64,000 nt of DNA from Candidatus Latescibacterota bacterium (GTDB lineage Bacteria > Krumholzibacteriota > Krumholzibacteriia > WVZY01), in contig CAWBQK010000018.1 of assembly GCA_963791045.1 (NCBI GenBank), forward strand, positions 64,001 through 128,000. The letters run 5' to 3'. The translations under genes and the position numbers were made by a program. Shown here one piece after another: positions 1-64,000 of this stretch. How positions within the stretch are numbered: the stretch's first letter is position 1; the number at the start of each line of letters is the position of its first letter. The notes under the pieces are model-generated. The model made no database searches, was not told the origin of the DNA, and worked only from the letters and a program-made list of their open reading frames with translations.

Positions 1-1
1 C

Positions 2-88
2 CGCCTGTGGGACGAAGAGCGGCGGCGTATGGTTGGGTTTGCCAGGGTCGCGGAACTCGAGCGCGACGCCGCCCCGCACGCCGGATAA
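2..88 (+). CDS. 3' end of a gene running in from the left edge, probably a fatty acid desaturase
   Basis: Frame 2 reads RLWDEERRRMVGFARVAELERDAAPHAG*. LWDEExxRxVGF resembles the C-terminal motif of bacterial membrane fatty acid desaturases. Only 28 codons are visible. Confidence 0.45.
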   Translation, partial: RLWDEERRRMVGFARVAELERDAAPHAG

Positions 89-120
89 TCTCACACAGCC
101 AAATATTCACCTGCCAGCAC

Positions 121-3100
121 TTAGTGTGTCACGACAAACTTGCGTGACACCGCCATCTTTGGTGTCTCCAGCTTGAGGAAATACACACCGCTCGCGAGAG
201 TGCTCGCATCGAACTGGGCACTTCCTGATCCTGCCGGTATTTGCTCGTCCGCGAACACAATGGCCACGCGCCGTCCCAGAACATCGTAAATCGCCATCTC
301 GGCGACGGCGGGTTGATCCACACTGTAGTCGAATCGAACCACCCCGTTTGCCGGGTTCGGCACCGGCGGCTTGACCACCATTGGCGAGAACGACGGTGTG
401 TCATCTCCGATACCGGTTGGGACATTGTCACAGCCGTGGACACGCATATGAACGTACGGCGTGTAAAACCGGTCACCGGCGAGTCCGGCGTCATTGACCT
501 GTATCGCGCCGTACGGAGTGAACGGAAAGCCCGTTGAGTCTTCCCAGTGGGGAAGCTCATTCACATTCGCGCAGACGAATGAGATGTCGATCTCCTCTCC
601 GCCCGTCCACTCGAACGCCATCGGCACATCATGCCAGCGCATCCCCGGTCCCGATGTGTAAATCAAACTCTCGGCCATCAGCGCATCGCGACCGGTCTCG
701 GTGGCGCTGTAAATCCGTGCGAGCAGGATTTCGCCTTCGGGGATATCGGCCATCACGCCGAGACCGTAGACCTGGGTTGTGTTCATCGATTCGACGAAGG
801 CATCGTGGTCGAGGTTGCCACCGATCTGCGAGAATGGCGGGGGAATGCCGTCGGACGCTTTGGCCAGGTCGAAGGGATATCCACCGTTCGCGTAGTCATC
901 CCAGTTGATCCAGAAGTGGGGGATATTGGTCGAGAGGTATCCGTTGGATTCCGCCTTGCGAACTTCGATCACGCCGTCGACCGTGTCGGGAAGAGACACG
1001 TCGAATTGGTTGACGGCGGGATAGAACCCGTCTCCCTGGAACGACAGCTGCAGGTTGTAGTCCTGTCCGTTCTCGAGATTCGCATGAAGAAACACTTCGT
1101 GGGACGCCATCCCGCCGGTTTCCACGGTGGCGGCTCCGTAACAGACGTGATCACCCCGGGTGTTCCCGGACGCTTCATAAAGCCGTGCGTGAATCTCCGT
1201 GCCGCGAGACAGATCCGCCTCAAAACCAAGCGAGGTCAGACGCATGTTCTCGAGCGCCCCAACGAACAGGCCGAGCTGTGTGTCCGTGGCGGATGTCTCG
1301 TGTACCGGTCCGTCCGGCTGGAGGTCGGTGGTGTGCCCGGTCCATTCCTTCGACGTACTCGAGGCGAGAATCGTTATGTAGGGACACCAGTTTGTTCCTT
1401 CGGCGTCTCCGTTGAAGGCGCCCTCGCGGACACGAAGCAATCCCGCCACATCGTACGGGTATGTAACGTCGATCTCGTTTGCGTACGCGCGGTACAAAGA
1501 CGATGAAATCTCAAACGCGATCTCGTAATCCTGGCACGCCTCGAGTTCGATGCCGATCGGGATGAACTCGTGACCGAACACCGAATTCGGAGCATAAGAC
1601 GTGTTTTCCGCAAGAAGCGGTCCACGTGTATTGCCGTCGGCCTCGTAAACCCTGACGGTGAGCGGCTCGGTGGGCCCGGCAACATTGGGGTCGACTGCGC
1701 AAAGATCGATGTCCTCGAGCGCCGTGACAAAGAGGCTGTGTTCGCCAGCCATCTGTCCCGAATAGTAGGTTTCGACTTCGGGTTCGAGCCATACGACGGA
1801 GCCCCTGCATTCATACGGTTCAACGACGGCGAGGAGAAGCCACGCCAGGGGGGGGGTGGAGCCCGTGCAATTGACAAACGCGATGGTGCTGACGTGATTG
1901 CCCGGCTCTTTGTACCCGGCGAAACGGTTCAGCGAAAACGTGACGTCCTGTGACGCCCCGGGAAGAAGCTGCCCTCCAGTTATTGACGGTGTCAGCCAGT
2001 CCGCCGTGGTGTTTATATGCCAGTTCGCCATAGTCTCGCCCGCGTTCTCCACCGTGTAAGTGAAAGTGTTCGGCCAGAAGAACCCGTTTTCGAAGCCGGT
2101 GGATATTTGCATTGTCGAAGGCGTGATGGAAAGGTCGCTGTTGGCGAAATACGCGTACGCGCCAATCTTCGTCGTCCACGACGGCACCGGGTCGATCGAG
2201 GCGAATGCACCGTGGGTCCAGAATGTACGGCTGTCCGCGTGATCGAGCGCGACCCCCGAGTATGCCCCCCAGCGGTAGGGGTTGCCGGATGTCCCCCCTC
2301 CGCCGAGGGAGTAGTCGGCGACCCCGGCGGCAATTGTGCCGGATTCTATTGTCGAGAGAGGGAACATCGAAAGGATGTCGTAAATGAACGATGGGTACAT
2401 CACGTCGCTGCATGCCGCCGACGTAAGGATCAGATTGGAGTATTCATCCACATCGATCGCCGGAAAAGCGCGTGCGGTTCCGGGGTAGTTCATCCAGAAG
2501 GTGTTGGTGAGGAGGGCGGACGTACTAATCTTGTCGACGTAGACGGCCGACTTGTCACCCTCACCATATTCCTCAAGGGCGGCTCTCGCGCCGTAGAGAA
2601 TTCCTCCGCTGTACACCGCGTCCGTGTATCGGCAATCCAACGACCGGATAAATGTCCCGTTGGGTTGCTGCATTGCGGGTGGTGTCTCATATGGGTAAAT
2701 GCCTATCGAAAAACCATCGAGAACCGGCGACGAGACGGTGCCGGAGATCCTCCAAACCGTTCCAATGTTGCCGCCCTGGTACTTGTTATTGAGAAGATAT
2801 GTATAACCGGCCCATGAGTTCATCTGGGCGGGCCGAATCGCAAATGCAGCGGATGCATCGCCGGGGTTTGTGGAACCGGTGAATGAGGTGTAACTCACCG
2901 ATCCTGGTTGATACAAATCGTCCTTGGGGATAACCGAAATGGTTGTGCCTTTGAAGGAATACGTGCTGACATCGTACCTGTTATAGGTGATGTACAAGGC
3001 CTCTGGGTCATCGGCGATATACATATTGTCCGCAAAACCATTGGTCGGCGCGTTCCAGGAAATAATGTAGACGGCGAGCCACCCCTCCGTTGGATCGCTG

Positions 3101-3891
3101 GAGTTGGAAACAGCCACCCGTAGATAGGAATCGTTGGTCGACGTATTCAACTCCGTGAAGACGACAACCCAACGCCCCCGCCAGTCATCGTATATAACGC
3201 GGGGATCAAAAAAAGTGTTGCTCGATACCTGTCCGAAGTAGTCGAGGAATGTGCCTCCCTCGAGCCAGTTGCCGCATTTGTCGTATACGGCGACCATGTC
3301 GCTGGCAACAGCGACGAGATGCTCGGGGCCGACATCGATATCGGGGCTGGCGTTGGCGAAGCCGGTGAAGCCGATCGCGTTGAACTTGATCATGTCGCCC
3401 GAGACCATGCTTGCCGGCGCGACGGCCTCGCCCGCGGGAAATTTGGAGCCGGTGTTGCTCTTTTGAAAATCATTCGGAACGAATCGTTCTTCGGGGTTCA
3501 TTAGAGATGGTAATTGGGGAACCCGCGCCGCCATAAAGTCGGTAGGCCTCGTGGTACGTTTTGACCTGTCGACAACAACCGGGTGGCTTTCCATGGTCAT
3601 GGACTGGGGTTGGATGACGATGTCGGGTTCTCGCGCGGGAGTTCGCGCCTCGGCGATTAGTCTCGCCTGCCGGATGGCTTCGGCCCGTCTGCCGGGATCT
3701 TTTGGAAGCGGTGGGATGAGTTCGCCGTCCCTCCACCGGGCCTCGTCTGCTATTTCGTTTTTGTCAGAAGAATTTGATGCGGATTGTTCCTGGGCGGATG
3801 CGTTGTTCGTGGTGACGAATCCCACGCCGGCAAGGACGCCGGCTGCCAGTAGCAGGGAACAACATACCCAAAGACCACGCGTGTGTCTCAT
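121..3891 (-). CDS. Secreted multidomain protein (1256 aa): putative beta-propeller, BACON-like Ig domain, three ~150-aa beta-sandwich repeats, T9SS-type C-terminal sorting domain
   Basis: N-terminal signal peptide and GGGGG RBS. SPDIDVGPEH...FDPRVIYD domain; YTVENAG...WHINTTADWLT...GQLLPGASQDVTF is BACON-like. Three repeats share (A/V)R(V/L/I)Y.A....R. C-terminus PNPANG...IYDVLGRRV...LASGVYFLKL...RKFVVTH. Confidence 0.85.
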   Translation of the reverse strand: MRHTRGLWVCCSLLLAAGVLAGVGFVTTNNASAQEQSASNSSDKNEIADEARWRDGELIPPLPKDPGRRAEAIRQARLIAEARTPAREPDIVIQPQSMTMESHPVVVDRSKRTTRPTDFMAARVPQLPSLMNPEERFVPNDFQKSNTGSKFPAGEAVAPASMVSGDMIKFNAIGFTGFANASPDIDVGPEHLVAVASDMVAVYDKCGNWLEGGTFLDYFGQVSSNTFFDPRVIYDDWRGRWVVVFTELNTSTNDSYLRVAVSNSSDPTEGWLAVYIISWNAPTNGFADNMYIADDPEALYITYNRYDVSTYSFKGTTISVIPKDDLYQPGSVSYTSFTGSTNPGDASAAFAIRPAQMNSWAGYTYLLNNKYQGGNIGTVWRISGTVSSPVLDGFSIGIYPYETPPAMQQPNGTFIRSLDCRYTDAVYSGGILYGARAALEEYGEGDKSAVYVDKISTSALLTNTFWMNYPGTARAFPAIDVDEYSNLILTSAACSDVMYPSFIYDILSMFPLSTIESGTIAAGVADYSLGGGGTSGNPYRWGAYSGVALDHADSRTFWTHGAFASIDPVPSWTTKIGAYAYFANSDLSITPSTMQISTGFENGFFWPNTFTYTVENAGETMANWHINTTADWLTPSITGGQLLPGASQDVTFSLNRFAGYKEPGNHVSTIAFVNCTGSTPPLAWLLLAVVEPYECRGSVVWLEPEVETYYSGQMAGEHSLFVTALEDIDLCAVDPNVAGPTEPLTVRVYEADGNTRGPLLAENTSYAPNSVFGHEFIPIGIELEACQDYEIAFEISSSLYRAYANEIDVTYPYDVAGLLRVREGAFNGDAEGTNWCPYITILASSTSKEWTGHTTDLQPDGPVHETSATDTQLGLFVGALENMRLTSLGFEADLSRGTEIHARLYEASGNTRGDHVCYGAATVETGGMASHEVFLHANLENGQDYNLQLSFQGDGFYPAVNQFDVSLPDTVDGVIEVRKAESNGYLSTNIPHFWINWDDYANGGYPFDLAKASDGIPPPFSQIGGNLDHDAFVESMNTTQVYGLGVMADIPEGEILLARIYSATETGRDALMAESLIYTSGPGMRWHDVPMAFEWTGGEEIDISFVCANVNELPHWEDSTGFPFTPYGAIQVNDAGLAGDRFYTPYVHMRVHGCDNVPTGIGDDTPSFSPMVVKPPVPNPANGVVRFDYSVDQPAVAEMAIYDVLGRRVAIVFADEQIPAGSGSAQFDASTLASGVYFLKLETPKMAVSRKFVVTH

Positions 3892-3933
3892 GATTCCCCC
3901 CTTGGGTGCTGTGTGTGACGCTGAAATGTGTTA

Positions 3934-3949
3934 TGTGAATTATATCACA
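3934..3949 (-). promoter_or_regulatory. Extended -10 promoter (TGaTATAAT) inside a perfect CRP-type palindrome TGTGA-N6-TCACA
   Basis: TGTGA(3934-38) ATTATA TCACA(3945-49). The minus strand reads TGTGATATAATTCACA, about 45 nt upstream of the 3891 start. Confidence 0.65.
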
Positions 3950-3994
3950 AAAAAGGTGATGCTGGAATCACTTACACGCCCGCTGCCCGGCCTG

Positions 3995-4036
3995 AAAAAC
4001 GCAGAGGCGGCGGGGTCTAGCCCCGCCGCCTCTGCG
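3995..4036 (-). terminator. Intrinsic terminator of the giant gene
   Basis: Perfect 16-bp stem CGCAGAGGCGGCGGGG / CCCCGCCGCCTCTGCG with 5-nt loop. AAAAA at 3995-3999 gives a U-tract on the minus strand, 48 nt past the stop at 4084. Confidence 0.9.
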
Positions 4037-4083
4037 CCGTTCTATGGTTGCTTTGTTGGGTTGGTTTGTTGGTTTTGTTTTCG

Positions 4084-7000
4084 TTACTTGAGAATCACCA
4101 TCTTTCTGGTTTTGACAAACGCTCCGGCCTCGAGCTTGTAGAAGTACACACCGCTCGCGACCCGTGAGCCGTTGTTGTCATGACCGTCCCAGACCACCTT
4201 GTACACGTTTGGCTTCTTCTGCTCGTCGACCAGAGTTCTCACCAGGCGTCCGCCGACGTCGTAGACCCTGAGCCGAACGTCAACCGCATCGGGAACCTTG
4301 AACTGAATCGTGGTCGACGGGTTGAACGGGTTCGGGTAGTTCTGTGACAGGTCGAACACCTTTGGGAGTTCGGAGTACATTATGTCCGGCGTCTCGATCG
4401 GGATCACCCCGGCGTCGAGGATCTTGGCCTGGTTGATGTCCCGGGCGATCTTTCGCGCCGTCTTGTCGTTGATCGTGTTTCCGTCGTCAATCATGTTGTC
4501 GACAACAGTGATCGCCATCGAAACCGTCGCATTGTCGCGCGACGCCTTGTCGCCGAGATGGAGTTTGCCCGACGCAACGTTGAAGAGAAGCGAGAGAAGT
4601 TCCTGCTTCGCGTGCGCGAGTTCGGTCATCTTCCCCTTCAAGTTGAGCAGGTCCTTTGCCACGGTCAGCTTGTCGATGCATTCTCCAGATGACGGAGGCT
4701 GGTAGACTTCTACCGGGTTCATCCGGTTGGTGTTGAAGTGCGTCTCGATCAGATCGAGGTAGTCGCACAACATTGCCGCGTCGATTTCGGGATTGCCCTG
4801 GCCGGACAACGCGAGTCCAAGCTGATGCTTCCAGAAACTCATCTTCCGCGGATCCGGGATTATCGTCTCTTTTATCAAGTTGAATTCGATATCCAACTGC
4901 GTGCCCGGTTCATAGGTGATGAGAGTCTCCTCTGAAGCGACTGTATAGCCTAGTGGCGTCACGATGGTGAGGTTGTAGACGCCAAACGCAAGGTCAAGGA
5001 CATAAACGCCGTCGTCATCGGTGATCATCGTGGAGACCAGCTCACCCGTACCCAGTTCGAACGCGTCGATTTCGACGCCGGGAACCGGTGTCGCCGCTAC
5101 GGGTTCGTCGGTTACGACGCGCCCCGTTAGCTCAGTCTTCGTGCCGAAGACAGAGACGGTGTTGTCGCCGGAATTAGTCACGATGAAAGTGCCGTCGATT
5201 GGGCTGAATGCAATGTTCGACGGGTCTTCACCGGCAACGAGCGTATCGACTAGCGCCACCTCAAGCCGTGTGGGCGGAAGATCGGTCCCGTCCTCGATTA
5301 CACTGACCGCGTTCTTGACGGTGAGCGACGCGACGATGATGACATCGGTAGATTCCTGGATCAGGTAGAGAAGACCGCCGTCAGGTGATATGCCGACGGT
5401 TCTCGTTCCCGATCCGGTTGTTACGCCGGCGACGACCTGGTCTTGTGTAGGGCTGTCCGGATGGATGTCAAAAATGTTTACAACGCCTTCCGTCGTAAGC
5501 AGGATGAGGAATGCCCCATCGGGCGTTACCGCGACGGTTCGCGTCGCGCTCCCGGTGGTTACATTCGACACAACCGAATAACCCGAAACAGACATCACCA
5601 GGTACCCCGAGTCGGTTCCGAGGTACAACAAACCGCCGTCGGGTGTGATCGAAACAGTCCGCGTTCCCGTCGACGTTTTTGGGTTCGAGACAACCGAGTG
5701 GAATGTCACACTGTTCGGATCTGTGTCGAGAACACTCAGATCATTCGATCCATAATTGACCACGACAAGCCGATCACCGTCCGGCGTAATCGCGAGATCT
5801 GTGGGCGCCTGGCCGACACTGATGGCGTCGACGACGTGGTGCCGCTCCGGACTGGCGGGATCGATATCAAAGACTGTCACGGTTCCGTCGACATGGTTGG
5901 CGACATAACCAAGCGTTCCCTCCGGGTTGAGAGTGATTGCCACCGGGTTCTCACCTACAGGTATGCTCGGCCAGGCAATCAACTTTGTGAGGTTGATTGG
6001 AATGACCCTGTTCGCGTACGGACTCACCCCGTAAGCAAACGCCCCGTCCGGCGAGATCGCTACACTGCGTGTCGCAGAACTTGTCGATACGTTGGCGACC
6101 ACATCATCCGCACGAACCGCCTCGGGATCAATCACGGTGAACCCGACGGCGTTCGACGTATCGGGAATCTCGGTGTCGATCACGCGAACGGCGATGTAAC
6201 CGATCGGCGCGTCGAGCGGGACGATGGCGTCGATGAAGTCTTTGCCGACTTCACGAAGTGTCGCCTCGGAATAGTTGAAGATCACCTTGTTCAAAGAGGG
6301 GTCGGGGTTGAAGCTCGCTCCCGAAAGCACGAATGGTGCGCCCCTCGATCCGCTAGTCGGCGCGATGGATCCGAGCGTTATCGGCGGGAGCGCTTCGGTC
6401 ATGAATGTCGAGGTCACCGGTTGGTCCAGTGCGCCGCCGATTTCGTCGAGCACGCCCGTCGTAACCTCAATCATATATGTCGCCGTTGGTGCGAGTACCC
6501 GGCGCGGCGACAAGGAAACCCGCCGGTTGAAATCGGAGAACCCGATTACCACTGGTATCGGGACGAGATCGCCGTCGTGCAGGAATACGGTGGTGTCATC
6601 GATCGTCAAGGGATCCACGGGCCTGCTGAATGTCACCTGTATTGCTGTGGTAGCACTGACATACGTTTGCTGGTCCACGGGAGTTACCGACGTCACAGTC
6701 AGCGGAAGCGTCAGTGGATCGTCCAGGGCATCCGCTGTAAACGTGAGAGGCGATCCGACCAGGCCCGACGATGTCGCCTCGACCGTATGTGCGCCGAACC
6801 CGATAACGCCGCCGAGCCTCCACTCGACGCCGGCGATTCCTTCGTCATTTGTGGTTACCACATGCGTCGTAGAACCCGTGGCGTCAAAGTAGCCGCCGCC
6901 TGTTGTCACGGTGAATGTCACCGGCACGTCGGCGACGGAACCGCCCGATCCGCTTACCTGGACCTGGATGGGTCGGGGAAGCGGTTCGTCGATCACGCCC

Positions 7001-10000
7001 GTCTGACCATCGCCGGATAGAATCGCGATGCCCTGAACGGTGCTGAAGTCGTAGATAAGGAGATTGTCACTCGACTCCGAGAGGCTGTAGAACACCGACG
7101 CGTCTGGCGCATAAGCGTTATCCAGTGTGGAGAGGTGATCGGGAAGATCGCCGGCCTGCTGGATGAGCGCGAGGGCATCGGGATTCGTGGTGATGTCGAT
7201 ATTGAAGTACCCCTCTTCGAGGACACTTGCCACAGCGCGGTCGCCCCGCGGTGAAACATCGATATTGTCCGCAGACAACGGCGCCGCGCCCCCAAGAGGA
7301 AGCGTCGTCGTCATCACGGGCGCCGCCGGGTCGGAAGCATCGACCATCACGACCGAGCGGTTTGGTGCCGGTATATCTCCCGAGGTGAGTACCAGGCAGC
7401 GCTCGCCGTCCGGTGTGAAAGACAGGGAGACCGGAATCTCCTGGGGCGCCGCGCCGGGAAGCGTGAGCGTCGAAACAATCGTCTGATAGGCCGGGCTTCC
7501 CGGGTTAGTGTCCATCACGAGCACAACGGCCGGGTCGGAATCATGTACCGGGAGGTACACGTAATCGCCCCCCGGGTGGAATGCCATTTCGTGGACGATA
7601 CCGTTTATATTGCCGCTCGCCAGTGCGATCGACGCGACCACCTGGTATTCGGTCGGGGATTCGATCACGATATCGACGAAATGCACCTGGAAGGTGCCGA
7701 CGTCGGACACGAGAAGCCTGGTCCCATCGGGGCTCAATGCCACTCGGGAAATATCGGCGCCGGATATACCGGCGAAATCGATACCGCCGATGTCAGTGAG
7801 GAAATCACCGCCCAGCGGGTTGACATCGATAACTCTTACCGCGCCGGCGCTGGGGATCGCGACAAATGCGCGGTCGCCGTCGAGTGATATTGCAATGTCT
7901 CCGGCCTCTGCGCCAAGATCCACCGACCCCGAGTACTGGTGGTAGCCGGGTTTGTCGGGATCCGTCGCCATGATATGGAGGCCTCCGGTTCTGTCCCCGA
8001 TGGCGAGGAAAGCGCCGTCGGGAGCCGCACAGAGAACCGATCCACCGTCACCCGTGCCCGAGGGCGTGCCGGGGAGCGCCGCGGCGAGCCGGAGGGCATC
8101 GTCGAGTGTCGAACCAAGGACGTTGAAGAAGGAGGCGTTGGATCCGAGCGACGTTCCGTCGGTGTCGACCGCGATTACCGAGACGGGGCCGCTCGCCGCG
8201 CCGGTCGGTACCGAGACAACAACCGAACTCTCGGTCACCCGGTCGGGTGACGCGATGACATCGTCGAACGACACCACTATCTCCGAGTCGGCGACGAAAT
8301 CAGAACCCGAGAACACGAGTGTCGCTCCGACCGGCCCCGCTGATTTAGAAATTGTGGAAAGCGACGGGCCCAGTCCAATGGTGGTAACGACGAGCCGCTG
8401 CTCCGCTTCGGAGACGGTAAATGCATATTCGCCGTCGGACGAAATCTCGATATCGACGGGGTTGATCGGAAGCGGTATTGTCGCCGCGACCGTCCGGTAT
8501 GTCGGTGACGATTCGCGAAGATCAATCGCGTTCAATATGTTGAGTTCTCGGTTGACCGCGTGGGCAAACGCGCCGCCTGGTGTGACCGCGATGCCCCTCA
8601 ACGTCCCGCCGGTCCGGATGGTCTGGACGCAGACATAGTCGTCGAGCGACACAATATTCACTACACCTTCTTCGTCGGATACATATGCACGGTGACCCAC
8701 GGGATCAACCGCAACATCCCTGGGATCGGGGCCGACGGAGATTTCTCCAATAAGTGTCTTGGAGACGAGATCAAAAACGAGGAGCTTGCCCGTTCCGCTC
8801 AATGCGAGGAGACGTTCACCTGTGGGATCGGTAGTCATCTCGCCGCGGATGTTGGGGTCGGGCGTGAGAACACGTCCAACCTGGCTCAAGAAACTCGGGC
8901 TCGTTTCATCGACATCCCAGATCTGAATTTCGCCTTCATCGGTTGGAATGAACGCGTGGTTGCCCCGCGGGTTCACGAGAATGCCGCGCGGTCTTGCTCC
9001 AATCGGCGTTTCGCTGAGGATGCCGATCGAACCCGGCGTCGCATCGATGCGGTAGAGTGTTTCGGTTACCCAGCTCACACCGTAGACGCGGTTTCCCGCC
9101 GGATGTCGCGTCGAGGTCATTCAATCCCCCGGCAATCGGAAGCGATATCGCCGTGAGATATCCGCCTATCGAAGGATCGACCACAACCGCTTGGGCTCCG
9201 AGATCCGTGGCCATAAAGGCGTAGCTGGCGTCGGGCAGTATCGTGAGCGCCCGCGGCGTTTCGCCGAGGACCGTCACGCCCGATTCGAACCCTTTGGGAA
9301 CTTCGTCGGAAGAGAGGATCGTAAATTGAAGGTCGTTGCTCGCCAGTCCCTGTGTGTGATTGGTCACATTGACAACGCCCGAAGTTGCGCCGACGGGAAC
9401 GGTAACGACAAGCTGTGTGGCCGAGGCCTTGCTTATTTCAGCCGGAATTCCATTGAAAACGACTGTGTTGTTTGACGGCTCGGAATCAAAACCCTTTCCG
9501 TTGACCGAGACGATGATGCCTTCGATGCCTTTGCTCGGCGCCAGGCTCGTGAGCGCCACCGGTGGCTCGGCTTCGGTCACAAAGGTCATGTCGAACGGGG
9601 TTTCAATGCCGTTTCCGAAATTGTCCTGAAGCCCCGTATCGAGGGTCAACCTGTAGGTCGTCGAGAACTCGAGACCGACCGACGGAACGTATGCGATGAG
9701 CATGTCGTCGTTCAAGAACGCGGCGTTACCCAGAGCGAATTCTCCCGTGGCTTCATTGGTGAGACTGAAATTTCCCTGAAGAGTGGCGCTGTTCACGGGT
9801 TCGTCGAATGAAATCAGAATCGATCCGCCGATGGACACATCAGTGGCGTTGGCCTCGGGGACCGTCGAGACGATTTGCGGTCCGACGTCGTCGATATTGG
9901 TCGTAAAATCGGCGATCGTTCCCGGACCACCGGCGAAGACGGCCACAGCCGTTCTCGCCTCCGCATCATCATATTGGGATTCCGCCGCGTCCCACCATTC

Positions 10001-13000
10001 GGGCACGAATACCGTGTTGGCCGTCGCCGAAATGACATGGTTGATATACCCTGGTTGGATGTATCCGACGGCCTTGCTCCCGTTCAACGGATGGATCCCG
10101 ATATAATAATCGCCATCGGGGAGACCGATAAATGTGTAGCTGCCGTCGTGCGGAAGCGTGTACTCGCACGCCACGGTATCCTCGTCCGCCGCGTCGATCG
10201 CGAACACCGCCGCACCGGCGAGAGGTCCGCCTGTGTAGCCATCCGTGATAACGCCGCTCAAACGGCTCGCCGCGGCGATGTCGGCCGTGGTTCCGTATGC
10301 TTTGAAGAGTGTGATTTTATCCTCGGTGGCGAGTGTCGCCGCCGCGGTGTCGGGCGGGAGGACAAAGTACATCGTCGAGGATAGCACTGCCGAGTGGGAC
10401 AGCCCGAATACATGGCCCGCCTCGTGGGTGGCCACCGCGTCGATGAGCGTGCCTTCGGCCGGGCCGGCGGATTCGGTCCTGAAGCTTTTGCTTCTGTTGA
10501 AGATCATATCCGAATCGCAAATTTGTCCTATGCGGTACCATTCGTTATTGAACACCGTCGGTTCGGTGAACGACGTGGTGATTCCCACGGCGAGAACGCC
10601 GAGACCGAAATGAAACTCAGTGTCCTCGAATGTAACGAGGTTGATCCCGTCCATCGCGTCGGCGTTCTTCTGCGGCGTGGTGCCGCCGTAGACCACCGTT
10701 GCGTCGGTTCCCGGTATGAGCGTCCATGCGTTCATTGCGTTTTGTATCGCCGTGAAATCGCTCCCGTCGAGGATGCCGGGCGCCCCGTCTTCGTTTATGT
10801 AGTACGTTATCGGAAAGTCGGGACGTTCCCAGTACTCGACGTGACGTCCGCCGGCGCCCTCGTCGATGCAGCCGTCGCCGTCGCTGTCGAAGTTGAGCGC
10901 GCTTTCAAACGGACACAGATCTTCCGGATCGGGAACGCCGTCATCGTCGGAGTCCCAATCGCTCACACTGTAATTGACGCTTGCCGTGTTGTTCGCCTCA
11001 TCGGATTCGTCGATGATCGAGAGCGCGTCGGCGGTCGCCGTCGCGGTGAAGCTTCCGATGTAAGGGAAGTTGTCGATGCGCGTGACCACAACCGACTCGC
11101 CGCCCTGGATGTAGTCCTGATACTTCATGAGGAAAGCGTCCTCGCCGCCGCCTCCGGACTCCCCGGGGAGAATTCCCGATGTTTGTCCGGCGACAAAGAG
11201 TCCCTCGTTCGACGCCGCGACGCCTGTTAGCTTGTCGTGCGTCGTCGTCCCGACAATCTCCGTCATGAGTTCGCTGCCGTCGAAATCATACCGGCGAACA
11301 AACCCGTCGTTGCCGCCCAGGGGGGCGTGTCCGGGAAGGTTCGATCCGACGTATCCGACGACGACGAGGGTCAGGTCCTCGATCGCGAAATCAAGACCGT
11401 GGTCGATGAGAGATGATCCGAACTGGCGGATCCAGACGATTTCGCCGAAGCGGTCGATACGGGCAACATACGTGTCCGACAGCCCCGCCGAGGTGTTGCC
11501 GGGGAGGGTGTTCTGTGTGTTGCCGATCACATAGACGGCGGATGGGTGGACTTCGATCTTGGTCACGTTGTCCCAGTTCGCGCCGCCGAACTGCATCGTC
11601 CAGATCTCGTTGCCGTCCAGGTCGCATCGGCGGACATACGCGTCCTCAGCGCCTTCGTGCGTCTCACCGGCAAACGCGAAATCGACGCAGCCGCCCATAT
11701 AGATCCCCGACGCGTCCGCGGTAACGTCATATGGATACTCATAACCAGGTTGGTCAAACACCTGGGTCCACACAACATTGCCGGCAACGTCATATTTCTT
11801 GAGAAACGCGTTTGTGGATCCGTAGTCGCCGCTTCCGTCGTGGGTGTGGCCGAACACATAAAGGGCGTTGTCGTACAGACAGAGCCCGGCGGCATTGTCG
11901 ACTCCCGAGAGCGAACCGAATTCGTCGGTCCAGAGTTCGGTGCCGTCGAGGTCGTATTTTCTCACCCATGCGTCGCTGTAGCCTGATCCGTGGGTCTGAC
12001 CGGGCAGGTCACCCCAGACCTCACCGCACGTGTAGACGCCCGTGTCATCGACGGCGATGCCCATGCCGCGGAGTTCGTCGCCGGTGCCGCCAAACTGGCG
12101 GGTCCAGACAATGTTCCCGGCGTAGTCGAATTTCGTGAGAAAGTAGTCCGCCTGGCCGTAGTTGGTCTCGGCGGGGAAGGCGCCTTCGGTTCTCCCGATG
12201 ACATAGACGCCGCTTGTGTGACAGGCCACCAGGCCGCCCGTGTCCATCGCGTCGGTTCCGAACTGGGTCGCCCAGACGTCGGAGGGGAATGGGAGGTTCT
12301 CGCCCTCGACCTCATCGGCGATTTTGAAGTTCAATGTTGTCGAACGGATGGGGATGGTGGTGCTGTTCAACACCGTCGCGTCGAAGGTGATGGTGTCGTT
12401 GTCCGTCGGGTTGAGCGGCGTTCGTGTAATGCTGGTGATCTCGAGGTCGGGCTTGTCCAACTCCGCGACTCCAATCAGCACGGAGGAAGTGTTGTTGTTC
12501 TCAACGCTCTCACTCACCTCATCATCGTAATCCACGCCAATCATATTGTTATAGAGTCCCTCGGTCGGGATGTTCTCGAATCGGGTGAATGAAATTGTCT
12601 CGCCCGGCTGGATGAGATCTTCAATCTTTTGAATGAATGCGTTGGTTGTGTCTCCAGGGACACCGGGCTGATCGTTGAGGAATCCACGTGCCCCGGCGAC
12701 ATAGATACCAGAGTTGTCTACGGCCACCGCGTAGGCCGCTTCGTTGTGTTCGGTGCCGAATTGTTGGGTATTCCGCAGTGTTCCGTCGGGGTCGTATCGG
12801 CGGATAAAGCCGTCGATGCGGCCGTAGGCTGTCTGGCCGGGAAGCGGGTAGAGCAATCCGGAGATGCCCACGCGGCCGCTCGCCACGATACATTCGTTGA
12901 AGAATGTCAGGTCGGTGATATGGTCCCATCCGTTGGTGCCGAACTCATCCGTCCACAGGAGGTTGCCGTCACGATCATACTTGCGGATAAACGCGTCGGT

Positions 13001-15220
13001 ATCGCCGGGAAACGCGCCCCCGCAGTAACCGGCGATGTAGACGCCTTGCATGTCGATGGCGATAGCCGTTGGTTGATCGGGACCGTCGGTGCCGAATTGG
13101 TAGAGCCACTCGGGCGGTGTCACCGATTTTTGCACAAATATGTCATAGTCTCCGGAACTTGTTTGTCCGTCAAAGGCTCCGTTTGTGAATCCGACCACGT
13201 ATGAAAAACCGGTCTCGTCACGAATCCACTCTATGGCTGCGTCTTCGCCCGCCGTACCAACTTGCCATGTGTTCCCTTGTAAACCCTCGGGGCTGAAGAG
13301 CGCAAAAAACGCGTCGCTGCCGCCGACGCTTGTTTGGCCGGGTAACGTCCCTGCGGTCTGCCCGCAGACACTGATATGGCCGTCCCGAGTTGAAATCCCG
13401 AACGCCACATCGGTCGTCGTAGTTCCAAATTGACGGGTCCATAACTCGTCGCCGTCGAAGTCATATTTTCGGACGTACGCGTCACCACCGCCGAGATACG
13501 GCTGACCGGACAACGAACCGGAAACTCCTCCACAAACATAAATGCCGAGGGCGTCCGCGCAGATATTGTGCGCGTACCCGACATTGCCCGTGCCTCCGTA
13601 CTGATCCGTCCACACAAGATTCTCGTTGAGGTCATATTTCTGGACAAATACATCCCAGTCTCCGGTGTTGGAAAAACCGGGGAATGTCCCCTTGGTTCTT
13701 CCTACGACATAGAGGAAGTCTTCGAAAATGATTGCTTTCAGGATATAGGTCTCGTCGCCCGCGTCAAATTCGTGGGCCCATGTGCCGCCTTCGGGTATTT
13801 TGAATTGCTTCGCATCGTTGCCGACATACCAGTTCATGGTCGACGCCCAGGCGGGCGCCTGACCGGTGTTGGCAATTGTCGCGTCGAAACGAATGAGGTC
13901 GGCGGTTGTGGCGGCCAGCTCTGCTGACGATTCGTATTGTTGAACCGTCAGGTCCGGCTTTGGCGCGGGGTCAACTATCTGTTCTGTGGCCCAGATCGAA
14001 ACATTGTCAAACATTGGCGCCGCTGTGTGGGTGAGTCCGGAGCCATATGTGCCCGCCCAGGCATAAAACATATCTTTTGCGACAAGTCGAATGCGCATCC
14101 GTGCGGCGCCGGGGGCAATGAGATCGGTCAAATCGTACCCAAAATTTCTGAAGCCCCCGGCCGAATATGAGATGCCAGAGGTTCTTTTCCACGCCCCGCC
14201 TTCCTCCACCGGCGGGGCTGCCACCTCATAATCGAAAAAGACAAGGTTGTCGAGCGGAAGGTTTGCGTATACGTCAAATCTGAGGGTCAAAGAAGATACA
14301 TCGGTCGGAATGTCTATCACCGGTGACTGGATTCCAATTTTGATGTGGTCGCGTTCCGGGTCGAAGGGAAAGACGCCGGTAACGGGGTCGTAGGCCACCC
14401 ATGACCAGGTTCTGTCGGGGCAAGGCAACGAAACTTCACAGGCCGGTGTCGCTTCCAGACGGTAATCATAGTGGGATGGAGGCGGATACACGGATGGAAT
14501 CCACCCGTCCTCACCCGTCTCGAACGTATCGGCCGCGTATCCCGTGACCTGGACGCGGTCAAGCCGCGCCGCCCCGTTGGAGTCCCATTGTCCGTCCAAG
14601 TCGCTCCATGCGCCGTCGGTATTGACAATAAAGCGGATTTCCACTGTCTGATTCTGATAATAGCTGATGTCGTGCGAATGGTTGACAAATCCGCCCGAGA
14701 TGCCATCGTAGGATGCGAGAACGACCCACGTTTCAAAATTGTCATTCGACACTTCGACATAGGTATAGTCGTAGCCCGGTTCGGTGTCGTACTGGATGTC
14801 ATATTCGAGTGTGATTGGGCCTGTCCCCAGGTCGAACGTCTTATAGACGTACTGTTTCCAATCGTTTCCGTAGCCCGGCGGAGTATCGAGCCAGATCGCG
14901 TCGGTGCCACACCACATTACACCTTTGTTGATGAGGCCGTCCTGATAGAAGGCGTGGTGCCAGAACGTGTCCTCCTGCGCAAGACCGTTGAAGGTGGCCC
15001 AACCGGCCGCGTCTTCGTAGAAGTCCTCGAAATAAACCCGATGAGAATTCGGAGTTGATGCGAGGTTTCCGCCGAATTGCGATTCTTCGACGGGCGTGGG
15101 CGGCGCCGGTTCCTTTGCATAGGTTGTTGAACCGATTGCACAGCACACGAATAGAAGAACCGCCAGACCGACTGTCCATCGTTTAACAGAGATATTGTTG
15201 TTATGACGTTTCATGACCAT
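4084..15220 (-). CDS. Giant secreted protein (~3,700 aa once one frameshift near 9090-9105 is repaired): jelly-roll, two CARDB domains with inserted SBBP propellers, TSP3-like repeats, matrixin (M10-type) metalloprotease, Big_5/IPT Ig domains, YVTN-type propellers, FlgD-Ig/CTD
   Basis: ORFs 8936..15265 and 4084..9120 join inside one propeller blade (GGLNDLDAT|PAGNRVYGVS). Signal peptide only on the first ORF (ATG 15220 after GGGGGGG). CTD QNYPNPFNPSTTI...ASGVYFYKL only on the second. HEAGHVFGLSH at 10394-10426 plus STMY Met-turn. Confidence 0.85.
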
Positions 15221-15236
15221 TAACCCCCCCAAAGGT

Positions 15237-15794
15237 CTAGCGGCGGCCGAGCGCCTGGTCGACAAAAGTATCGACGGTTACTTTCTGTGATTTAGTCGGC
15301 CGTTTGATCCCGTCAGCGCCGGAGGCGCCGACGAGCTCGACCCCGTCGAGCGGGGGCGAATCGACATAGGCGACGCCGGTATCGTGGTCGCGTTCGATGT
15401 GGAATTTTCCCTGCGAAAAACCGGTCACCCGGAAGTCGCCAGTATCCTGGCGTTCGGCAAAGAGGAGCACCTCTTCGCCCGGCGCCCACTGGAGGGCCCC
15501 GTGGACGGTGACGCGGACGTTATCGACCACGCCCCCGAGCTGGATGATATCCACCACAGGTTCGTCAACGCCCTTGTAGGTCTCGTCGACACCCACGCGT
15601 GTTCGCGTAAATATCTTGGAGTGGTCGTCGTTCCAGTAGGAATCGACACTGACGACCTTTCCACGGACGACGAGTGATGATTGTTGGCCAAGCTGCTGTG
15701 GGCTTTGGTAGAGAATCTGAGTGGCAAATGCGGTGGATGCGATCAATACAAACGAAAGGCAGAAGAGAATAACTCTTCTAGAGCGGCGTTCCAT
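15237..15794 (-). CDS. Secreted 185-aa protein, TIMP/NTR-like OB-fold domain (type often fused N-terminal to bacterial matrixins)
   Basis: ATG 15794 after GGGGGG RBS; signal peptide ending AFA. Pattern SSLVVRGKVVSVDSYW...IFT...V.V.ETYKG...IQLGGVV...V.VHGA...GEEVLLF. Stop lies 16 nt before the giant gene start. Fold assignment is from motif recall. Confidence 0.75.
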   Translation of the reverse strand: MERRSRRVILFCLSFVLIASTAFATQILYQSPQQLGQQSSLVVRGKVVSVDSYWNDDHSKIFTRTRVGVDETYKGVDEPVVDIIQLGGVVDNVRVTVHGALQWAPGEEVLLFAERQDTGDFRVTGFSQGKFHIERDHDTGVAYVDSPPLDGVELVGASGADGIKRPTKSQKVTVDTFVDQALGRR

Positions 15795-15984
15795 GTGGAT
15801 CCCCCCTTGGAATGGCATGGTGTGCGAGGACTTGAGTGTCATCGCACGTGAACTGGATTGAAAAACGTGTAACTGTGCGGGTGCAACAACACCAGCAGGA
15901 TGGAATCGAGGCGCGGCTCCGCGAGAAGGCGGAGCAAAGAAGTATGGTTGAGTCCCCCACGTTACCCCCCAGGAAACGAATGCA

Positions 15985-18900
15985 TCACCAGGGCGACTTT
16001 TCGAGCCCGATGACAACAAACGGGGACCAATAGAAAGGATGTGCGTAACGCGAATCATCCAGCATCACAAGCCGTGCCTCGTTCAAAGCGCGGCTGGCGG
16101 GACGCTTTTTGCGCAACATGCGCTCGTAGAATTCACCCATCAAAATTGCGGTCGATTCATCGGATACCGGCCACAGGCTGGCGACGATTCCCGGCGTTCC
16201 CGATGCGAGAAACGCCCTGCTCAATCCCACGACGCCCTCGCCGCGACCGATCCGGCCGCGGGCCGATTCGCAAGCGGACAACACAACGATACCCGCGTCG
16301 GTATTGAGCGAGAGGATTTCGAGAGTGTGGAGATAGCCGTCTTCCACACCCGCGGGGTCGGGGCACAACGCGATATTCGATGCGGCCGGTTCGACGGGAT
16401 CGATGATACCGTGTGTCGCGAGATGGATGACGCGAACCGACCCGCCTCTTATCTGTTCTTTGAAGACCGCTTCGTTGGCGTCCGCGCCGAATCGGACGGT
16501 TTTTTCTTTGTCATCAAGGGAAGCGCTTATGTTTTGTACCTCACCGCGGGTATGGGGAAGCGGCTCGAGTGTGTTTGTCGCGCCGGCCGCATCCTGGAAG
16601 AGGGAGTAGTCCGGATCGCCCATCGCGAGGAGTTCCGAATCGTATTTTTTCTTTTTGTTTGATTCTTTCAAATTCAGATAGATGGAGGCCGATGGCGCGT
16701 ATGTGACGGAGTGGGTCCTGGCGAGGAAGGGAAGTTCCTGCCACTGTGTCGAATTGCCGGCCACGTCGTCGAGCAACGCTTCGAAGGGCAGCTCGAAGAG
16801 TATTCCATCCGGGATGATTATGAGTTCACGGGAATTGGCGAGACGATCGCCGGCCGGGGCGACGAGTACTTCGTAGAGGTGGTGTGCCGACTCTCGAAGC
16901 GCGTCATCGCCCAGGCCGGGGCGGGAAATCGCGTCCCTGAATCGGATGATTTCTTCGCGTAGTACGGTTCGGTTTGGGATCTGGTAGAGATCGCAGCCTT
17001 TTCTGTCTATCGCCCACATCAGGGACGTGGTGTCGCCGAGAGCGTATGCGAGAAGTGTCGTTCGCTTGGATAGCTTGTCGCGCAGACAGTCGGGTTCGGC
17101 AATAACGGCTGCCGCCGGCGCCAGACCCGATACGGAGGCCTGAACGCGCTCGTCTCTCAAGGAGGCATAACGGTTCTTCAAGTCGCTCTCCCGCTGAGCG
17201 TAATCCGGCGCGTCCGGATCGAGCTGGTAGAGCGAGTCAATGAGCGCCTCTTCGGCCGCAGTATGCTCGGCGAGAACCGATGTTCGCATCAGGTCGAGGA
17301 GCCCGCGCGCCTTGGCCCTTTCGACGGTTTGAAACGCGTATGCCGACCAGATCCCTTCGGAATCCTCGCCGGCGAGTCCCGCGTAGAATCGCGCGACCTC
17401 TTCATAATAGAATCTGCGAACTCCCGCGAGATAACCGGTGCGAACCGACGTGTCGCCGATGTCTTTGCGCGTATCATCGAGAATTCCGAGCGCCCTTTGA
17501 TAATAAACATGCGCACTGTCCGGGTTTGATTTCTCGTAGCTGTGTCCCATCCCAAACGACCACGTCAGTGTCAGGTCGCCTTTGTTTATTTGCTCGATGT
17601 CAGTACTGATTCTGTCGAAAATAGTCCGGGCTTCATCGGGACGGCCGGCCACCACCAGGACATTGGCGATTCCGAGCTGGTCGATAAAGACGTTCGACTC
17701 CGGTCCTTCTATCCGGTCTTTTTCGAGCACGGCGGTCCAGATTTCAATAGCACGATCGTAATTGCCCCGATGACGCTCGAGTTCGGCGGCCAGCGTCGAA
17801 GCCTCCCGGGCCAGTTTGGGATTCTCGAGTTCAACGGCAAGCGCCGCGGCTTTATCGGCGTATGAGAGGCCGTTTTCAAACGCGCCAAGCTCTTGGAGCA
17901 GGTACCCCAGGTTGATATAAGCTTCGAGTTCAAACAACGGCATCTGGTGTTCCTGGCTGAGACGGACCAGAGCGAGAAGTTCGTCACGCGCGCGCTCGAG
18001 CTCGCCGATTCGGAGATACGTAATTCCGCAATTCCTGTGGTAGACGATTGATTGTTCGGCATCGGCATTGGAGACGAGAAGCCCCTTCACGGCATCGAGT
18101 TCCTTGAGGGCGTGGCCGTATCTATAAGCGTCCGCGTAGTTGAGGGCGAGGTTGTTGTGACAGATCATCCGGCGTATCGGATCATCCATTGTCACGGCGA
18201 TTTCAAGGGCCTCGCAGAGGGCCTTGTTCGAGTCCTCGATCCTCCCCATTTCGGCGTTCAAGCTGGCGATGCTTGTGAGGAGTTCGTACTGCTTGGCGGT
18301 GTTCCCGGTGCGGTTCACGACGGGGAGTGCGCGTTCGTAGGCGTCGCGCGCCTCGACGATTCGTCCCAGCGCGAGGTGGGTGTTTCCGAGATATGTGAGT
18401 GATGTGGCAAGGCCGCCGATGTCCCCCGTACGCTTGCGGATATCGATCGCTTGTGTATAGAAATCAAGGGCCGCCGCGTAGTTACCAAGCTGGTAATTGA
18501 CACTTCCCATCCCGTTGAGGGTTTTGCCCTCGAGGATCTTGTCGTCGATAGCTCGTCGTGCGGCGAGCGCGTGCCCGTATTGTTCGAGAACCCCGGGGAA
18601 GTCTCCCGCATACCAGTAGACCACGCCGAGACTGCCCCAAATCACCGCGACCGACCGGTCATCGCCGATCGATTCATGTAGGGTTTTTGCTTCGGTGAAA
18701 AGCGCGATTGAACGCTCAAAATCACCGGCATTTCTCACTTCGACGGCCTCTTGTTCAAGAGATTTTGCTTTCCGGCGGATTGCGCGCTGATCGGGGCTCC
18801 ACGACCTGCAGACTCTCGTAAATTTGAGCGGCGCTTCCGAGCCGCCGGTATCGTCGTGGATAGATGCCAATCGCTCGGCAAAGTCGAAGTTTTCGTTGGC

Positions 18901-19143
18901 CGCTTCGGTTTGTCCCTCATCGCCTATCTGTATCGCAACCTCGAGGAGTTGTCCAACGGCGGCTCCGACCAGGACCGAGTTGTCCCTCACGTAGCCGGCC
19001 AGGACGTCATCGCCGAACGTCGTTGCGATGGAGTCGGCTTCGACTATAAAACGCGTAACAGGATCGTCAGCGTGGGCTGGAAAAGTGAAAAAAAGAACAA
19101 ATATAGAGACAAGAATAGCGAGTACAGACCTGTTTGGACACAT
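15985..19143 (-). CDS. TPR + CHAT domain (caspase-like, clan CD) protease with N-terminal signal peptide
   Basis: Multiple TPRs; LIIIPDGILFELPFEAL; catalytic His in IHLATHG and Cys in VVLSACES; VASLWPVSD; HPFYWSPF. N-terminus RSVLAILVSIFVLFFTFPAHA-D. Start could be 19176. Confidence 0.92.
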   Translation of the reverse strand: MCPNRSVLAILVSIFVLFFTFPAHADDPVTRFIVEADSIATTFGDDVLAGYVRDNSVLVGAAVGQLLEVAIQIGDEGQTEAANENFDFAERLASIHDDTGGSEAPLKFTRVCRSWSPDQRAIRRKAKSLEQEAVEVRNAGDFERSIALFTEAKTLHESIGDDRSVAVIWGSLGVVYWYAGDFPGVLEQYGHALAARRAIDDKILEGKTLNGMGSVNYQLGNYAAALDFYTQAIDIRKRTGDIGGLATSLTYLGNTHLALGRIVEARDAYERALPVVNRTGNTAKQYELLTSIASLNAEMGRIEDSNKALCEALEIAVTMDDPIRRMICHNNLALNYADAYRYGHALKELDAVKGLLVSNADAEQSIVYHRNCGITYLRIGELERARDELLALVRLSQEHQMPLFELEAYINLGYLLQELGAFENGLSYADKAAALAVELENPKLAREASTLAAELERHRGNYDRAIEIWTAVLEKDRIEGPESNVFIDQLGIANVLVVAGRPDEARTIFDRISTDIEQINKGDLTLTWSFGMGHSYEKSNPDSAHVYYQRALGILDDTRKDIGDTSVRTGYLAGVRRFYYEEVARFYAGLAGEDSEGIWSAYAFQTVERAKARGLLDLMRTSVLAEHTAAEEALIDSLYQLDPDAPDYAQRESDLKNRYASLRDERVQASVSGLAPAAAVIAEPDCLRDKLSKRTTLLAYALGDTTSLMWAIDRKGCDLYQIPNRTVLREEIIRFRDAISRPGLGDDALRESAHHLYEVLVAPAGDRLANSRELIIIPDGILFELPFEALLDDVAGNSTQWQELPFLARTHSVTYAPSASIYLNLKESNKKKKYDSELLAMGDPDYSLFQDAAGATNTLEPLPHTRGEVQNISASLDDKEKTVRFGADANEAVFKEQIRGGSVRVIHLATHGIIDPVEPAASNIALCPDPAGVEDGYLHTLEILSLNTDAGIVVLSACESARGRIGRGEGVVGLSRAFLASGTPGIVASLWPVSDESTAILMGEFYERMLRKKRPASRALNEARLVMLDDSRYAHPFYWSPFVVIGLEKSPW

Positions 19144-19331
19144 AGTTGCGACCGTCGGCTGAATTGCTGCTGACAATAATTAGTGAATATGTATTGGGAC
19201 TTTGCACAATGTGCTGCGGGTGCCGTGCTGTGTCCCCCCCCAACTGCTTGTAAATAGTCTAGCCCAGAATGGAATGTGCGTCAAGTGTTCCCTGAACACC
19301 CACGACGATTTGTCGGTGTCATTGCGGCGAG

Positions 19332-19345
19332 TTGATGCCGGTCAA
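19332..19345. promoter_or_regulatory. FNR/CRP-family-like box (1 mismatch)
   Basis: TTGAT GCCG GTCAA against consensus TTGAT-N4-ATCAA, in the divergent CHAT/kinase spacer. Confidence 0.45.
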
Positions 19346-19420
19346 CGGGCAATTATGTTCGTCGCACGGTCGAGGATTGAAATGACCGGTTTTGAATCAT
19401 GATTTCACCGAGGTTTGTTC

Positions 19421-19434
19421 TTGATTTGAATCAA
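19421..19434. promoter_or_regulatory. FNR/CRP-family-like box (perfect)
   Basis: TTGAT TTGA ATCAA, an exact TTGAT-N4-ATCAA match, in the divergent CHAT/kinase spacer. Confidence 0.55.
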
Positions 19435-19617
19435 TTAGGGATGATTCCGCCGCCCGGGACCGGTTGAATACGGCTTGAGACAGCGTGTACTAAGTGTCAG
19501 GTTCTCTGGTGCTTCCGAGATTGCTTTCAACATCCGATCTTTTTTGTTACGCTAGCTATCGAGGGTTGGATTCATCGACTGTGAACCGGGGCTGTAACGC
19601 CGCGACAGGTGGAATCA

Positions 19618-22600
19618 ATGGTTGGCAAGTCAATACTCCATTACACAATCGTCGAGAAAATCGGCCAGGGTGGAATGGGTGTGGTTTACAAGGCCGAAGA
19701 CACCCGGCTCAAGCGAACCGTCGCCCTCAAATTTCTCCTCCCGCACATCCTGTCGAGCGACGAGGAGAAGTCACGCTTTGTCCACGAGGCCCAGGCGGCC
19801 GCAGCGCTTCATCATCCCAATATCTGCACGATCTACGAAATCAATGAGGCCGACGATCAGACCTTTATCTCGATGGCGTACCTCGAGGGAGAGGGGCTCA
19901 ATGAGCGGATCGATCGCGGAAGGCTCAAACCCGTCGAGGCGGTCCGGATCGCGTTGCAGTTGGCAAGGGGTTTGAAGGCGGCGCACGAAAAGAACATCGT
20001 TCACCGGGATATCAAGTCTTCCAACATAATGGTGGCCGTCGACGGCCGTGCGACGATAATGGATTTCGGTCTGGCGAAATCCGTCAAGCAAACCCACGCG
20101 ACACAGCGGGGAGCTCAGGTCGGAACCATTGCGTACATGTCGCCGGAACAAACCCGCGGGGATGCCGTCGATCACCGGACGGACATATGGGCGCTCGGTG
20201 TTCTGCTCTACGAAATGGTTGGCGGCCGGCGGCCTTTTGTGGGTGATTATGACGAAGCGGTCATCTATTCGATCCTCAACGAAGAAGCGGAACCGCTCGA
20301 CGCGTTGGCTCCTGACGCGCCCGAGGATATCTGGATAGCCGTTCGTCGCGCCATCGCCAAAAGCCCCGATAATCGTTATCAGACGACGAATGAACTGGTC
20401 GAAGATCTCGAAATACTCTACGACGACCTGCGCACGGGAACGTCGACCCGCCGCAGGGTGCTTCACGCGAGCCGGATCGTGCAGCCAAAAAAACCGGTCA
20501 CAAAAACGTGGTTCTCCTCACGCGTGTTTTCGACACTCGCCATTTATCTCGTTGCTTCATGGTTTCTCGTGCGCGCCATAGGTTGGGTGGCGGGCCGGAT
20601 GGAGTTTTCTCCGCGGTGGGCCGATGTGGCGCTTATCGGATTTCTTTCACTCATACCGACGGTGTGGATACTTGCCGCGCGTGACCGCGCCGTGCCGCGG
20701 ATCTGGCGGCGTGTCGTCAAGGTAGGTATCCCGGCCAATCTTGTCGCCACGGCAGTATTGCTCGTTGCATTGTTCGCGGGCCGCGATTTGGGCGCGACGA
20801 CAAAACGCGTAACGGTCCTCGACGAGGAGGGAAAACCGATCGAACGGATGGTGGCGAAAAGCGAGTACAGAAAAAGCCTCCTCGTGTTCTACCTCGACAG
20901 CAGGATGGAAGACACCACGAAACTCTGGGTTGGCGGCGGGATGATGCTCCTTCTCCAGGTGGATCTCTACCAGGACGGATATGTCTACGCGATGTCGAGT
21001 ATTGACCAGCAATTTCGACGGCAGGTCCGTGACGCGGGCTTCTCCTCGTGGTTCGACGCGCCGTGGAGCCTCAAGCGACAGACGGCCGAACGAGCGCACC
21101 TGGATTATCTGGTTACGGGGTCGTTTGAGTTCGAGGACAGCGCGTTGGTGGTGGAGTTGCTTCTCCATGAGTCACAGAGTGGCCGACTGGTGATGCAGCG
21201 TGAGTTTCGCGGAGAGAGTATCTTCGAAGTAACCGATGAAGCGAGTGTCGCGCTGAGACGTGCGATGGGGTTTTCCGAGGGTCACATCGACGCAATTCGG
21301 GATCTTCCGGTCTCCGAAATTTTTACAGGGTCCGTTCCCGCCGTGAGACACATGTGCCTCGGTATGTTTGGCGCGTTGAGTCTGGGTGACTGGGCGGCCG
21401 GCGTGGAAGAACTAGAGCTGAGCGTTGCCGAGGACCCGACGTTTGCGTGGGGCCATTTTACGCTGAACCAGCTCTATATGGCAAACAATGTGGCTGACAA
21501 GGCCGACGGTTCGATGCAATTGGCGATGCGTCACATTTACAGACTCCCCGAGCGGATGCAGTTTATGCTCAAGTCCGCGTATTACGATCATGTCGGTGAT
21601 CCCGAGAAGCGGCTCGCGGTCGTGCAAATGATGACCGAGCTGTATCCCGAAGACCTTACTGCACGGATGATGTTGGCGGATCTGAGATTGCGGCGCGATG
21701 AAAGAGCGCTGGCGATCGAACAATTCGAGGCGATTTTGGAAATCGACCCGTCGCGAACAGAATTCATGTCTCAAATCGGAGAACAGTATCGGGAGATGGG
21801 ACGGTTTGATGACGCACGCCGGGTTTACGACGAGTATCTTCTCCGTTTTCCAAACGATGGGGCGGTCTGGCACGCACGCGGGCTCGTTGACGAGGTCGAG
21901 GGCAGGTATGAAGACGCGTTGGCTCACTATGAGAAAACGCTGGTTCTCGATCCCAACAATTCCGGCGTACTGTGCGATATCGGAGATATCGAGGGAAAAA
22001 TCGGCGATGACATCAAGGCGCTCGAGATGTTCGACAGAGCGATGGAAGTTGCCAACACGCCGCAGGACCGTGCGCGCGTCCATGAGTCGCTCCAAAGATT
22101 CCACATGCATCGAGGGCAAACAGATTTGGCGATCAGGGATTTGTATGCCTGGTGGGATGAACGTGCGAAATACCTTCCTCCGGTCGTCGCGGAGATGGAA
22201 AAACTCGGGGATTTGGGTCAGTTTGTGAGAGCGGGGAAAACACAGACCGCTTTAGACGAATACGAATTGATCGCATCGCGTGTCGTGCCGCCTTTCGATG
22301 GAATGCTCCCGCTCGGACGAATGGCAATCTACTTTGAGCTCGAAGAGCCGGACAGTATCGAGACCGCGGTGAGGAGTCTGCGGATTTACATTGCGGATAA
22401 CCAGGCTGAGTTTCTCAGGGATGACGTCGATTGGGCCGAAGGGGTGATGGAAGAAGCGAGGGGTAATTATGAATCGGCAATCCGGGCATACGAGCGCAAA
22501 CTGGAAATCGATCCAACGGAGGCCGGCGTTTACCGCTTCATCGGAAGGTGCTACAGAAAACTTGGGCGGTACGATGAGGCAATAGAATCGCTGGAACGGG

Positions 22601-22776
22601 TACTAGCTGTTTATCCAAAACGAGGCCCGTCGAACTATGAGCTCGCCCTCGTGTACTGGGAATTGGGCGATAGGGCAAGGGCGCATGAACATCTCGAGAA
22701 AGCGCTCGAACGATGGAAGGACGCCGACCCCGATTTCGAACCGGCGAACGAAGCGAGACAAAGATTGTCCGAATGA
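19618..22776 (+). CDS. Hanks-type Ser/Thr protein kinase with 3 TM segments, TolB_N-like domain and C-terminal TPR array
   Basis: IGQGGMGVVY, VALKFL, HRDIKSSN, DFG, GTIAYMSPE, DIWALG. Hydrophobic helices follow the kinase, then a KSLLVFYLD... TolB_N-like segment and many TPRs. Confidence 0.95.
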   Translation: MVGKSILHYTIVEKIGQGGMGVVYKAEDTRLKRTVALKFLLPHILSSDEEKSRFVHEAQAAAALHHPNICTIYEINEADDQTFISMAYLEGEGLNERIDRGRLKPVEAVRIALQLARGLKAAHEKNIVHRDIKSSNIMVAVDGRATIMDFGLAKSVKQTHATQRGAQVGTIAYMSPEQTRGDAVDHRTDIWALGVLLYEMVGGRRPFVGDYDEAVIYSILNEEAEPLDALAPDAPEDIWIAVRRAIAKSPDNRYQTTNELVEDLEILYDDLRTGTSTRRRVLHASRIVQPKKPVTKTWFSSRVFSTLAIYLVASWFLVRAIGWVAGRMEFSPRWADVALIGFLSLIPTVWILAARDRAVPRIWRRVVKVGIPANLVATAVLLVALFAGRDLGATTKRVTVLDEEGKPIERMVAKSEYRKSLLVFYLDSRMEDTTKLWVGGGMMLLLQVDLYQDGYVYAMSSIDQQFRRQVRDAGFSSWFDAPWSLKRQTAERAHLDYLVTGSFEFEDSALVVELLLHESQSGRLVMQREFRGESIFEVTDEASVALRRAMGFSEGHIDAIRDLPVSEIFTGSVPAVRHMCLGMFGALSLGDWAAGVEELELSVAEDPTFAWGHFTLNQLYMANNVADKADGSMQLAMRHIYRLPERMQFMLKSAYYDHVGDPEKRLAVVQMMTELYPEDLTARMMLADLRLRRDERALAIEQFEAILEIDPSRTEFMSQIGEQYREMGRFDDARRVYDEYLLRFPNDGAVWHARGLVDEVEGRYEDALAHYEKTLVLDPNNSGVLCDIGDIEGKIGDDIKALEMFDRAMEVANTPQDRARVHESLQRFHMHRGQTDLAIRDLYAWWDERAKYLPPVVAEMEKLGDLGQFVRAGKTQTALDEYELIASRVVPPFDGMLPLGRMAIYFELEEPDSIETAVRSLRIYIADNQAEFLRDDVDWAEGVMEEARGNYESAIRAYERKLEIDPTEAGVYRFIGRCYRKLGRYDEAIESLERVLAVYPKRGPSNYELALVYWELGDRARAHEHLEKALERWKDADPDFEPANEARQRLSE

Positions 22777-22843
22777 GACTCGCGATAGAGTCAATTGCCG
22801 GGCCGGCAAGGCTTGCAGCCGCGGCAAACAATCCTTCTCTGGG

Positions 22844-23863
22844 CTACGGCTCCTCCAATACTTCGACGAGGAGCTTCCCACGATTCGATCCATCGAAGAG
22901 TCTGTTGAGTGACTCGGGCGCGTTTTCGAGACCTTTGACCACATCAACACGGTACTTGATCTTGCCCTGTGAATGCCAGGCTACGAGTTCCTTCACCGCT
23001 TCGTGCGCGCGATCGTAATAATCAAAAACTATGAAACCCTCGAGGCGTGCGCGCTTGGTTATCGCGTTGGCCAGAAAATACGGTCCGGGCATCGGTTTGT
23101 CGAGGTTGTACTGGGAGATCATTCCGCACATGACGATCCGCGCTTTGAGATTGATGGACGCGAGGGCCGCGTCAAGAATTTCGCCCCCGACGTTGTCGAA
23201 AAACACATCGATTCCATCTCTGCAGTGGCGTTTGAGACCTCGCAATACCGACGAGGATTTGTAATTGATGGCAGCGTCAAACCCAAGTTCATCGGTCAAC
23301 CAAAGGCATTTCTCATCGGACCCCGCGATCCCCACGACACGGCAGCCCTTGATTTTTGCGATCTGACCGACCAGTGAGCCGACGGCACCCGCCGCCGCGG
23401 ATACGACCACCGTCTCGCCTGATTTGGGTTTTCCAATGTCGAGGAGGCCGAAGTATGCGGTGAGTCCAATGTGGCCGAGGAGGCCGAGATGCGCGGTGAG
23501 CGGTATAGTTTCGTCGTGTTCAATCTTCTCGACGCCGGCGCCATCCGACAGGGCGAAGGTTTGCCAGCCGAAAAGTCCCTGCACGATGTCTCCGATTTTG
23601 AAATCGGCATGCCGGGACTCTTCGACGACGCCCAGCGCGAAACCACGCATCACGTCGCCGATCTTGACGGCTGGAAGGTACGAAGGGGTGGAGTTTGCCC
23701 ACACTCGGTTGGTGGGATCCAAAGAAAGGTAAATGTTGCGAACAAGAATGTGCCCGTCTTCGGGCGAAGGAATGCGCTCTGCATGCCAAGAAAAGTTATC
23801 CGGACTAATAGCTCCGTCCGGACGGGCGGCGAGCTGCCATTGCCGGTTGGTTCGGTCGGACAT
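22844..23863 (-). CDS. NADP-dependent oxidoreductase (prostaglandin reductase/CurA-like, MDR superfamily)
   Basis: YLSLDP, GLTAYFGL, VVSAAAGAVGSLVGQIAK, DVFFDNVGG, CGMISQYN, GSNRGK. Confidence 0.95.
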   Translation of the reverse strand: MSDRTNRQWQLAARPDGAISPDNFSWHAERIPSPEDGHILVRNIYLSLDPTNRVWANSTPSYLPAVKIGDVMRGFALGVVEESRHADFKIGDIVQGLFGWQTFALSDGAGVEKIEHDETIPLTAHLGLLGHIGLTAYFGLLDIGKPKSGETVVVSAAAGAVGSLVGQIAKIKGCRVVGIAGSDEKCLWLTDELGFDAAINYKSSSVLRGLKRHCRDGIDVFFDNVGGEILDAALASINLKARIVMCGMISQYNLDKPMPGPYFLANAITKRARLEGFIVFDYYDRAHEAVKELVAWHSQGKIKYRVDVVKGLENAPESLNRLFDGSNRGKLLVEVLEEP

Positions 23864-23914
23864 GGGGACGCTCCGTGAGATCGGGGTTCGTTTTGTCGGT
23901 CGTTTGAAGGGAGT

Positions 23915-25501
23915 CTATGCCACTTCGCTGCGTCGCAACAAGATAAGAGTGACATCGTCCGAATTTGGCTGAGCGCCCAGAAACGCGCTCACCGCTGTGA
24001 TTATCCCTTCGCGTATCGCGGGAAGCGGATCCCTGTGTTTTCCGGAGAGGATGATTTCTACGGGTTCGATTCCAAGGAATGTTTCACCGTTGGTTGTTGC
24101 TTCCGGAATACCGTCGCTGACCACCATAAGAAGGTCTCCAGGCTCGATCGTTGTTTCGCCGCTGTCGATGATGAGGTCCTCGATCATCGCAACCGGCATC
24201 CCCGTCGGTTCGAGTTTTTCCATCGTCCGGTTTTTGCGGAGCAGCAGTGGCGGCTCGTGACCCGCGTTGACATAACGCAGTTGTCCCGTGTCTCCGTCGA
24301 GTTCTCCGAGAAAGAGAGTGATGAACTGTTCCTCGCTAAAACTCTTGAAGAGCTGCTTGTGAAGACGCTTTGTCAGGTCGACAAGTTCGAGATCGATTTC
24401 GGCGAGTAGCCCGATCGAAACGATGGCGGCGCTCATGGCGAGCGCGGCGGGCGTGCCTTTTCCCGAAACATCGCCCAGCGCGAACAAGACCTTGCCGTCC
24501 GGTCGCTCGATACAATGGTACAGGTCACCACCGACGGATCGGCACATGACCTGGTGCGCGTCGATTTCGTATCCGGCCGGAACATCGAGAGAACTGGGAA
24601 GCATTGTTCGCTGGATTCTCTCGGCGACCTTGAGTTCGCTCTCGAGACTCAGGTTGCGGAGCTTCACCGCGACGGCGTTCGCAGTCGCCGTCAGTACTTC
24701 GATATCCGCGTGGGAGTACTGAACGTTGGTGTCGGCCGTGTCGACGTATATGATGCCTCTCACTCGTTCATTGTCAAAGAGCGGGGCCGCCATGGCGGAA
24801 CGGAGACTCAACGCCATGATGCTCTGCTGACCTACATAATTGGGGTCTTCCTTGGGATTGGCAACGAGTACGGATTCACGCTGTCGGATGACCTGTCCGA
24901 CGATGGTCGAACTCAGATGGAGCGGCGCCCCATCGTCCTGATCCTGCGTCCATCTCGCCGCGGCCTCGATCGAGGTGGCCTCGCCCTTGTCTTTCAATAG
25001 AACAACACGGTCCGCGGAAACGCACTGGGCCACGAATCGGCAGGCGGCTTCTTCGACCTCTTCCGTGTTTTGTCCCGAAGCGAGAAGTTCGAAGAGTTGT
25101 GAGCTCTGCTCCATGATTCGATCGCGAGCAGCGTTCGAGTATCCTTCCTTCGGGTTGTAACTCATCATGCTGCTGACCTGGTCGGGCCGGACAAACGTGG
25201 TGTTGAGCGGAGACGCCGTTCCGGCCAGTTTCAAGATCGCGCCGCCAAAATTGATGATCGCCGTCGACGGTACCTCGACTTCCGTTTGTCCGACGCGCTC
25301 CCCGGAGATGTCGGTGCCGTTCGTGCTTCCCAGGTCGCGGACAAAAATCTTGTCTCCATCAATCCGAACGACAGCGTGATATTTGCTGACGCGCGCCATG
25401 GGGATGCGGACGACATTGTCACCGGCGCGGCCGACACTATGTTCTCCGTCGCCGAGGTGATAAGGAAGCGTACGGTCTTCCCAGGAAAGATCGAATTTCA
25501 T
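23915..25501 (-). CDS. FHA-GAF-SpoIIE (PP2C-type) Ser/Thr phosphatase
   Basis: FHA motifs VGR, VSKYHA, DLGSTNGT; GAF SAMAAPL...GIIYVD; PP2C VGGDLY, GDVSGKG, NAGHEPP, SDGIPEA, DDVT. GGAG RBS before ATG 25501. Confidence 0.93.
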   Translation of the reverse strand: MKFDLSWEDRTLPYHLGDGEHSVGRAGDNVVRIPMARVSKYHAVVRIDGDKIFVRDLGSTNGTDISGERVGQTEVEVPSTAIINFGGAILKLAGTASPLNTTFVRPDQVSSMMSYNPKEGYSNAARDRIMEQSSQLFELLASGQNTEEVEEAACRFVAQCVSADRVVLLKDKGEATSIEAAARWTQDQDDGAPLHLSSTIVGQVIRQRESVLVANPKEDPNYVGQQSIMALSLRSAMAAPLFDNERVRGIIYVDTADTNVQYSHADIEVLTATANAVAVKLRNLSLESELKVAERIQRTMLPSSLDVPAGYEIDAHQVMCRSVGGDLYHCIERPDGKVLFALGDVSGKGTPAALAMSAAIVSIGLLAEIDLELVDLTKRLHKQLFKSFSEEQFITLFLGELDGDTGQLRYVNAGHEPPLLLRKNRTMEKLEPTGMPVAMIEDLIIDSGETTIEPGDLLMVVSDGIPEATTNGETFLGIEPVEIILSGKHRDPLPAIREGIITAVSAFLGAQPNSDDVTLILLRRSEVA

Positions 25502-25792
25502 CTTATATGACTCCGTTAATGATAAATCAGTGACACAAAATTGACGAGCGGTCGATATGCAAATCCGCCTCATTAGTTTGTGAAATCACGAACAAGCTAT
25601 TCGAATTGAACAAGTTATACAATAATTGATTGGCATCTTGAACGCGAATACAATATTTTTCAATCTGAGTTTATCTATTATAGAGGAATCAGCAGCACTT
25701 CAACGAAATCAGTTTTTAAAGACCGGCACACCGCCATCATCGACGGTGTGTAGTCGCATTGAACACGATCGCAACCGGAGGAAATCCACAGA

Positions 25793-28471
25793 ATGATCGG
25801 CAAGAAACTTTCACACTACGAAGTCATCGAGAAGATAGGCGCTGGTGGAATGGGCGAAGTGTACCGCGCCCGCGACACAAAGCTGGGGCGTGACGTCGCA
25901 CTCAAGATTTTGCCTGAGGTTTTTGCGAATGACACCGAGCGACTTGGGCGATTCGAGCGGGAAGCGCAATTGCTTGCTTCGCTCAACCACCCAAACATAG
26001 CGTCGATTTATGGTCTGGAACAATCGGGCTCCCACAAGTTCCTCGTTCTCGAATTGGTCGAAGGCGATGATCTGTCCAAACGTCTCGCGTCCGGACCGCT
26101 CTCGATCGAAGACGCATTGACCGTTGCGAGACAAATATGTGACGGCCTCGAAGCCGCTCACGACCAGGGTGTAATCCACAGAGATTTGAAACCGGGTAAC
26201 GTAGTCGCGAATGCGGACGGCGATGTCAAGGTTCTTGATTTTGGTCTTGCGAAAGCCCTCGACACGGAAGTGTCCGGTGTTTCCGATCTGTCGCAGTCGC
26301 CGACGATTATGACTGGCGCAACCATGCACGGCGTGATCCTGGGTACCGCGGCATATATGAGTCCGGAGCAGGCCAGGGGAAAGCGTGTCGACAGGCGGGC
26401 GGATATCTGGGCGTTTGGCTGCGTGCTTTTTGACATGCTCGCCGGCCAGCAGGCATTCAGCGGTGAAACCGTGTCGGACACGCTTGCATCGGTGCTCGCA
26501 CGTGAACCCGATTGGGACAGGGTTCCAAAGAATACACCGGCGGCGATCCAGCGGCTTCTCCACCGCTGTCTGACAAAGGATCCCAAACAGCGTCTTCGCG
26601 ATATTGGTGAAGCGAGGATTATTATAGACGCGGTGAGAAGGGGCGAAATTAGTGATCCGGTGGTGGCATCAGAGCCCGCCGCATCGGTCAAGAAGACAAA
26701 ACCGATCGTGTCCTGGACGATTGCCGCTGTATTCGCCATGGTTAGCCTTTTATCGCTCGCGGCATACGTTCGTAAGGCGCCGGAAGAGCCAAACGTGATT
26801 CGTGCGCTGATCCCTCCCCCCGATGAATCATCGTTCGAGCTCAGTTCCGTTCACCCGGGACCCGTGGCGATTTCGAATGATGGAACAAAGTTGGCGTTCA
26901 CGGCGCGAAACCCCGCGGGGGCCGTGGTTTTATGGGTTCGACCGCTTGATGAACTCGAGGCGCGACCGTTCCCAGGAACCGAGGGCGCCGGTTATCCGTT
27001 CTGGTCGCCCGACGGGAAATCCATTGGATTTTTTGCTAACGCCAAGCTCAAAAGGGTAGATTCGTCAGGTGGCCCGCCGTTGACCCTTTGTGATGCTTCG
27101 GTGGGAAAGGGAGGCACATGGAGCGAGGACGACGTTATTCTCCTCGCGCCGTCGTTCAACGGCCCAATTCACCGTGTGTCGGCGGCCGGTGGCGAATCGA
27201 CGCCGGTGACTGAAGTCGACGCGTCGCGTGGGGAAAACTCCCACCGTTTTCCTGTGTTTCTCCCTGGTGGAAACCGATTTTTGTATTTCGCCAGAGCGAC
27301 GGGGGCCGCGGCGGCCTCGGACGATGCTTCGGGCAGTATGATTTATGCCGGTTCTCTCGATGGGGAAGCGTCCAGGAGTCTGTTCCGGTGCCAGTCCCAG
27401 GTCACCTTCGCCTCGGGACACCTGTTGTTTGTTCGGGAGAACGCGCTGATGGCCCGGCCTTTCGATTCTGAAAGCGCCGAGTTTACCGGCGACGCGTTTC
27501 CGATTGTCGACCAGGTGAATTTTCTCCCGGCGGCATCGCGCGGAATATTTGATGCGTCGCAAAACGGGCAGCTAATTTATCTGGCGGGGGCGGCCACACC
27601 GGGAAGCAAACTAAAGTGGCTGGATCGGAATGGAAAAGACATCGAGATTCTCGGCGACCTGGCGACGTATGACGAACCTTCAATTTCGCCGGACGGAAAA
27701 AAGGTCGCCGTCGTAGTTACCGATCCGCGGAATTCTACCTGGGATGTGTGGGTGTACGAAGCGTCGCGAGGGGTACGCACCCGGTTCACATTCGGGCCTG
27801 ACGCGTTGAACGGAAACCCCATCTGGTCGCCCGACGGCTCACGTTTGATTTATCGATCGGATCGTGCCGCCAAAGCCAATCTCTATTCGAAGGCGTTCGC
27901 CGGTTCGGCAACCGAAGAGCTCATTTTGGACACCGACGAGCCCAAGGGGCCGACGAGCTATAGCCGAGACGGTAAGTACCTGCTTTTTAGTTCGTACGCG
28001 ACCGACACCAAGGCTGATGTGTGGATAATGTCCATGGAGGGTGAGACGGACATCCAGCCTCTTCTCAGAACTGAGTTTATGGAAGGCGGGGCGGTGTTTT
28101 CTCCTGATGGTAAGTGGGTCGCGTATTCGTCGGATGAATCGGGACGGTTCGAAGTGTATGTCATGCCGTTTCCCGGACCCGGTCGCAAATGGCAGGTCTC
28201 GTCGGCCGGTGGTCTGACGCCGCGTTGGAGAGGAGATGGCGGCGAGTTGTACTTTCAGACTCTCAACAATCAAATAAAGGCGGTCTCGCTTGGATACCAG
28301 GACTCCGCGTTGATTGTCGGGGCTGATGAAGAGTTGTTCCAGTTTCCGACGGGACGTGGGTATGACGTTTCGGCTGACGGACAGAAATTCCTGGTCGTAG
28401 ACGAAGAGGATCGTGTGTTTTCACCGTTGACACTGGTGGTCAACTGGACTGCTGAACTCGAGGACGAATAA
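25793..28471 (+). CDS. Ser/Thr protein kinase, single TM, extracellular TolB/PD40 beta-propellers
   Basis: IGAGGMGEVY, VALKIL, HRDLKPGN, DFGLAK, GTAAYMSPE; TM WTIAAVFAMVSLLSLAAYV; repeated (W/F)SPDG blades; GGAGG RBS. Confidence 0.95.
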   Translation: MIGKKLSHYEVIEKIGAGGMGEVYRARDTKLGRDVALKILPEVFANDTERLGRFEREAQLLASLNHPNIASIYGLEQSGSHKFLVLELVEGDDLSKRLASGPLSIEDALTVARQICDGLEAAHDQGVIHRDLKPGNVVANADGDVKVLDFGLAKALDTEVSGVSDLSQSPTIMTGATMHGVILGTAAYMSPEQARGKRVDRRADIWAFGCVLFDMLAGQQAFSGETVSDTLASVLAREPDWDRVPKNTPAAIQRLLHRCLTKDPKQRLRDIGEARIIIDAVRRGEISDPVVASEPAASVKKTKPIVSWTIAAVFAMVSLLSLAAYVRKAPEEPNVIRALIPPPDESSFELSSVHPGPVAISNDGTKLAFTARNPAGAVVLWVRPLDELEARPFPGTEGAGYPFWSPDGKSIGFFANAKLKRVDSSGGPPLTLCDASVGKGGTWSEDDVILLAPSFNGPIHRVSAAGGESTPVTEVDASRGENSHRFPVFLPGGNRFLYFARATGAAAASDDASGSMIYAGSLDGEASRSLFRCQSQVTFASGHLLFVRENALMARPFDSESAEFTGDAFPIVDQVNFLPAASRGIFDASQNGQLIYLAGAATPGSKLKWLDRNGKDIEILGDLATYDEPSISPDGKKVAVVVTDPRNSTWDVWVYEASRGVRTRFTFGPDALNGNPIWSPDGSRLIYRSDRAAKANLYSKAFAGSATEELILDTDEPKGPTSYSRDGKYLLFSSYATDTKADVWIMSMEGETDIQPLLRTEFMEGGAVFSPDGKWVAYSSDESGRFEVYVMPFPGPGRKWQVSSAGGLTPRWRGDGGELYFQTLNNQIKAVSLGYQDSALIVGADEELFQFPTGRGYDVSADGQKFLVVDEEDRVFSPLTLVVNWTAELEDE

Positions 28472-28476
28472 GAATT

Positions 28477-31152
28477 ATGATAGGCAAAACTTTTTCGAAT
28501 TATGAGGTTGTAGAAAAAATCGGAGCAGGTGGAATGGGCGAAGTGTTTCGCGCTCGCGACACCAAGCTCGGGCGCGATGTCGCGTTGAAATTCTTGCCCG
28601 ATTCGCTCTCGCACGATCCGGATCGTTTGGCCCGATTTGACCGCGAAGCAAAACTCCTCGCATCGCTCAATCATCCGTACGTCGCGTCGATCCATGGTTT
28701 TGAACATGTTGACGGCAAGCACTTTCTTGTTCTCGAAATGATCGACGGCGAAGACCTGGCCGAACGGCTGACTCGGGGGCCCATTCCCGTTGATGAGACA
28801 CTCCGCATCTGTCTACATGTCGCTGAAGCGCTCGAGGCGGCTCACGAGGAAGGCATTGTCCACCGCGATCTCAAGCCGGGGAACATCAAAGTGTCGTCGA
28901 ACGACACTGTCAAGGTTCTCGACTTCGGTCTCGCTAAAGCGTGGGATTCCGAACCGTCTTCGAGCGATCTTTCGCAGTCGCCGACGGTTCTGGGGAACAG
29001 CCCGACACTCGCCGGTGTCATACTGGGCACGGCGGCGTACATGAGTCCCGAACAGGCCCGCGGCAAGAATGTCGACAAACGTGCCGACATATTTGGATTC
29101 GGATGTGTCCTTTACGAGATGCTCACTGGGAAACAGATGTTCGCGGGCGACACGGTATCGGACACGCTCGCATCCATCCTGAAGTCCGAGCCCGATTGGG
29201 ATGCGTTGCCCTCCGATACGCCGCGAGCGATCAAGAGACTGCTCAGAAGGTGTTTGGAGAAGGACCCTGCGCGGCGATTGAGGGATATCGGCGAGGCGCG
29301 GATTGTCATCGACTCGGTAATAAAGGGCGAAACAACCGATGATATCGTAACGAATGAAACGGTCGCACTGCAAACGTCCGGCCGGAGCAAAATGGCCTAC
29401 GCCGGGTGGGGTTTGTTGGCTGTCGTCGCCGTGGTTTCATCCCTGTTCGCGTTCACGGGTTTTTCAAAAACGTCGCCGTCTGAGATGCCCGTGATGCGAA
29501 CATCGATTCTGCCGCCTGACGGTGTCAGATTCAGCCTTCGCGGAGTTCATCCGGGTCCCGTCGTTATTTCGCCGGATGGCCGCCGCGTTGTATTTACGGG
29601 GCGCCAGACAGGCGGAAAATCGCTTCTCTTTGTACGCGAACTTGACAGCACCGAAGCCAGGGCCCTGATTGGAACCGATAATGCCGGTTATCCTTTCTGG
29701 TCACCCGATGGGCAAAGTATTGGGTTTTTCGCCGATGGAAAACTCAAGCGCGTGGATATCTCGGGTGCACCTCCGCTTGCTCTCTGTGAGGCTCCTGTTG
29801 GAAAGGGAGGGGCATGGAATGAAGATGGGACGATCGTGTTTGCGCCGTCGTTCGCCACGCCTCTGCACAGCGTTCCCGCCGTCGGGGGAATCTCAACACC
29901 GATTACCGAGATGAGACCGGATGAAGGAGAGAATTCCCATCGTTTCCCGCAGTTTTTACCCGACGGAGACCATTTTATCTATTTCGCGCGTCTTGGCGGC
30001 GAAGTTAGCGCGATCCGGTTGAGTTCGGTCTCAGGTGACGAGGACAGGGAAGTTATGCGAGCCACATCAAATGTGGTTTATGCGTCGGAACAAATTTTGT
30101 TTCTGCGGCAATCGACGTTGATGTCGCGGCCGTTCGATCCGGACAAGTTGGGGTTCACCGGTGATCCCGTGCCCGTTGCGGATCCCGTCCGTTTCATTCC
30201 CGGGGCCATGCGCGGGATATTCGATGCGTCTGCCGATGGGATGCTGGTGTACCAGGCGGGATCGAGTATCCCCGGCGCGCAGCTCGTCTGGCGAGATTTG
30301 GATGGTAAGCGACTCGGCTCGCTAGGAGATATCGTCCAGCAGGACAACTATTCGATTTCACCGGACGGTACCAAGGTTGCCGTCGATCTCTTTGACAAGA
30401 CGGGTGGCACCACGGACATCTGGATTTACGATGTGGCCAGAGAAATCCGGAGCCGGTTCACTTTCGATTCCGGGAATGACTCCAACGCGATCTGGTCGCC
30501 CGATGGATCGCAAATCGTGTTTACCAGCACACGGTCGGGAAAAGGTCAGCTTTATATCAAGAATGTCGGCGGCGCGACCAACGAAGAGCCCCTCATCGAA
30601 ACACCTGGTTCGACGTGGCCGACCGATTGGTCCATGGACGGACGATACGTGGTCTATTTTATGAATGACTCGACCAATACGGGGAATGTGTGGGCGCTGC
30701 CTCTCTTTGGCGACCAGAAACCGTTTCCCGTGGTTTCGTCGGGGTACAGCGAATACAACGGACTCATATCGCCCGATGGAAACTGGATGGCCTATGTATC
30801 CGATGAGTCGGGGACCTTCGATGTGTACGTGACATCGTTCCCCGAAGCGGGAAGAAAATGGCAGATTTCCAGCGGGGGGAGCGTTGAACCGCGTTGGGAT
30901 CCGAAGGGCAGAGGGATTTACTACTTCAGTCTCAACGACGAGTTCCATTTCGTCGAAACCAGTCAGGATGCGTCGACGTTTGCCGTCGGAGCGGCGCGGC
31001 TGCTTTTCGAGTCTAATTCCGCGATCTACTACAGGACGGCGCCGGACGGCGAGAGATTGCTTGTTCTCGAGGATGCGGACGAGGGTGGGGTGTCTCCGCT
31101 CACGCTCGTGACAAACTGGACGCGCGATCTCGTTGATCGTCGGAAGCAGTAA
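28477..31152 (+). CDS. Ser/Thr protein kinase, single TM, extracellular TolB/PD40 beta-propellers (tandem paralog)
   Basis: Same motifs and architecture as 25793..28471; starts 5 nt after its stop. Confidence 0.95.
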   Translation: MIGKTFSNYEVVEKIGAGGMGEVFRARDTKLGRDVALKFLPDSLSHDPDRLARFDREAKLLASLNHPYVASIHGFEHVDGKHFLVLEMIDGEDLAERLTRGPIPVDETLRICLHVAEALEAAHEEGIVHRDLKPGNIKVSSNDTVKVLDFGLAKAWDSEPSSSDLSQSPTVLGNSPTLAGVILGTAAYMSPEQARGKNVDKRADIFGFGCVLYEMLTGKQMFAGDTVSDTLASILKSEPDWDALPSDTPRAIKRLLRRCLEKDPARRLRDIGEARIVIDSVIKGETTDDIVTNETVALQTSGRSKMAYAGWGLLAVVAVVSSLFAFTGFSKTSPSEMPVMRTSILPPDGVRFSLRGVHPGPVVISPDGRRVVFTGRQTGGKSLLFVRELDSTEARALIGTDNAGYPFWSPDGQSIGFFADGKLKRVDISGAPPLALCEAPVGKGGAWNEDGTIVFAPSFATPLHSVPAVGGISTPITEMRPDEGENSHRFPQFLPDGDHFIYFARLGGEVSAIRLSSVSGDEDREVMRATSNVVYASEQILFLRQSTLMSRPFDPDKLGFTGDPVPVADPVRFIPGAMRGIFDASADGMLVYQAGSSIPGAQLVWRDLDGKRLGSLGDIVQQDNYSISPDGTKVAVDLFDKTGGTTDIWIYDVAREIRSRFTFDSGNDSNAIWSPDGSQIVFTSTRSGKGQLYIKNVGGATNEEPLIETPGSTWPTDWSMDGRYVVYFMNDSTNTGNVWALPLFGDQKPFPVVSSGYSEYNGLISPDGNWMAYVSDESGTFDVYVTSFPEAGRKWQISSGGSVEPRWDPKGRGIYYFSLNDEFHFVETSQDASTFAVGAARLLFESNSAIYYRTAPDGERLLVLEDADEGGVSPLTLVTNWTRDLVDRRKQ

Positions 31153-31216
31153 ATGGATCGGTAGAGAGAGTATCCGCCGATTCCTCTTCGCCGTGAATTA
31201 TAAGCACGAACCTCTA

Positions 31217-31253
31217 AGCCGCCCCCGCATTCCCGCGGGGTGCGGTTTTTTTT
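31217..31253 (+). terminator. Intrinsic terminator after the kinase pair
   Basis: CCGCCCCCGC-attcc-cGCGGGGTGCGG hairpin followed by T8. Confidence 0.8.
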
Positions 31254-31360
31254 CGTTGAAATGCACCTATTGCCGTGTAACCATCAGCCGGGGAATTGTC
31301 TGCTGGGTGGCGCGTCAGTTTACAAAACGCGAGCGAGGGTTCAACAGGAGGCTTCGGGAA

Positions 31361-32182
31361 ATGAAAGTTGGATTGGTGTTGGGCGGAGGCGGCGCGCGCG
31401 GTTTCGCGCACATTGGTGTGTTGCGTGCCCTCGAAGAGCGAAAGATCGAGCCCGTTGCCATCGCCGGTTGTTCGATGGGTGGAATCATAGGCGCGTTCGT
31501 GGCCCAGGGGGCGGGTTCAGAGGAGATCTACGAGGCGTTCAAAGAACTCAAGCCGCACAAGCTGCTTGATTTCTCGAGCGGCGGAGCGTTGATCGGGGGC
31601 AGAGGGATCGCCGAGCAGCTCGAGGCGCGTCTTCCAAAGAAATTCTCCGACCTGGATCTGCCGCTCCGTGTCACGGCGGTTGATGTTCAAAAGGGCCGCG
31701 TGGTCACATTGTGGGAAGGAGATCTCATTCCCGCGCTGCGCGCGACAAGCGCTGTACCTGGGATATTCACACCCGTGGAACATGGGGAAAACGTTTTGAT
31801 AGATGGAGGGTTGCTGAACAACGTCCCCGTGGACGTGATTCAGGGCATGACCCACGAGCCGGTTATCGCAGTCGACGTGACCGTCCCCCCCAACCGAAAA
31901 CTTATTTTTGAAGACCCGCGCTCTTTTTGGGAAAAACTCAGAGAGCCTTTCCAGGCGGGGAAGCGCCCGTTGTTCATAGAACTGCTGATAAAGGCGTACG
32001 ACATTCCCGCGGCCGTCCTGACCGATATTCAACTGGCGTCTTTGCGCCCGGACTACTTGATTCGTCCAGAACTTGACCCCGACTTGAAGCTCGAGGATTT
32101 CAGGCGGATCGATGAAGCGGTGGATGCCGGATATGAGGCGGCCGTCGCGGTCCTCGATTCGCGCCCTCCGGGCAACGGCTGA
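31361..32182 (+). CDS. Patatin-like phospholipase
   Basis: LGGGGARGFAHIG oxyanion loop, GCSMG nucleophile, IDGG catalytic Asp; AGGAGG upstream of ATG 31361. Confidence 0.93.
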   Translation: MKVGLVLGGGGARGFAHIGVLRALEERKIEPVAIAGCSMGGIIGAFVAQGAGSEEIYEAFKELKPHKLLDFSSGGALIGGRGIAEQLEARLPKKFSDLDLPLRVTAVDVQKGRVVTLWEGDLIPALRATSAVPGIFTPVEHGENVLIDGGLLNNVPVDVIQGMTHEPVIAVDVTVPPNRKLIFEDPRSFWEKLREPFQAGKRPLFIELLIKAYDIPAAVLTDIQLASLRPDYLIRPELDPDLKLEDFRRIDEAVDAGYEAAVAVLDSRPPGNG

Positions 32183-32435
32183 GCCGTCGATCGATGTGTT
32201 CAGGCCATGTGTCCTTCGCCACCTCCTGTTGCGCTGAGCCTATCACCATAATTTGCTCATTGGCGGGTGTTTAAAGCATTTTTGCGCGCAACGGCCGGGG
32301 GTTTTTGTGGCGGCCCCGGTCGTGTTTGCGGTAGAATTTCCACCTGCACTCTACTGTCTGTCTCAGGTCAATCGAATCGTCTGGACACTGGGGAAACGGT
32401 GACTCAACACCGTCCCCGCAAGGAGGAGTTTCTTT

Positions 32436-33764
32436 ATGCGAATGCTCATGTTGTCGCTGTTCGTTGTGGCGGCCCTGGGATCATCCGTCGCGGCGGAAGA
32501 TTTCTTCCCGTTTGCGTTTGAGAACTATACGCTGGACAACGGGTTTAAGACCGTGCTGATTCCCGTCAAGGGAAGCGGTCTGGTTGCTTACTATACTGTT
32601 GTGCGCACCGGAAGCCGTGATGAAGTCGAAGCGGGCAAGACCGGGTTCGCCCACTTTTTTGAACACATGATGTTTCGCGGGACGGAAAAGTACCCCGCGG
32701 ATGTGTACAACCGGCTGGTGAGCGAGATTGGGGCCGACGCCAACGCGTACACCAGCGACGATATCACCTGCTACTACATGGTGATTCCCAGCAAGCAGCT
32801 CAAGACGGCGATGGACCTCGAAAGCGACCGTTTCCAGAATCTCCACTACGAGGAAGGCCCGTTCAGAACCGAAGCGGGCGCAGTGTACGGGGAGTACCGT
32901 AAGAATCTCACGAGCCCGTTCCGTGTGGCCTACGAAAAAATGCTCGATACGGCTTTCGATGTACACACATACAAACATACGACGATGGGGTTCGAAGCGG
33001 ACATCAAACAGATGCCCGAGCAGTATGAATTCAGCAAAGAATTCTTCAACCGCTTTTATCGGCCGGAAAACTGCGTTCTTCTCCTCGTTGGTGATTTCGA
33101 CCCGGCGACGGTCAAGCCGATGATCAAGAATTATTACGGCGCATGGGAACGCGGTTATGAAGCTCCCGTCGTCAAGCCCGAGCCGCCGCAGACCGGCGAA
33201 CGATCGGTGGACGTTGCCTACAGCGGACGCACGCTTCCATTGGTGTGGATGGCGTACAAGGGAGACGCGTTCGATCCCGCCGACAAGATGGTCGTTTCGG
33301 CGTTCCTGCTCGCCGATCTTGCCTACGGCGAGAACAGCGATCTGTACAAGCGGCTAGTGATCCGTGAGCAGAAGGTCCAGTGGGTGGCCGGTGATTTTGG
33401 TTTCAGCCGTGATCCCAAACTCTACGATGTCTACACACGGGTGAATGACGAAGCGGATATCTCATACGTGGTCGATGAAATCGACAAAACCGCGGAGAAA
33501 TTCAAAACGGATCTCGTGACCGTAGAGGATCTCGAGAACATCAAGAAGAGGACGCGTTACAGCTACCTGATGGCCCTGGATACGCCGGATAACGTCGCAT
33601 CGAGACTGGCGCGGATGGTCGCGCTGACCGGCGGGATCGAGGCTGTTAATACGCTGTACGAGACGATGTCGACGATCGGTCCGGAAGACATCCGGGACGC
33701 GGCGAACAAATATCTCCAGAAAGACCGTCGAACCGTCCTGGTTCTGAAAGGAGAGCAGTCATGA
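32436..33764 (+). CDS. M16B (pitrilysin family) zinc peptidase, catalytic subunit, exported
   Basis: Inverted zinc motif HFFEH (GFAHFFEHMMFRGT), NAYT, FYRPEN; signal peptide; AAGGAGG RBS. Confidence 0.95.
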   Translation: MRMLMLSLFVVAALGSSVAAEDFFPFAFENYTLDNGFKTVLIPVKGSGLVAYYTVVRTGSRDEVEAGKTGFAHFFEHMMFRGTEKYPADVYNRLVSEIGADANAYTSDDITCYYMVIPSKQLKTAMDLESDRFQNLHYEEGPFRTEAGAVYGEYRKNLTSPFRVAYEKMLDTAFDVHTYKHTTMGFEADIKQMPEQYEFSKEFFNRFYRPENCVLLLVGDFDPATVKPMIKNYYGAWERGYEAPVVKPEPPQTGERSVDVAYSGRTLPLVWMAYKGDAFDPADKMVVSAFLLADLAYGENSDLYKRLVIREQKVQWVAGDFGFSRDPKLYDVYTRVNDEADISYVVDEIDKTAEKFKTDLVTVEDLENIKKRTRYSYLMALDTPDNVASRLARMVALTGGIEAVNTLYETMSTIGPEDIRDAANKYLQKDRRTVLVLKGEQS

Positions 33765-35257
33765 GAACACTTATCTACGCTTTTTGTGCCTGCGCATTTT
33801 TGATAGGCGCCACGACGGTGACGGCGAAGGACAACATCGTTCTGATGCCCGTGGCCGACGATCCGACCGTTTCGTTCCGCATCCTTTTTAACGTCGGCTC
33901 GCAGAATGATCCCGACGGCAAGGAAGGGCTTGCCGCCCTTACCGCGTCCCTGATCACGGAGGGATCGACGACGAGGCATTCGTACGAAGAAGTCACAGCG
34001 CTCCTTTATCCGATGGCAGCGTCGATCTCCGACCAGGTGGATAAGGAGATGACCGTGTTTTCGGGGCGGACTCATGTGGACAACCTGGATGCCTACTATG
34101 CGCTTTTCAAGGAAGTCCTTCTCGAGCCCGCATTCAGCGAGGATGATTTCAAACGGGTCAAGAATGACTATCTCAATTATATAAAGACGACGATCCGCTA
34201 CTCGCAGGACGAAGAACTTGGCAAAGAGGTTCTCTACGAGTTCGTTTTCAACGGAACGCCGTACCAGCACAACGAAGAGGGTTGGGTCAAGAGCCTCGAG
34301 TCCATCACTCTCGACGATGTGAAATCGTTTTATGCGGCGAATTATTCGCAGGCCAATCTCGTCATCGGTTTGGGAGGCGGTTTTGACAAGAAATTCGCCA
34401 AAACGATAGCCAGTGATTTTGGCGCCCTTCCGAAGGGACAGGCAGCAAAGCTCTCCGCGCCGGCTGCGCCCGCAATCAGCGGACTCGAGATCGAGATTGT
34501 TGAGAAGGACGCCCAGTCGACGGCGATCAGCTTTGGTTTCCCGATCGGCGTGGCCCGCGGCGAAAAGGACTTCTATGCGCTCGCGTTTGCAACCGCATGG
34601 CTTGGCGAGCACAGGAACAGCTTTTCGCACCTGTATCAGGTTATAAGGGAAGCCCGCGGGCTGAACTACGGGGACTACGCTTATATCGAGCATTTTCCCC
34701 GCGGTTACCGCAGACAGTTTCCGCCGGCCAATGTCGCGCGGAGCAGCCAGATATTCCAGGTGTGGCTCCGCCCCGTGCCGAACGACGCGCGTGTGTTCGC
34801 CTTCCGCGCGGCTGTGCGTGAGCTCGAGAGTCTTATAAATGATGGAATGTCGCAGGAAGATTTCGATTTGACGAAGAAATTCCTGAAGGGGTACATCCTC
34901 CATTACGCGCCGACCACAAGCATGAAGCTTGGTTACGCGCTCGACGACCGGTATTACGGAATTAAAAATGGGCACTGGGCCACATATGCGAAGATGCTTG
35001 ACGAGCTGACGCGCGATGACATAAACGCGGCGCTCAAAAAGCACCTTAGTTTCGAAAACATGAAAGTGGTGTTTATCACCGCCGACGCCGAGGGTCTCAA
35101 GAAAACACTCGTGTCCAATGAGCCGTCGCCGATAACGTACCCATCCGAGAAACCCGCGGAAGTTCTTGAGGAGGACAAGATCATTTCCACCTACCCTCTG
35201 GTTATCAAGCCCGAGAAGGTGAGAATCAGGAAGATCGAGGAAGTATTCGAGGGGTAG
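33761..35257 (+). CDS. M16B peptidase non-catalytic partner subunit, exported
   Basis: M16 fold motifs (GSQNDPDGKEGLA) but no HxxEH; IREARGLNY carries the R/Y pair; 4-nt overlap with the upstream gene; signal peptide. Confidence 0.92.
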   Translation: MRTLIYAFCACAFLIGATTVTAKDNIVLMPVADDPTVSFRILFNVGSQNDPDGKEGLAALTASLITEGSTTRHSYEEVTALLYPMAASISDQVDKEMTVFSGRTHVDNLDAYYALFKEVLLEPAFSEDDFKRVKNDYLNYIKTTIRYSQDEELGKEVLYEFVFNGTPYQHNEEGWVKSLESITLDDVKSFYAANYSQANLVIGLGGGFDKKFAKTIASDFGALPKGQAAKLSAPAAPAISGLEIEIVEKDAQSTAISFGFPIGVARGEKDFYALAFATAWLGEHRNSFSHLYQVIREARGLNYGDYAYIEHFPRGYRRQFPPANVARSSQIFQVWLRPVPNDARVFAFRAAVRELESLINDGMSQEDFDLTKKFLKGYILHYAPTTSMKLGYALDDRYYGIKNGHWATYAKMLDELTRDDINAALKKHLSFENMKVVFITADAEGLKKTLVSNEPSPITYPSEKPAEVLEEDKIISTYPLVIKPEKVRIRKIEEVFEG

Positions 35258-35296
35258 CTGCCGTCTCGGCAGAGGATTGTCCTTGTGGTCATCGAC

Positions 35297-35336
35297 AAAA
35301 CGACCGCCGGACCCATATGGCTCCGGCGGTCGTTTT
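35297..35336. terminator. Bidirectional intrinsic terminator between convergent genes
   Basis: AAAACGACCGCCGGA-cccatatggc-TCCGGCGGTCGTTTT. Confidence 0.88.
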
Positions 35337-35382
35337 CTGTTCAGCGAGTCAGTTTCTGGTTTCCCTCACGGGTCTGCCCGCG

Positions 35383-37782
35383 CTATTTGAGCATCACCGC
35401 CTTGCGGGTCATTTCAAATGTTGCCGCTTTGACTTGAATCAGATAGATGCCGGTTGCGATCTCGATGCCGTGCTGATCCCTTCCGTCCCACGCGAGCTGA
35501 TGCAGGCCTTCCGAAAGGGAGCCGTTTTCAAGTTCCCGAACAAGTGTGCCGCGCACATCGTAAACACGGACACTCACGGTCTGTCGGGCAGAAAGCTCGA
35601 AAGACACGGTTGTTGTCGGGTTGAATGGATTCGGGTAGACCGAGAGATTTGCCGGAACCGCCACGGGTCGGTCATTGGCATCATTACCGCCCCCCAACTG
35701 TATCTGAATCGATCCGTCGACGATTGCCACCGGCGTGCCGAGTTCGAAGATATTCGCGACGAGATATTCGGCGCCGTCCCTCGTTTCAAAATGGAGCCCG
35801 ATGGGGCCGTGGGGACTGCGTTTCTTGATCTTGTCTTTGCCTGAATTGTCGACGCTCATCACGGAGCGTATAGCCTCGAGATCGGCGACATCGTAGAAAA
35901 CGGCAAGATCTTCGAGCCCGTCACCATTGATGTCGATCTCGCGACTATCGATCGGCCGGATCGTTCCTAGCCCGTTTCCGACATAGATGTGATGAAGGTC
36001 AATCTCGGTCGCCTTAAAGCCGTCGCGGGTGACGACAAATGTCCGATTATCGCCCACTTCGATGATTCCCAGTTGGCTTGGAATCACCACGGCAAACGAT
36101 TCGCTGGCGCCATCCAGCTCTGATCCATCACTTGAATAGCCGCCGGAGCAGAATGCGATTCCCGAATGGTCGTGGGGAACGCGTACCGCCACGGTCATTG
36201 TCGACGAGTTGCCGGAAGCGTCCGTGGCCACATAAACGACGTGGTATTCCCGTCCGAATGAGTTGCCTTTCCGTTCGGCTCGAAGGCTGAAACACAGGTC
36301 GTCCGTACCAAAGTTCGCATTCTGAATATCATCGACGGTGTTGCCGTCGCCTGTGCCGTTGTCCGGTTCGTTGCTCGTGATGGAAGCCAACACGAATGTG
36401 GGCGCCGGATCGGAGTTGTCGGTCACCACTACCGTTGCGCATACCTCCACCATCTTGTGGTTCGGCGGCCACAGCACGGTTCGATCCAGGTCAACCGTAA
36501 TTACCGGTGGCGTCGTATCGGCTACAGGCTGGTTTTCAGCATTAGGCGTGTTGTAGGCCTCACCGTATTCCGGCGTTCCGATGAAGCCGGGCAGCCCTTC
36601 GCCGTCATAGTCGTTCCGGACCCAGTCGGCTACGGAGTCGGTGTCGGTTCCATTGGGAATCCGTGATGCGCCGCCCGGCGTGTATGTTCCACCGTCAAAA
36701 TCCGCCGTGAGCGCGACGGGCGAATACACCCAGTCGGTTGGACCTCCATTCAGTATACCGACGCTATCGACAATGCGACTGAACGGGAGTTCCTCAGGAA
36801 TTCCATCGTTGTTGGGATCGAGGTCCTGCCCCACAAAACCGACGAAATTCTCGACGACAAGCAGTGTCATCGTTCCGTTTTCGATAACGTTGTTGAAGTA
36901 ACCGATGGTCCAAAATCCGTCCGCATTCGTCATTCCAAGACGATGAACATAATCGATCCGCCCCGCGTTCAGGCCATCGCCTTCAATTTCGATAAGGTAG
37001 AAGCTGGTGTAAATGGTGTTCGGCTCTCCGAATATTTCGATGAACTCGTGGGTATCGATCCCCGTATGGTTCGCGACGAACTCATTGATAATCGGGTCCG
37101 GCGTCGGAATGACCGGTTGGTTGGTGTTGCCCGGTGTGTTGAGAGCTTCGCCGACCGATGGTGTGCCCGCAAAGCCCGGCAGCCCATCACCGTCGAAATC
37201 GTTGCGCATCCAATCGCTGACCCCGTCGGTATCCGTGGCGTCCGGAATTCTCGAGGCACCGCCACAGGTATACGAAATCCCATCGAAGCCCGGGGCAAGC
37301 GTTGTCGCGGCGTACGTACGGTCGCTCGACCCTCCGTCACTCACGGCTATATCGTCGAACACCATGAGCCACGGCGTCGTGTCAAAAGTGCCGTCATTGT
37401 CGGTGTCGAGATCGTCCCCAACGTTACCGGTAAAATTGTACACCAGAAGCAGCGTGACCGTACCATTCTCGACAATGTTGTTGAAAAATCCGGTCGTCCA
37501 GTATCCGTTGGCGTCGGTTGTTCCAACGGGGAAAACACCGTCGATCGTTCCGGCAACGGTGGCGTCACCATCGATTTCGAGGATTGTGAGATCCGACAAG
37601 TCGGTGTTCGGGTCGCCCCACACCTCGACAAATTCGTGCGAGTCGGTGCCCGTGTGGTTGAACACAAACTCGTTTATCAAAGCATTTATAGATGACATGG
37701 CTGGAGCTGGCTGCCAGAGTGACAGACAGACGACGGCCGCCACGAGACAAAAATGAGCCAGACTGGCCGAAAGCCTGTTCAT
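35383..37782 (-). CDS. Secreted protein (799 aa): two tandem lamin-tail-like domains, Ig/HYR-like domain, FlgD-Ig/CTD
   Basis: True start ATG 37782 after AGGGGGA; signal peptide. Two ~195-aa repeats begin INEFVxNHTGxD.HEF(V/I)E. DTTPPVIT...LWPPNHKM; YPNPFNPTTT...ATGIYL...RKAVMLK. Confidence 0.85.
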   Translation of the reverse strand: MNRLSASLAHFCLVAAVVCLSLWQPAPAMSSINALINEFVFNHTGTDSHEFVEVWGDPNTDLSDLTILEIDGDATVAGTIDGVFPVGTTDANGYWTTGFFNNIVENGTVTLLLVYNFTGNVGDDLDTDNDGTFDTTPWLMVFDDIAVSDGGSSDRTYAATTLAPGFDGISYTCGGASRIPDATDTDGVSDWMRNDFDGDGLPGFAGTPSVGEALNTPGNTNQPVIPTPDPIINEFVANHTGIDTHEFIEIFGEPNTIYTSFYLIEIEGDGLNAGRIDYVHRLGMTNADGFWTIGYFNNVIENGTMTLLVVENFVGFVGQDLDPNNDGIPEELPFSRIVDSVGILNGGPTDWVYSPVALTADFDGGTYTPGGASRIPNGTDTDSVADWVRNDYDGEGLPGFIGTPEYGEAYNTPNAENQPVADTTPPVITVDLDRTVLWPPNHKMVEVCATVVVTDNSDPAPTFVLASITSNEPDNGTGDGNTVDDIQNANFGTDDLCFSLRAERKGNSFGREYHVVYVATDASGNSSTMTVAVRVPHDHSGIAFCSGGYSSDGSELDGASESFAVVIPSQLGIIEVGDNRTFVVTRDGFKATEIDLHHIYVGNGLGTIRPIDSREIDINGDGLEDLAVFYDVADLEAIRSVMSVDNSGKDKIKKRSPHGPIGLHFETRDGAEYLVANIFELGTPVAIVDGSIQIQLGGGNDANDRPVAVPANLSVYPNPFNPTTTVSFELSARQTVSVRVYDVRGTLVRELENGSLSEGLHQLAWDGRDQHGIEIATGIYLIQVKAATFEMTRKAVMLK

Positions 37783-38091
37783 ACAAGTCCCCCTTTTGAA
37801 AAAAAACACAATCGCGATGACGGACAGGTTTGTCCGAATGTCAGGAATGAGAGAGATGAGGTTTGATCGATGGATGCTGCGCCAGTGGCGATTAGTATAC
37901 GCTAAATTGCTTGTATTTTCAAGGAGTATGAACGGTTTAGGCAGGCCAAAGTCGGTTTGAAAGCGAGGTGTTGACGGCGAAACTGGCGGCGTGCAATTTT
38001 GACCAAAGTTCGATACAATTCGGTGCATGGCGAAATGTTGGGGGCAGCCACGAGGAAACTGCGGCCGAATGAAATGCACAAAGGAGCGGGT

Positions 38092-39030
38092 ATGAACAGA
38101 ACGGGTCGAGAGTCCGCCGGACGGTGGGGAAGAATCGCCGTCGCGTTTGTCTTCTGGATCGTCATGGCATCTGCTGTATGGGCGGCCGAAGAGGCCGCAG
38201 GGAACAAACCACCGGGTGTCATGGACATCCTTCTCCTCCCCCGGGTGTGGGTTGGGATCGTCTTTTGTGTGATAGGCCTGGTGTTGTTGATTTCGTCGAA
38301 AGCGACCCGGGGGGTTCGTCTGGCGATATTGCCGATTATCTTCTTTGTGTTTGGCGTACTCGCGATTCTTCCCCTCGGTAGTTTTGCCCGCGGAATGGGT
38401 CTCCACCCCAGTCCCGTGTGCGCGATAACGCGCCCATTTCAATTTGTCTATAATGACAGGTCGATTCCCGTAATGTTTTTTGCCATCCTGGGCGTGATCG
38501 GGGTGTTGTCGATTGCGGGAAACAAGTTGTTTTGTGGTTGGGTGTGTCCGCTCGGGGCTATCCAGGAGATCTTCCACCGCATACCGGTGCCGAAGCGTTT
38601 CAAAGTAATCCTTCCGTTCAGGGCGACCAACGCGATCAGAGTGCTTGTGTTTGCCGTGTTTCTCGTCGTTGTTTTTGTCGGCGGAACGAGTATTTATGAC
38701 TACTTCAACCCGTTCGAGTTTTTCCACTGGTCGTTCGAACTGGTCGCTGGCATAGCGCTCTTCGTTGCGTTGCTGATTTCGCTCGCCGTGTTCAGGCCGT
38801 TCTGCTATCTCGTGTGTCCGATCGGACTCGCGACATGGATCCTCGAACATTTTTCGATTGTGAGAATTCGCCTGGATAAGGACGCGTGCACGGATTGCGA
38901 TGTGTGCGTCAAGAAGGGGCCGTGCCCGGCCATCAAGCCGATTCTCGAGGGCAAGAGATCTCGCCCCGATTGTCACGCGTGCGGCGATTGCATCTCGATA
39001 TGCCCCAAGGGCGCTCTGAAATTCAAATAG
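38092..39030 (+). CDS. Membrane 4Fe-4S binding protein (NapH/MauN/YccM-type polyferredoxin)
   Basis: TM helices; FCGWVCPLGAIQE and FCYLVCPIG; CTDCDVCVKKGPCP and CHACGDCISICP; AAGGAG RBS. Confidence 0.92.
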   Translation: MNRTGRESAGRWGRIAVAFVFWIVMASAVWAAEEAAGNKPPGVMDILLLPRVWVGIVFCVIGLVLLISSKATRGVRLAILPIIFFVFGVLAILPLGSFARGMGLHPSPVCAITRPFQFVYNDRSIPVMFFAILGVIGVLSIAGNKLFCGWVCPLGAIQEIFHRIPVPKRFKVILPFRATNAIRVLVFAVFLVVVFVGGTSIYDYFNPFEFFHWSFELVAGIALFVALLISLAVFRPFCYLVCPIGLATWILEHFSIVRIRLDKDACTDCDVCVKKGPCPAIKPILEGKRSRPDCHACGDCISICPKGALKFK

Positions 39031-39094
39031 GCGGCAACCCGTTGGCGCCGACGTTCACGTGTCGTTCGCCACGAGCAAAAGGGAGAGGATTGTC

Positions 39095-40567
39095 TTGAGC
39101 AATTCGGTGGCTATATCCGCATTGATGGACGAGAGCGGTGTCAAGTTCGGCACCAGCGGCGCGCGAGGGCTTGTGACGGACATGACCGATGCGGTGTGTT
39201 ACGCGTACACACTGGGTTTTCTCAAATATCTCGAGGGTGTGGGGGAGCTCCCGCGAAAGGACAGGCGCGTGGCCATCGCCGGCGATAATCGCAACAGCAC
39301 CGACCGTATCATGACGGCCGCTTCGCGGGCAGTCCTCGATGGCGGATATCAACCCGTCAATTGCGGCAAGATACCGTCTCCCGCCGTTGCGCTTCTTGGC
39401 ATGCGGGAAGGAATCCCCGCGGTCATGGTGACGGGGAGCCACATACCCGATGACAGGAACGGAATCAAGTACAACAAGGCTACCGGTGAGATACTCAAAA
39501 AGGACGAAAAAGGGATAAAGGAGCAGACGGTAACGCTACCTGAGCTTTTTGACGATGCGGGCATGTTTAAGGATCAACAATCGCTCCCGCCGGTTGACGG
39601 CGAAGCCGCCGAAATCTATGTGAAACGATGGCTCGATGCCTTTGGCCGCGGCTGCCTGGCGGGAAAGCACATCGGGCTCTACGAACACTCGGCTGTCGGC
39701 AGGGATCTTCTGTATGAAATCTACACCGGCCTCGGCGCCGAGGTCACACGCCTTGCGCGTTCGGAAGCGTTCATTCCAGTCGATACCGAGGCAATCCGTC
39801 CCGAAGATGTCCGCCTCGCGCAAGAGTGGGCGAAGGAGTACGAGTTCGACACGATAGTATCGACGGACGGCGACAGCGATCGGCCGCTCATGAGCGACGA
39901 GAAGGGTCAATGGCTGCGTGGGGATGTGGCGGGGATCGTGACGGCGAAGTTTCTTGGAGCCGATATTGTCGTGACTCCCGTGAGTTGTAACACGGCGGTG
40001 GAAAAGAGTGGGTATTTCGAGCGGGTGCACCGGACGCGAATCGGTTCACCGTTTGTAATCGAACAGATGCTTGCCGCGGTGGAGGAAGGTGGTCGTTGCG
40101 TTGTCGGCTATGAGGCCAACGGTGGGTTTCTCACAGCCTCACCGGTAACGCTCGACGGCGGTGTGCTGGACCCGCTGCCCACGCGCGATCCCGTGATCGT
40201 TCACCTCGGAATTCTGATCCAGTCCATCCGCGAAAATGTTTCCGTGTCGCGGTTGTTCGAATCGCTTCCGCAGCGTTTCACGGCGAGCGGTCGCCTGAAG
40301 GAATTTCCCGTCGAAAAAAGCAAGACGCGTATCGCCGAATTGATCGCCGCGGGCAAAGAGGGGATCGGGGAAACGTTCCCCGCATTCGGAAATGTCAAAC
40401 ACACGGATACGACCGACGGACTCAGGATCACCTTCGAGAACGACGAGATTCTCCACCTGCGCCCATCGGGGAACGCGCCCGAATTGAGGTGCTACACGGA
40501 AGCGTCGACTGAGAAGCGGGCGTGGGAAATCAACGAGATGGGCGTGAAAGTGCTCCGGACGTGGTAG
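39095..40567 (+). CDS. manB: Phosphomannomutase / phosphoglucomutase (alpha-D-phosphohexomutase)
   Basis: FGTSGARG, TGSHIP phosphoserine loop, DGDSDR metal loop, GYEANGG, RPSGNAPELRCY. Start (TTG 39095) is uncertain. Confidence 0.9.
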   Translation: MSNSVAISALMDESGVKFGTSGARGLVTDMTDAVCYAYTLGFLKYLEGVGELPRKDRRVAIAGDNRNSTDRIMTAASRAVLDGGYQPVNCGKIPSPAVALLGMREGIPAVMVTGSHIPDDRNGIKYNKATGEILKKDEKGIKEQTVTLPELFDDAGMFKDQQSLPPVDGEAAEIYVKRWLDAFGRGCLAGKHIGLYEHSAVGRDLLYEIYTGLGAEVTRLARSEAFIPVDTEAIRPEDVRLAQEWAKEYEFDTIVSTDGDSDRPLMSDEKGQWLRGDVAGIVTAKFLGADIVVTPVSCNTAVEKSGYFERVHRTRIGSPFVIEQMLAAVEEGGRCVVGYEANGGFLTASPVTLDGGVLDPLPTRDPVIVHLGILIQSIRENVSVSRLFESLPQRFTASGRLKEFPVEKSKTRIAELIAAGKEGIGETFPAFGNVKHTDTTDGLRITFENDEILHLRPSGNAPELRCYTEASTEKRAWEINEMGVKVLRTW

Positions 40568-40649
40568 CCAGTCTGTTGCCGTATCGCACATAATAACAAA
40601 GCTATAGGGGTATTAGTTCGAGTTCTGCTTCTGCTTCTCTCGAAGAGGA

Positions 40650-40760
40650 CGGTGCGGGCTTTCGAAAGGCCCTTTCGCGGGAGCGAGCGAGAATCCACCG
40701 TCGGCGTAGCCGGCGGTTAGTCGAGCGAAGCGGAGCGAGGGCCAGAGAAAGATCGCACCG
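40650..40760. repeat. Nested-stem intergenic palindromic element (REP/MITE-like or structured RNA)
   Basis: Outer stem 40650-63/40747-60, middle stem 40668-78/40735-43, apical stem 40697-705/40709-717. Confidence 0.45.
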
Positions 40761-40776
40761 GTCGACCCGCGCCGAA

Positions 40777-43542
40777 TCAATTATCTTGAGGCCCTGGGAA
40801 TGGGGCGTCGGGCTGAACATCCAGATCGATCCACGAATTTGAGTCGAGGCTTGAGAGATACGCCGTACGCGCGGCGCGGCGCTCCGTCGCGAGCGGACGA
40901 ATTCCCACTATCCATACGTTGTCACCATCGAAGCCGAGGTCGAGAACTACGGGTGAGTGCGTCGAACTCCCGGTGAACCTGCGAAGCTCGGAACGAACCA
41001 CCGAGACGAGATGTCGGAAAGCAAGGCGTCCGGTCGTTCCCGTCATCTCATTCATTTCACGCGTGTAGCCAACACCAAGCCCGCCGCCCGCGGAGAGAAC
41101 CGAATACTCGAGCTGTCTGACCGGCGACAACAGCACATCCGTTCCGTCCGCTTTCAGAAGCGAGGTCTCGCGGCTGTGATCGTCGTTCGCGACGCCCCAG
41201 CCAATCGAAACAGTTATGTCCTCGGGTTCACTGTTGACGAGCCCGGTCGTAATTATTACGCCGGACTTCTCGAAGTTGATGGCGCGTTGAATCAGAATCG
41301 AAGCGTAGAGTTTCTCTGGGTCGTTAAGTTGCCGCTGGCGGGCGTGGTAGCTTGCGTCTAAAAAAACGGAGGCCCAGGCGTCCAGGATCGCCCTGTGTAT
41401 GGTGGATTCGCTCGTGAGGTTGTAATGAATGGGATTGTTGAAATCCATAACGGCCTCAAGACCGGATGCGTTCGTGTGGGTGACAAGATTGACGGGGGCC
41501 GTTCCAATCGGCATCTCGAAGACTTGCGCGAATGTCGTGGACAAGTTACTTCGAAACTCGGGCGTGAGCGGCATCGATTGCAGCATTTCGCGAAGCTGCG
41601 CAAAACGCAGCAATACAATGTGGTCGATTACGCTTTCGAGTTCGCCGTCTTCCCGCCATTCGCGCGCCTTTTCGAATGTTTCTTCCACAAAGTCCCAGTA
41701 GGTCCGGTCGGTGCCGGGCTGGCTTTGATCGAAGTGATCTCGAAACACGCCGAACGGTATCACAAACCCTTTGGGAACTGCGTCGGGGAAACGGGTCGAG
41801 AGAACACCGATGGCGGATGCGCGGTCGCCACAGACCCGGCCGAAACCCATCGCGGCAATAGAGGTCATGGGAATGCAATTGGTTTCATCAAGGTCGATGC
41901 CGTCGGTTCGAATCATATTATCGTCGATATCGGGAACCGACACGCCGATGAGCCGTGACTCGTCTTCGGTTGCATCGGCGGCCGGTTTGAAAACAACCCG
42001 GCCCTGCGGCGACACCGCATAGAACATCGCCGTTCCATTTGCTGAATCGATAACGGCGAATGCGCCGGTTGATACGATCGATACGGGAAACCGGAGAGCC
42101 GACGCGTGAGGCCATACAAACGAGCCGGCGCGGACGCTGTCGGGGCTCATATATGCGCTGGCCGCGCGGGCGTCCGGCAGTCGGGGAAGCACATAAATCG
42201 TATCGGCGGAGAAGGAAACGATTGTGTCGGTAACGGCGGCAAAACGCAGAACGCCACCGGTCACTCCCGGACTCATTCCCCTGAAATGCGATTGAATCGA
42301 ATCGGCGAGTGCCTTGTTGTCAGGCGCGGTCAGTCCGGCGAGGTATAATTGTGTTTCACCCACCGCGACACTCATTTCTTCGAGAAGCGTCGACCGCATA
42401 CGGTGATTGATGAACCCCGCGGCGAGCGGTTCGAACCCCGAGAAAAGATCCTCGACAGTCCGGTAGTGCGCGGCGAACATCGCCGTTCCCCCGTCAAAAG
42501 CCCGGCGGGCCGCGGCCGAATAGGAATCGATCGGTATAGGTGCGCGGCTCATCCCGTCATCATCGACCGCCAACGATGGCGATATTTTTCCCCACTCCCA
42601 GAGCCCGATGTACCCACACCCCGTCAGCGCGCGCGCCAGGGTATAATTCTTGTTCAGCGCTTCGACGACTGTTTTTGGGCGCCACTGCGCCGCGCGCTCG
42701 ATGAGGATTTCTTCGAGATACAGTGACAGGTCGATGGCGTTGAGCCGCCACGCCGGTTCCACGGTAAGAATGTTTTCTCGAATGTCGAAGAGAATGCCCC
42801 CAATGATCGCGGATGATTCAGCCGGCGATGGTTGGGTTTCGATCAAGGTGTTGAGCCCATTCCATACGGTGGTCCCTTCCGGTGTAAGCGCGAGATACCG
42901 CTCGAGCGACTCCTGCGGTGGTCCGGTAAGGCTGTCGGCTTCGGTGCGGGGCTCGGATGGCCGGTCGTGCGGTATGTCGCGGGCAAACTCGCGGACAACA
43001 AAATAATGTTTGGAAATCATATCGTCGCGTTCGCAAAGCGATGACATGAAGCCCAGGCCCCACTGTGCTTCGGCAACCGAATCCACAAGCCCGGGGGTGA
43101 AACGGGCGGTCCGCATGATCCAACCATCATCGACCTCCCGCAGGTACTTTTCGACCTGGTACTGTTTTGCCCGCGAGAAAATCCTGTCATAGTCGAGGAA
43201 CACTTCGTATTGGGTCGCGTTGAGGATCTGGCCGATATAGATCCCCCGGTGCCGTCCGATTTCATCGACGAAATTCTTTGGCAGTCCGTGCCTGATACCC
43301 CCGATCGAATCGCAGGGCTCATCCCCGGGGCGTACCGAACCATCGTCGCACAACCAGTACACGCCGTCGTAGGGACCCAGCGAATCCGCTTTGATCTCGG
43401 TTACGAACCCGGCGAGCCGCTGGTCCTCTGGGCTTGTTTCGCCGTTTTCGCCCGATACGTGGGTCGGCGCACAAAAAAAGAGAAGGAAGGCCGCCGCCAT
43501 CCATACAACGTATCTGGCCTGTGTATGTATATAATGAGACAT
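40777..43542 (-). CDS. Secreted protein with a degenerate C-terminal PEP synthase/PPDK nucleotide-binding (ATP-grasp) domain
   Basis: Signal peptide; VPKGFVIPFGVF, AILDAWASVF, SILIQRAINFEKSGVIIT, IRP. The usual ATP-binding residues are substituted. Confidence 0.75.
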   Translation of the reverse strand: MSHYIHTQARYVVWMAAAFLLFFCAPTHVSGENGETSPEDQRLAGFVTEIKADSLGPYDGVYWLCDDGSVRPGDEPCDSIGGIRHGLPKNFVDEIGRHRGIYIGQILNATQYEVFLDYDRIFSRAKQYQVEKYLREVDDGWIMRTARFTPGLVDSVAEAQWGLGFMSSLCERDDMISKHYFVVREFARDIPHDRPSEPRTEADSLTGPPQESLERYLALTPEGTTVWNGLNTLIETQPSPAESSAIIGGILFDIRENILTVEPAWRLNAIDLSLYLEEILIERAAQWRPKTVVEALNKNYTLARALTGCGYIGLWEWGKISPSLAVDDDGMSRAPIPIDSYSAAARRAFDGGTAMFAAHYRTVEDLFSGFEPLAAGFINHRMRSTLLEEMSVAVGETQLYLAGLTAPDNKALADSIQSHFRGMSPGVTGGVLRFAAVTDTIVSFSADTIYVLPRLPDARAASAYMSPDSVRAGSFVWPHASALRFPVSIVSTGAFAVIDSANGTAMFYAVSPQGRVVFKPAADATEDESRLIGVSVPDIDDNMIRTDGIDLDETNCIPMTSIAAMGFGRVCGDRASAIGVLSTRFPDAVPKGFVIPFGVFRDHFDQSQPGTDRTYWDFVEETFEKAREWREDGELESVIDHIVLLRFAQLREMLQSMPLTPEFRSNLSTTFAQVFEMPIGTAPVNLVTHTNASGLEAVMDFNNPIHYNLTSESTIHRAILDAWASVFLDASYHARQRQLNDPEKLYASILIQRAINFEKSGVIITTGLVNSEPEDITVSIGWGVANDDHSRETSLLKADGTDVLLSPVRQLEYSVLSAGGGLGVGYTREMNEMTGTTGRLAFRHLVSVVRSELRRFTGSSTHSPVVLDLGFDGDNVWIVGIRPLATERRAARTAYLSSLDSNSWIDLDVQPDAPFPGPQDN

Positions 43543-43788
43543 TGTTCGCAATCTTTGTTTGCAGGTGGGGGGAAAAGAACCTCGATGGCCCCTTCCGACA
43601 AATACTGATTTACATTTGCGCGCACATCCCTATACGCTATGTTCGACTCAGAACCAGAGGGTAAGAAACAATCGGGCGAATTACAAGAGGTCATCGACCG
43701 CCGCCTGCGGTTTCATCGTATTCGGAGATTCCCGACAGGGCTCGCCTGGTGCCGGTGACGGGTATATGCTTTTCCCAAGGAGGTCCGC

Positions 43789-44175
43789 ATGGGGCGGCCA
43801 GTAGTGTTTTTCGATATCGGATGTGAGGACACAAAAAAGACAGCCGAATTCTATTCGAAGGTCTTTGACTGGGGAACGGAAGAGGCCAGCCCGCACTCGG
43901 TCACAGTGGATACCGAGTCGGACGAGGGAATCAACGGAGCGATAACCTCGCTGGGGCAGGAACCACACAACTATATAATGATCTACATCGAAGTAGAGGA
44001 CATGAACGCTTATCTGGACAAAATCGAAGAGAACGGCGGGGAAGTCCTCATTCCAACGACGGACGTGGAAGGCGAAGGGCTGTTCGCGTTGTTTGCGGAT
44101 CCTGAGGGAAACAAGATGGGTATGTGGCAGAGGGAAGAAGAGGAGATCGAGTTAGAGATGGAGGACGACGGATAG
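43789..44175 (+). CDS. VOC (glyoxalase/bleomycin-resistance) family protein with acidic tail
   Basis: PVVFFDI...AEFYSKVFDW...INGAI...IYIEVED...FADPEGNKMGMW; AAGGAGG RBS. Confidence 0.92.
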   Translation: MGRPVVFFDIGCEDTKKTAEFYSKVFDWGTEEASPHSVTVDTESDEGINGAITSLGQEPHNYIMIYIEVEDMNAYLDKIEENGGEVLIPTTDVEGEGLFALFADPEGNKMGMWQREEEEIELEMEDDG

Positions 44176-44189
44176 CGGCGGCCTCGATA

Positions 44190-45491
44190 TCAGCGGATAT
44201 ACCCCAGGCTCCTAAGTTTTCGGGTCAGGCTCTCGTCTATTTTCACTTCACGGACGGGAGCCTTTTCCGTTGAGAAATGAAGGGCCAGGGCTTTCATCAG
44301 GCGTCTTGCCCGCGGGTCGGTCTCTATATATATGTTGTTTTCCTCGCGCGGGTCCGCGACCAGATCAAACATGTAAATCCCAGGTTTGACATTCTTTATT
44401 ATCGTGGATGTCTTTCGGCTCTTTTCGGGGAGCTTTTTGACATCCTTTCCCTCGACGACGACGAGTTTGTGCCGGCCATGTACGATTCCACGCTGGCTTG
44501 CCTTGGGGGGTCTGTCTCGCTCGAGAAAAACCGGCGCGTTGTCCTCTCCCGAATCGAGCAGGTTTCTCCCCGGGAGGTTCAATCCAGGCGCGGGTTCGAT
44601 GTCGAGCATGCCGAGGAGAGTGGGAACGAGATCGGTTTGTTCGACTACCGAGTCGTCGATTCCGGGTTTGATGAACGGGGCCCAGATGACGAGCGGGACC
44701 CTTATCACTTCATCATAGAGGGTGTAGTGGTACTGGCCCCGGTGATCGCCGAACTCCTCACCGTGGTCGGACGTGAACACTATAATCGTCCTGTCCATCA
44801 CGCCCTTTTTTTCGAGCGCGGCGATGACACGCCCGATGTGTCTGTCCGTGTGCGCGATTTCCTGATCGTAACGGTCGAGATCGGTCGTGCCCCAGTCGCC
44901 CCACTCCTCGTGCCAGATATATAGATAGTGGGGGTCAAAATAGTGGGACCACATAAAGAATGGCTCGCGAAGGGTATCGAGGTCCGCCACAACGAGGTCG
45001 GTGAGCTGCTCCGCCGTGGCGACATTGTGCGGATACCCGACATCGAGAACGGATATGTCATATTTGTCGAATCCGCGGTTGAGCCCGTACTTGGGTGTCA
45101 GGATCACGTGGCTGACAAAAGCGCTCGTGGTATATCCATGATCTTTGAGTATCGAGGGAAGCGTGGGAACGTCGTCCGCCATCGCCCAGTGGAAATCGGT
45201 CGCTCCATGATCGCGCGGGTATCGGCCCGACAGCAGTGTGGCCATCGATGGCAGAGTCCATCCCGACACACTGTAGCAGTTGGTATAGGTGATGCCCTCG
45301 TACGCGATCTTGTCAATGACCGGGCTCGTCTCGCGTTCATAGCCATGGTAGGTCAGGTGGTCGGGACGGAGTGTGTCGACGCTTATGAACAACACATTGT
45401 ACGGTCCATCGTATCCGCGGGGCACGATTGCCCAAATGCCGATTGCCACGATGACGACCACTGCGAGGACTGTTGCCAATTTCTTGTTCAT
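44190..45491 (-). CDS. Sulfatase / alkaline-phosphatase superfamily protein, membrane-anchored, Thr-type active site
   Basis: NVLFISVDTLRPDHL, WTLPSMATLLSG, HYFDPH, TSDHGEEF, RVPLVI, C-terminal LRSLGYIR; N-terminal anchor. Confidence 0.9.
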   Translation of the reverse strand: MNKKLATVLAVVVIVAIGIWAIVPRGYDGPYNVLFISVDTLRPDHLTYHGYERETSPVIDKIAYEGITYTNCYSVSGWTLPSMATLLSGRYPRDHGATDFHWAMADDVPTLPSILKDHGYTTSAFVSHVILTPKYGLNRGFDKYDISVLDVGYPHNVATAEQLTDLVVADLDTLREPFFMWSHYFDPHYLYIWHEEWGDWGTTDLDRYDQEIAHTDRHIGRVIAALEKKGVMDRTIIVFTSDHGEEFGDHRGQYHYTLYDEVIRVPLVIWAPFIKPGIDDSVVEQTDLVPTLLGMLDIEPAPGLNLPGRNLLDSGEDNAPVFLERDRPPKASQRGIVHGRHKLVVVEGKDVKKLPEKSRKTSTIIKNVKPGIYMFDLVADPREENNIYIETDPRARRLMKALALHFSTEKAPVREVKIDESLTRKLRSLGYIR

Positions 45492-45611
45492 GCGAACCAG
45501 TTGCGCCTCTGCCGGTTCGGCGCATATTTAAAGGCTAATATAAATCCATGTGAAATCACTTCCGAGCGATCCCTATTATAGAGGCATCCTCGATTCAATC
45601 CACAATAATTC

Positions 45612-47513
45612 TTACGGGTCCGTCATATCGTCAATCGCGTCGAGCATTATCGTTGGCGGATCCAGACGGCGGCAGTCAGCGAACGCCTTCGCCGCTCTTT
45701 CCGGAAATCCCTCTCCCCGATACGCGACACCGAGATAGTAATGATAGTAGGGATTTTCGGAATTGAGTTCGATGCCGGCCACGCAGACACGGATCACTTC
45801 CGGCATATTGTCCGTTCGAACGAGCGCTTCAATATAGACCTCGCGGGCGAGATCGTATTCCGGATTTGCATCGAGGTACGATTTCAATGTGGAGGTGGCC
45901 CGTTCGATTTCGCCGGACCGAAGCCGGGCCGAACAAGCCGATACAAGGTGGCGGGGATTGCCCGATACGGCGTATGCCTTGTCGTAGGTGATCGCTTTGC
46001 CGGCGAAATCGCCACGGTCTTCGAAGTGCATGGCCAGAATCTCGTAGCCGTATCCCGCGTCTATGCTCTCGAGATCGAGGATCGACCGGTACCGATCCAC
46101 CGATCTGGTTTCGTTCGCGTTTATTCCCACCCAGGGGATCACTATCGCGAGGCCGGTCACCACAGCGGGGGCAAGAAAGCGCGACAAACAGGCTCGAACT
46201 TCGGCGTGGTCGACGGCACGGCGCGCGAGGACGAGCAGTGGAAGAGCCGCCCCGAATGCCGGGCTCGCAAAGAGGTCCCAGTCCCGAGCCATTCCCAGTT
46301 CGGGCAGAAAGGCGATTAAAAACAGAAAGCACGGAACATGAATTGTAACAGCGAACGCGAGATCCCTCGCTCCGGCGGGCTCATCGGATGCGCCGGGGCA
46401 GTGACGCTCCGGATCGGCATCCGAGGTCCGTCCCGCGATCCTGCCCGCCACTGCCAACGCCACCAGGAGAGGAGCGATCGGAACGATCAACAACACCTCG
46501 TTCGCGATGTCGGCAATGTGCGCCGGATCAAGAACACCGGATGTGCTTTCTCCCGAAAAGAGGGGCAAGAAAAAGCCACCCCATCCCGGTATGCGGGACG
46601 CCACAACGGCGGCGGTTACGGTAGCGCCGCAAATCGCGGCGCTAAGCGTCCGTCGGCCGCGCACGCCGATACGGGTGAGAAGGATAAATATGAAAGAGGG
46701 GCCGAGAAGCAGCGCCTGGTAATGAAACAGAACGGCGAGAACGAAAAGAGCGCAGGGGATCAACACGTGTTTGCGCCCGTGAAGATGTTCGAATGCCGTC
46801 GCGATGTAAAGAGTGACGAGGACGACCATCGGCGCATAGGTTTCGATGTAGCCAAAGAAGAGTTGAATGCCGCCCGATACAAAAAGGGCTGCTGGAAGGA
46901 GAACCAGGAATTCAACTCGCGCGCGGCTTCTGTATACGATTCCAATTGCGGCCAGAACAAAGAGGCAACCAAGCAGTCCATTTAGAAATCGCCAGGCCGA
47001 TAGGGGATCGCTAGCGCCTGAGAGCTTTGCTGCCGCGTAAACAAGAAGATTTGTGGCGGGGGCCATCGAATCATCGAGAACGGTTCGCGCGAAATAACCG
47101 AAGGTCACGTCGCCGCTGCCGGCCATCCGGACGAGGAGCTTTGACTGGAGCTGTCCGTCGCCGAGAAGCTCCGTGGATGCCTGGAAAGCGATGAACAAAC
47201 CCAGCGCCGAGAGAACGGCCGCGCCGGCAAAGATCCCGCGCCGGGCGGAAGTGGCGTTTATAAACTCGAAAGCGGATATCCAGCGGTTGTACAGCCATTC
47301 TCCCGCACCGGGAAGAAGGGTCAGCGCGGCGACAAAGAGGGCCCCCAGGCGGACGAACGGCGGAAAGTACGAGAGATGATCGACACCCCACAGCCGCAAG
47401 TGTGGAACGAACGAGCCGGCCGCGACCAGGGCGAGCAGCAGACCGTTGGCGACGAGAAAAACAAAATCCAGTTTTGATTCCGAGTGGGTTTCCGCGGGCA
47501 TGGGCGGTTTCAC
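45612..47513 (-). CDS. Polytopic membrane protein (GT-C-like topology) with C-terminal TPRs
   Basis: About 12 hydrophobic segments; LLGDG, FFGYIETY and ARDWDLF loops; C-terminal TPR (YHYYLGVAY). GAGGAG 8 nt before GTG 47513. Confidence 0.75.
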   Translation of the reverse strand: MKPPMPAETHSESKLDFVFLVANGLLLALVAAGSFVPHLRLWGVDHLSYFPPFVRLGALFVAALTLLPGAGEWLYNRWISAFEFINATSARRGIFAGAAVLSALGLFIAFQASTELLGDGQLQSKLLVRMAGSGDVTFGYFARTVLDDSMAPATNLLVYAAAKLSGASDPLSAWRFLNGLLGCLFVLAAIGIVYRSRARVEFLVLLPAALFVSGGIQLFFGYIETYAPMVVLVTLYIATAFEHLHGRKHVLIPCALFVLAVLFHYQALLLGPSFIFILLTRIGVRGRRTLSAAICGATVTAAVVASRIPGWGGFFLPLFSGESTSGVLDPAHIADIANEVLLIVPIAPLLVALAVAGRIAGRTSDADPERHCPGASDEPAGARDLAFAVTIHVPCFLFLIAFLPELGMARDWDLFASPAFGAALPLLVLARRAVDHAEVRACLSRFLAPAVVTGLAIVIPWVGINANETRSVDRYRSILDLESIDAGYGYEILAMHFEDRGDFAGKAITYDKAYAVSGNPRHLVSACSARLRSGEIERATSTLKSYLDANPEYDLAREVYIEALVRTDNMPEVIRVCVAGIELNSENPYYHYYLGVAYRGEGFPERAAKAFADCRRLDPPTIMLDAIDDMTDP

Positions 47514-47608
47514 GTCTGAGACTCCTCATTTTGACGATTTGATTCGTTGGATTGTAACAGCAGGGGGGGTAAAATTCCATCGCGACACGCCCCACCGAAG
47601 ACAGAGGA

Positions 47609-47624
47609 TGGCTCGCAAATTGCT
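47609..47624 (+). promoter_or_regulatory. Sigma-54 (-24/-12) promoter
   Basis: TGGCTCGCAAATTGCT: one mismatch to TGGCACG-N4-TTGCW with exact GG-N10-GC spacing, in the divergent intergenic region upstream of 47791. Confidence 0.65.
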
Positions 47625-47790
47625 CGATCGAAGGGTTGGATCGCTCTATGTACAGGGCGAAGCGTCTCCGGCGAGGGTGGTATCCATCACCGGGAGGCAG
47701 CGGCGTCGGAACGGAAACCGTCGCCGGTATCGGTCAAAGTACGAGATCCAGGCCGGCGACCAGGTCGCCGGTCACACCCGGGAGTCGATA

Positions 47791-48315
47791 ATGCGTGTGC
47801 TTGCTGGTTTGATTTTCGTCCTGAGTTTTGTGTTTGCAACCCCATCGTTTGGGCAAAACACCGCGCCATCGTGTTCGACCATGGTCGGAGTCCCCGGCGT
47901 GGCGATCTACGTGGACTCGCTTTCCGCCGAAATGATCGAAAAGGGAATGACCGAGAATGTCTTTGCCGTCGAGATCGAGCGGCTTCTTCTGGAGGCAGGG
48001 GTGCCGATTCTGCACCCCACCGTCAATGAGGAGGACTTCGAAGTACCCGGAAGCCCGACTCTTTATGTCGGAATCACGACGGTGTTCCAGCTTGGAGACT
48101 CACAGTGTCTCTATGGTATACGTGTGGAATTCACTCAAACGGTTCGCCTGGAGAGGAACCCAGAATATGCCGTCGAGCATGTTCCGACATGGGGCGTGGG
48201 GGGAATAGGCGTGTACGCCGCCGGTTGGCGGGAGGCGATTCTCGAAGACGTCCGGGAATTCACGAGACAGTTCATTGACGCTTACGCGAAGGTTAATCCC
48301 GTTGTCGAAAAGTAG
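47791..48315 (+). CDS. Secreted hypothetical protein (174 aa)
   Basis: GGGAG RBS; signal peptide MRVLAGLIFVLSFVFATPSFG; no family recognised. Confidence 0.7.
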   Translation: MRVLAGLIFVLSFVFATPSFGQNTAPSCSTMVGVPGVAIYVDSLSAEMIEKGMTENVFAVEIERLLLEAGVPILHPTVNEEDFEVPGSPTLYVGITTVFQLGDSQCLYGIRVEFTQTVRLERNPEYAVEHVPTWGVGGIGVYAAGWREAILEDVREFTRQFIDAYAKVNPVVEK

Positions 48316-48763
48316 CTTCTTTGACCGTTTGTTCAAGCTTTCCGCCCTAAAGGACGAGCCCTCGGACCCGACGCCGGTTCCCCGTGACGATATTGCTGTC
48401 GGCCGGGAGAAAGAAGACACGCTGGAAGCGTTCAATGTTACAAAGAACAGAATTGTTGCCCGTCGAGTCGACTGGTCCGGCAGCAGCGCGACCCGCCGCA
48501 AGGGTCTTCTGGGGCGTGATCGGATTGACGATGATGAGGGAATGTACATCGTGCCCACACAGTGGATTCATATGTTCGGGATGCGCTTTCCGATTGACGT
48601 GGCGTTTCTCGACGGAGATGGGCGGGTCATCCATATTCATCACCGCTTGAAGCCGAACCGTTTGTCTCGAATCGTGTGGCGAGCCGAGGGAGCGCTCGAA
48701 CTGGCCGCCGGCGTCCTCGAGGCAACTGAAACCACAATCGGGGATTTTATCGAACTCCGGTAA
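48275..48763 (+). CDS. DUF192 family protein
   Basis: RRKGLLGR...EGMYI...IHMFGMRFPIDVAFLD...ALELAAG. Start uncertain (possibly TTG 48302). Confidence 0.88.
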   Translation: MTLTRRLIPLSKSSFFDRLFKLSALKDEPSDPTPVPRDDIAVGREKEDTLEAFNVTKNRIVARRVDWSGSSATRRKGLLGRDRIDDDEGMYIVPTQWIHMFGMRFPIDVAFLDGDGRVIHIHHRLKPNRLSRIVWRAEGALELAAGVLEATETTIGDFIELR

Positions 48764-49087
48764 ACTTTGCGCACTCACCGTCACTCATTCTGCAAACCCC
48801 ACGTGTCAAAAAACCTTTCCACTTGAGTATCACCATACCGGCGCGCCGGGAATGATTAACCCTCTTGTGAACGTATGAGGAACAATGGGGAACATTTCTG
48901 GGACAAGCCCGAAAATTGCATAGGCACTGTTGGTATTTCCCCAGCTTGTTGTGGGTAGATCCCCGAAAAAGCGGGGATTCACGGGGATGCCGCCAAGGAT
49001 CCGATTGAAGACAAAGACTGATTTCAGCCATAAAATACAACAGGTTAGCAGCAAATGTTGCCGCTTGTAATTGATGGCACCGGATTT

Positions 49088-49103
49088 TGGCGTAGGAATT
49101 GCC
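49088..49103 (+). promoter_or_regulatory. Sigma-54 (-24/-12) promoter of the flp/tad operon
   Basis: TGGCGTAGGAATTGCC with GG-N10-GC spacing, about 95 nt upstream of the flp ATG; IHF-like ATACAACAGGTTA at 49035-47. Confidence 0.55.
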
Positions 49104-49197
49104 TTACGGTTATTGCCGCGCAACAAATACTGGTTTTTGCGGCGTTTCTAAATCGGCAGCTTTCTCAAGAAATTTTCATCGTCGAAAGGAAAAATCG

Positions 49198-49371
49198 ATG
49201 AATTACCTGAAGAGAATCCTGCGGGAAGAAAATGGACAGGACATGGTCGAGTACGGTCTTCTGGCTGCTTTTATCTCGATCGTTGCTATTGCCGCCCTCC
49301 AGGCGATCGGCCCCCTCGTCAGCGCGATCTACACATCGATCCAGAACGCTTTGACGACACCGGCGTCCTAA
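49198..49371 (+). CDS. flp: Flp family type IVb/c pilin
   Basis: MNYLKRILREENG|QDMVEYGLL: G cleavage site, E5-Y6, hydrophobic helix; AAAGGA RBS. Confidence 0.95.
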   Translation: MNYLKRILREENGQDMVEYGLLAAFISIVAIAALQAIGPLVSAIYTSIQNALTTPAS

Positions 49372-49433
49372 GAAGAGTGTGAATGGAAAGGTTTGTTGGG
49401 GATACGTAGAACCCATGAGGAGATTTTGATAAC

Positions 49434-50018
49434 GTGAGCCATACGCCTTTAACAATATGGTGCATAGTCCTGACTATCGTCGTGGTTGCCATGGCGGTCA
49501 TAACGGATCTGCTGTGGCGGCGTATCCCCAACCTCCTCACCTTTCCCGCTCTCGGTTTGGCCATTGCTTTACGCATAGCATTTCAGGGGTGGGTCGGCCT
49601 CGGGCTGGCCCTTGCAGGCGCATTCCTTGCGCCGACCCTGCTCCTGGTCATGCACGGAGGCAAGGGTCTCGGAATGGGTGATCTAAAACTCGCCGCCGCG
49701 ATCGGAGCCATCCTGGGTCCTGCACTCGCGGTCGCTTCAATGCTTTTAGCAGCCGTCGCCGGTGGAATACTCGGTATCGTTATGATGCTGAAGCCGGGCG
49801 GCGCTCTCAGAAATTTTATTAGCGTAATTTCAATTGGACTCCCGTTTCGTAAGAAAACGGGAAATGACGAGCCGGCGCCAGATGATTCGCCGGCCGTATT
49901 AACAATGCCGTATGGTGTCGCCATCGGTGCTGGATCACTCATGACTCTGGCGGTGTACTGGTGGACAGGAAACGAAAACTGGTTTCTTTCGTTCGTAGGA
50001 ATCGCGGGCAAGCTGTAA
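49434..50018 (+). CDS. cpaA: Prepilin peptidase (A24 family, CpaA/TadV)
   Basis: TD...RRIPN, GMGDLKL, MPYGVAI; polytopic. Confidence 0.93.
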   Translation: MSHTPLTIWCIVLTIVVVAMAVITDLLWRRIPNLLTFPALGLAIALRIAFQGWVGLGLALAGAFLAPTLLLVMHGGKGLGMGDLKLAAAIGAILGPALAVASMLLAAVAGGILGIVMMLKPGGALRNFISVISIGLPFRKKTGNDEPAPDDSPAVLTMPYGVAIGAGSLMTLAVYWWTGNENWFLSFVGIAGKL

Positions 50019-50377
50019 TTGAGTTCGCTCTGGTTCTTCCTCTGCTCCTTGTGATTTTGTTTGGCATCGTTGAGTTCGCAAGGGCCTGGATGACAATGAG
50101 TGTTCTGACATCGGCAGCTCGCGAAGGCGCGCGTCTGGCGGCTGTGACAGCTCCGGATGTGTCGGCCGTGACCACGCGGGTCAATGAAGTATGCAATTCC
50201 GCGGGTCTAACAGTTAAAGGTGTGACGGTGACGGCGCCTGATTCAGAAGATCCGACCCGCCGGTTGTCCGTCACGGTAGAAACTGATTTTACGGTCCTCC
50301 TGGGGAGACTCCTGGGGACTTTTAATGGAACGATACCATTGCGTGCCACGTCTGTGATGCGCCATGAGAGTGTCTGA
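49961..50377 (+). CDS. tadE: TadE-like pseudopilin
   Basis: RG|QAVIEFALVLPLLLVILFGIVEF...AAREGARLA. Confidence 0.93.
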   Translation: MDRKRKLVSFVRRNRGQAVIEFALVLPLLLVILFGIVEFARAWMTMSVLTSAAREGARLAAVTAPDVSAVTTRVNEVCNSAGLTVKGVTVTAPDSEDPTRRLSVTVETDFTVLLGRLLGTFNGTIPLRATSVMRHESV

Positions 50378-50400
50378 TATTTTGGCTGGGGAGGTCAAAA

Positions 50401-51276
50401 ATGGATAAGAAAGGTGTCGCATTTCTGCTCGTAGCGACAATGTTGGCAGCCGCCGCTGGTGGGGCCGTTTATCTCTATCTAAAGGGGATGCCGGTTGCCC
50501 AGGCGGAAGCGCCCGAGACAATTCCCGTCGTCGTCGCGACGAAGGACATGACGTTCGGAACGACACTTGGTGATGAACACCTCAGAGTTGTGCCGTTCCC
50601 GAAAGAATCGGTCCCCCCGGGATCGTATTCCTCGGTAGACAGCGTGTTTCTGCAGACCACGAAGGTCTTCCTTGCAGAAGGCGAACCGGTCCTCGCGTCC
50701 AAACTCTCCGCGATCGGCGGTGGGTTGTCGGTGCGCGTTTCGGAGAACATGCGCGCCATGAGCCTCAATGTGAACGACGTCACCGGTGTGAGCGGCTTCG
50801 TTCTCCCGGGTGACCGTGTCGATGTTCTCGTGACCGTCAACAACGCGGCGGGCTCGAATGTCGCCGTCACAAAGACGATTCTCCAGAATATCGAAGTTCT
50901 TGCGGCGGGAGCCAAAACCGAGAACAAGGGCAGCCAACACATTACCGTGCAAACGGTGACATTGCTCGTCGAACCCGACGGAGCCGAAAAACTCGCCCTC
51001 GGTGTTGATCAGGGCAAGGTCCACCTCGCGTTGAGAAACCCGGTGGATCATGTAGTTGTCGACGCCAAATCCCAGAACACAAAAACGGTCCTTGGACTCA
51101 ACAGCTCGAAGAAGGCTACGCGCCGCCGTACGACGCCGCGGAAGCCTACGATCACGACAACCAAAAAGGAACCCGTTGAGATCGACCCGACCTTTACCGT
51201 CATCCGCGATGGAAAGATCCTCAAGCAGGAATCCCCCACGGGGAAGTCGGACGATGAAGATTCGGAGAAAAAGTAA
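50401..51276 (+). CDS. cpaB: Flp pilus assembly protein CpaB/RcpC
   Basis: N-terminal TM, SAF domain VVVATKDM, MRAMSL...GVSGFVLPGDRVDVL, ILQNIEVLA, LALRNP. Confidence 0.95.
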   Translation: MDKKGVAFLLVATMLAAAAGGAVYLYLKGMPVAQAEAPETIPVVVATKDMTFGTTLGDEHLRVVPFPKESVPPGSYSSVDSVFLQTTKVFLAEGEPVLASKLSAIGGGLSVRVSENMRAMSLNVNDVTGVSGFVLPGDRVDVLVTVNNAAGSNVAVTKTILQNIEVLAAGAKTENKGSQHITVQTVTLLVEPDGAEKLALGVDQGKVHLALRNPVDHVVVDAKSQNTKTVLGLNSSKKATRRRTTPRKPTITTTKKEPVEIDPTFTVIRDGKILKQESPTGKSDDEDSEKK

Positions 51277-51331
51277 CCGCTCTCCGTCAGTGAGCGGAGA
51301 GTACGAAGAGGTAATCAGGTAGTTTTCTCGA

Positions 51332-52471
51332 ATGGAGTTCCAGATGTCGTTCCTAAATCAAAAAAATAGAGTATGGCTGCTCGCCGTCGCCGCAGTATTG
51401 ATAGTCTCATTCCTCCCCAGCACCTCTGCGGCGAAGAACGAAAAGCTTCAGGTAACGGTTGGGCAGTCGATGACTCACAAACTTGGCAACACGGTTAAGA
51501 CCGTTTCGATCGCCAACTCTGATGTCGCCGACGTAATCGTCGCCGGTCCCCGGGAAGTATTGATAAACGGCAAGAGCATCGGTCTGACCACTCTTGTCAT
51601 CTGGGATCAGAACAATGTGTCGAACGTATTCGACGTTGTGGTTCGCGGTCCGTTCAGCGATCAAAAGATCGAACTCCGGGTGAAGGTTGCCGAGATCAAT
51701 CGCACCAGGGCGTTCGAGCTTGGATTTGATTTCCTGTATGCGACCGAGCACAATGGTGACCAGTATCTCGGCGGCACGTTCGGCGGCTCCGTTTCCGAAC
51801 CCTCTGTCCCGTTGTCGATCTTTGACGGCATACCCACGCCGGACGCCCAGGGGATATTTCGTTGGATATCGGGAAGCAGTGAGTTTCAGACGATGATCAA
51901 TGCGGCGGTGTCAAACGGCGTGCTGCACGTCCTCTCGGAACCGAATGTTATAGCCGCTAGTGGTGAGAAAGCTGAATTCCTCTCCGGCGGTGAGATACCG
52001 GTCCCCATCGCGTCGGCCGGAGCTCAGGGCGGATCGACGGTGACCATTGAATGGAAAGAATTCGGTACGAAGGTCGTATTCATTCCGACGATCGTTGACT
52101 CTAACGTCATAAACCTCCACGTGGCCCCCGAAGTGAGCAGCCTCGACTACAGCAATGGTGTCGAGATCAGCGGCTTCACCATCCCTTCGCTTCGCACGCG
52201 CAGGGCCGAAACCACCGTTGAGCTCAGAGATCAGGAGACCCTGGTAATCGGCGGGTTGATAACGGAGGAAACGATTAAGGTCCGGACGCGGATTCCGCTC
52301 CTCGGCCACATTCCTTTGCTTGGTTATCTGTTCAGCGATATTGAAAACAGGACGACTGAAAGCGAACTCGTTATCGTCGTCACGCCTCATTTGGTACGGG
52401 CGCTTCCGCCCGGAACGGAAGTCGAGTTGCCCCAGATCGACGAAGAGGGCAAGGACAAGAGAACAAAATAG
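51332..52471 (+). CDS. cpaC: Tad secretin CpaC/RcpA
   Basis: T2SS-T3SS_pil_N segment SIANSDVADV...GKSIGLTTL; secretin motifs EPNVIAASGEKAEFLSGGEIP, RIPLLGHIPLLGYLF, ELVIVVTP. Start may be 51344. Confidence 0.93.
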   Translation: MEFQMSFLNQKNRVWLLAVAAVLIVSFLPSTSAAKNEKLQVTVGQSMTHKLGNTVKTVSIANSDVADVIVAGPREVLINGKSIGLTTLVIWDQNNVSNVFDVVVRGPFSDQKIELRVKVAEINRTRAFELGFDFLYATEHNGDQYLGGTFGGSVSEPSVPLSIFDGIPTPDAQGIFRWISGSSEFQTMINAAVSNGVLHVLSEPNVIAASGEKAEFLSGGEIPVPIASAGAQGGSTVTIEWKEFGTKVVFIPTIVDSNVINLHVAPEVSSLDYSNGVEISGFTIPSLRTRRAETTVELRDQETLVIGGLITEETIKVRTRIPLLGHIPLLGYLFSDIENRTTESELVIVVTPHLVRALPPGTEVELPQIDEEGKDKRTK

Positions 52472-52539
52472 CACCACGAGGTATTACAAGCATGTCCGCT
52501 CAAAAAAATATCAGGATGGAGAAGGGACGCGACTGGGCG

Positions 52540-53622
52540 ATGAAGACGCTCAAGTGTCAAAAAGGCAGCGTGATCATCATGGTCGTGGTGACCCTGATCG
52601 CTCTGTTCGCGTTTGCCGTCGTCGCGATTGATGGCGCGGTTCTCGTCACATCCAAAGCCCAGCTTCAATCCGCCGCCGATGCCGCCGCACTTGCCGGCGC
52701 GTCGGGCCTGGTCGAAGGCTCGGACGATCTTGCTGTTGAGCGGGCCATCGCCTACGCATCCTATAACACCGCGGTTGAGAGGCATCAGACTCCGGTGATC
52801 ATCGACGCCGGGGATGTGACCTTCCCCGATATAGATGTGTGCCGGGTTCGGACGCACCGGACCGAGGCGACGGGCGATGCCCTGAGAACATATTTTCTCC
52901 AGGTCATCACGCCCGGCAGGGACAGCGGGGACATGGCGGCCGTGGCCGCTGCTCGCGCGTTCGACGTCTGTGGTTCAAAGTGTCTCAAGCCGTGGGCGAT
53001 TCCCGACCGCTGGGATGACGCGAACGGCAACGACGCCTGGGACGAGGGAGAACTTTACGATCCCGACGCTACGGGTTATATCGCGCCCTACGATGTTGGA
53101 GCCCGGATCGTTCTTAAAGTTGGCAACCCGCACACGACGGTTGCACCTGGCATCTTTTATCCGGTCGACTTTCCGCCGTTGAACAACGATCTGGGAATGA
53201 AGCCGGAAACCGGCGCCTCGGTATACGAGTCGTGGATCGCCGGTTGTTCGCCTTATATGATCGAGGAGGGTGACCAACTCCAGCTCGAACCTGGAAACAT
53301 GGTGGGCCCGACCGCTCATGGAATGGAAGATCTTATTGCCCAGGATCCGGGCGCCCGCTGGGATCCCGGCACGAAATCGATCGTTGGCTCGGCATACGGC
53401 TCGAGTCCTCGAGTCGGACTGGTGCCGTTTTTTGATCCTACGTTGTCGCCGGAGTCCGGCCGCAACTACGTGACGGTTGCAAAAATTGGCGCGTTCTTTA
53501 TAGAAGACATTGGTGGCGGTGGGGAAGTCACCGGGCGGTTTATTCAAATAACCACGTCCGGTGTACCGTGTGGATACGGACTTGGAACATCGTTGGTAAA
53601 AGGCATTTTGTTGGTCGAGTAG
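52540..53622 (+). CDS. tadG: TadG-like pilus assembly protein
   Basis: KGSVIIMV...AVVAIDGA...QLQSAADAAALAGA Tad motif; no vWA domain seen. Start could be 52492 or 52516. Confidence 0.85.
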   Translation: MKTLKCQKGSVIIMVVVTLIALFAFAVVAIDGAVLVTSKAQLQSAADAAALAGASGLVEGSDDLAVERAIAYASYNTAVERHQTPVIIDAGDVTFPDIDVCRVRTHRTEATGDALRTYFLQVITPGRDSGDMAAVAAARAFDVCGSKCLKPWAIPDRWDDANGNDAWDEGELYDPDATGYIAPYDVGARIVLKVGNPHTTVAPGIFYPVDFPPLNNDLGMKPETGASVYESWIAGCSPYMIEEGDQLQLEPGNMVGPTAHGMEDLIAQDPGARWDPGTKSIVGSAYGSSPRVGLVPFFDPTLSPESGRNYVTVAKIGAFFIEDIGGGGEVTGRFIQITTSGVPCGYGLGTSLVKGILLVE

Positions 53623-53635
53623 TAAAGGAGAGGGA

Positions 53636-54823
53636 ATGGCTTCGTCGAATGGTAATCGCCCGCTTAGGCTTATCGTTGTCGACAGTGACAGGGGTTCGCG
53701 ACTCTACATCAAACGCAGATTGAACGGAAACGGTGTTCGCGTTATTGGCGAGGCGGACAACGGCCAGGCCGGTTTGCGGCTCGTCCGAGGTCTCCAGCCC
53801 GACGTCGTGCTCCTCGAGCTCGAAGCGATCCCGGATCACACACTCGATCTCGTCAAGAGCATCCGTGATGAGCTTCCCGACACGGGGATCATACTGAGTT
53901 CGCACGAAACGTCACCCCAGCTGATACTCAATTGTATCAGGGCCGGGGCACAGGAGTTCGTGTCGAGACCGATGGACATCGCAGAGCTCGAGAAGGCGTT
54001 CGACCACGTTCGCAAGCTCCTCGAGAGAACGGTGCCCAACGGCAAGAAGCGGGGCAAGGTAGTCTCGGTATTCGCCGCCAAGGGCGGGATCGGAACGACA
54101 TCGACGGTGACCAACCTCGGCGTGGCTCTCGCGAGCCGGCCGGAAACAAAGACCGTGGTCGTGGACTTGAGCTTTCATATGGGTGATCTGGGTCTCATGC
54201 TCGATCAACCGCCGAGATACAGTCTCAACGACGCTTTCGACGAAGAGGGCGCCGTCGATTCGTCGAAGCTTCCATCGATTATCAGTCAGCATGACTCCGG
54301 GCTCTACCAGGTGACCGTTGCGGCGAGCCCCGAAGTAAGCGACGAGATTTCGGCCAGCCATATGGTCGAGTTGTTTGGATACCTCAACGCGATGTTTGAC
54401 TACGTCGTCGTGGATCTGGGCCGGCATCTCGATGACAGGACCATTGAAGTATTGACACTGTCGGACGCGGTGCTGTTCCTCTCGTGCCTGGATCTGCCAT
54501 CCATTAGAAATGTCAAACGCTATCTGGAAATTTTCGAAGAACTGGAGATCGAGAGCGACCAGATCCACCTGGTCGTAAACCGGTTTCACAAGAAGAGCCG
54601 TCTTACATTGAGCGATCTCGAGACGGCCGTTGGACTCGAGACATTCTGGACAATACCAAATGATTTCGCACCGGTAAGCCTCGGTATCGACCGCGGCAAT
54701 CCCGCAGTGCTCGAGGCTCCCAAATCGAAGGTGTCTCAAAATATCAAAGATCTGGCCGAGTGTGTCTGCGAACTGTACAGCGTTGAGTCCGCAGAAAACT
54801 CGATGGAAACGGCCACGAACTGA
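53636..54823 (+). CDS. cpaE: CpaE/TadZ: atypical receiver domain + MinD/ParA-like ATPase
   Basis: Receiver fold (PDVVLLE, AGAQEFVSRP); VVSVFAAKGGIGTTS; FDYVVVD, LVVNR, IPND. Confidence 0.92.
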   Translation: MASSNGNRPLRLIVVDSDRGSRLYIKRRLNGNGVRVIGEADNGQAGLRLVRGLQPDVVLLELEAIPDHTLDLVKSIRDELPDTGIILSSHETSPQLILNCIRAGAQEFVSRPMDIAELEKAFDHVRKLLERTVPNGKKRGKVVSVFAAKGGIGTTSTVTNLGVALASRPETKTVVVDLSFHMGDLGLMLDQPPRYSLNDAFDEEGAVDSSKLPSIISQHDSGLYQVTVAASPEVSDEISASHMVELFGYLNAMFDYVVVDLGRHLDDRTIEVLTLSDAVLFLSCLDLPSIRNVKRYLEIFEELEIESDQIHLVVNRFHKKSRLTLSDLETAVGLETFWTIPNDFAPVSLGIDRGNPAVLEAPKSKVSQNIKDLAECVCELYSVESAENSMETATN

Positions 54824-54849
54824 ACCCACTGACCTGAGGAGATAGAACA

Positions 54850-56258
<1,409 letters not shown>

Positions 56259-56259
<1 letters not shown>

Positions 56260-57230
56260 TGGATTTCCAGCTTCTCATACCGAGTATCGGTGCGTTCCTG
56301 GCAGTGGTGTGTTTTGCCACGGGCGTGCTGTTCGTCGCGAGAGCCCAGGCCAACAGGCGGGTTCGCGACAGATTACAGGATGTAATTCTGCTCGGTGAGG
56401 GTGAACAAGGCGCCAAGGCGGTTATTCTCCGCGACATGGAATTGAGCACGATACCGTTTCTGAACGATCTGCTCAAGCATGCCAAATGGGCTCAGAAATT
56501 GGACAACCTCCTCGTGCAGGGTGACCTTCCGCTGCGCCTGGGGACTTTCCTCTCCCTTATGGGATTTCTGGGGGCCGCAGGCATTTTCGTGACCGCCGGG
56601 TTTTTTCATCGGCCGTTTATAGCGCTACCCGTCGGCCTGCTGGCCGCGTCGGTGCCGCTCATCTATGCAAAACAAAGGAAAGCCAAACGCCTTCGCCAGT
56701 TTGAACAACAGTTCCCCGATGCGCTCGATATGCTCAACCGCGCCCTCCGAGCGGGGCTTGCCATGAACGGAGCGATTCAGATCGTTGCCGATGAAGCTCC
56801 CGACCCGGTGGCGCAAGAGTTCCGCGTGCTGTTTGAAGAAAACAGGCTCGGACTCGACCTGAGGGAAGCATTGAAGAAACTCGCCGGGCGAGTCGAAAGC
56901 TCCGAGCTTCATCTCTTTGTGACGGCCGTCATTCTCCAGAGGGAAACGGGTGGTAACCTTGCGGAGATCCTCGAGAGAACAGCGGAGATTATCCGCGATC
57001 GTTTCCGGATTCTTGGAGACGTGCGGACGCTGACCGCGCAGGCGCGAATGTCGGGATTCATTCTGACAATCCTGCCGCTTGCCATGGCCGGCATAATCAT
57101 GTTCGTCGCGCCGGATTATCTCAAGGGAATGCTCGCTGACCCGGTAGGACGCTACCTGGCCGTTACGGCGGTAGTGTTACAGATCATAGGTTTCCTGGTT
57201 ATGCGGAAGATCGTCAACATAAAGGTGTAG
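56259..57230 (+). CDS. tadB: TadB (T2SS F-domain inner-membrane platform)
   Basis: QFPDALDML.RALRAG, LQRETGGNLAEIL, TLTAQARMS. Confidence 0.95.
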
Positions 57231-57233
57231 GTC

Positions 57234-58172
57234 ATGATTCTGTATCTTGTTCCCATTCTTACCGCTCTTACGTTACTGGCCGCCGCCGCCGCGTTCTATC
57301 AGATCCAGCTCCGCAGGGGCGACGTGTCCGAACGCTTGAAGCGAGTCGTCGACGGGTCAGGGACGCACGAGCCCCAGGCTGCAACCGTAGACTCGGCGGA
57401 TTCGCCGCTTCCGATCTATCTGAGACTGGTGACGTTCTTCTCATGGCTTATGCCGGGTCATATCTATTCTGAGACCCTTCAGTGGGAACTCGCGCAGGCG
57501 GGACACGGTCACATGGAAGCGCGAAAGGTGTTCGCCGGATCGCGTGTCATATCGATCATCGTCTTTGGACTCGCGACATTTATAACCGTCTGGACTTTTC
57601 ACCTGGCGCCGCAGGAGATTCTGATTATCACCGGAGTTGGAACCCTTTTTGGTTTCTTCCTTCCGATGATGGTCCTCCGTTATCAGCAGAACAAGCGGCA
57701 GTGGGCGATTACGCTGGCGCTCCCCGATGCGCTCGACCTCCTTGTCATTTGCGTCGAGGCCGGGCAGGGGCTGAACGCGGCGCTCTTGAAAGTGGGCCGT
57801 GAATCCGAACACCAGGCAAAAGAGCTTTCCTACGAATTGAGGACAGTTAATAACGAAATGCGGGCGGGTATTGCACGGACGCAGGCTCTTCGAAATTTCG
57901 CACTTCGCACGGGTGTGGATGAGATCCGGGCTCTCGTCGCCGTCATGATTCAGAGTGACAGATTCGGTACGAGCATCGCCACCGCGCTTCGGACACATGC
58001 CGAATCGCTTCGTATCCGCCGGCGTCAGCGGGCGGAAGGGGCCGCGCGAAAAGCGCCCGTAAAACTTGTATTTCCTTTGGTATTTTGCATTTTTCCCGAG
58101 CTACTTGTCGTGATTCTTGCACCTGGAATGCTCGAACTATTCCGGGCGCTGTCCAAAATGGTAGCGAACTAA
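57234..58172 (+). CDS. tadC: TadC (T2SS F-domain inner-membrane platform)
   Basis: LPDALDLLVICVEAGQGL, QSDRFGTSI, RRQRAE..ARKAPVKLVFPLV. Confidence 0.95.
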   Translation: MILYLVPILTALTLLAAAAAFYQIQLRRGDVSERLKRVVDGSGTHEPQAATVDSADSPLPIYLRLVTFFSWLMPGHIYSETLQWELAQAGHGHMEARKVFAGSRVISIIVFGLATFITVWTFHLAPQEILIITGVGTLFGFFLPMMVLRYQQNKRQWAITLALPDALDLLVICVEAGQGLNAALLKVGRESEHQAKELSYELRTVNNEMRAGIARTQALRNFALRTGVDEIRALVAVMIQSDRFGTSIATALRTHAESLRIRRRQRAEGAARKAPVKLVFPLVFCIFPELLVVILAPGMLELFRALSKMVAN

Positions 58173-58227
58173 CTAATAACGGAGCGAGATTGCGGTTAGT
58201 CAATTAGTGAGAGAGAGGAGGTCAGAT

Positions 58228-58344
58228 ATGTCGTTCAACATGATTCTTCTGATTCTTGGCGTCGTGTTTGGTATCGCTTACTTCGCCAAGCGCAGCCATC
58301 GCAAACAAAAGGATATGAAGATGCGCGCAAAGCGGAGCGCATAA
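58228..58344 (+). CDS. Small 38-aa single-TM protein with basic tail (below the ORF-track cutoff)
   Basis: GAGGAGG RBS 6 nt before ATG; MSFNMILLILGVVFGIAYFAKRSHRKQKDMKMRAKRSA*. Confidence 0.7.
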   Translation: MSFNMILLILGVVFGIAYFAKRSHRKQKDMKMRAKRSA

Positions 58345-58360
58345 GCACGAAAATGAAATT

Positions 58361-58398
58361 GGGGCGGGGGCGGTCCTTTGGTCGCACCGCCCCTGTTC
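58361..58398 (+). terminator. Possible terminator hairpin after the tad operon
   Basis: GGGGCGG...GCGGTC-cttt-GGTCGC-a-CCGCCCC with only a weak TGTT tail. Confidence 0.4.
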
Positions 58399-58452
58399 AA
58401 CCGACTAACGGTTCGGGAACCTCAACTGAATATAGCAACACAGGAGGAACCG

Positions 58453-58680
58453 TTGAAAAGGTTAAAGAAATTAATTCGCGGACAAAGCGGACAGGATATG
58501 GTCGAGTACGGCTTGCTCGCCGCGACCATTTCTCTGGTTGCCGTATCCGCGCTTTTGTATTTCAGCCCCGTGCTCAAACCGATCTACTACAGCGTCCAGG
58601 ACGCCGTACGCCGTGCCGCAAACTCCAACCCCGGGAACCCCGGTGATGGCGGACGTGGCGGCGACAGACCCACCTCGTAA
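58453..58680 (+). CDS. flp: Second Flp pilin with Gly/Pro-rich C-terminal extension
   Basis: CAGGAGG RBS before TTG; LKRLKKLIRGQSG|QDMVEYGLL...NPGNPGDGGRGGDRPTS. Confidence 0.88.
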   Translation: MKRLKKLIRGQSGQDMVEYGLLAATISLVAVSALLYFSPVLKPIYYSVQDAVRRAANSNPGNPGDGGRGGDRPTS

Positions 58681-58849
58681 TTCGCATCCACTGCTTCGAG
58701 AATAGGACCATGCGGCCTGAGCACCGGACAAATCGGATGCGCCGCTTTATGGGTAGCCTTCGATCCAATCCTTGTTAGATCAATATGATATAATTATATT
58801 GTCATCGAGACCCCACATCGAGCACACAAACGACCGATGGAGGCCCGGC

Positions 58850-60697
58850 ATGCGTATCCGCCGTCTGTTTCTTCCCGCCATCTTGCCAGTTGCGATTATT
58901 TCGTTCTTGATTACTCCGTCGCCGGTGGTTTCCGCAGAGGGTGATGCCGCCAAAGTCCGGTCGAGATCGTTGAGCGAGATGCCTTCGGATCCTCCCGCTA
59001 GTTTGAAGGAGATTCGCCTCGAGTCCGCTCCCGCCGCTCCGATTCAATTCGCTTCATTTACCATCACACAGGTGAACGTGGCCGCGGGCGGAGCCAACGT
59101 CCTTTTCGACGCTGCGAACGAACCATCGATCGCCGTCGACCCAACCTTCCCGAACAAGATGGCGATTGGGTGGCGTCAGTTTAACAGTACCTCCTCTAAC
59201 TTTCGCATGGCGGGATGGGCGTACACGGTGGATGGCGGGCGGACGTGGACTTTTCCCGGGGTGCTCGAACCGGGAGTGTTTCGAAGCGATCCGGTGCTCG
59301 GTTTTGATTCGCTGGGAAACTTCTATTACTCGAGCCTTCATGTTGCGAATAGCGTGTTCTCGATCGATTTCTTCAAATCCTGGGATGGCGGAATGACATG
59401 GGGCGAGAAGATCCCCGCGTACGGCGGAGACAAGCAGTGGTTTACGGTTGATCGTACGGGTGGCCAGGGGGACGGGAATATCTATCACGCATGGAGTCAG
59501 GCGGCGGTGCTATGTTGTGACGACAGCACGTTCAACAGATCCGTCGACGGCGGCACTCGGTTTTCGTACCCGCAGGCGATGCCGGCTCTTCCCGTGTGGG
59601 GAACTCTAACCGTCGACCCCGACGGCGCGCTGTACATTGCGGGAACCGATATCGACGATCATTCGCTGTTTTACGTGGTCAAGTCGACCAACGCACAAAA
59701 CGCCTCGATAGCGCCGGTGTTTGATTCCTACACCGTGGTGGATATGGGTGGAAGCCTCTCGGCGCTTACAGGGGGGGCTACTCCCAACCCGGACGGTCTA
59801 CTTGGGCCCGTATGGATCGATGCCGACCATTCGGGTGGACCCTACGACGGGTATATCTACATGCTCGCGTCGGTGACCCCGCCGGGGGATGACCCGCTGG
59901 ACATTCACTTCGTCCGGAGCGTTGACGGCGGTGCAAACTGGAGCACACCCGTTCGTGTCAATGACGATGGCGCGACGAACGCGTGGCAATGGTTCGGAAC
60001 GATGTCCGTTGCGCCAAACGGACGGATCGACGCCATATGGAACGACACGCGAAACACAGGATTGTACCGGCAAAGCCAGCTTTTCTACGCGTACTCGACG
60101 GACGCCGGCGCCACATGGTCGACCAACGAAGCGGCGAGCCCTGTTTTTGACAGCCAGATTGGTTGGCCCAACCAGAACAAGATTGGCGATTACTACGACA
60201 TGGTCTCCGACGATGTCGGAGCGAATCTCGCGTGGGCGGCGACATTCAACGGTGAACAGGATGTGTACTACACGCGGATTGGCGATTACGACTGCAACAC
60301 AAACGGGATCGGCGACGCGATTGACATCGGCGCGGGAACAAGTCTGGATATCGACATGAACGGAATCCCCGACGAGTGCGAGGACTTTGTGACCGCAGCG
60401 TCCCCGGCCGACATGCCGTCGTACGCGCTTTACCAGAACGTTCCCAATCCCTTCAACCCCAGTACGACGATCCGGTTCGATGTGCCTCCGGGCGGCGGCC
60501 ACGTCCGGATTCAGATTTTCGATGTTGGCGGCCGTTTGATGACCACGCTCATTGATCGCGATGAAACCGCCGGGTTGAAAACGGTCGCGTGGAACGGCAA
60601 GGGGAGAGATGGGCACACCGTGCCTTCGGGTCTCTACTTCTATCGGCTCGAAGCGCCCCGCTTTTCCCAGACTCGGAAAATGCTTTTCATAAAATAG
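58850..60697 (+). CDS. Secreted BNR/Asp-box (sialidase-like) beta-propeller protein with FlgD-Ig/CTD
   Basis: Signal peptide; NEPSIAVDP; Asp-boxes TVDGGRTW, SWDGGMTW, SVDGGANW, STDAGATW; IGDY; QNVPNPFNPSTTI...PSGLYFYRL...RKMLFIK. Confidence 0.9.
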   Translation: MRIRRLFLPAILPVAIISFLITPSPVVSAEGDAAKVRSRSLSEMPSDPPASLKEIRLESAPAAPIQFASFTITQVNVAAGGANVLFDAANEPSIAVDPTFPNKMAIGWRQFNSTSSNFRMAGWAYTVDGGRTWTFPGVLEPGVFRSDPVLGFDSLGNFYYSSLHVANSVFSIDFFKSWDGGMTWGEKIPAYGGDKQWFTVDRTGGQGDGNIYHAWSQAAVLCCDDSTFNRSVDGGTRFSYPQAMPALPVWGTLTVDPDGALYIAGTDIDDHSLFYVVKSTNAQNASIAPVFDSYTVVDMGGSLSALTGGATPNPDGLLGPVWIDADHSGGPYDGYIYMLASVTPPGDDPLDIHFVRSVDGGANWSTPVRVNDDGATNAWQWFGTMSVAPNGRIDAIWNDTRNTGLYRQSQLFYAYSTDAGATWSTNEAASPVFDSQIGWPNQNKIGDYYDMVSDDVGANLAWAATFNGEQDVYYTRIGDYDCNTNGIGDAIDIGAGTSLDIDMNGIPDECEDFVTAASPADMPSYALYQNVPNPFNPSTTIRFDVPPGGGHVRIQIFDVGGRLMTTLIDRDETAGLKTVAWNGKGRDGHTVPSGLYFYRLEAPRFSQTRKMLFIK

Positions 60698-60703
60698 AGC
60701 TAT

Positions 60704-60731
60704 GGCCGGGGCCGGCGATCCGGCTCCGGCC
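60704..60731 (+). terminator. GC-rich hairpin just after the stop codon (terminator-like, no U-tract)
   Basis: GGCCGGGGCCGG-cgat-CCGGCTCCGGCC, 12-bp stem with one G-U pair. Confidence 0.45.
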
Positions 60732-61017
60732 CGACACCCCCTCCTGCTGGATGGGAAACTTTTCCGGCAATAATCCCGTAGAAACAGACATGGTGAAACA
60801 CGGGGGCGGATCGTGGTATATCGACGACGCGGCCGACACCTTGTCGCTGGAGTGAGGAGGTGGTATCCTCACCGCCGGGGGAAGACGGAGGTACGGTGGG
60901 TCCGGCCTTTCTCAATCAGCGGTTCCGCGTATTTTCATGTTTTTGCAGTGCTTGAAGTGTGGCCTGTATGGTGTTGCTATATAGGTAGATGTGGGCTTTG
61001 TCGTAAGGAGTGGTGAG

Positions 61018-64000
61018 ATGCAAAGGATTTCCGCACCGTGGCGCCATGTTGTCACGGCTGGGTTGTGCGTGATCGCGTTGGTGTTCATTCTCGGCGTTAT
61101 TGAGACCGCCCAGGCGGCGGACAAACGGCCGCTGATGAGATTTCCCGACGTTCAGGGCGAGACAATCGTATTCGTGCACAGTGAAGATATCTGGTCCGTG
61201 CCCGTGACGGGAGGAGTCGCGACCAGGCTCACGATACACGATGGCGAAGAACGATTTCCGAGGTTTTCGCCCGGGGGCGAGTGGATTGCCTTTACCGGTG
61301 AGTACGATGGGAACGCCGACGTATTCGTGATGAGCGTCCACGGCGGGGACATCACGCGTGTGACATTCAGCCCGTCCTACGACGAAGTCGTCGGGTGGCA
61401 TCCCACCAAGAATAAGATCCTGTTTGCGTCGACACGCAACAGTTTTAACCGGTTCAGACGTTTGTTCCTCATCAGCCCCGATGGCACCGGGCTCGAGGAA
61501 TTGATAATGCACGAGGCGGTACAGGGAAGCTACTCGCCCGACGCGACCAAGATTGCATACAACAGGGAGACACGTGAATTCAGGACGTGGAAACGCTACA
61601 AAGGTGGCGACGTGCAGAATATCCACGTGTTCGATTTCTCGAAAAACGAGGATAGCGAAGGTGGCCAGTTTCGAAGGCACCGACCGTTTACCGATGTGGA
61701 TCGGTGACAAAATCTTTTTTACGTCGGACAGGGATCGTGTCCTCAATATTTATTCGTACGATACAAACACCGGCGACGTGGAGCAGGTTACTCGGCACAA
61801 GGAATACGATGTCCGCCGGCCGAGCGACGGCGGCGGCAAGATCGTTTACGAACTCGGGGGATCGCTGTGGCTGCTCGATACGGCGACGGGAAACTCCGCG
61901 GAGGTTCCGGTTGAGATCCTTGCCGATTCGCCGGAGGTTCGACCCTATATCAAATCCGTCGAAGACTATGTCACGGGATTTGACTGCTCGCCATCGGGTA
62001 AGCGGGCCGTTGTGACGGCTCGCGGCGAGGTGTTCACCGTGCCGGCAAAAGACGGACCGACGCGCAATCTCACGCAGGACGCGGGAGCCCGCGATAAAAA
62101 CGCCGTGTGGTCGCCCGACGGCAAAACCATTGCCTATATATCGGACACAAACGGCGAGTACAACATATATACGATAGATTCAAAAGGCGCCGGTGATGCT
62201 GTAAGACTCACAAACTTCAAAGACGGCTATCGGCACACGCCTCGCTGGTCGCCGGACAGCAAGAAAATCGCGTTCGCCGATCAGACTCTGCGCTGCTATT
62301 ACATCGATGTTGAAAGCAAAAAAGTGGTTGAGATCGACAAGGCGGACTTCGAAAACATCGACGTCTCTCTCGACGTCAAACCCATCTATGATTACGCATG
62401 GTCGCCGGACAGCCGTTTTGTCGCGTATTCAAAAATGGACGAGGATCTCGTATTCAAGGTTTACATGTATTCCCTGGATACGGGGAATATCCACTGCGTC
62501 AGCAGAGGGATCTTTAATGATTTCAATCCCGCGTTTTCGGCGGACGGAAAACACCTCTTGTTTGTGTCGAACAGGCGTTTTGACCCGACGCTGTGTGACT
62601 TCGAATGGGAGATGGTTTACAAGAACGTCGCCGGTGTCTATGCGCTGACGCTCGAGAAGGACGGGGCTCCGCTCCTGCCGTTCGAAAGCGACGAGGAAGC
62701 CATCGAGGTGGAAGAGGCTTCGGACAAGAAAGACGAGGGCGATGAAGAGGTCAAGGTTGTCATCGATTTCGAAGGTGTAGAGGAGAGAATCGAACATCTG
62801 CCGTTTGCGCGCGGCAACTTCCGCTATCTAAACGCGACGGAAAAAGCGATTTTCTATCTCAACAAGGATCAGGGCGATTTTAACCGGTTCGAATTCCGCA
62901 GCAGCGGCCCGATGGATCTGCATCGGTTCTCGCTCGAAGATCGTGAAGACGCGACCGTGATCAAAGCGATAGACGGGTATCGGCTCTCGGCGGATGGCAA
63001 AAAGATCGTCTACCGGCAGGGAAACTCGGTAGGAATTATCGACGCTTCGGCGACGGATTCCCCAGGGAAATCCCTGGATCTTTCGGACATGAAGATGAAC
63101 TTCGATCCGCTGGCCGAGTGGACGCAGATATTCAATGAAGCCTGGCGATGGAAAGGGATTTCTATTACGACCCGAATATGCACGGCCTGGACTGGGACGC
63201 GTTGAAGGAGAAGTACGGGGTTCTTATCCCGTATCGCCTCGTGCCGGCAGGACATTCGTTTTATCATCGGCGAGTTGATCGGCGAGCTCAACACGTCGCA
63301 CACGTATGTTTATGGAGGTGACAGGCAGCGGCGCGCGCACCGAGTCAACGTCGGTATGCTCGGCGTCGACTGGAAGTGGATTCAAAGGCCAACAGTATCG
63401 GTTCGAGAAGATCTATCGTGTCACCGATTGGACGAGGGAGATTCTTCCGCCGCTCGCTCGCCCCGGAGTGCGTGTCAAGGCGGGGGATTATCTCATCAGG
63501 TCAACGGACAGGAAGTCACGGCCGACCGGAATATCTACAGTTATTTCCAGGGCCTTGCCGGCAAACAGGTCACGATTGTCGTCAACGACAAGCCGAACGA
63601 CAAGGGCGCGCGGGAATACACCGTCGAACCGATCAGGGGCGAGTACACGCTTCGTTATCTCGATTGGGTCGAGCACAACCGCAAGGTGTGCGCGGAAGCA
63701 TCCAACGGTGAGATCGGCTACATTCATCTGCCCGATACATATCTCGGGTCGGCACGCGAATTTCCCGAAGTATTTTTATTCGCAGACTTAGAAAGAAGGG
63801 AATCATCGTCGACGGTCGTTTCAATGGCGGCGGACTCGATCCCGACATCTTTCTCCAGCGTCTCGACAAACCGATCCTCGCTTACTGGACGAGGCGGTAC
63901 TCGCACGATCAGACCAACCCCGCCATCGCGACGCGCGCGCACCTCGTCTGTCTGACCAACCGTCAGGCGGGTTCGGGCGGCGACATGCTTCCGATGGAGT
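61018..64000 (+). CDS. Tricorn protease (S41B), exported, runs off the right edge; about 8 single-base indels (probable sequencing errors, possibly a pseudogene)
   Basis: LMRFPD, WKRYKGG, PD40 blades, EAWRMERDFYYDPNMHGLDW, GELNTSH (catalytic His), IGYIHLPD, DGRFNGGG, AGSGGD (catalytic Ser, 63967-84), recovered by switching frames. Confidence 0.9.

Follow-up and report, generated by a model that had tools for sequence, protein, structure and literature searches.

Three neighbouring genes in the stretch of DNA analysed here (the window, 64,000 nucleotides of a Candidatus Latescibacterota bacterium) encode a TPR-CHAT peptidase, a small protein and a giant protein with a matrixin-type zinc motif, each with a predicted signal peptide. 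The locus raises the question of whether the three proteins work together and, if so, whether the two smaller ones control the protease. A reading made from the sequence only had proposed an extracellular cascade of activator, inhibitor and matrix protease.

Organisation of the locus

All three genes lie on the minus strand and, as the sequence-only reading had it, form a co-oriented run closed by a strong terminator. The main features are listed by their coordinates in the window, with the basis of each in parentheses.

15985–19143, minus strand: TPR-CHAT peptidase gene (ORF list, Pfam CHAT and TPR families, orthologue alignment)
15795–15984, minus strand: spacer of 190 nt between the CHAT and small genes (promoter/terminator scan, folding, Rfam)
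15237–15794, minus strand: gene of a small secreted protein of predicted TIMP/NTR fold, 185 aa (translation, family alignment, structural model, fold searches)
4084–15214, minus strand: gene of the giant M10/beta-propeller/Ig-repeat T9SS cargo protein (ORF list, Pfam, tblastn, TIGR04183, near-identical contigs)
3995–4038, minus strand: intrinsic terminator ending the run (sequence, fold energy)

The terminator consists of an 18-pair stem followed by U5 (-43.9 kcal/mol, z -6.25), and 0 of 200 shuffled sequences scored as well. No promoter-like or terminator-like site was found in the spacer at 15795–15984 by a scan that returned sites at about chance level and missed the real terminator at 3995–4038. 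Folding of the spacer was ordinary (z -0.52), the equivalent gap in relatives ranged from -51 to 441 nt, and a search of 3700–19700 against Rfam matched no family. Signal peptides of the locus were judged by eye from hydrophobic N-termini and A-x-A sites; in alignments, the N-termini with predicted signal peptides are kept among orthologues.

The giant protein

In the window as given, the giant gene is split into two overlapping frames (15265–8936 and 9120–4084). Three features bear on its identity.

9094–9103, minus strand: one-base frame break, an extra base relative to near-identical contigs (tblastn, contigs of two other runs)
10270–10990, minus strand: conserved block of two Cys-containing, Asp-rich repeats of calcium-binding type followed by the M10 catalytic domain (translation, Pfam, alignment of 39 domains)
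4093–4338, minus strand: T9SS type A C-terminal sorting domain (Pfam Por_Secre_tail and FlgD_ig, TIGR04183)

Intact homologues aligned by tblastn through 9092–9102 with a change of frame there in 10 of 10 cases, and the base at 9099 is missing from a contig of run X3 and from one of run X4 (two studies; 95–99% alike). Dropping any one base among 9094–9103 produces a giant ORF of 3,709 codons. The protein of about 3,700 aa with HExxHxxGxxH and a Met-turn that had been described earlier stands, less one base, but the window does not contain it as one ORF; the frame break near 9099 had been overlooked. Frame breaks also occur in parts of both paralogous cassettes in the assembly of this genome.

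The giant was matched by Pfam Peptidase_M10 (PF00413) with 34.5 bits (cut-off 24) over profile positions 78–159 only, and with 38.2 bits in the search of the whole genome. The motif HEAGHVFGLSH is encoded at 10394–10426 and the Met of the Met-turn at 10370–10372, the segment from zinc motif to Met-turn reading HEAGHVFGLSHS ... STMY. A Ser after the third His and a Met-Tyr turn are typical of matrixins. Across 39 aligned M10 domains, H189, H193 and M207 were invariant and E190 and H199 nearly so. The nearest PDB sequences were MMPs and karilysin, although as weak matches (E 0.025–0.07). The earlier assignment to the matrixins agrees with the Pfam score and with these neighbours. By eye, no segment resembling a cysteine-switch pro-domain was evident before the catalytic domain; two conserved Cys residues lie in the Asp-rich repeats. 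The tail scored 39 bits with TIGR04183 (cut-off 23), and the genome encodes T9SS parts, including PorU (554.7 bits, cut-off 420) and SprA_N (64.1 bits, cut-off 27). To judge from these sequence features, the giant is a matrixin-type protein with a T9SS type A cargo tail.

The small protein

The predicted signal peptide of the small protein is placed as follows.

15723–15794, minus strand: signal peptide, the predicted mature Thr1 codon being 15720–15722 (by eye, family alignment)

The signal peptide has an end of A-x-A type followed by Thr, leaving 161 mature residues. The AlphaFold2 model (pLDDT 81.8) is an OB barrel of the TIMP/NTR type. Alignment of the model by VIA-align gave Z 11.1 and rmsd 2.8 against N-TIMP-1 (3ma2_C; 115/119 residues), Z 10.9 against N-TIMP-3 (3cki_B) and about Z 10 against NtA. 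The best Foldseek matches were TIMP-1 chains (best E 7.5e-4), and in a fold search independent of Foldseek the top 13 rows were filled by TIMP/NTR modules, with generic OB folds from Z 6.9 on; potempin chains were not among the fold-search matches listed. In the structural alignment, the predicted mature N-terminus (model residue 25) falls opposite TIMP residue 1. Position +1 of the family is occupied by Thr or Ser in all 45 close members and in 104 of the 111 distant ones. For homologue P0088 of the small protein, the nearest ESM Atlas clusters were TIMP (0.90), NtA (0.85) and TIMP/NTR (0.83), which serve as leads.

Identity to TIMP-type structures was 14–17%, rising to 24% over about 100 Foldseek columns with TIMP-1. 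Pfam TIMP (PF00965) matched only one of the 45 close members (E 0.16, below the cut-off), and NtA matched three close and three of the 111 distant members (best E 2.4e-4), which, like matches to DUF4131, were sub-threshold. Profile searches of PDB sequences with the family returned chance-level rows and no relative. Cys is absent from the mature part of 43 of the 45 close members and from the small protein itself, which thus has no counterpart of the disulfide by which, in TIMPs, the N-terminal wedge is fastened to the barrel. Membership of the TIMP family (PF00965, MEROPS I35) was rejected on the lack of Cys1 and disulfides and the sub-threshold Pfam TIMP matches, so that the TIMP-like, OB-fold protein of the earlier reading survives as a predicted fold and not as a family assignment. 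On the strength of the model, a TIMP/NTR fold is predicted for the small protein, whose family is large (13,155 clusters) and unnamed. Model residues 148–168 form a long, variable loop of low confidence. The type of C-terminal tail on the small protein showed no correlation with CHAT adjacency.

Pairing of the small gene with M10 proteases

Among the 41 copies of the small gene at 40 FCB-type loci, 36 had 1.5 kb or more of sequence downstream, and for 29 of these an M10 domain lay on the same strand within 6 kb. The order varied: at two loci (L028 and L038) the small gene immediately follows the giant gene, at two others (L023 and L024) not every giant of a tandem has its own small gene, and two (L008 and L014) carry small genes without an M10 neighbour.

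In Acidobacteriota, distant homologues of the small gene (28–38% identity) precede a gene for an HExxHxxGxxH protein of 450–680 aa at 21 of 23 loci, and four of five such neighbours tested passed the Pfam M10 cut-off. In two phyla, then, genes of the small family stand immediately ahead of M10 protease genes, and the small gene accordingly goes with the M10 catalytic domain rather than with the accessory domains. Moreover, a fusion family from Vicinamibacterales (240 proteins found) carries a signal peptide, a small-like domain, an M10 domain and fn3 on one chain; hhalign recovered the small domain at 98.9% (E 2.7e-17) and M10 at 95.8% (E 7.6e-9). The small protein and the M10 protein very probably form a functional pair.

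The TPR-CHAT peptidase and its linkage to the pair

The CHAT ORF can start at ATG 19143 or at an in-frame TTG further upstream (19176, the start of the listed ORF), and stops at 15985–15987. Its parts are as follows.

19069–19143, minus strand: predicted Sec signal peptide, MCPNRS...PAHA, then DDPV (by eye)
17497–18789, minus strand: TPR repeat region, about residues 130–560 of the CHAT protein P0002 (Pfam TPR_12, TPR_1, TPR_2, TPR_MalT)
16006–16893, minus strand: CHAT (caspase-like) domain, with the His922 codon at 16411–16413 and the Cys969 codon at 16270–16272 (Pfam)

Pfam CHAT (PF12770) matched residues 762–1057 over profile positions 2–288 of 289 (E 4.7e-68). H922, G923, C969 and E970 (P0002 numbering; HG and SAC(E) motifs) were invariant across all 16 orthologues in the alignment, bearing out the intact His/Cys dyad reported from the sequence. 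Where the N-terminus was covered among 15 orthologues, a hydrophobic stretch is followed by a conserved DPV..F...ADS. Neither the CHAT protein nor the small protein has a T9SS tail, which makes the periplasm a more likely site of action than the extracellular space favoured by the earlier cascade. The earlier description of CHAT proteins as TPR-gated was over-generalised from few cases. PADLOC returned a generic TPR and a weak BovA match for the locus and no other defence-system match.

The CHAT of the cassette represents one subfamily, which was found in 44 genomes out of 201 from the phylum. Both CHAT and the small gene were present in 43 of the 201, CHAT without the small gene in one, the small gene without CHAT in eight and neither in 149. 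At 33 of the 44 loci a small gene was no more than 12 kb away from CHAT, in several gene orders (orders and distances tallied by hand); the genomes compared are related and not independent, so that these counts overstate the evidence. At the remaining 11 loci CHAT was on another contig than the small gene or had no small gene. The commonest order placed CHAT directly before the small gene (25 of 44 loci), and among CHAT loci with downstream DNA the small gene was directly downstream in 21 of 28. At two loci (L018 and L099) CHAT instead follows or converges on the giant gene and does not adjoin the small gene. The linkage is kept through at least four gene orders.

Within the genome of the window, all three CHATs of the cassette subfamily lie in small/M10 cassettes, and the other five CHATs are distant and located elsewhere. 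Consistent with this, no small or M10 match was found within 4 kb of any of 62 distant CHAT loci, which came from a metagenome scan with the CHAT domain that yielded a single close relative (L099) and served mainly as a negative control. A cassette has at most one CHAT, often for several small genes (two for three in genome G079, one for three in G134). No CHAT was found at any acidobacterial locus or in eight of the 51 small-bearing genomes, and its lack beside some pairs indicates that the pair works without it.

The sequence-only reading had set synteny as its check beforehand, a CHAT never syntenic with the other two genes elsewhere counting against it; CHAT, small and M10 genes were found together in related genomes. 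The three genes make up a cassette that is conserved in the Latescibacterota/Krumholzibacteriota-type lineage and specifically linked. The organisms that carry it are uncultured.

Discussion

From gene content, the predicted fold, linkage, co-occurrence and the natural fusion, we infer binding, inhibition, a compartment and cleavage targets for CHAT in a three-gene protease-control cassette, with the small protein as cognate inhibitor and CHAT as proteolytic regulator; taken whole, this reading is evenly balanced. The giant would be a matrixin-type zinc endopeptidase, exported by Sec and T9SS and probably located on the cell surface, with no pro-domain recognisable beside its catalytic domain. 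The small protein, a Sec-exported, Cys-free TIMP/NTR barrel, would most likely bind the M10 catalytic domain and keep it silent through the free N-terminus (Thr1) left by signal-peptide cleavage, in the manner of TIMPs, and so may serve as a safety catch encoded by a gene of its own during the periplasmic transit of the giant. That the pair works by inhibition is a view towards which we lean slightly. The TPR-CHAT protein, a predicted Sec-exported, caspase-like Cys peptidase of a dedicated subfamily, would have joined the pair in this lineage and would most likely regulate it by removing the inhibitor or trimming the giant; that CHAT acts proteolytically on either protein is put forward tentatively. 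More speculative still is a bacterial version of the animal MMP/TIMP system extended by a third tier, in which the Cys-free inhibitor silences the giant, pro-domain-less matrixin in the periplasm and the exported, TPR-gated CHAT destroys the inhibitor or cuts the complex on a signal, arming the protease.

The small protein could instead be a helper or a product, that is, a trans-acting folding or export chaperone for M10 or a substrate cleaved to release an active fragment. The fusions place the small-like domain N-terminal of M10, where a pro-peptide or intramolecular chaperone would stand, but pro-domains inhibit, so the position suits an inhibitor as well. The disulfides of TIMPs are absent, the variable loop at 148–168 offers a possible cleavage site, and Listeria Mtz cleaves its own TIMP-like partner, according to the available text of PMC8235301. 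However, the near-invariant Thr/Ser at the mature end, aligned with TIMP residue 1, would be needed by a zinc-binding wedge and not by a chaperone, and the gene-linked small partners of secreted bacterial metzincins described in the accessible parts of PMC9890683 and PMC4334185 are inhibitors or toxicity-relieving binders. The helper or product role is considered unlikely, and inhibition remains the preferred function of the small protein.

The peptidase LapG acts on the adhesin LapA. CHAT might have no part in the latency of the pair and, in a similar way to LapG, process or release the giant as a periplasmic peptidase, or it might be a TPR scaffold or sensor that only shares regulation with the cassette. 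CHAT accompanies the giant T9SS-cargo versions and turned up next to none of the short proteases of Acidobacteriota, its placement in L018 and L099 is by the giant and away from the small gene, and one CHAT is often shared by several small genes (G079, G134). Yet exported T9SS cargo is outside the cell, so that a periplasmic peptidase would reach the giant only in transit, and the commonest order sets CHAT directly before the small gene (25 of 44 loci). We give this alternative, too, a low probability. Chance neighbourhood of three abundant kinds of exported-protein gene, co-inherited in a narrow lineage, could draw on a genome rich in such genes (98 CTD and eight CHAT matches) and on shared ancestry that inflates the counts, but is already disfavoured, and highly improbable, given the recurrence of small–M10 adjacency in another phylum and in fused form, the restriction of linkage to one CHAT subfamily (3/3 against 0/5 other CHATs of the genome and 0/62 distant loci), its persistence through at least four gene orders, and the agreement of presence and absence across 201 genomes (43 with both, 1 + 8 with one, 149 with neither).

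The proposed cassette of inhibitor, protease and CHAT regulator has partial precedents. As described in the accessible part of PMC9890683, potempins of Tannerella forsythia are encoded immediately upstream of the secreted KLIKK peptidase that each inhibits; PotA, PotC and PotD are OB-folds, karilysin is an MMP-like M10 peptidase, and the potempins are proposed to shield the producer's own envelope. The same text gives potempins as outer-membrane lipoproteins of 98–132 residues with a lipobox Cys that inhibit by loops, PotA by a 'bilobal' mechanism, and mentions no CHAT component. Potempin A–karilysin thus shares with the present pair a small secreted beta-barrel gene directly upstream of an M10 peptidase gene. 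In contrast to the potempins so described, the small protein has an A-x-A signal peptide, no Cys or lipobox, 161 mature residues, a predicted TIMP/NTR barrel and a conserved free N-terminus. Animal TIMPs and NTR modules (agrin NtA, PCOLCE, complement C345C) supply its best fold matches, with mature residue 1 aligned to TIMP residue 1, and the giant resembles the protease of the TIMP–MMP pair (MEROPS I35, M10A) in its matrixin HExxHxxGxxHS and Met-Tyr turn; unlike TIMPs, the small protein lacks Cys1, disulfides and a C-terminal TIMP domain.

In Listeria monocytogenes, Mtz is a secreted metzincin beside Tim, which resembles TIMP by Phyre2 at about 60% confidence; the available text reports cleavage and release of Tim by Mtz instead of inhibition of Mtz by Tim (PMC8235301). 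Mtz–Tim was the only printed bacterial pair of TIMP-like protein and metzincin found in the literature searched; it differs, as far as that text describes it, in that Tim is a lipoprotein whose gene follows that of the protease, in a phage-derived locus with a CI/Cro-like switch and with neither CHAT nor T9SS. Mep72 of Pseudomonas aeruginosa is a secreted metzincin beside a small binder, BamI, that relieves its toxicity (accessible part of PMC4334185). AprI, going by the title of a work cited in PMC8235301, inhibits by a zinc-NH2 bond from its own N-terminus. Zinc-NH2 inhibition by the N-terminus is also the mechanism proposed here for the small protein. The folds of BamI and of the serralysin inhibitors AprI/Inh differ from that of the small protein, and the secretion routes are type II and type I. 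Neither system is known to have a caspase-like third gene.

Csx29 of the type III-E CRISPR Craspase carries, behind its TPR region, a CHAT domain with a His/Cys dyad, cleaves one dedicated partner on a signal, and is cytoplasmic and Cas-bound. The CHAT of the cassette has the same domain pair and dyad but, in contrast to Csx29, a predicted signal peptide and no CRISPR context. Its identification as Csx29 was rejected: the NCBIfam Csx29 model scored 20 bits against a cut-off of 300, and the locus has no CRISPR-Cas context.

The combination had been called undescribed by the sequence-only reading. The pairing of a protease with a small partner has precedents, including published proteases with an upstream inhibitor (PMC9890683, PMC4334185, PMC8235301, in the parts available), whereas the trio with CHAT seems undescribed. 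Literature searches for the CHAT domain with metalloprotease, metzincin, matrixin, type IX or periplasmic export returned no precedent for the trio among the main texts listed, and a search on Krumholzibacteria/Latescibacteria with CHAT returned nothing relevant among the matches listed.

TIMPs are held, in the accessible text of PMC9890683, to be restricted to animals and to be the sole endogenous protein inhibitors of matrixins. An unnamed bacterial family with the predicted TIMP fold, beside or fused to matrixin-type proteases, would change the animal-only picture and be a source of many candidate natural metalloprotease inhibitors. The dedicated, predicted exported TPR-CHAT offers a tractable case for the roles of secreted bacterial caspase-like peptidases, its neighbourhood naming two candidate substrates. 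If the third-tier arrangement is true, CHAT would be the first caspase-like activator of a metalloprotease–inhibitor pair, and the 13,155 clusters of the small family would suggest that the TIMP–matrixin partnership is ancient and widespread in bacteria.

Organization of the cassette and the frame break in the giant gene

The minus-strand span 19176-4084 was taken up by four long reading frames:

Within 19176-4084 (-): TPR-CHAT protein, 1,063 aa, matching Pfam CHAT (E 4.7e-68) and many TPR families
From 15794 (-), likely ATG start: small protein, 185 aa
Giant gene, first frame (-): 2,109 aa, overlapping the second frame; MAM-like N-terminus, CARDB, SBBP propellers, M10, CarboxypepD_reg, Big_5, TIG
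Giant gene, second frame (-): 1,678 aa, overlapping the first frame; TIG, Big_5, lactonase/YVTN-type propellers, T9SS sorting tail

The three genes seen in the sequence-only reading, and their layout, were confirmed, except that the giant was present as two overlapping frames separated by a frame break. A terminator hairpin of 18 pairs followed by U5 (-43.9 kcal/mol, z -6.25) was located 46 nt past the giant's stop. The genome assembly (3.66 Mb, 21 contigs, 81% complete) contained the PorU sortase and SprA translocon of the T9SS and approximately 98 sorting-tail matches.

Both giant frames belong to a single gene. All 10 uninterrupted homologues longer than 2,900 aa aligned through 9092-9102, changing frame at that point, and omission of any one base within 9094-9103 yielded a giant of 3,709 codons. 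Indeed, one base was absent at 9099 in both of two short-read contigs, which came from two different studies and were 95-99% alike. Because homologues span the break and near-identical contigs lack the base, the extra base was attributed either to an error of assembly or to a frameshift particular to this strain.

Paralogous cassettes were found in the same genome on contigs C4 (48956-62191) and C15 (270352-281745). The order on C15 was CHAT, small gene and an intact 2,506-aa giant, the small gene changing frame near 278003-278118. The order on C4 was small gene, giant and CHAT, with the CHAT gene spread over three frames and the giant over two ORFs. Breaks in both paralogous cassettes point to assembly indels or gene decay; for the giant in the window they favor assembly indels, though this is not proven.

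Translation of the giant's M10 domain gave the zinc-binding motif HEAGHVFGLSHS and a Met-Tyr turn. The closest PDB sequences were stromelysin-2, MMP-9 and karilysin, in weak matches (E 0.025-0.07) that covered the zinc site alone. No pro-domain was evident beside the giant's catalytic domain, and in many relatives the M10 domain follows the signal peptide directly. In an alignment of M10 domains of this type (A2), every domain was directly preceded by a pair of conserved repeats rich in Asp (D.D.DGV.D..D.C and FD.DGDGC.D). In the giant they occupy 10855-10990 (residues 1-45 of P0123, the translated conserved block around the domain) and include two near-invariant cysteines; they are followed by RH.EYW, in which the Arg is invariant and the His near-invariant. 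A calcium site, a latency element and a docking site are candidate roles for these repeats.

The small protein has a predicted TIMP/NTR fold

In a 90%-identity collection the small protein had 466 relatives, all of them unnamed and lacking Pfam domains. Its profile matched 13,155 clusters (50% identity, E <=0.001), 4,821 of them at E <=1e-10. Pfam matches among small-family members were below threshold, namely DUF4131 (22/45 and 17/111), agrin NtA (3/45 and 3/111) and TIMP (1/45).

The AlphaFold2 model (pLDDT 81.8, pTM 0.72) showed a beta-barrel to which a strand and a helix are added at the C-terminus; residues 148-168 formed a disordered loop that varied among relatives. Foldseek against the PDB returned TIMP-1 chains as the best matches (E 7.5e-4), then TIMP-2, NtA and NTR domains. 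VIA-align superposed the model on N-TIMP-1 with Z 11.1 (rmsd 2.8, 115/119 residues), on N-TIMP-3 with Z 10.9 and on NtA with Z of about 10. Consistent with this result, rows 1-13 of a fold search independent of Foldseek were TIMP/NTR modules without exception (Z 10.9-7.5), and only from Z 6.9 did generic OB folds appear. In several VIA-align rows TIMP residue 1 was paired with model residue 25, the first after the A-x-A site and thus the predicted mature end. This position was Thr or Ser in 45/45 close and 104/111 distant relatives, and the mature part was free of cysteine in 43 of 45 small-family members. Since the fold searches agree on a TIMP/NTR module while the Pfam TIMP match is sub-threshold and cysteines are missing, the earlier description of the protein as TIMP-like is upheld for the predicted fold, and the protein itself falls outside the TIMP family.

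The small gene is tied to the M10 catalytic domain

The comparison within the same broad lineage covered 40 loci with 41 copies of the small gene, 36 of which had at least 1.5 kb of downstream sequence. A same-strand M10 domain lay within 6 kb downstream in 29 of these 36 copies, in many cases starting about 100 nt past the small gene, right behind the giant's signal peptide. Among the seven exceptions, two loci (L028, L038) were ordered CHAT, giant, small gene; in two (L013, L035) the small gene came after the tail of a giant; one (L043) held a truncated copy; and two (L008, L014) had a small gene without an M10 neighbor.

Acidobacterial homologues of the small protein (25 loci) were 28-38% identical. 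Sufficient sequence downstream was available at 23 of these loci, and at 21 of them a 450-680-aa HExxHxxGxxH protein was encoded directly behind the small gene; four of five such proteins tested exceeded the Pfam M10 cut-off. Across 201 genomes of the phylum (thresholds 1e-15 and 1e-30), 47 contained the small gene together with an M10 of this type and 148 contained neither, with the small gene alone in 4 and M10 alone in 2. In a Vicinamibacterales family of which 240 proteins were found, some annotated 'matrixin family metalloprotease', a signal peptide is followed by a small-like domain, M10 and fn3 repeats in a single chain; hhalign matched these fusions to the small domain (98.9%, E 2.7e-17) and to M10 (95.8%, E 7.6e-9). 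Adjacency in the lineage and in Acidobacteriota, co-occurrence and fusion together tie the small gene to the catalytic domain itself.

Several variants were observed among these loci. At L023:17896-20349 and L024:17913-20537 a second M10 giant begins about 110 nt behind the sorting tail of the first and lacks its own small gene, so one small gene may serve both. Some giants carry two M10 domains, the first minus its catalytic Glu (HSAGH at L011:12873-13544, HAAGH at L016:12916-13581), and the single M10 domain at L007:6855-7529 reads HEALH, a zinc-binding His being replaced; these altered domains are possibly pseudo-protease domains. In Pyrinomonadaceae a 940-aa M16 (insulinase-type) peptidase is encoded behind the small-M10 pair (L045:13208-16033; equivalents in L048, L053 and L055), separated from it by one or two short ORFs. 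An M16 pair also occurs in the window at 32436-35254, and the proximity of M16 to small-M10 pairs is probably coincidental.

Linkage of CHAT to the pair

Eight CHAT matches were found in the genome. Three are mutually close, scoring E 1e-112 to 1e-205 against the domain in the window, and each lies in a small/M10 cassette, on C18 (the window's contig), C15 and C4; the other five are distant and located elsewhere. In the phylum, the CHAT domain was detected (E <=1e-60) in 44/201 genomes, 43 of which also had the small gene. The one genome with CHAT alone (G162) carries the gene at a contig edge; the small gene was found alone in 8 genomes and neither in 149. The small gene was directly downstream in 21 of the best 28 CHAT loci with downstream DNA, at gaps of -51 to 441 nt.

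Gene order was tallied by hand for 44 CHAT loci in 43 genomes other than the window's own. The small gene immediately followed CHAT in 25 loci and lay within 12 kb on the same contig in 8 more, bearing out the synteny expected elsewhere. These eight comprised the orders small-giant-CHAT and CHAT-giant-small, a divergent arrangement (four genomes of one family) and one CHAT beside a fragment. In the remaining 11 loci, some from nearly complete assemblies, CHAT and the small gene were on separate contigs or the small gene was absent.

As a control, 62 distant CHAT loci were taken from metagenomes, their best segments being no more than 54% identical and mostly 25-41%. None had a small or M10 match within 4 kb; on the positive set the same HMMs gave 67 and 60 matches. 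The metagenomes yielded a single close relative (L099, 59% identical), judged by eye to converge on the 3' end of a T9SS cargo gene resembling the giant. H922, G923, C969 and E970 were retained throughout an alignment of 16 CHAT orthologues; wherever the N-terminus of an orthologue was covered, it showed a hydrophobic stretch followed by a conserved DPV..F...ADS.

Other genes in the window

A signaling cluster (19609-31149) adjoins the cassette, divergent from CHAT, and a complete-looking Tad/Flp pilus cluster lies further on:

19609-22773 (+): Ser/Thr kinase with TPR repeats
23918-25573 (-): PP2C/SpoIIE phosphatase with FHA and GAF domains
25793-31149 (+): two Ser/Thr kinases with PD40 propellers
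49434-58169 (+): Tad/Flp genes for A24 prepilin peptidase, TadE, RcpC/CpaB, secretin, TadG-like protein, response-regulator/ParA-like ATPase, T2SSE ATPase and two T2SSF proteins
121-3891 (-), 35386-38976 (-), 58772-60694 (+): three more T9SS-type C-terminal-domain proteins with little else annotated

The protein at 121-3891 has a weak BACON_2 match, and its gene has its own promoter-like TATAAT region past the cassette's terminator.

Proposed mechanism and relation to known systems

The simplest reading of the gene arrangement and the model is that the small protein would be a separately encoded inhibitor of the giant's M10 protease. This is suggested by the giant's lack of an evident pro-domain, by the position of the small gene beside M10 and of its domain in the place of a pro-domain when fused, and by the TIMP-like predicted fold, in which the conserved free N-terminus is aligned to the end of TIMPs that binds zinc. 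TIMPs are described as the sole endogenous inhibitors known for matrixins (PMC9890683). A T9SS tail is missing from both the small protein and CHAT, which would therefore probably stay in the periplasm, where the inhibitor could guard the cell during transit of the protease. Protection of the producer is the role proposed for potempins (PMC9890683).

The small-M10 pair also occurs without CHAT, which is an accessory of the giant-cargo forms of the pair. That CHAT may act on the pair is argued from its dedicated subfamily and persistent linkage; candidate cut sites would be the small protein's disordered loop 148-168 and, in the giant, the linkers between domains. Synteny and the predicted fold lend the interpretation given in the sequence-only reading partial support.

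Bacterial secreted metzincins with gene-linked small inhibitors or binders include the potempin systems (PMC9890683), BamI encoded beside Mep72 (PMC4334185) and AprI (cited in PMC8235301). The last of these papers also describes one TIMP-like partner beside a metzincin in Listeria, its authors stating that they had come across no further bacterial TIMP-like proteins on record (PMC8235301). A literature search, with supplementary files outside its scope, found nothing relevant on CHAT with metalloproteases or in these phyla. The small-M10 pair was thus rated as belonging to a known type, a metzincin with a gene-linked small partner, and the trio with CHAT as a novel variant of that type.
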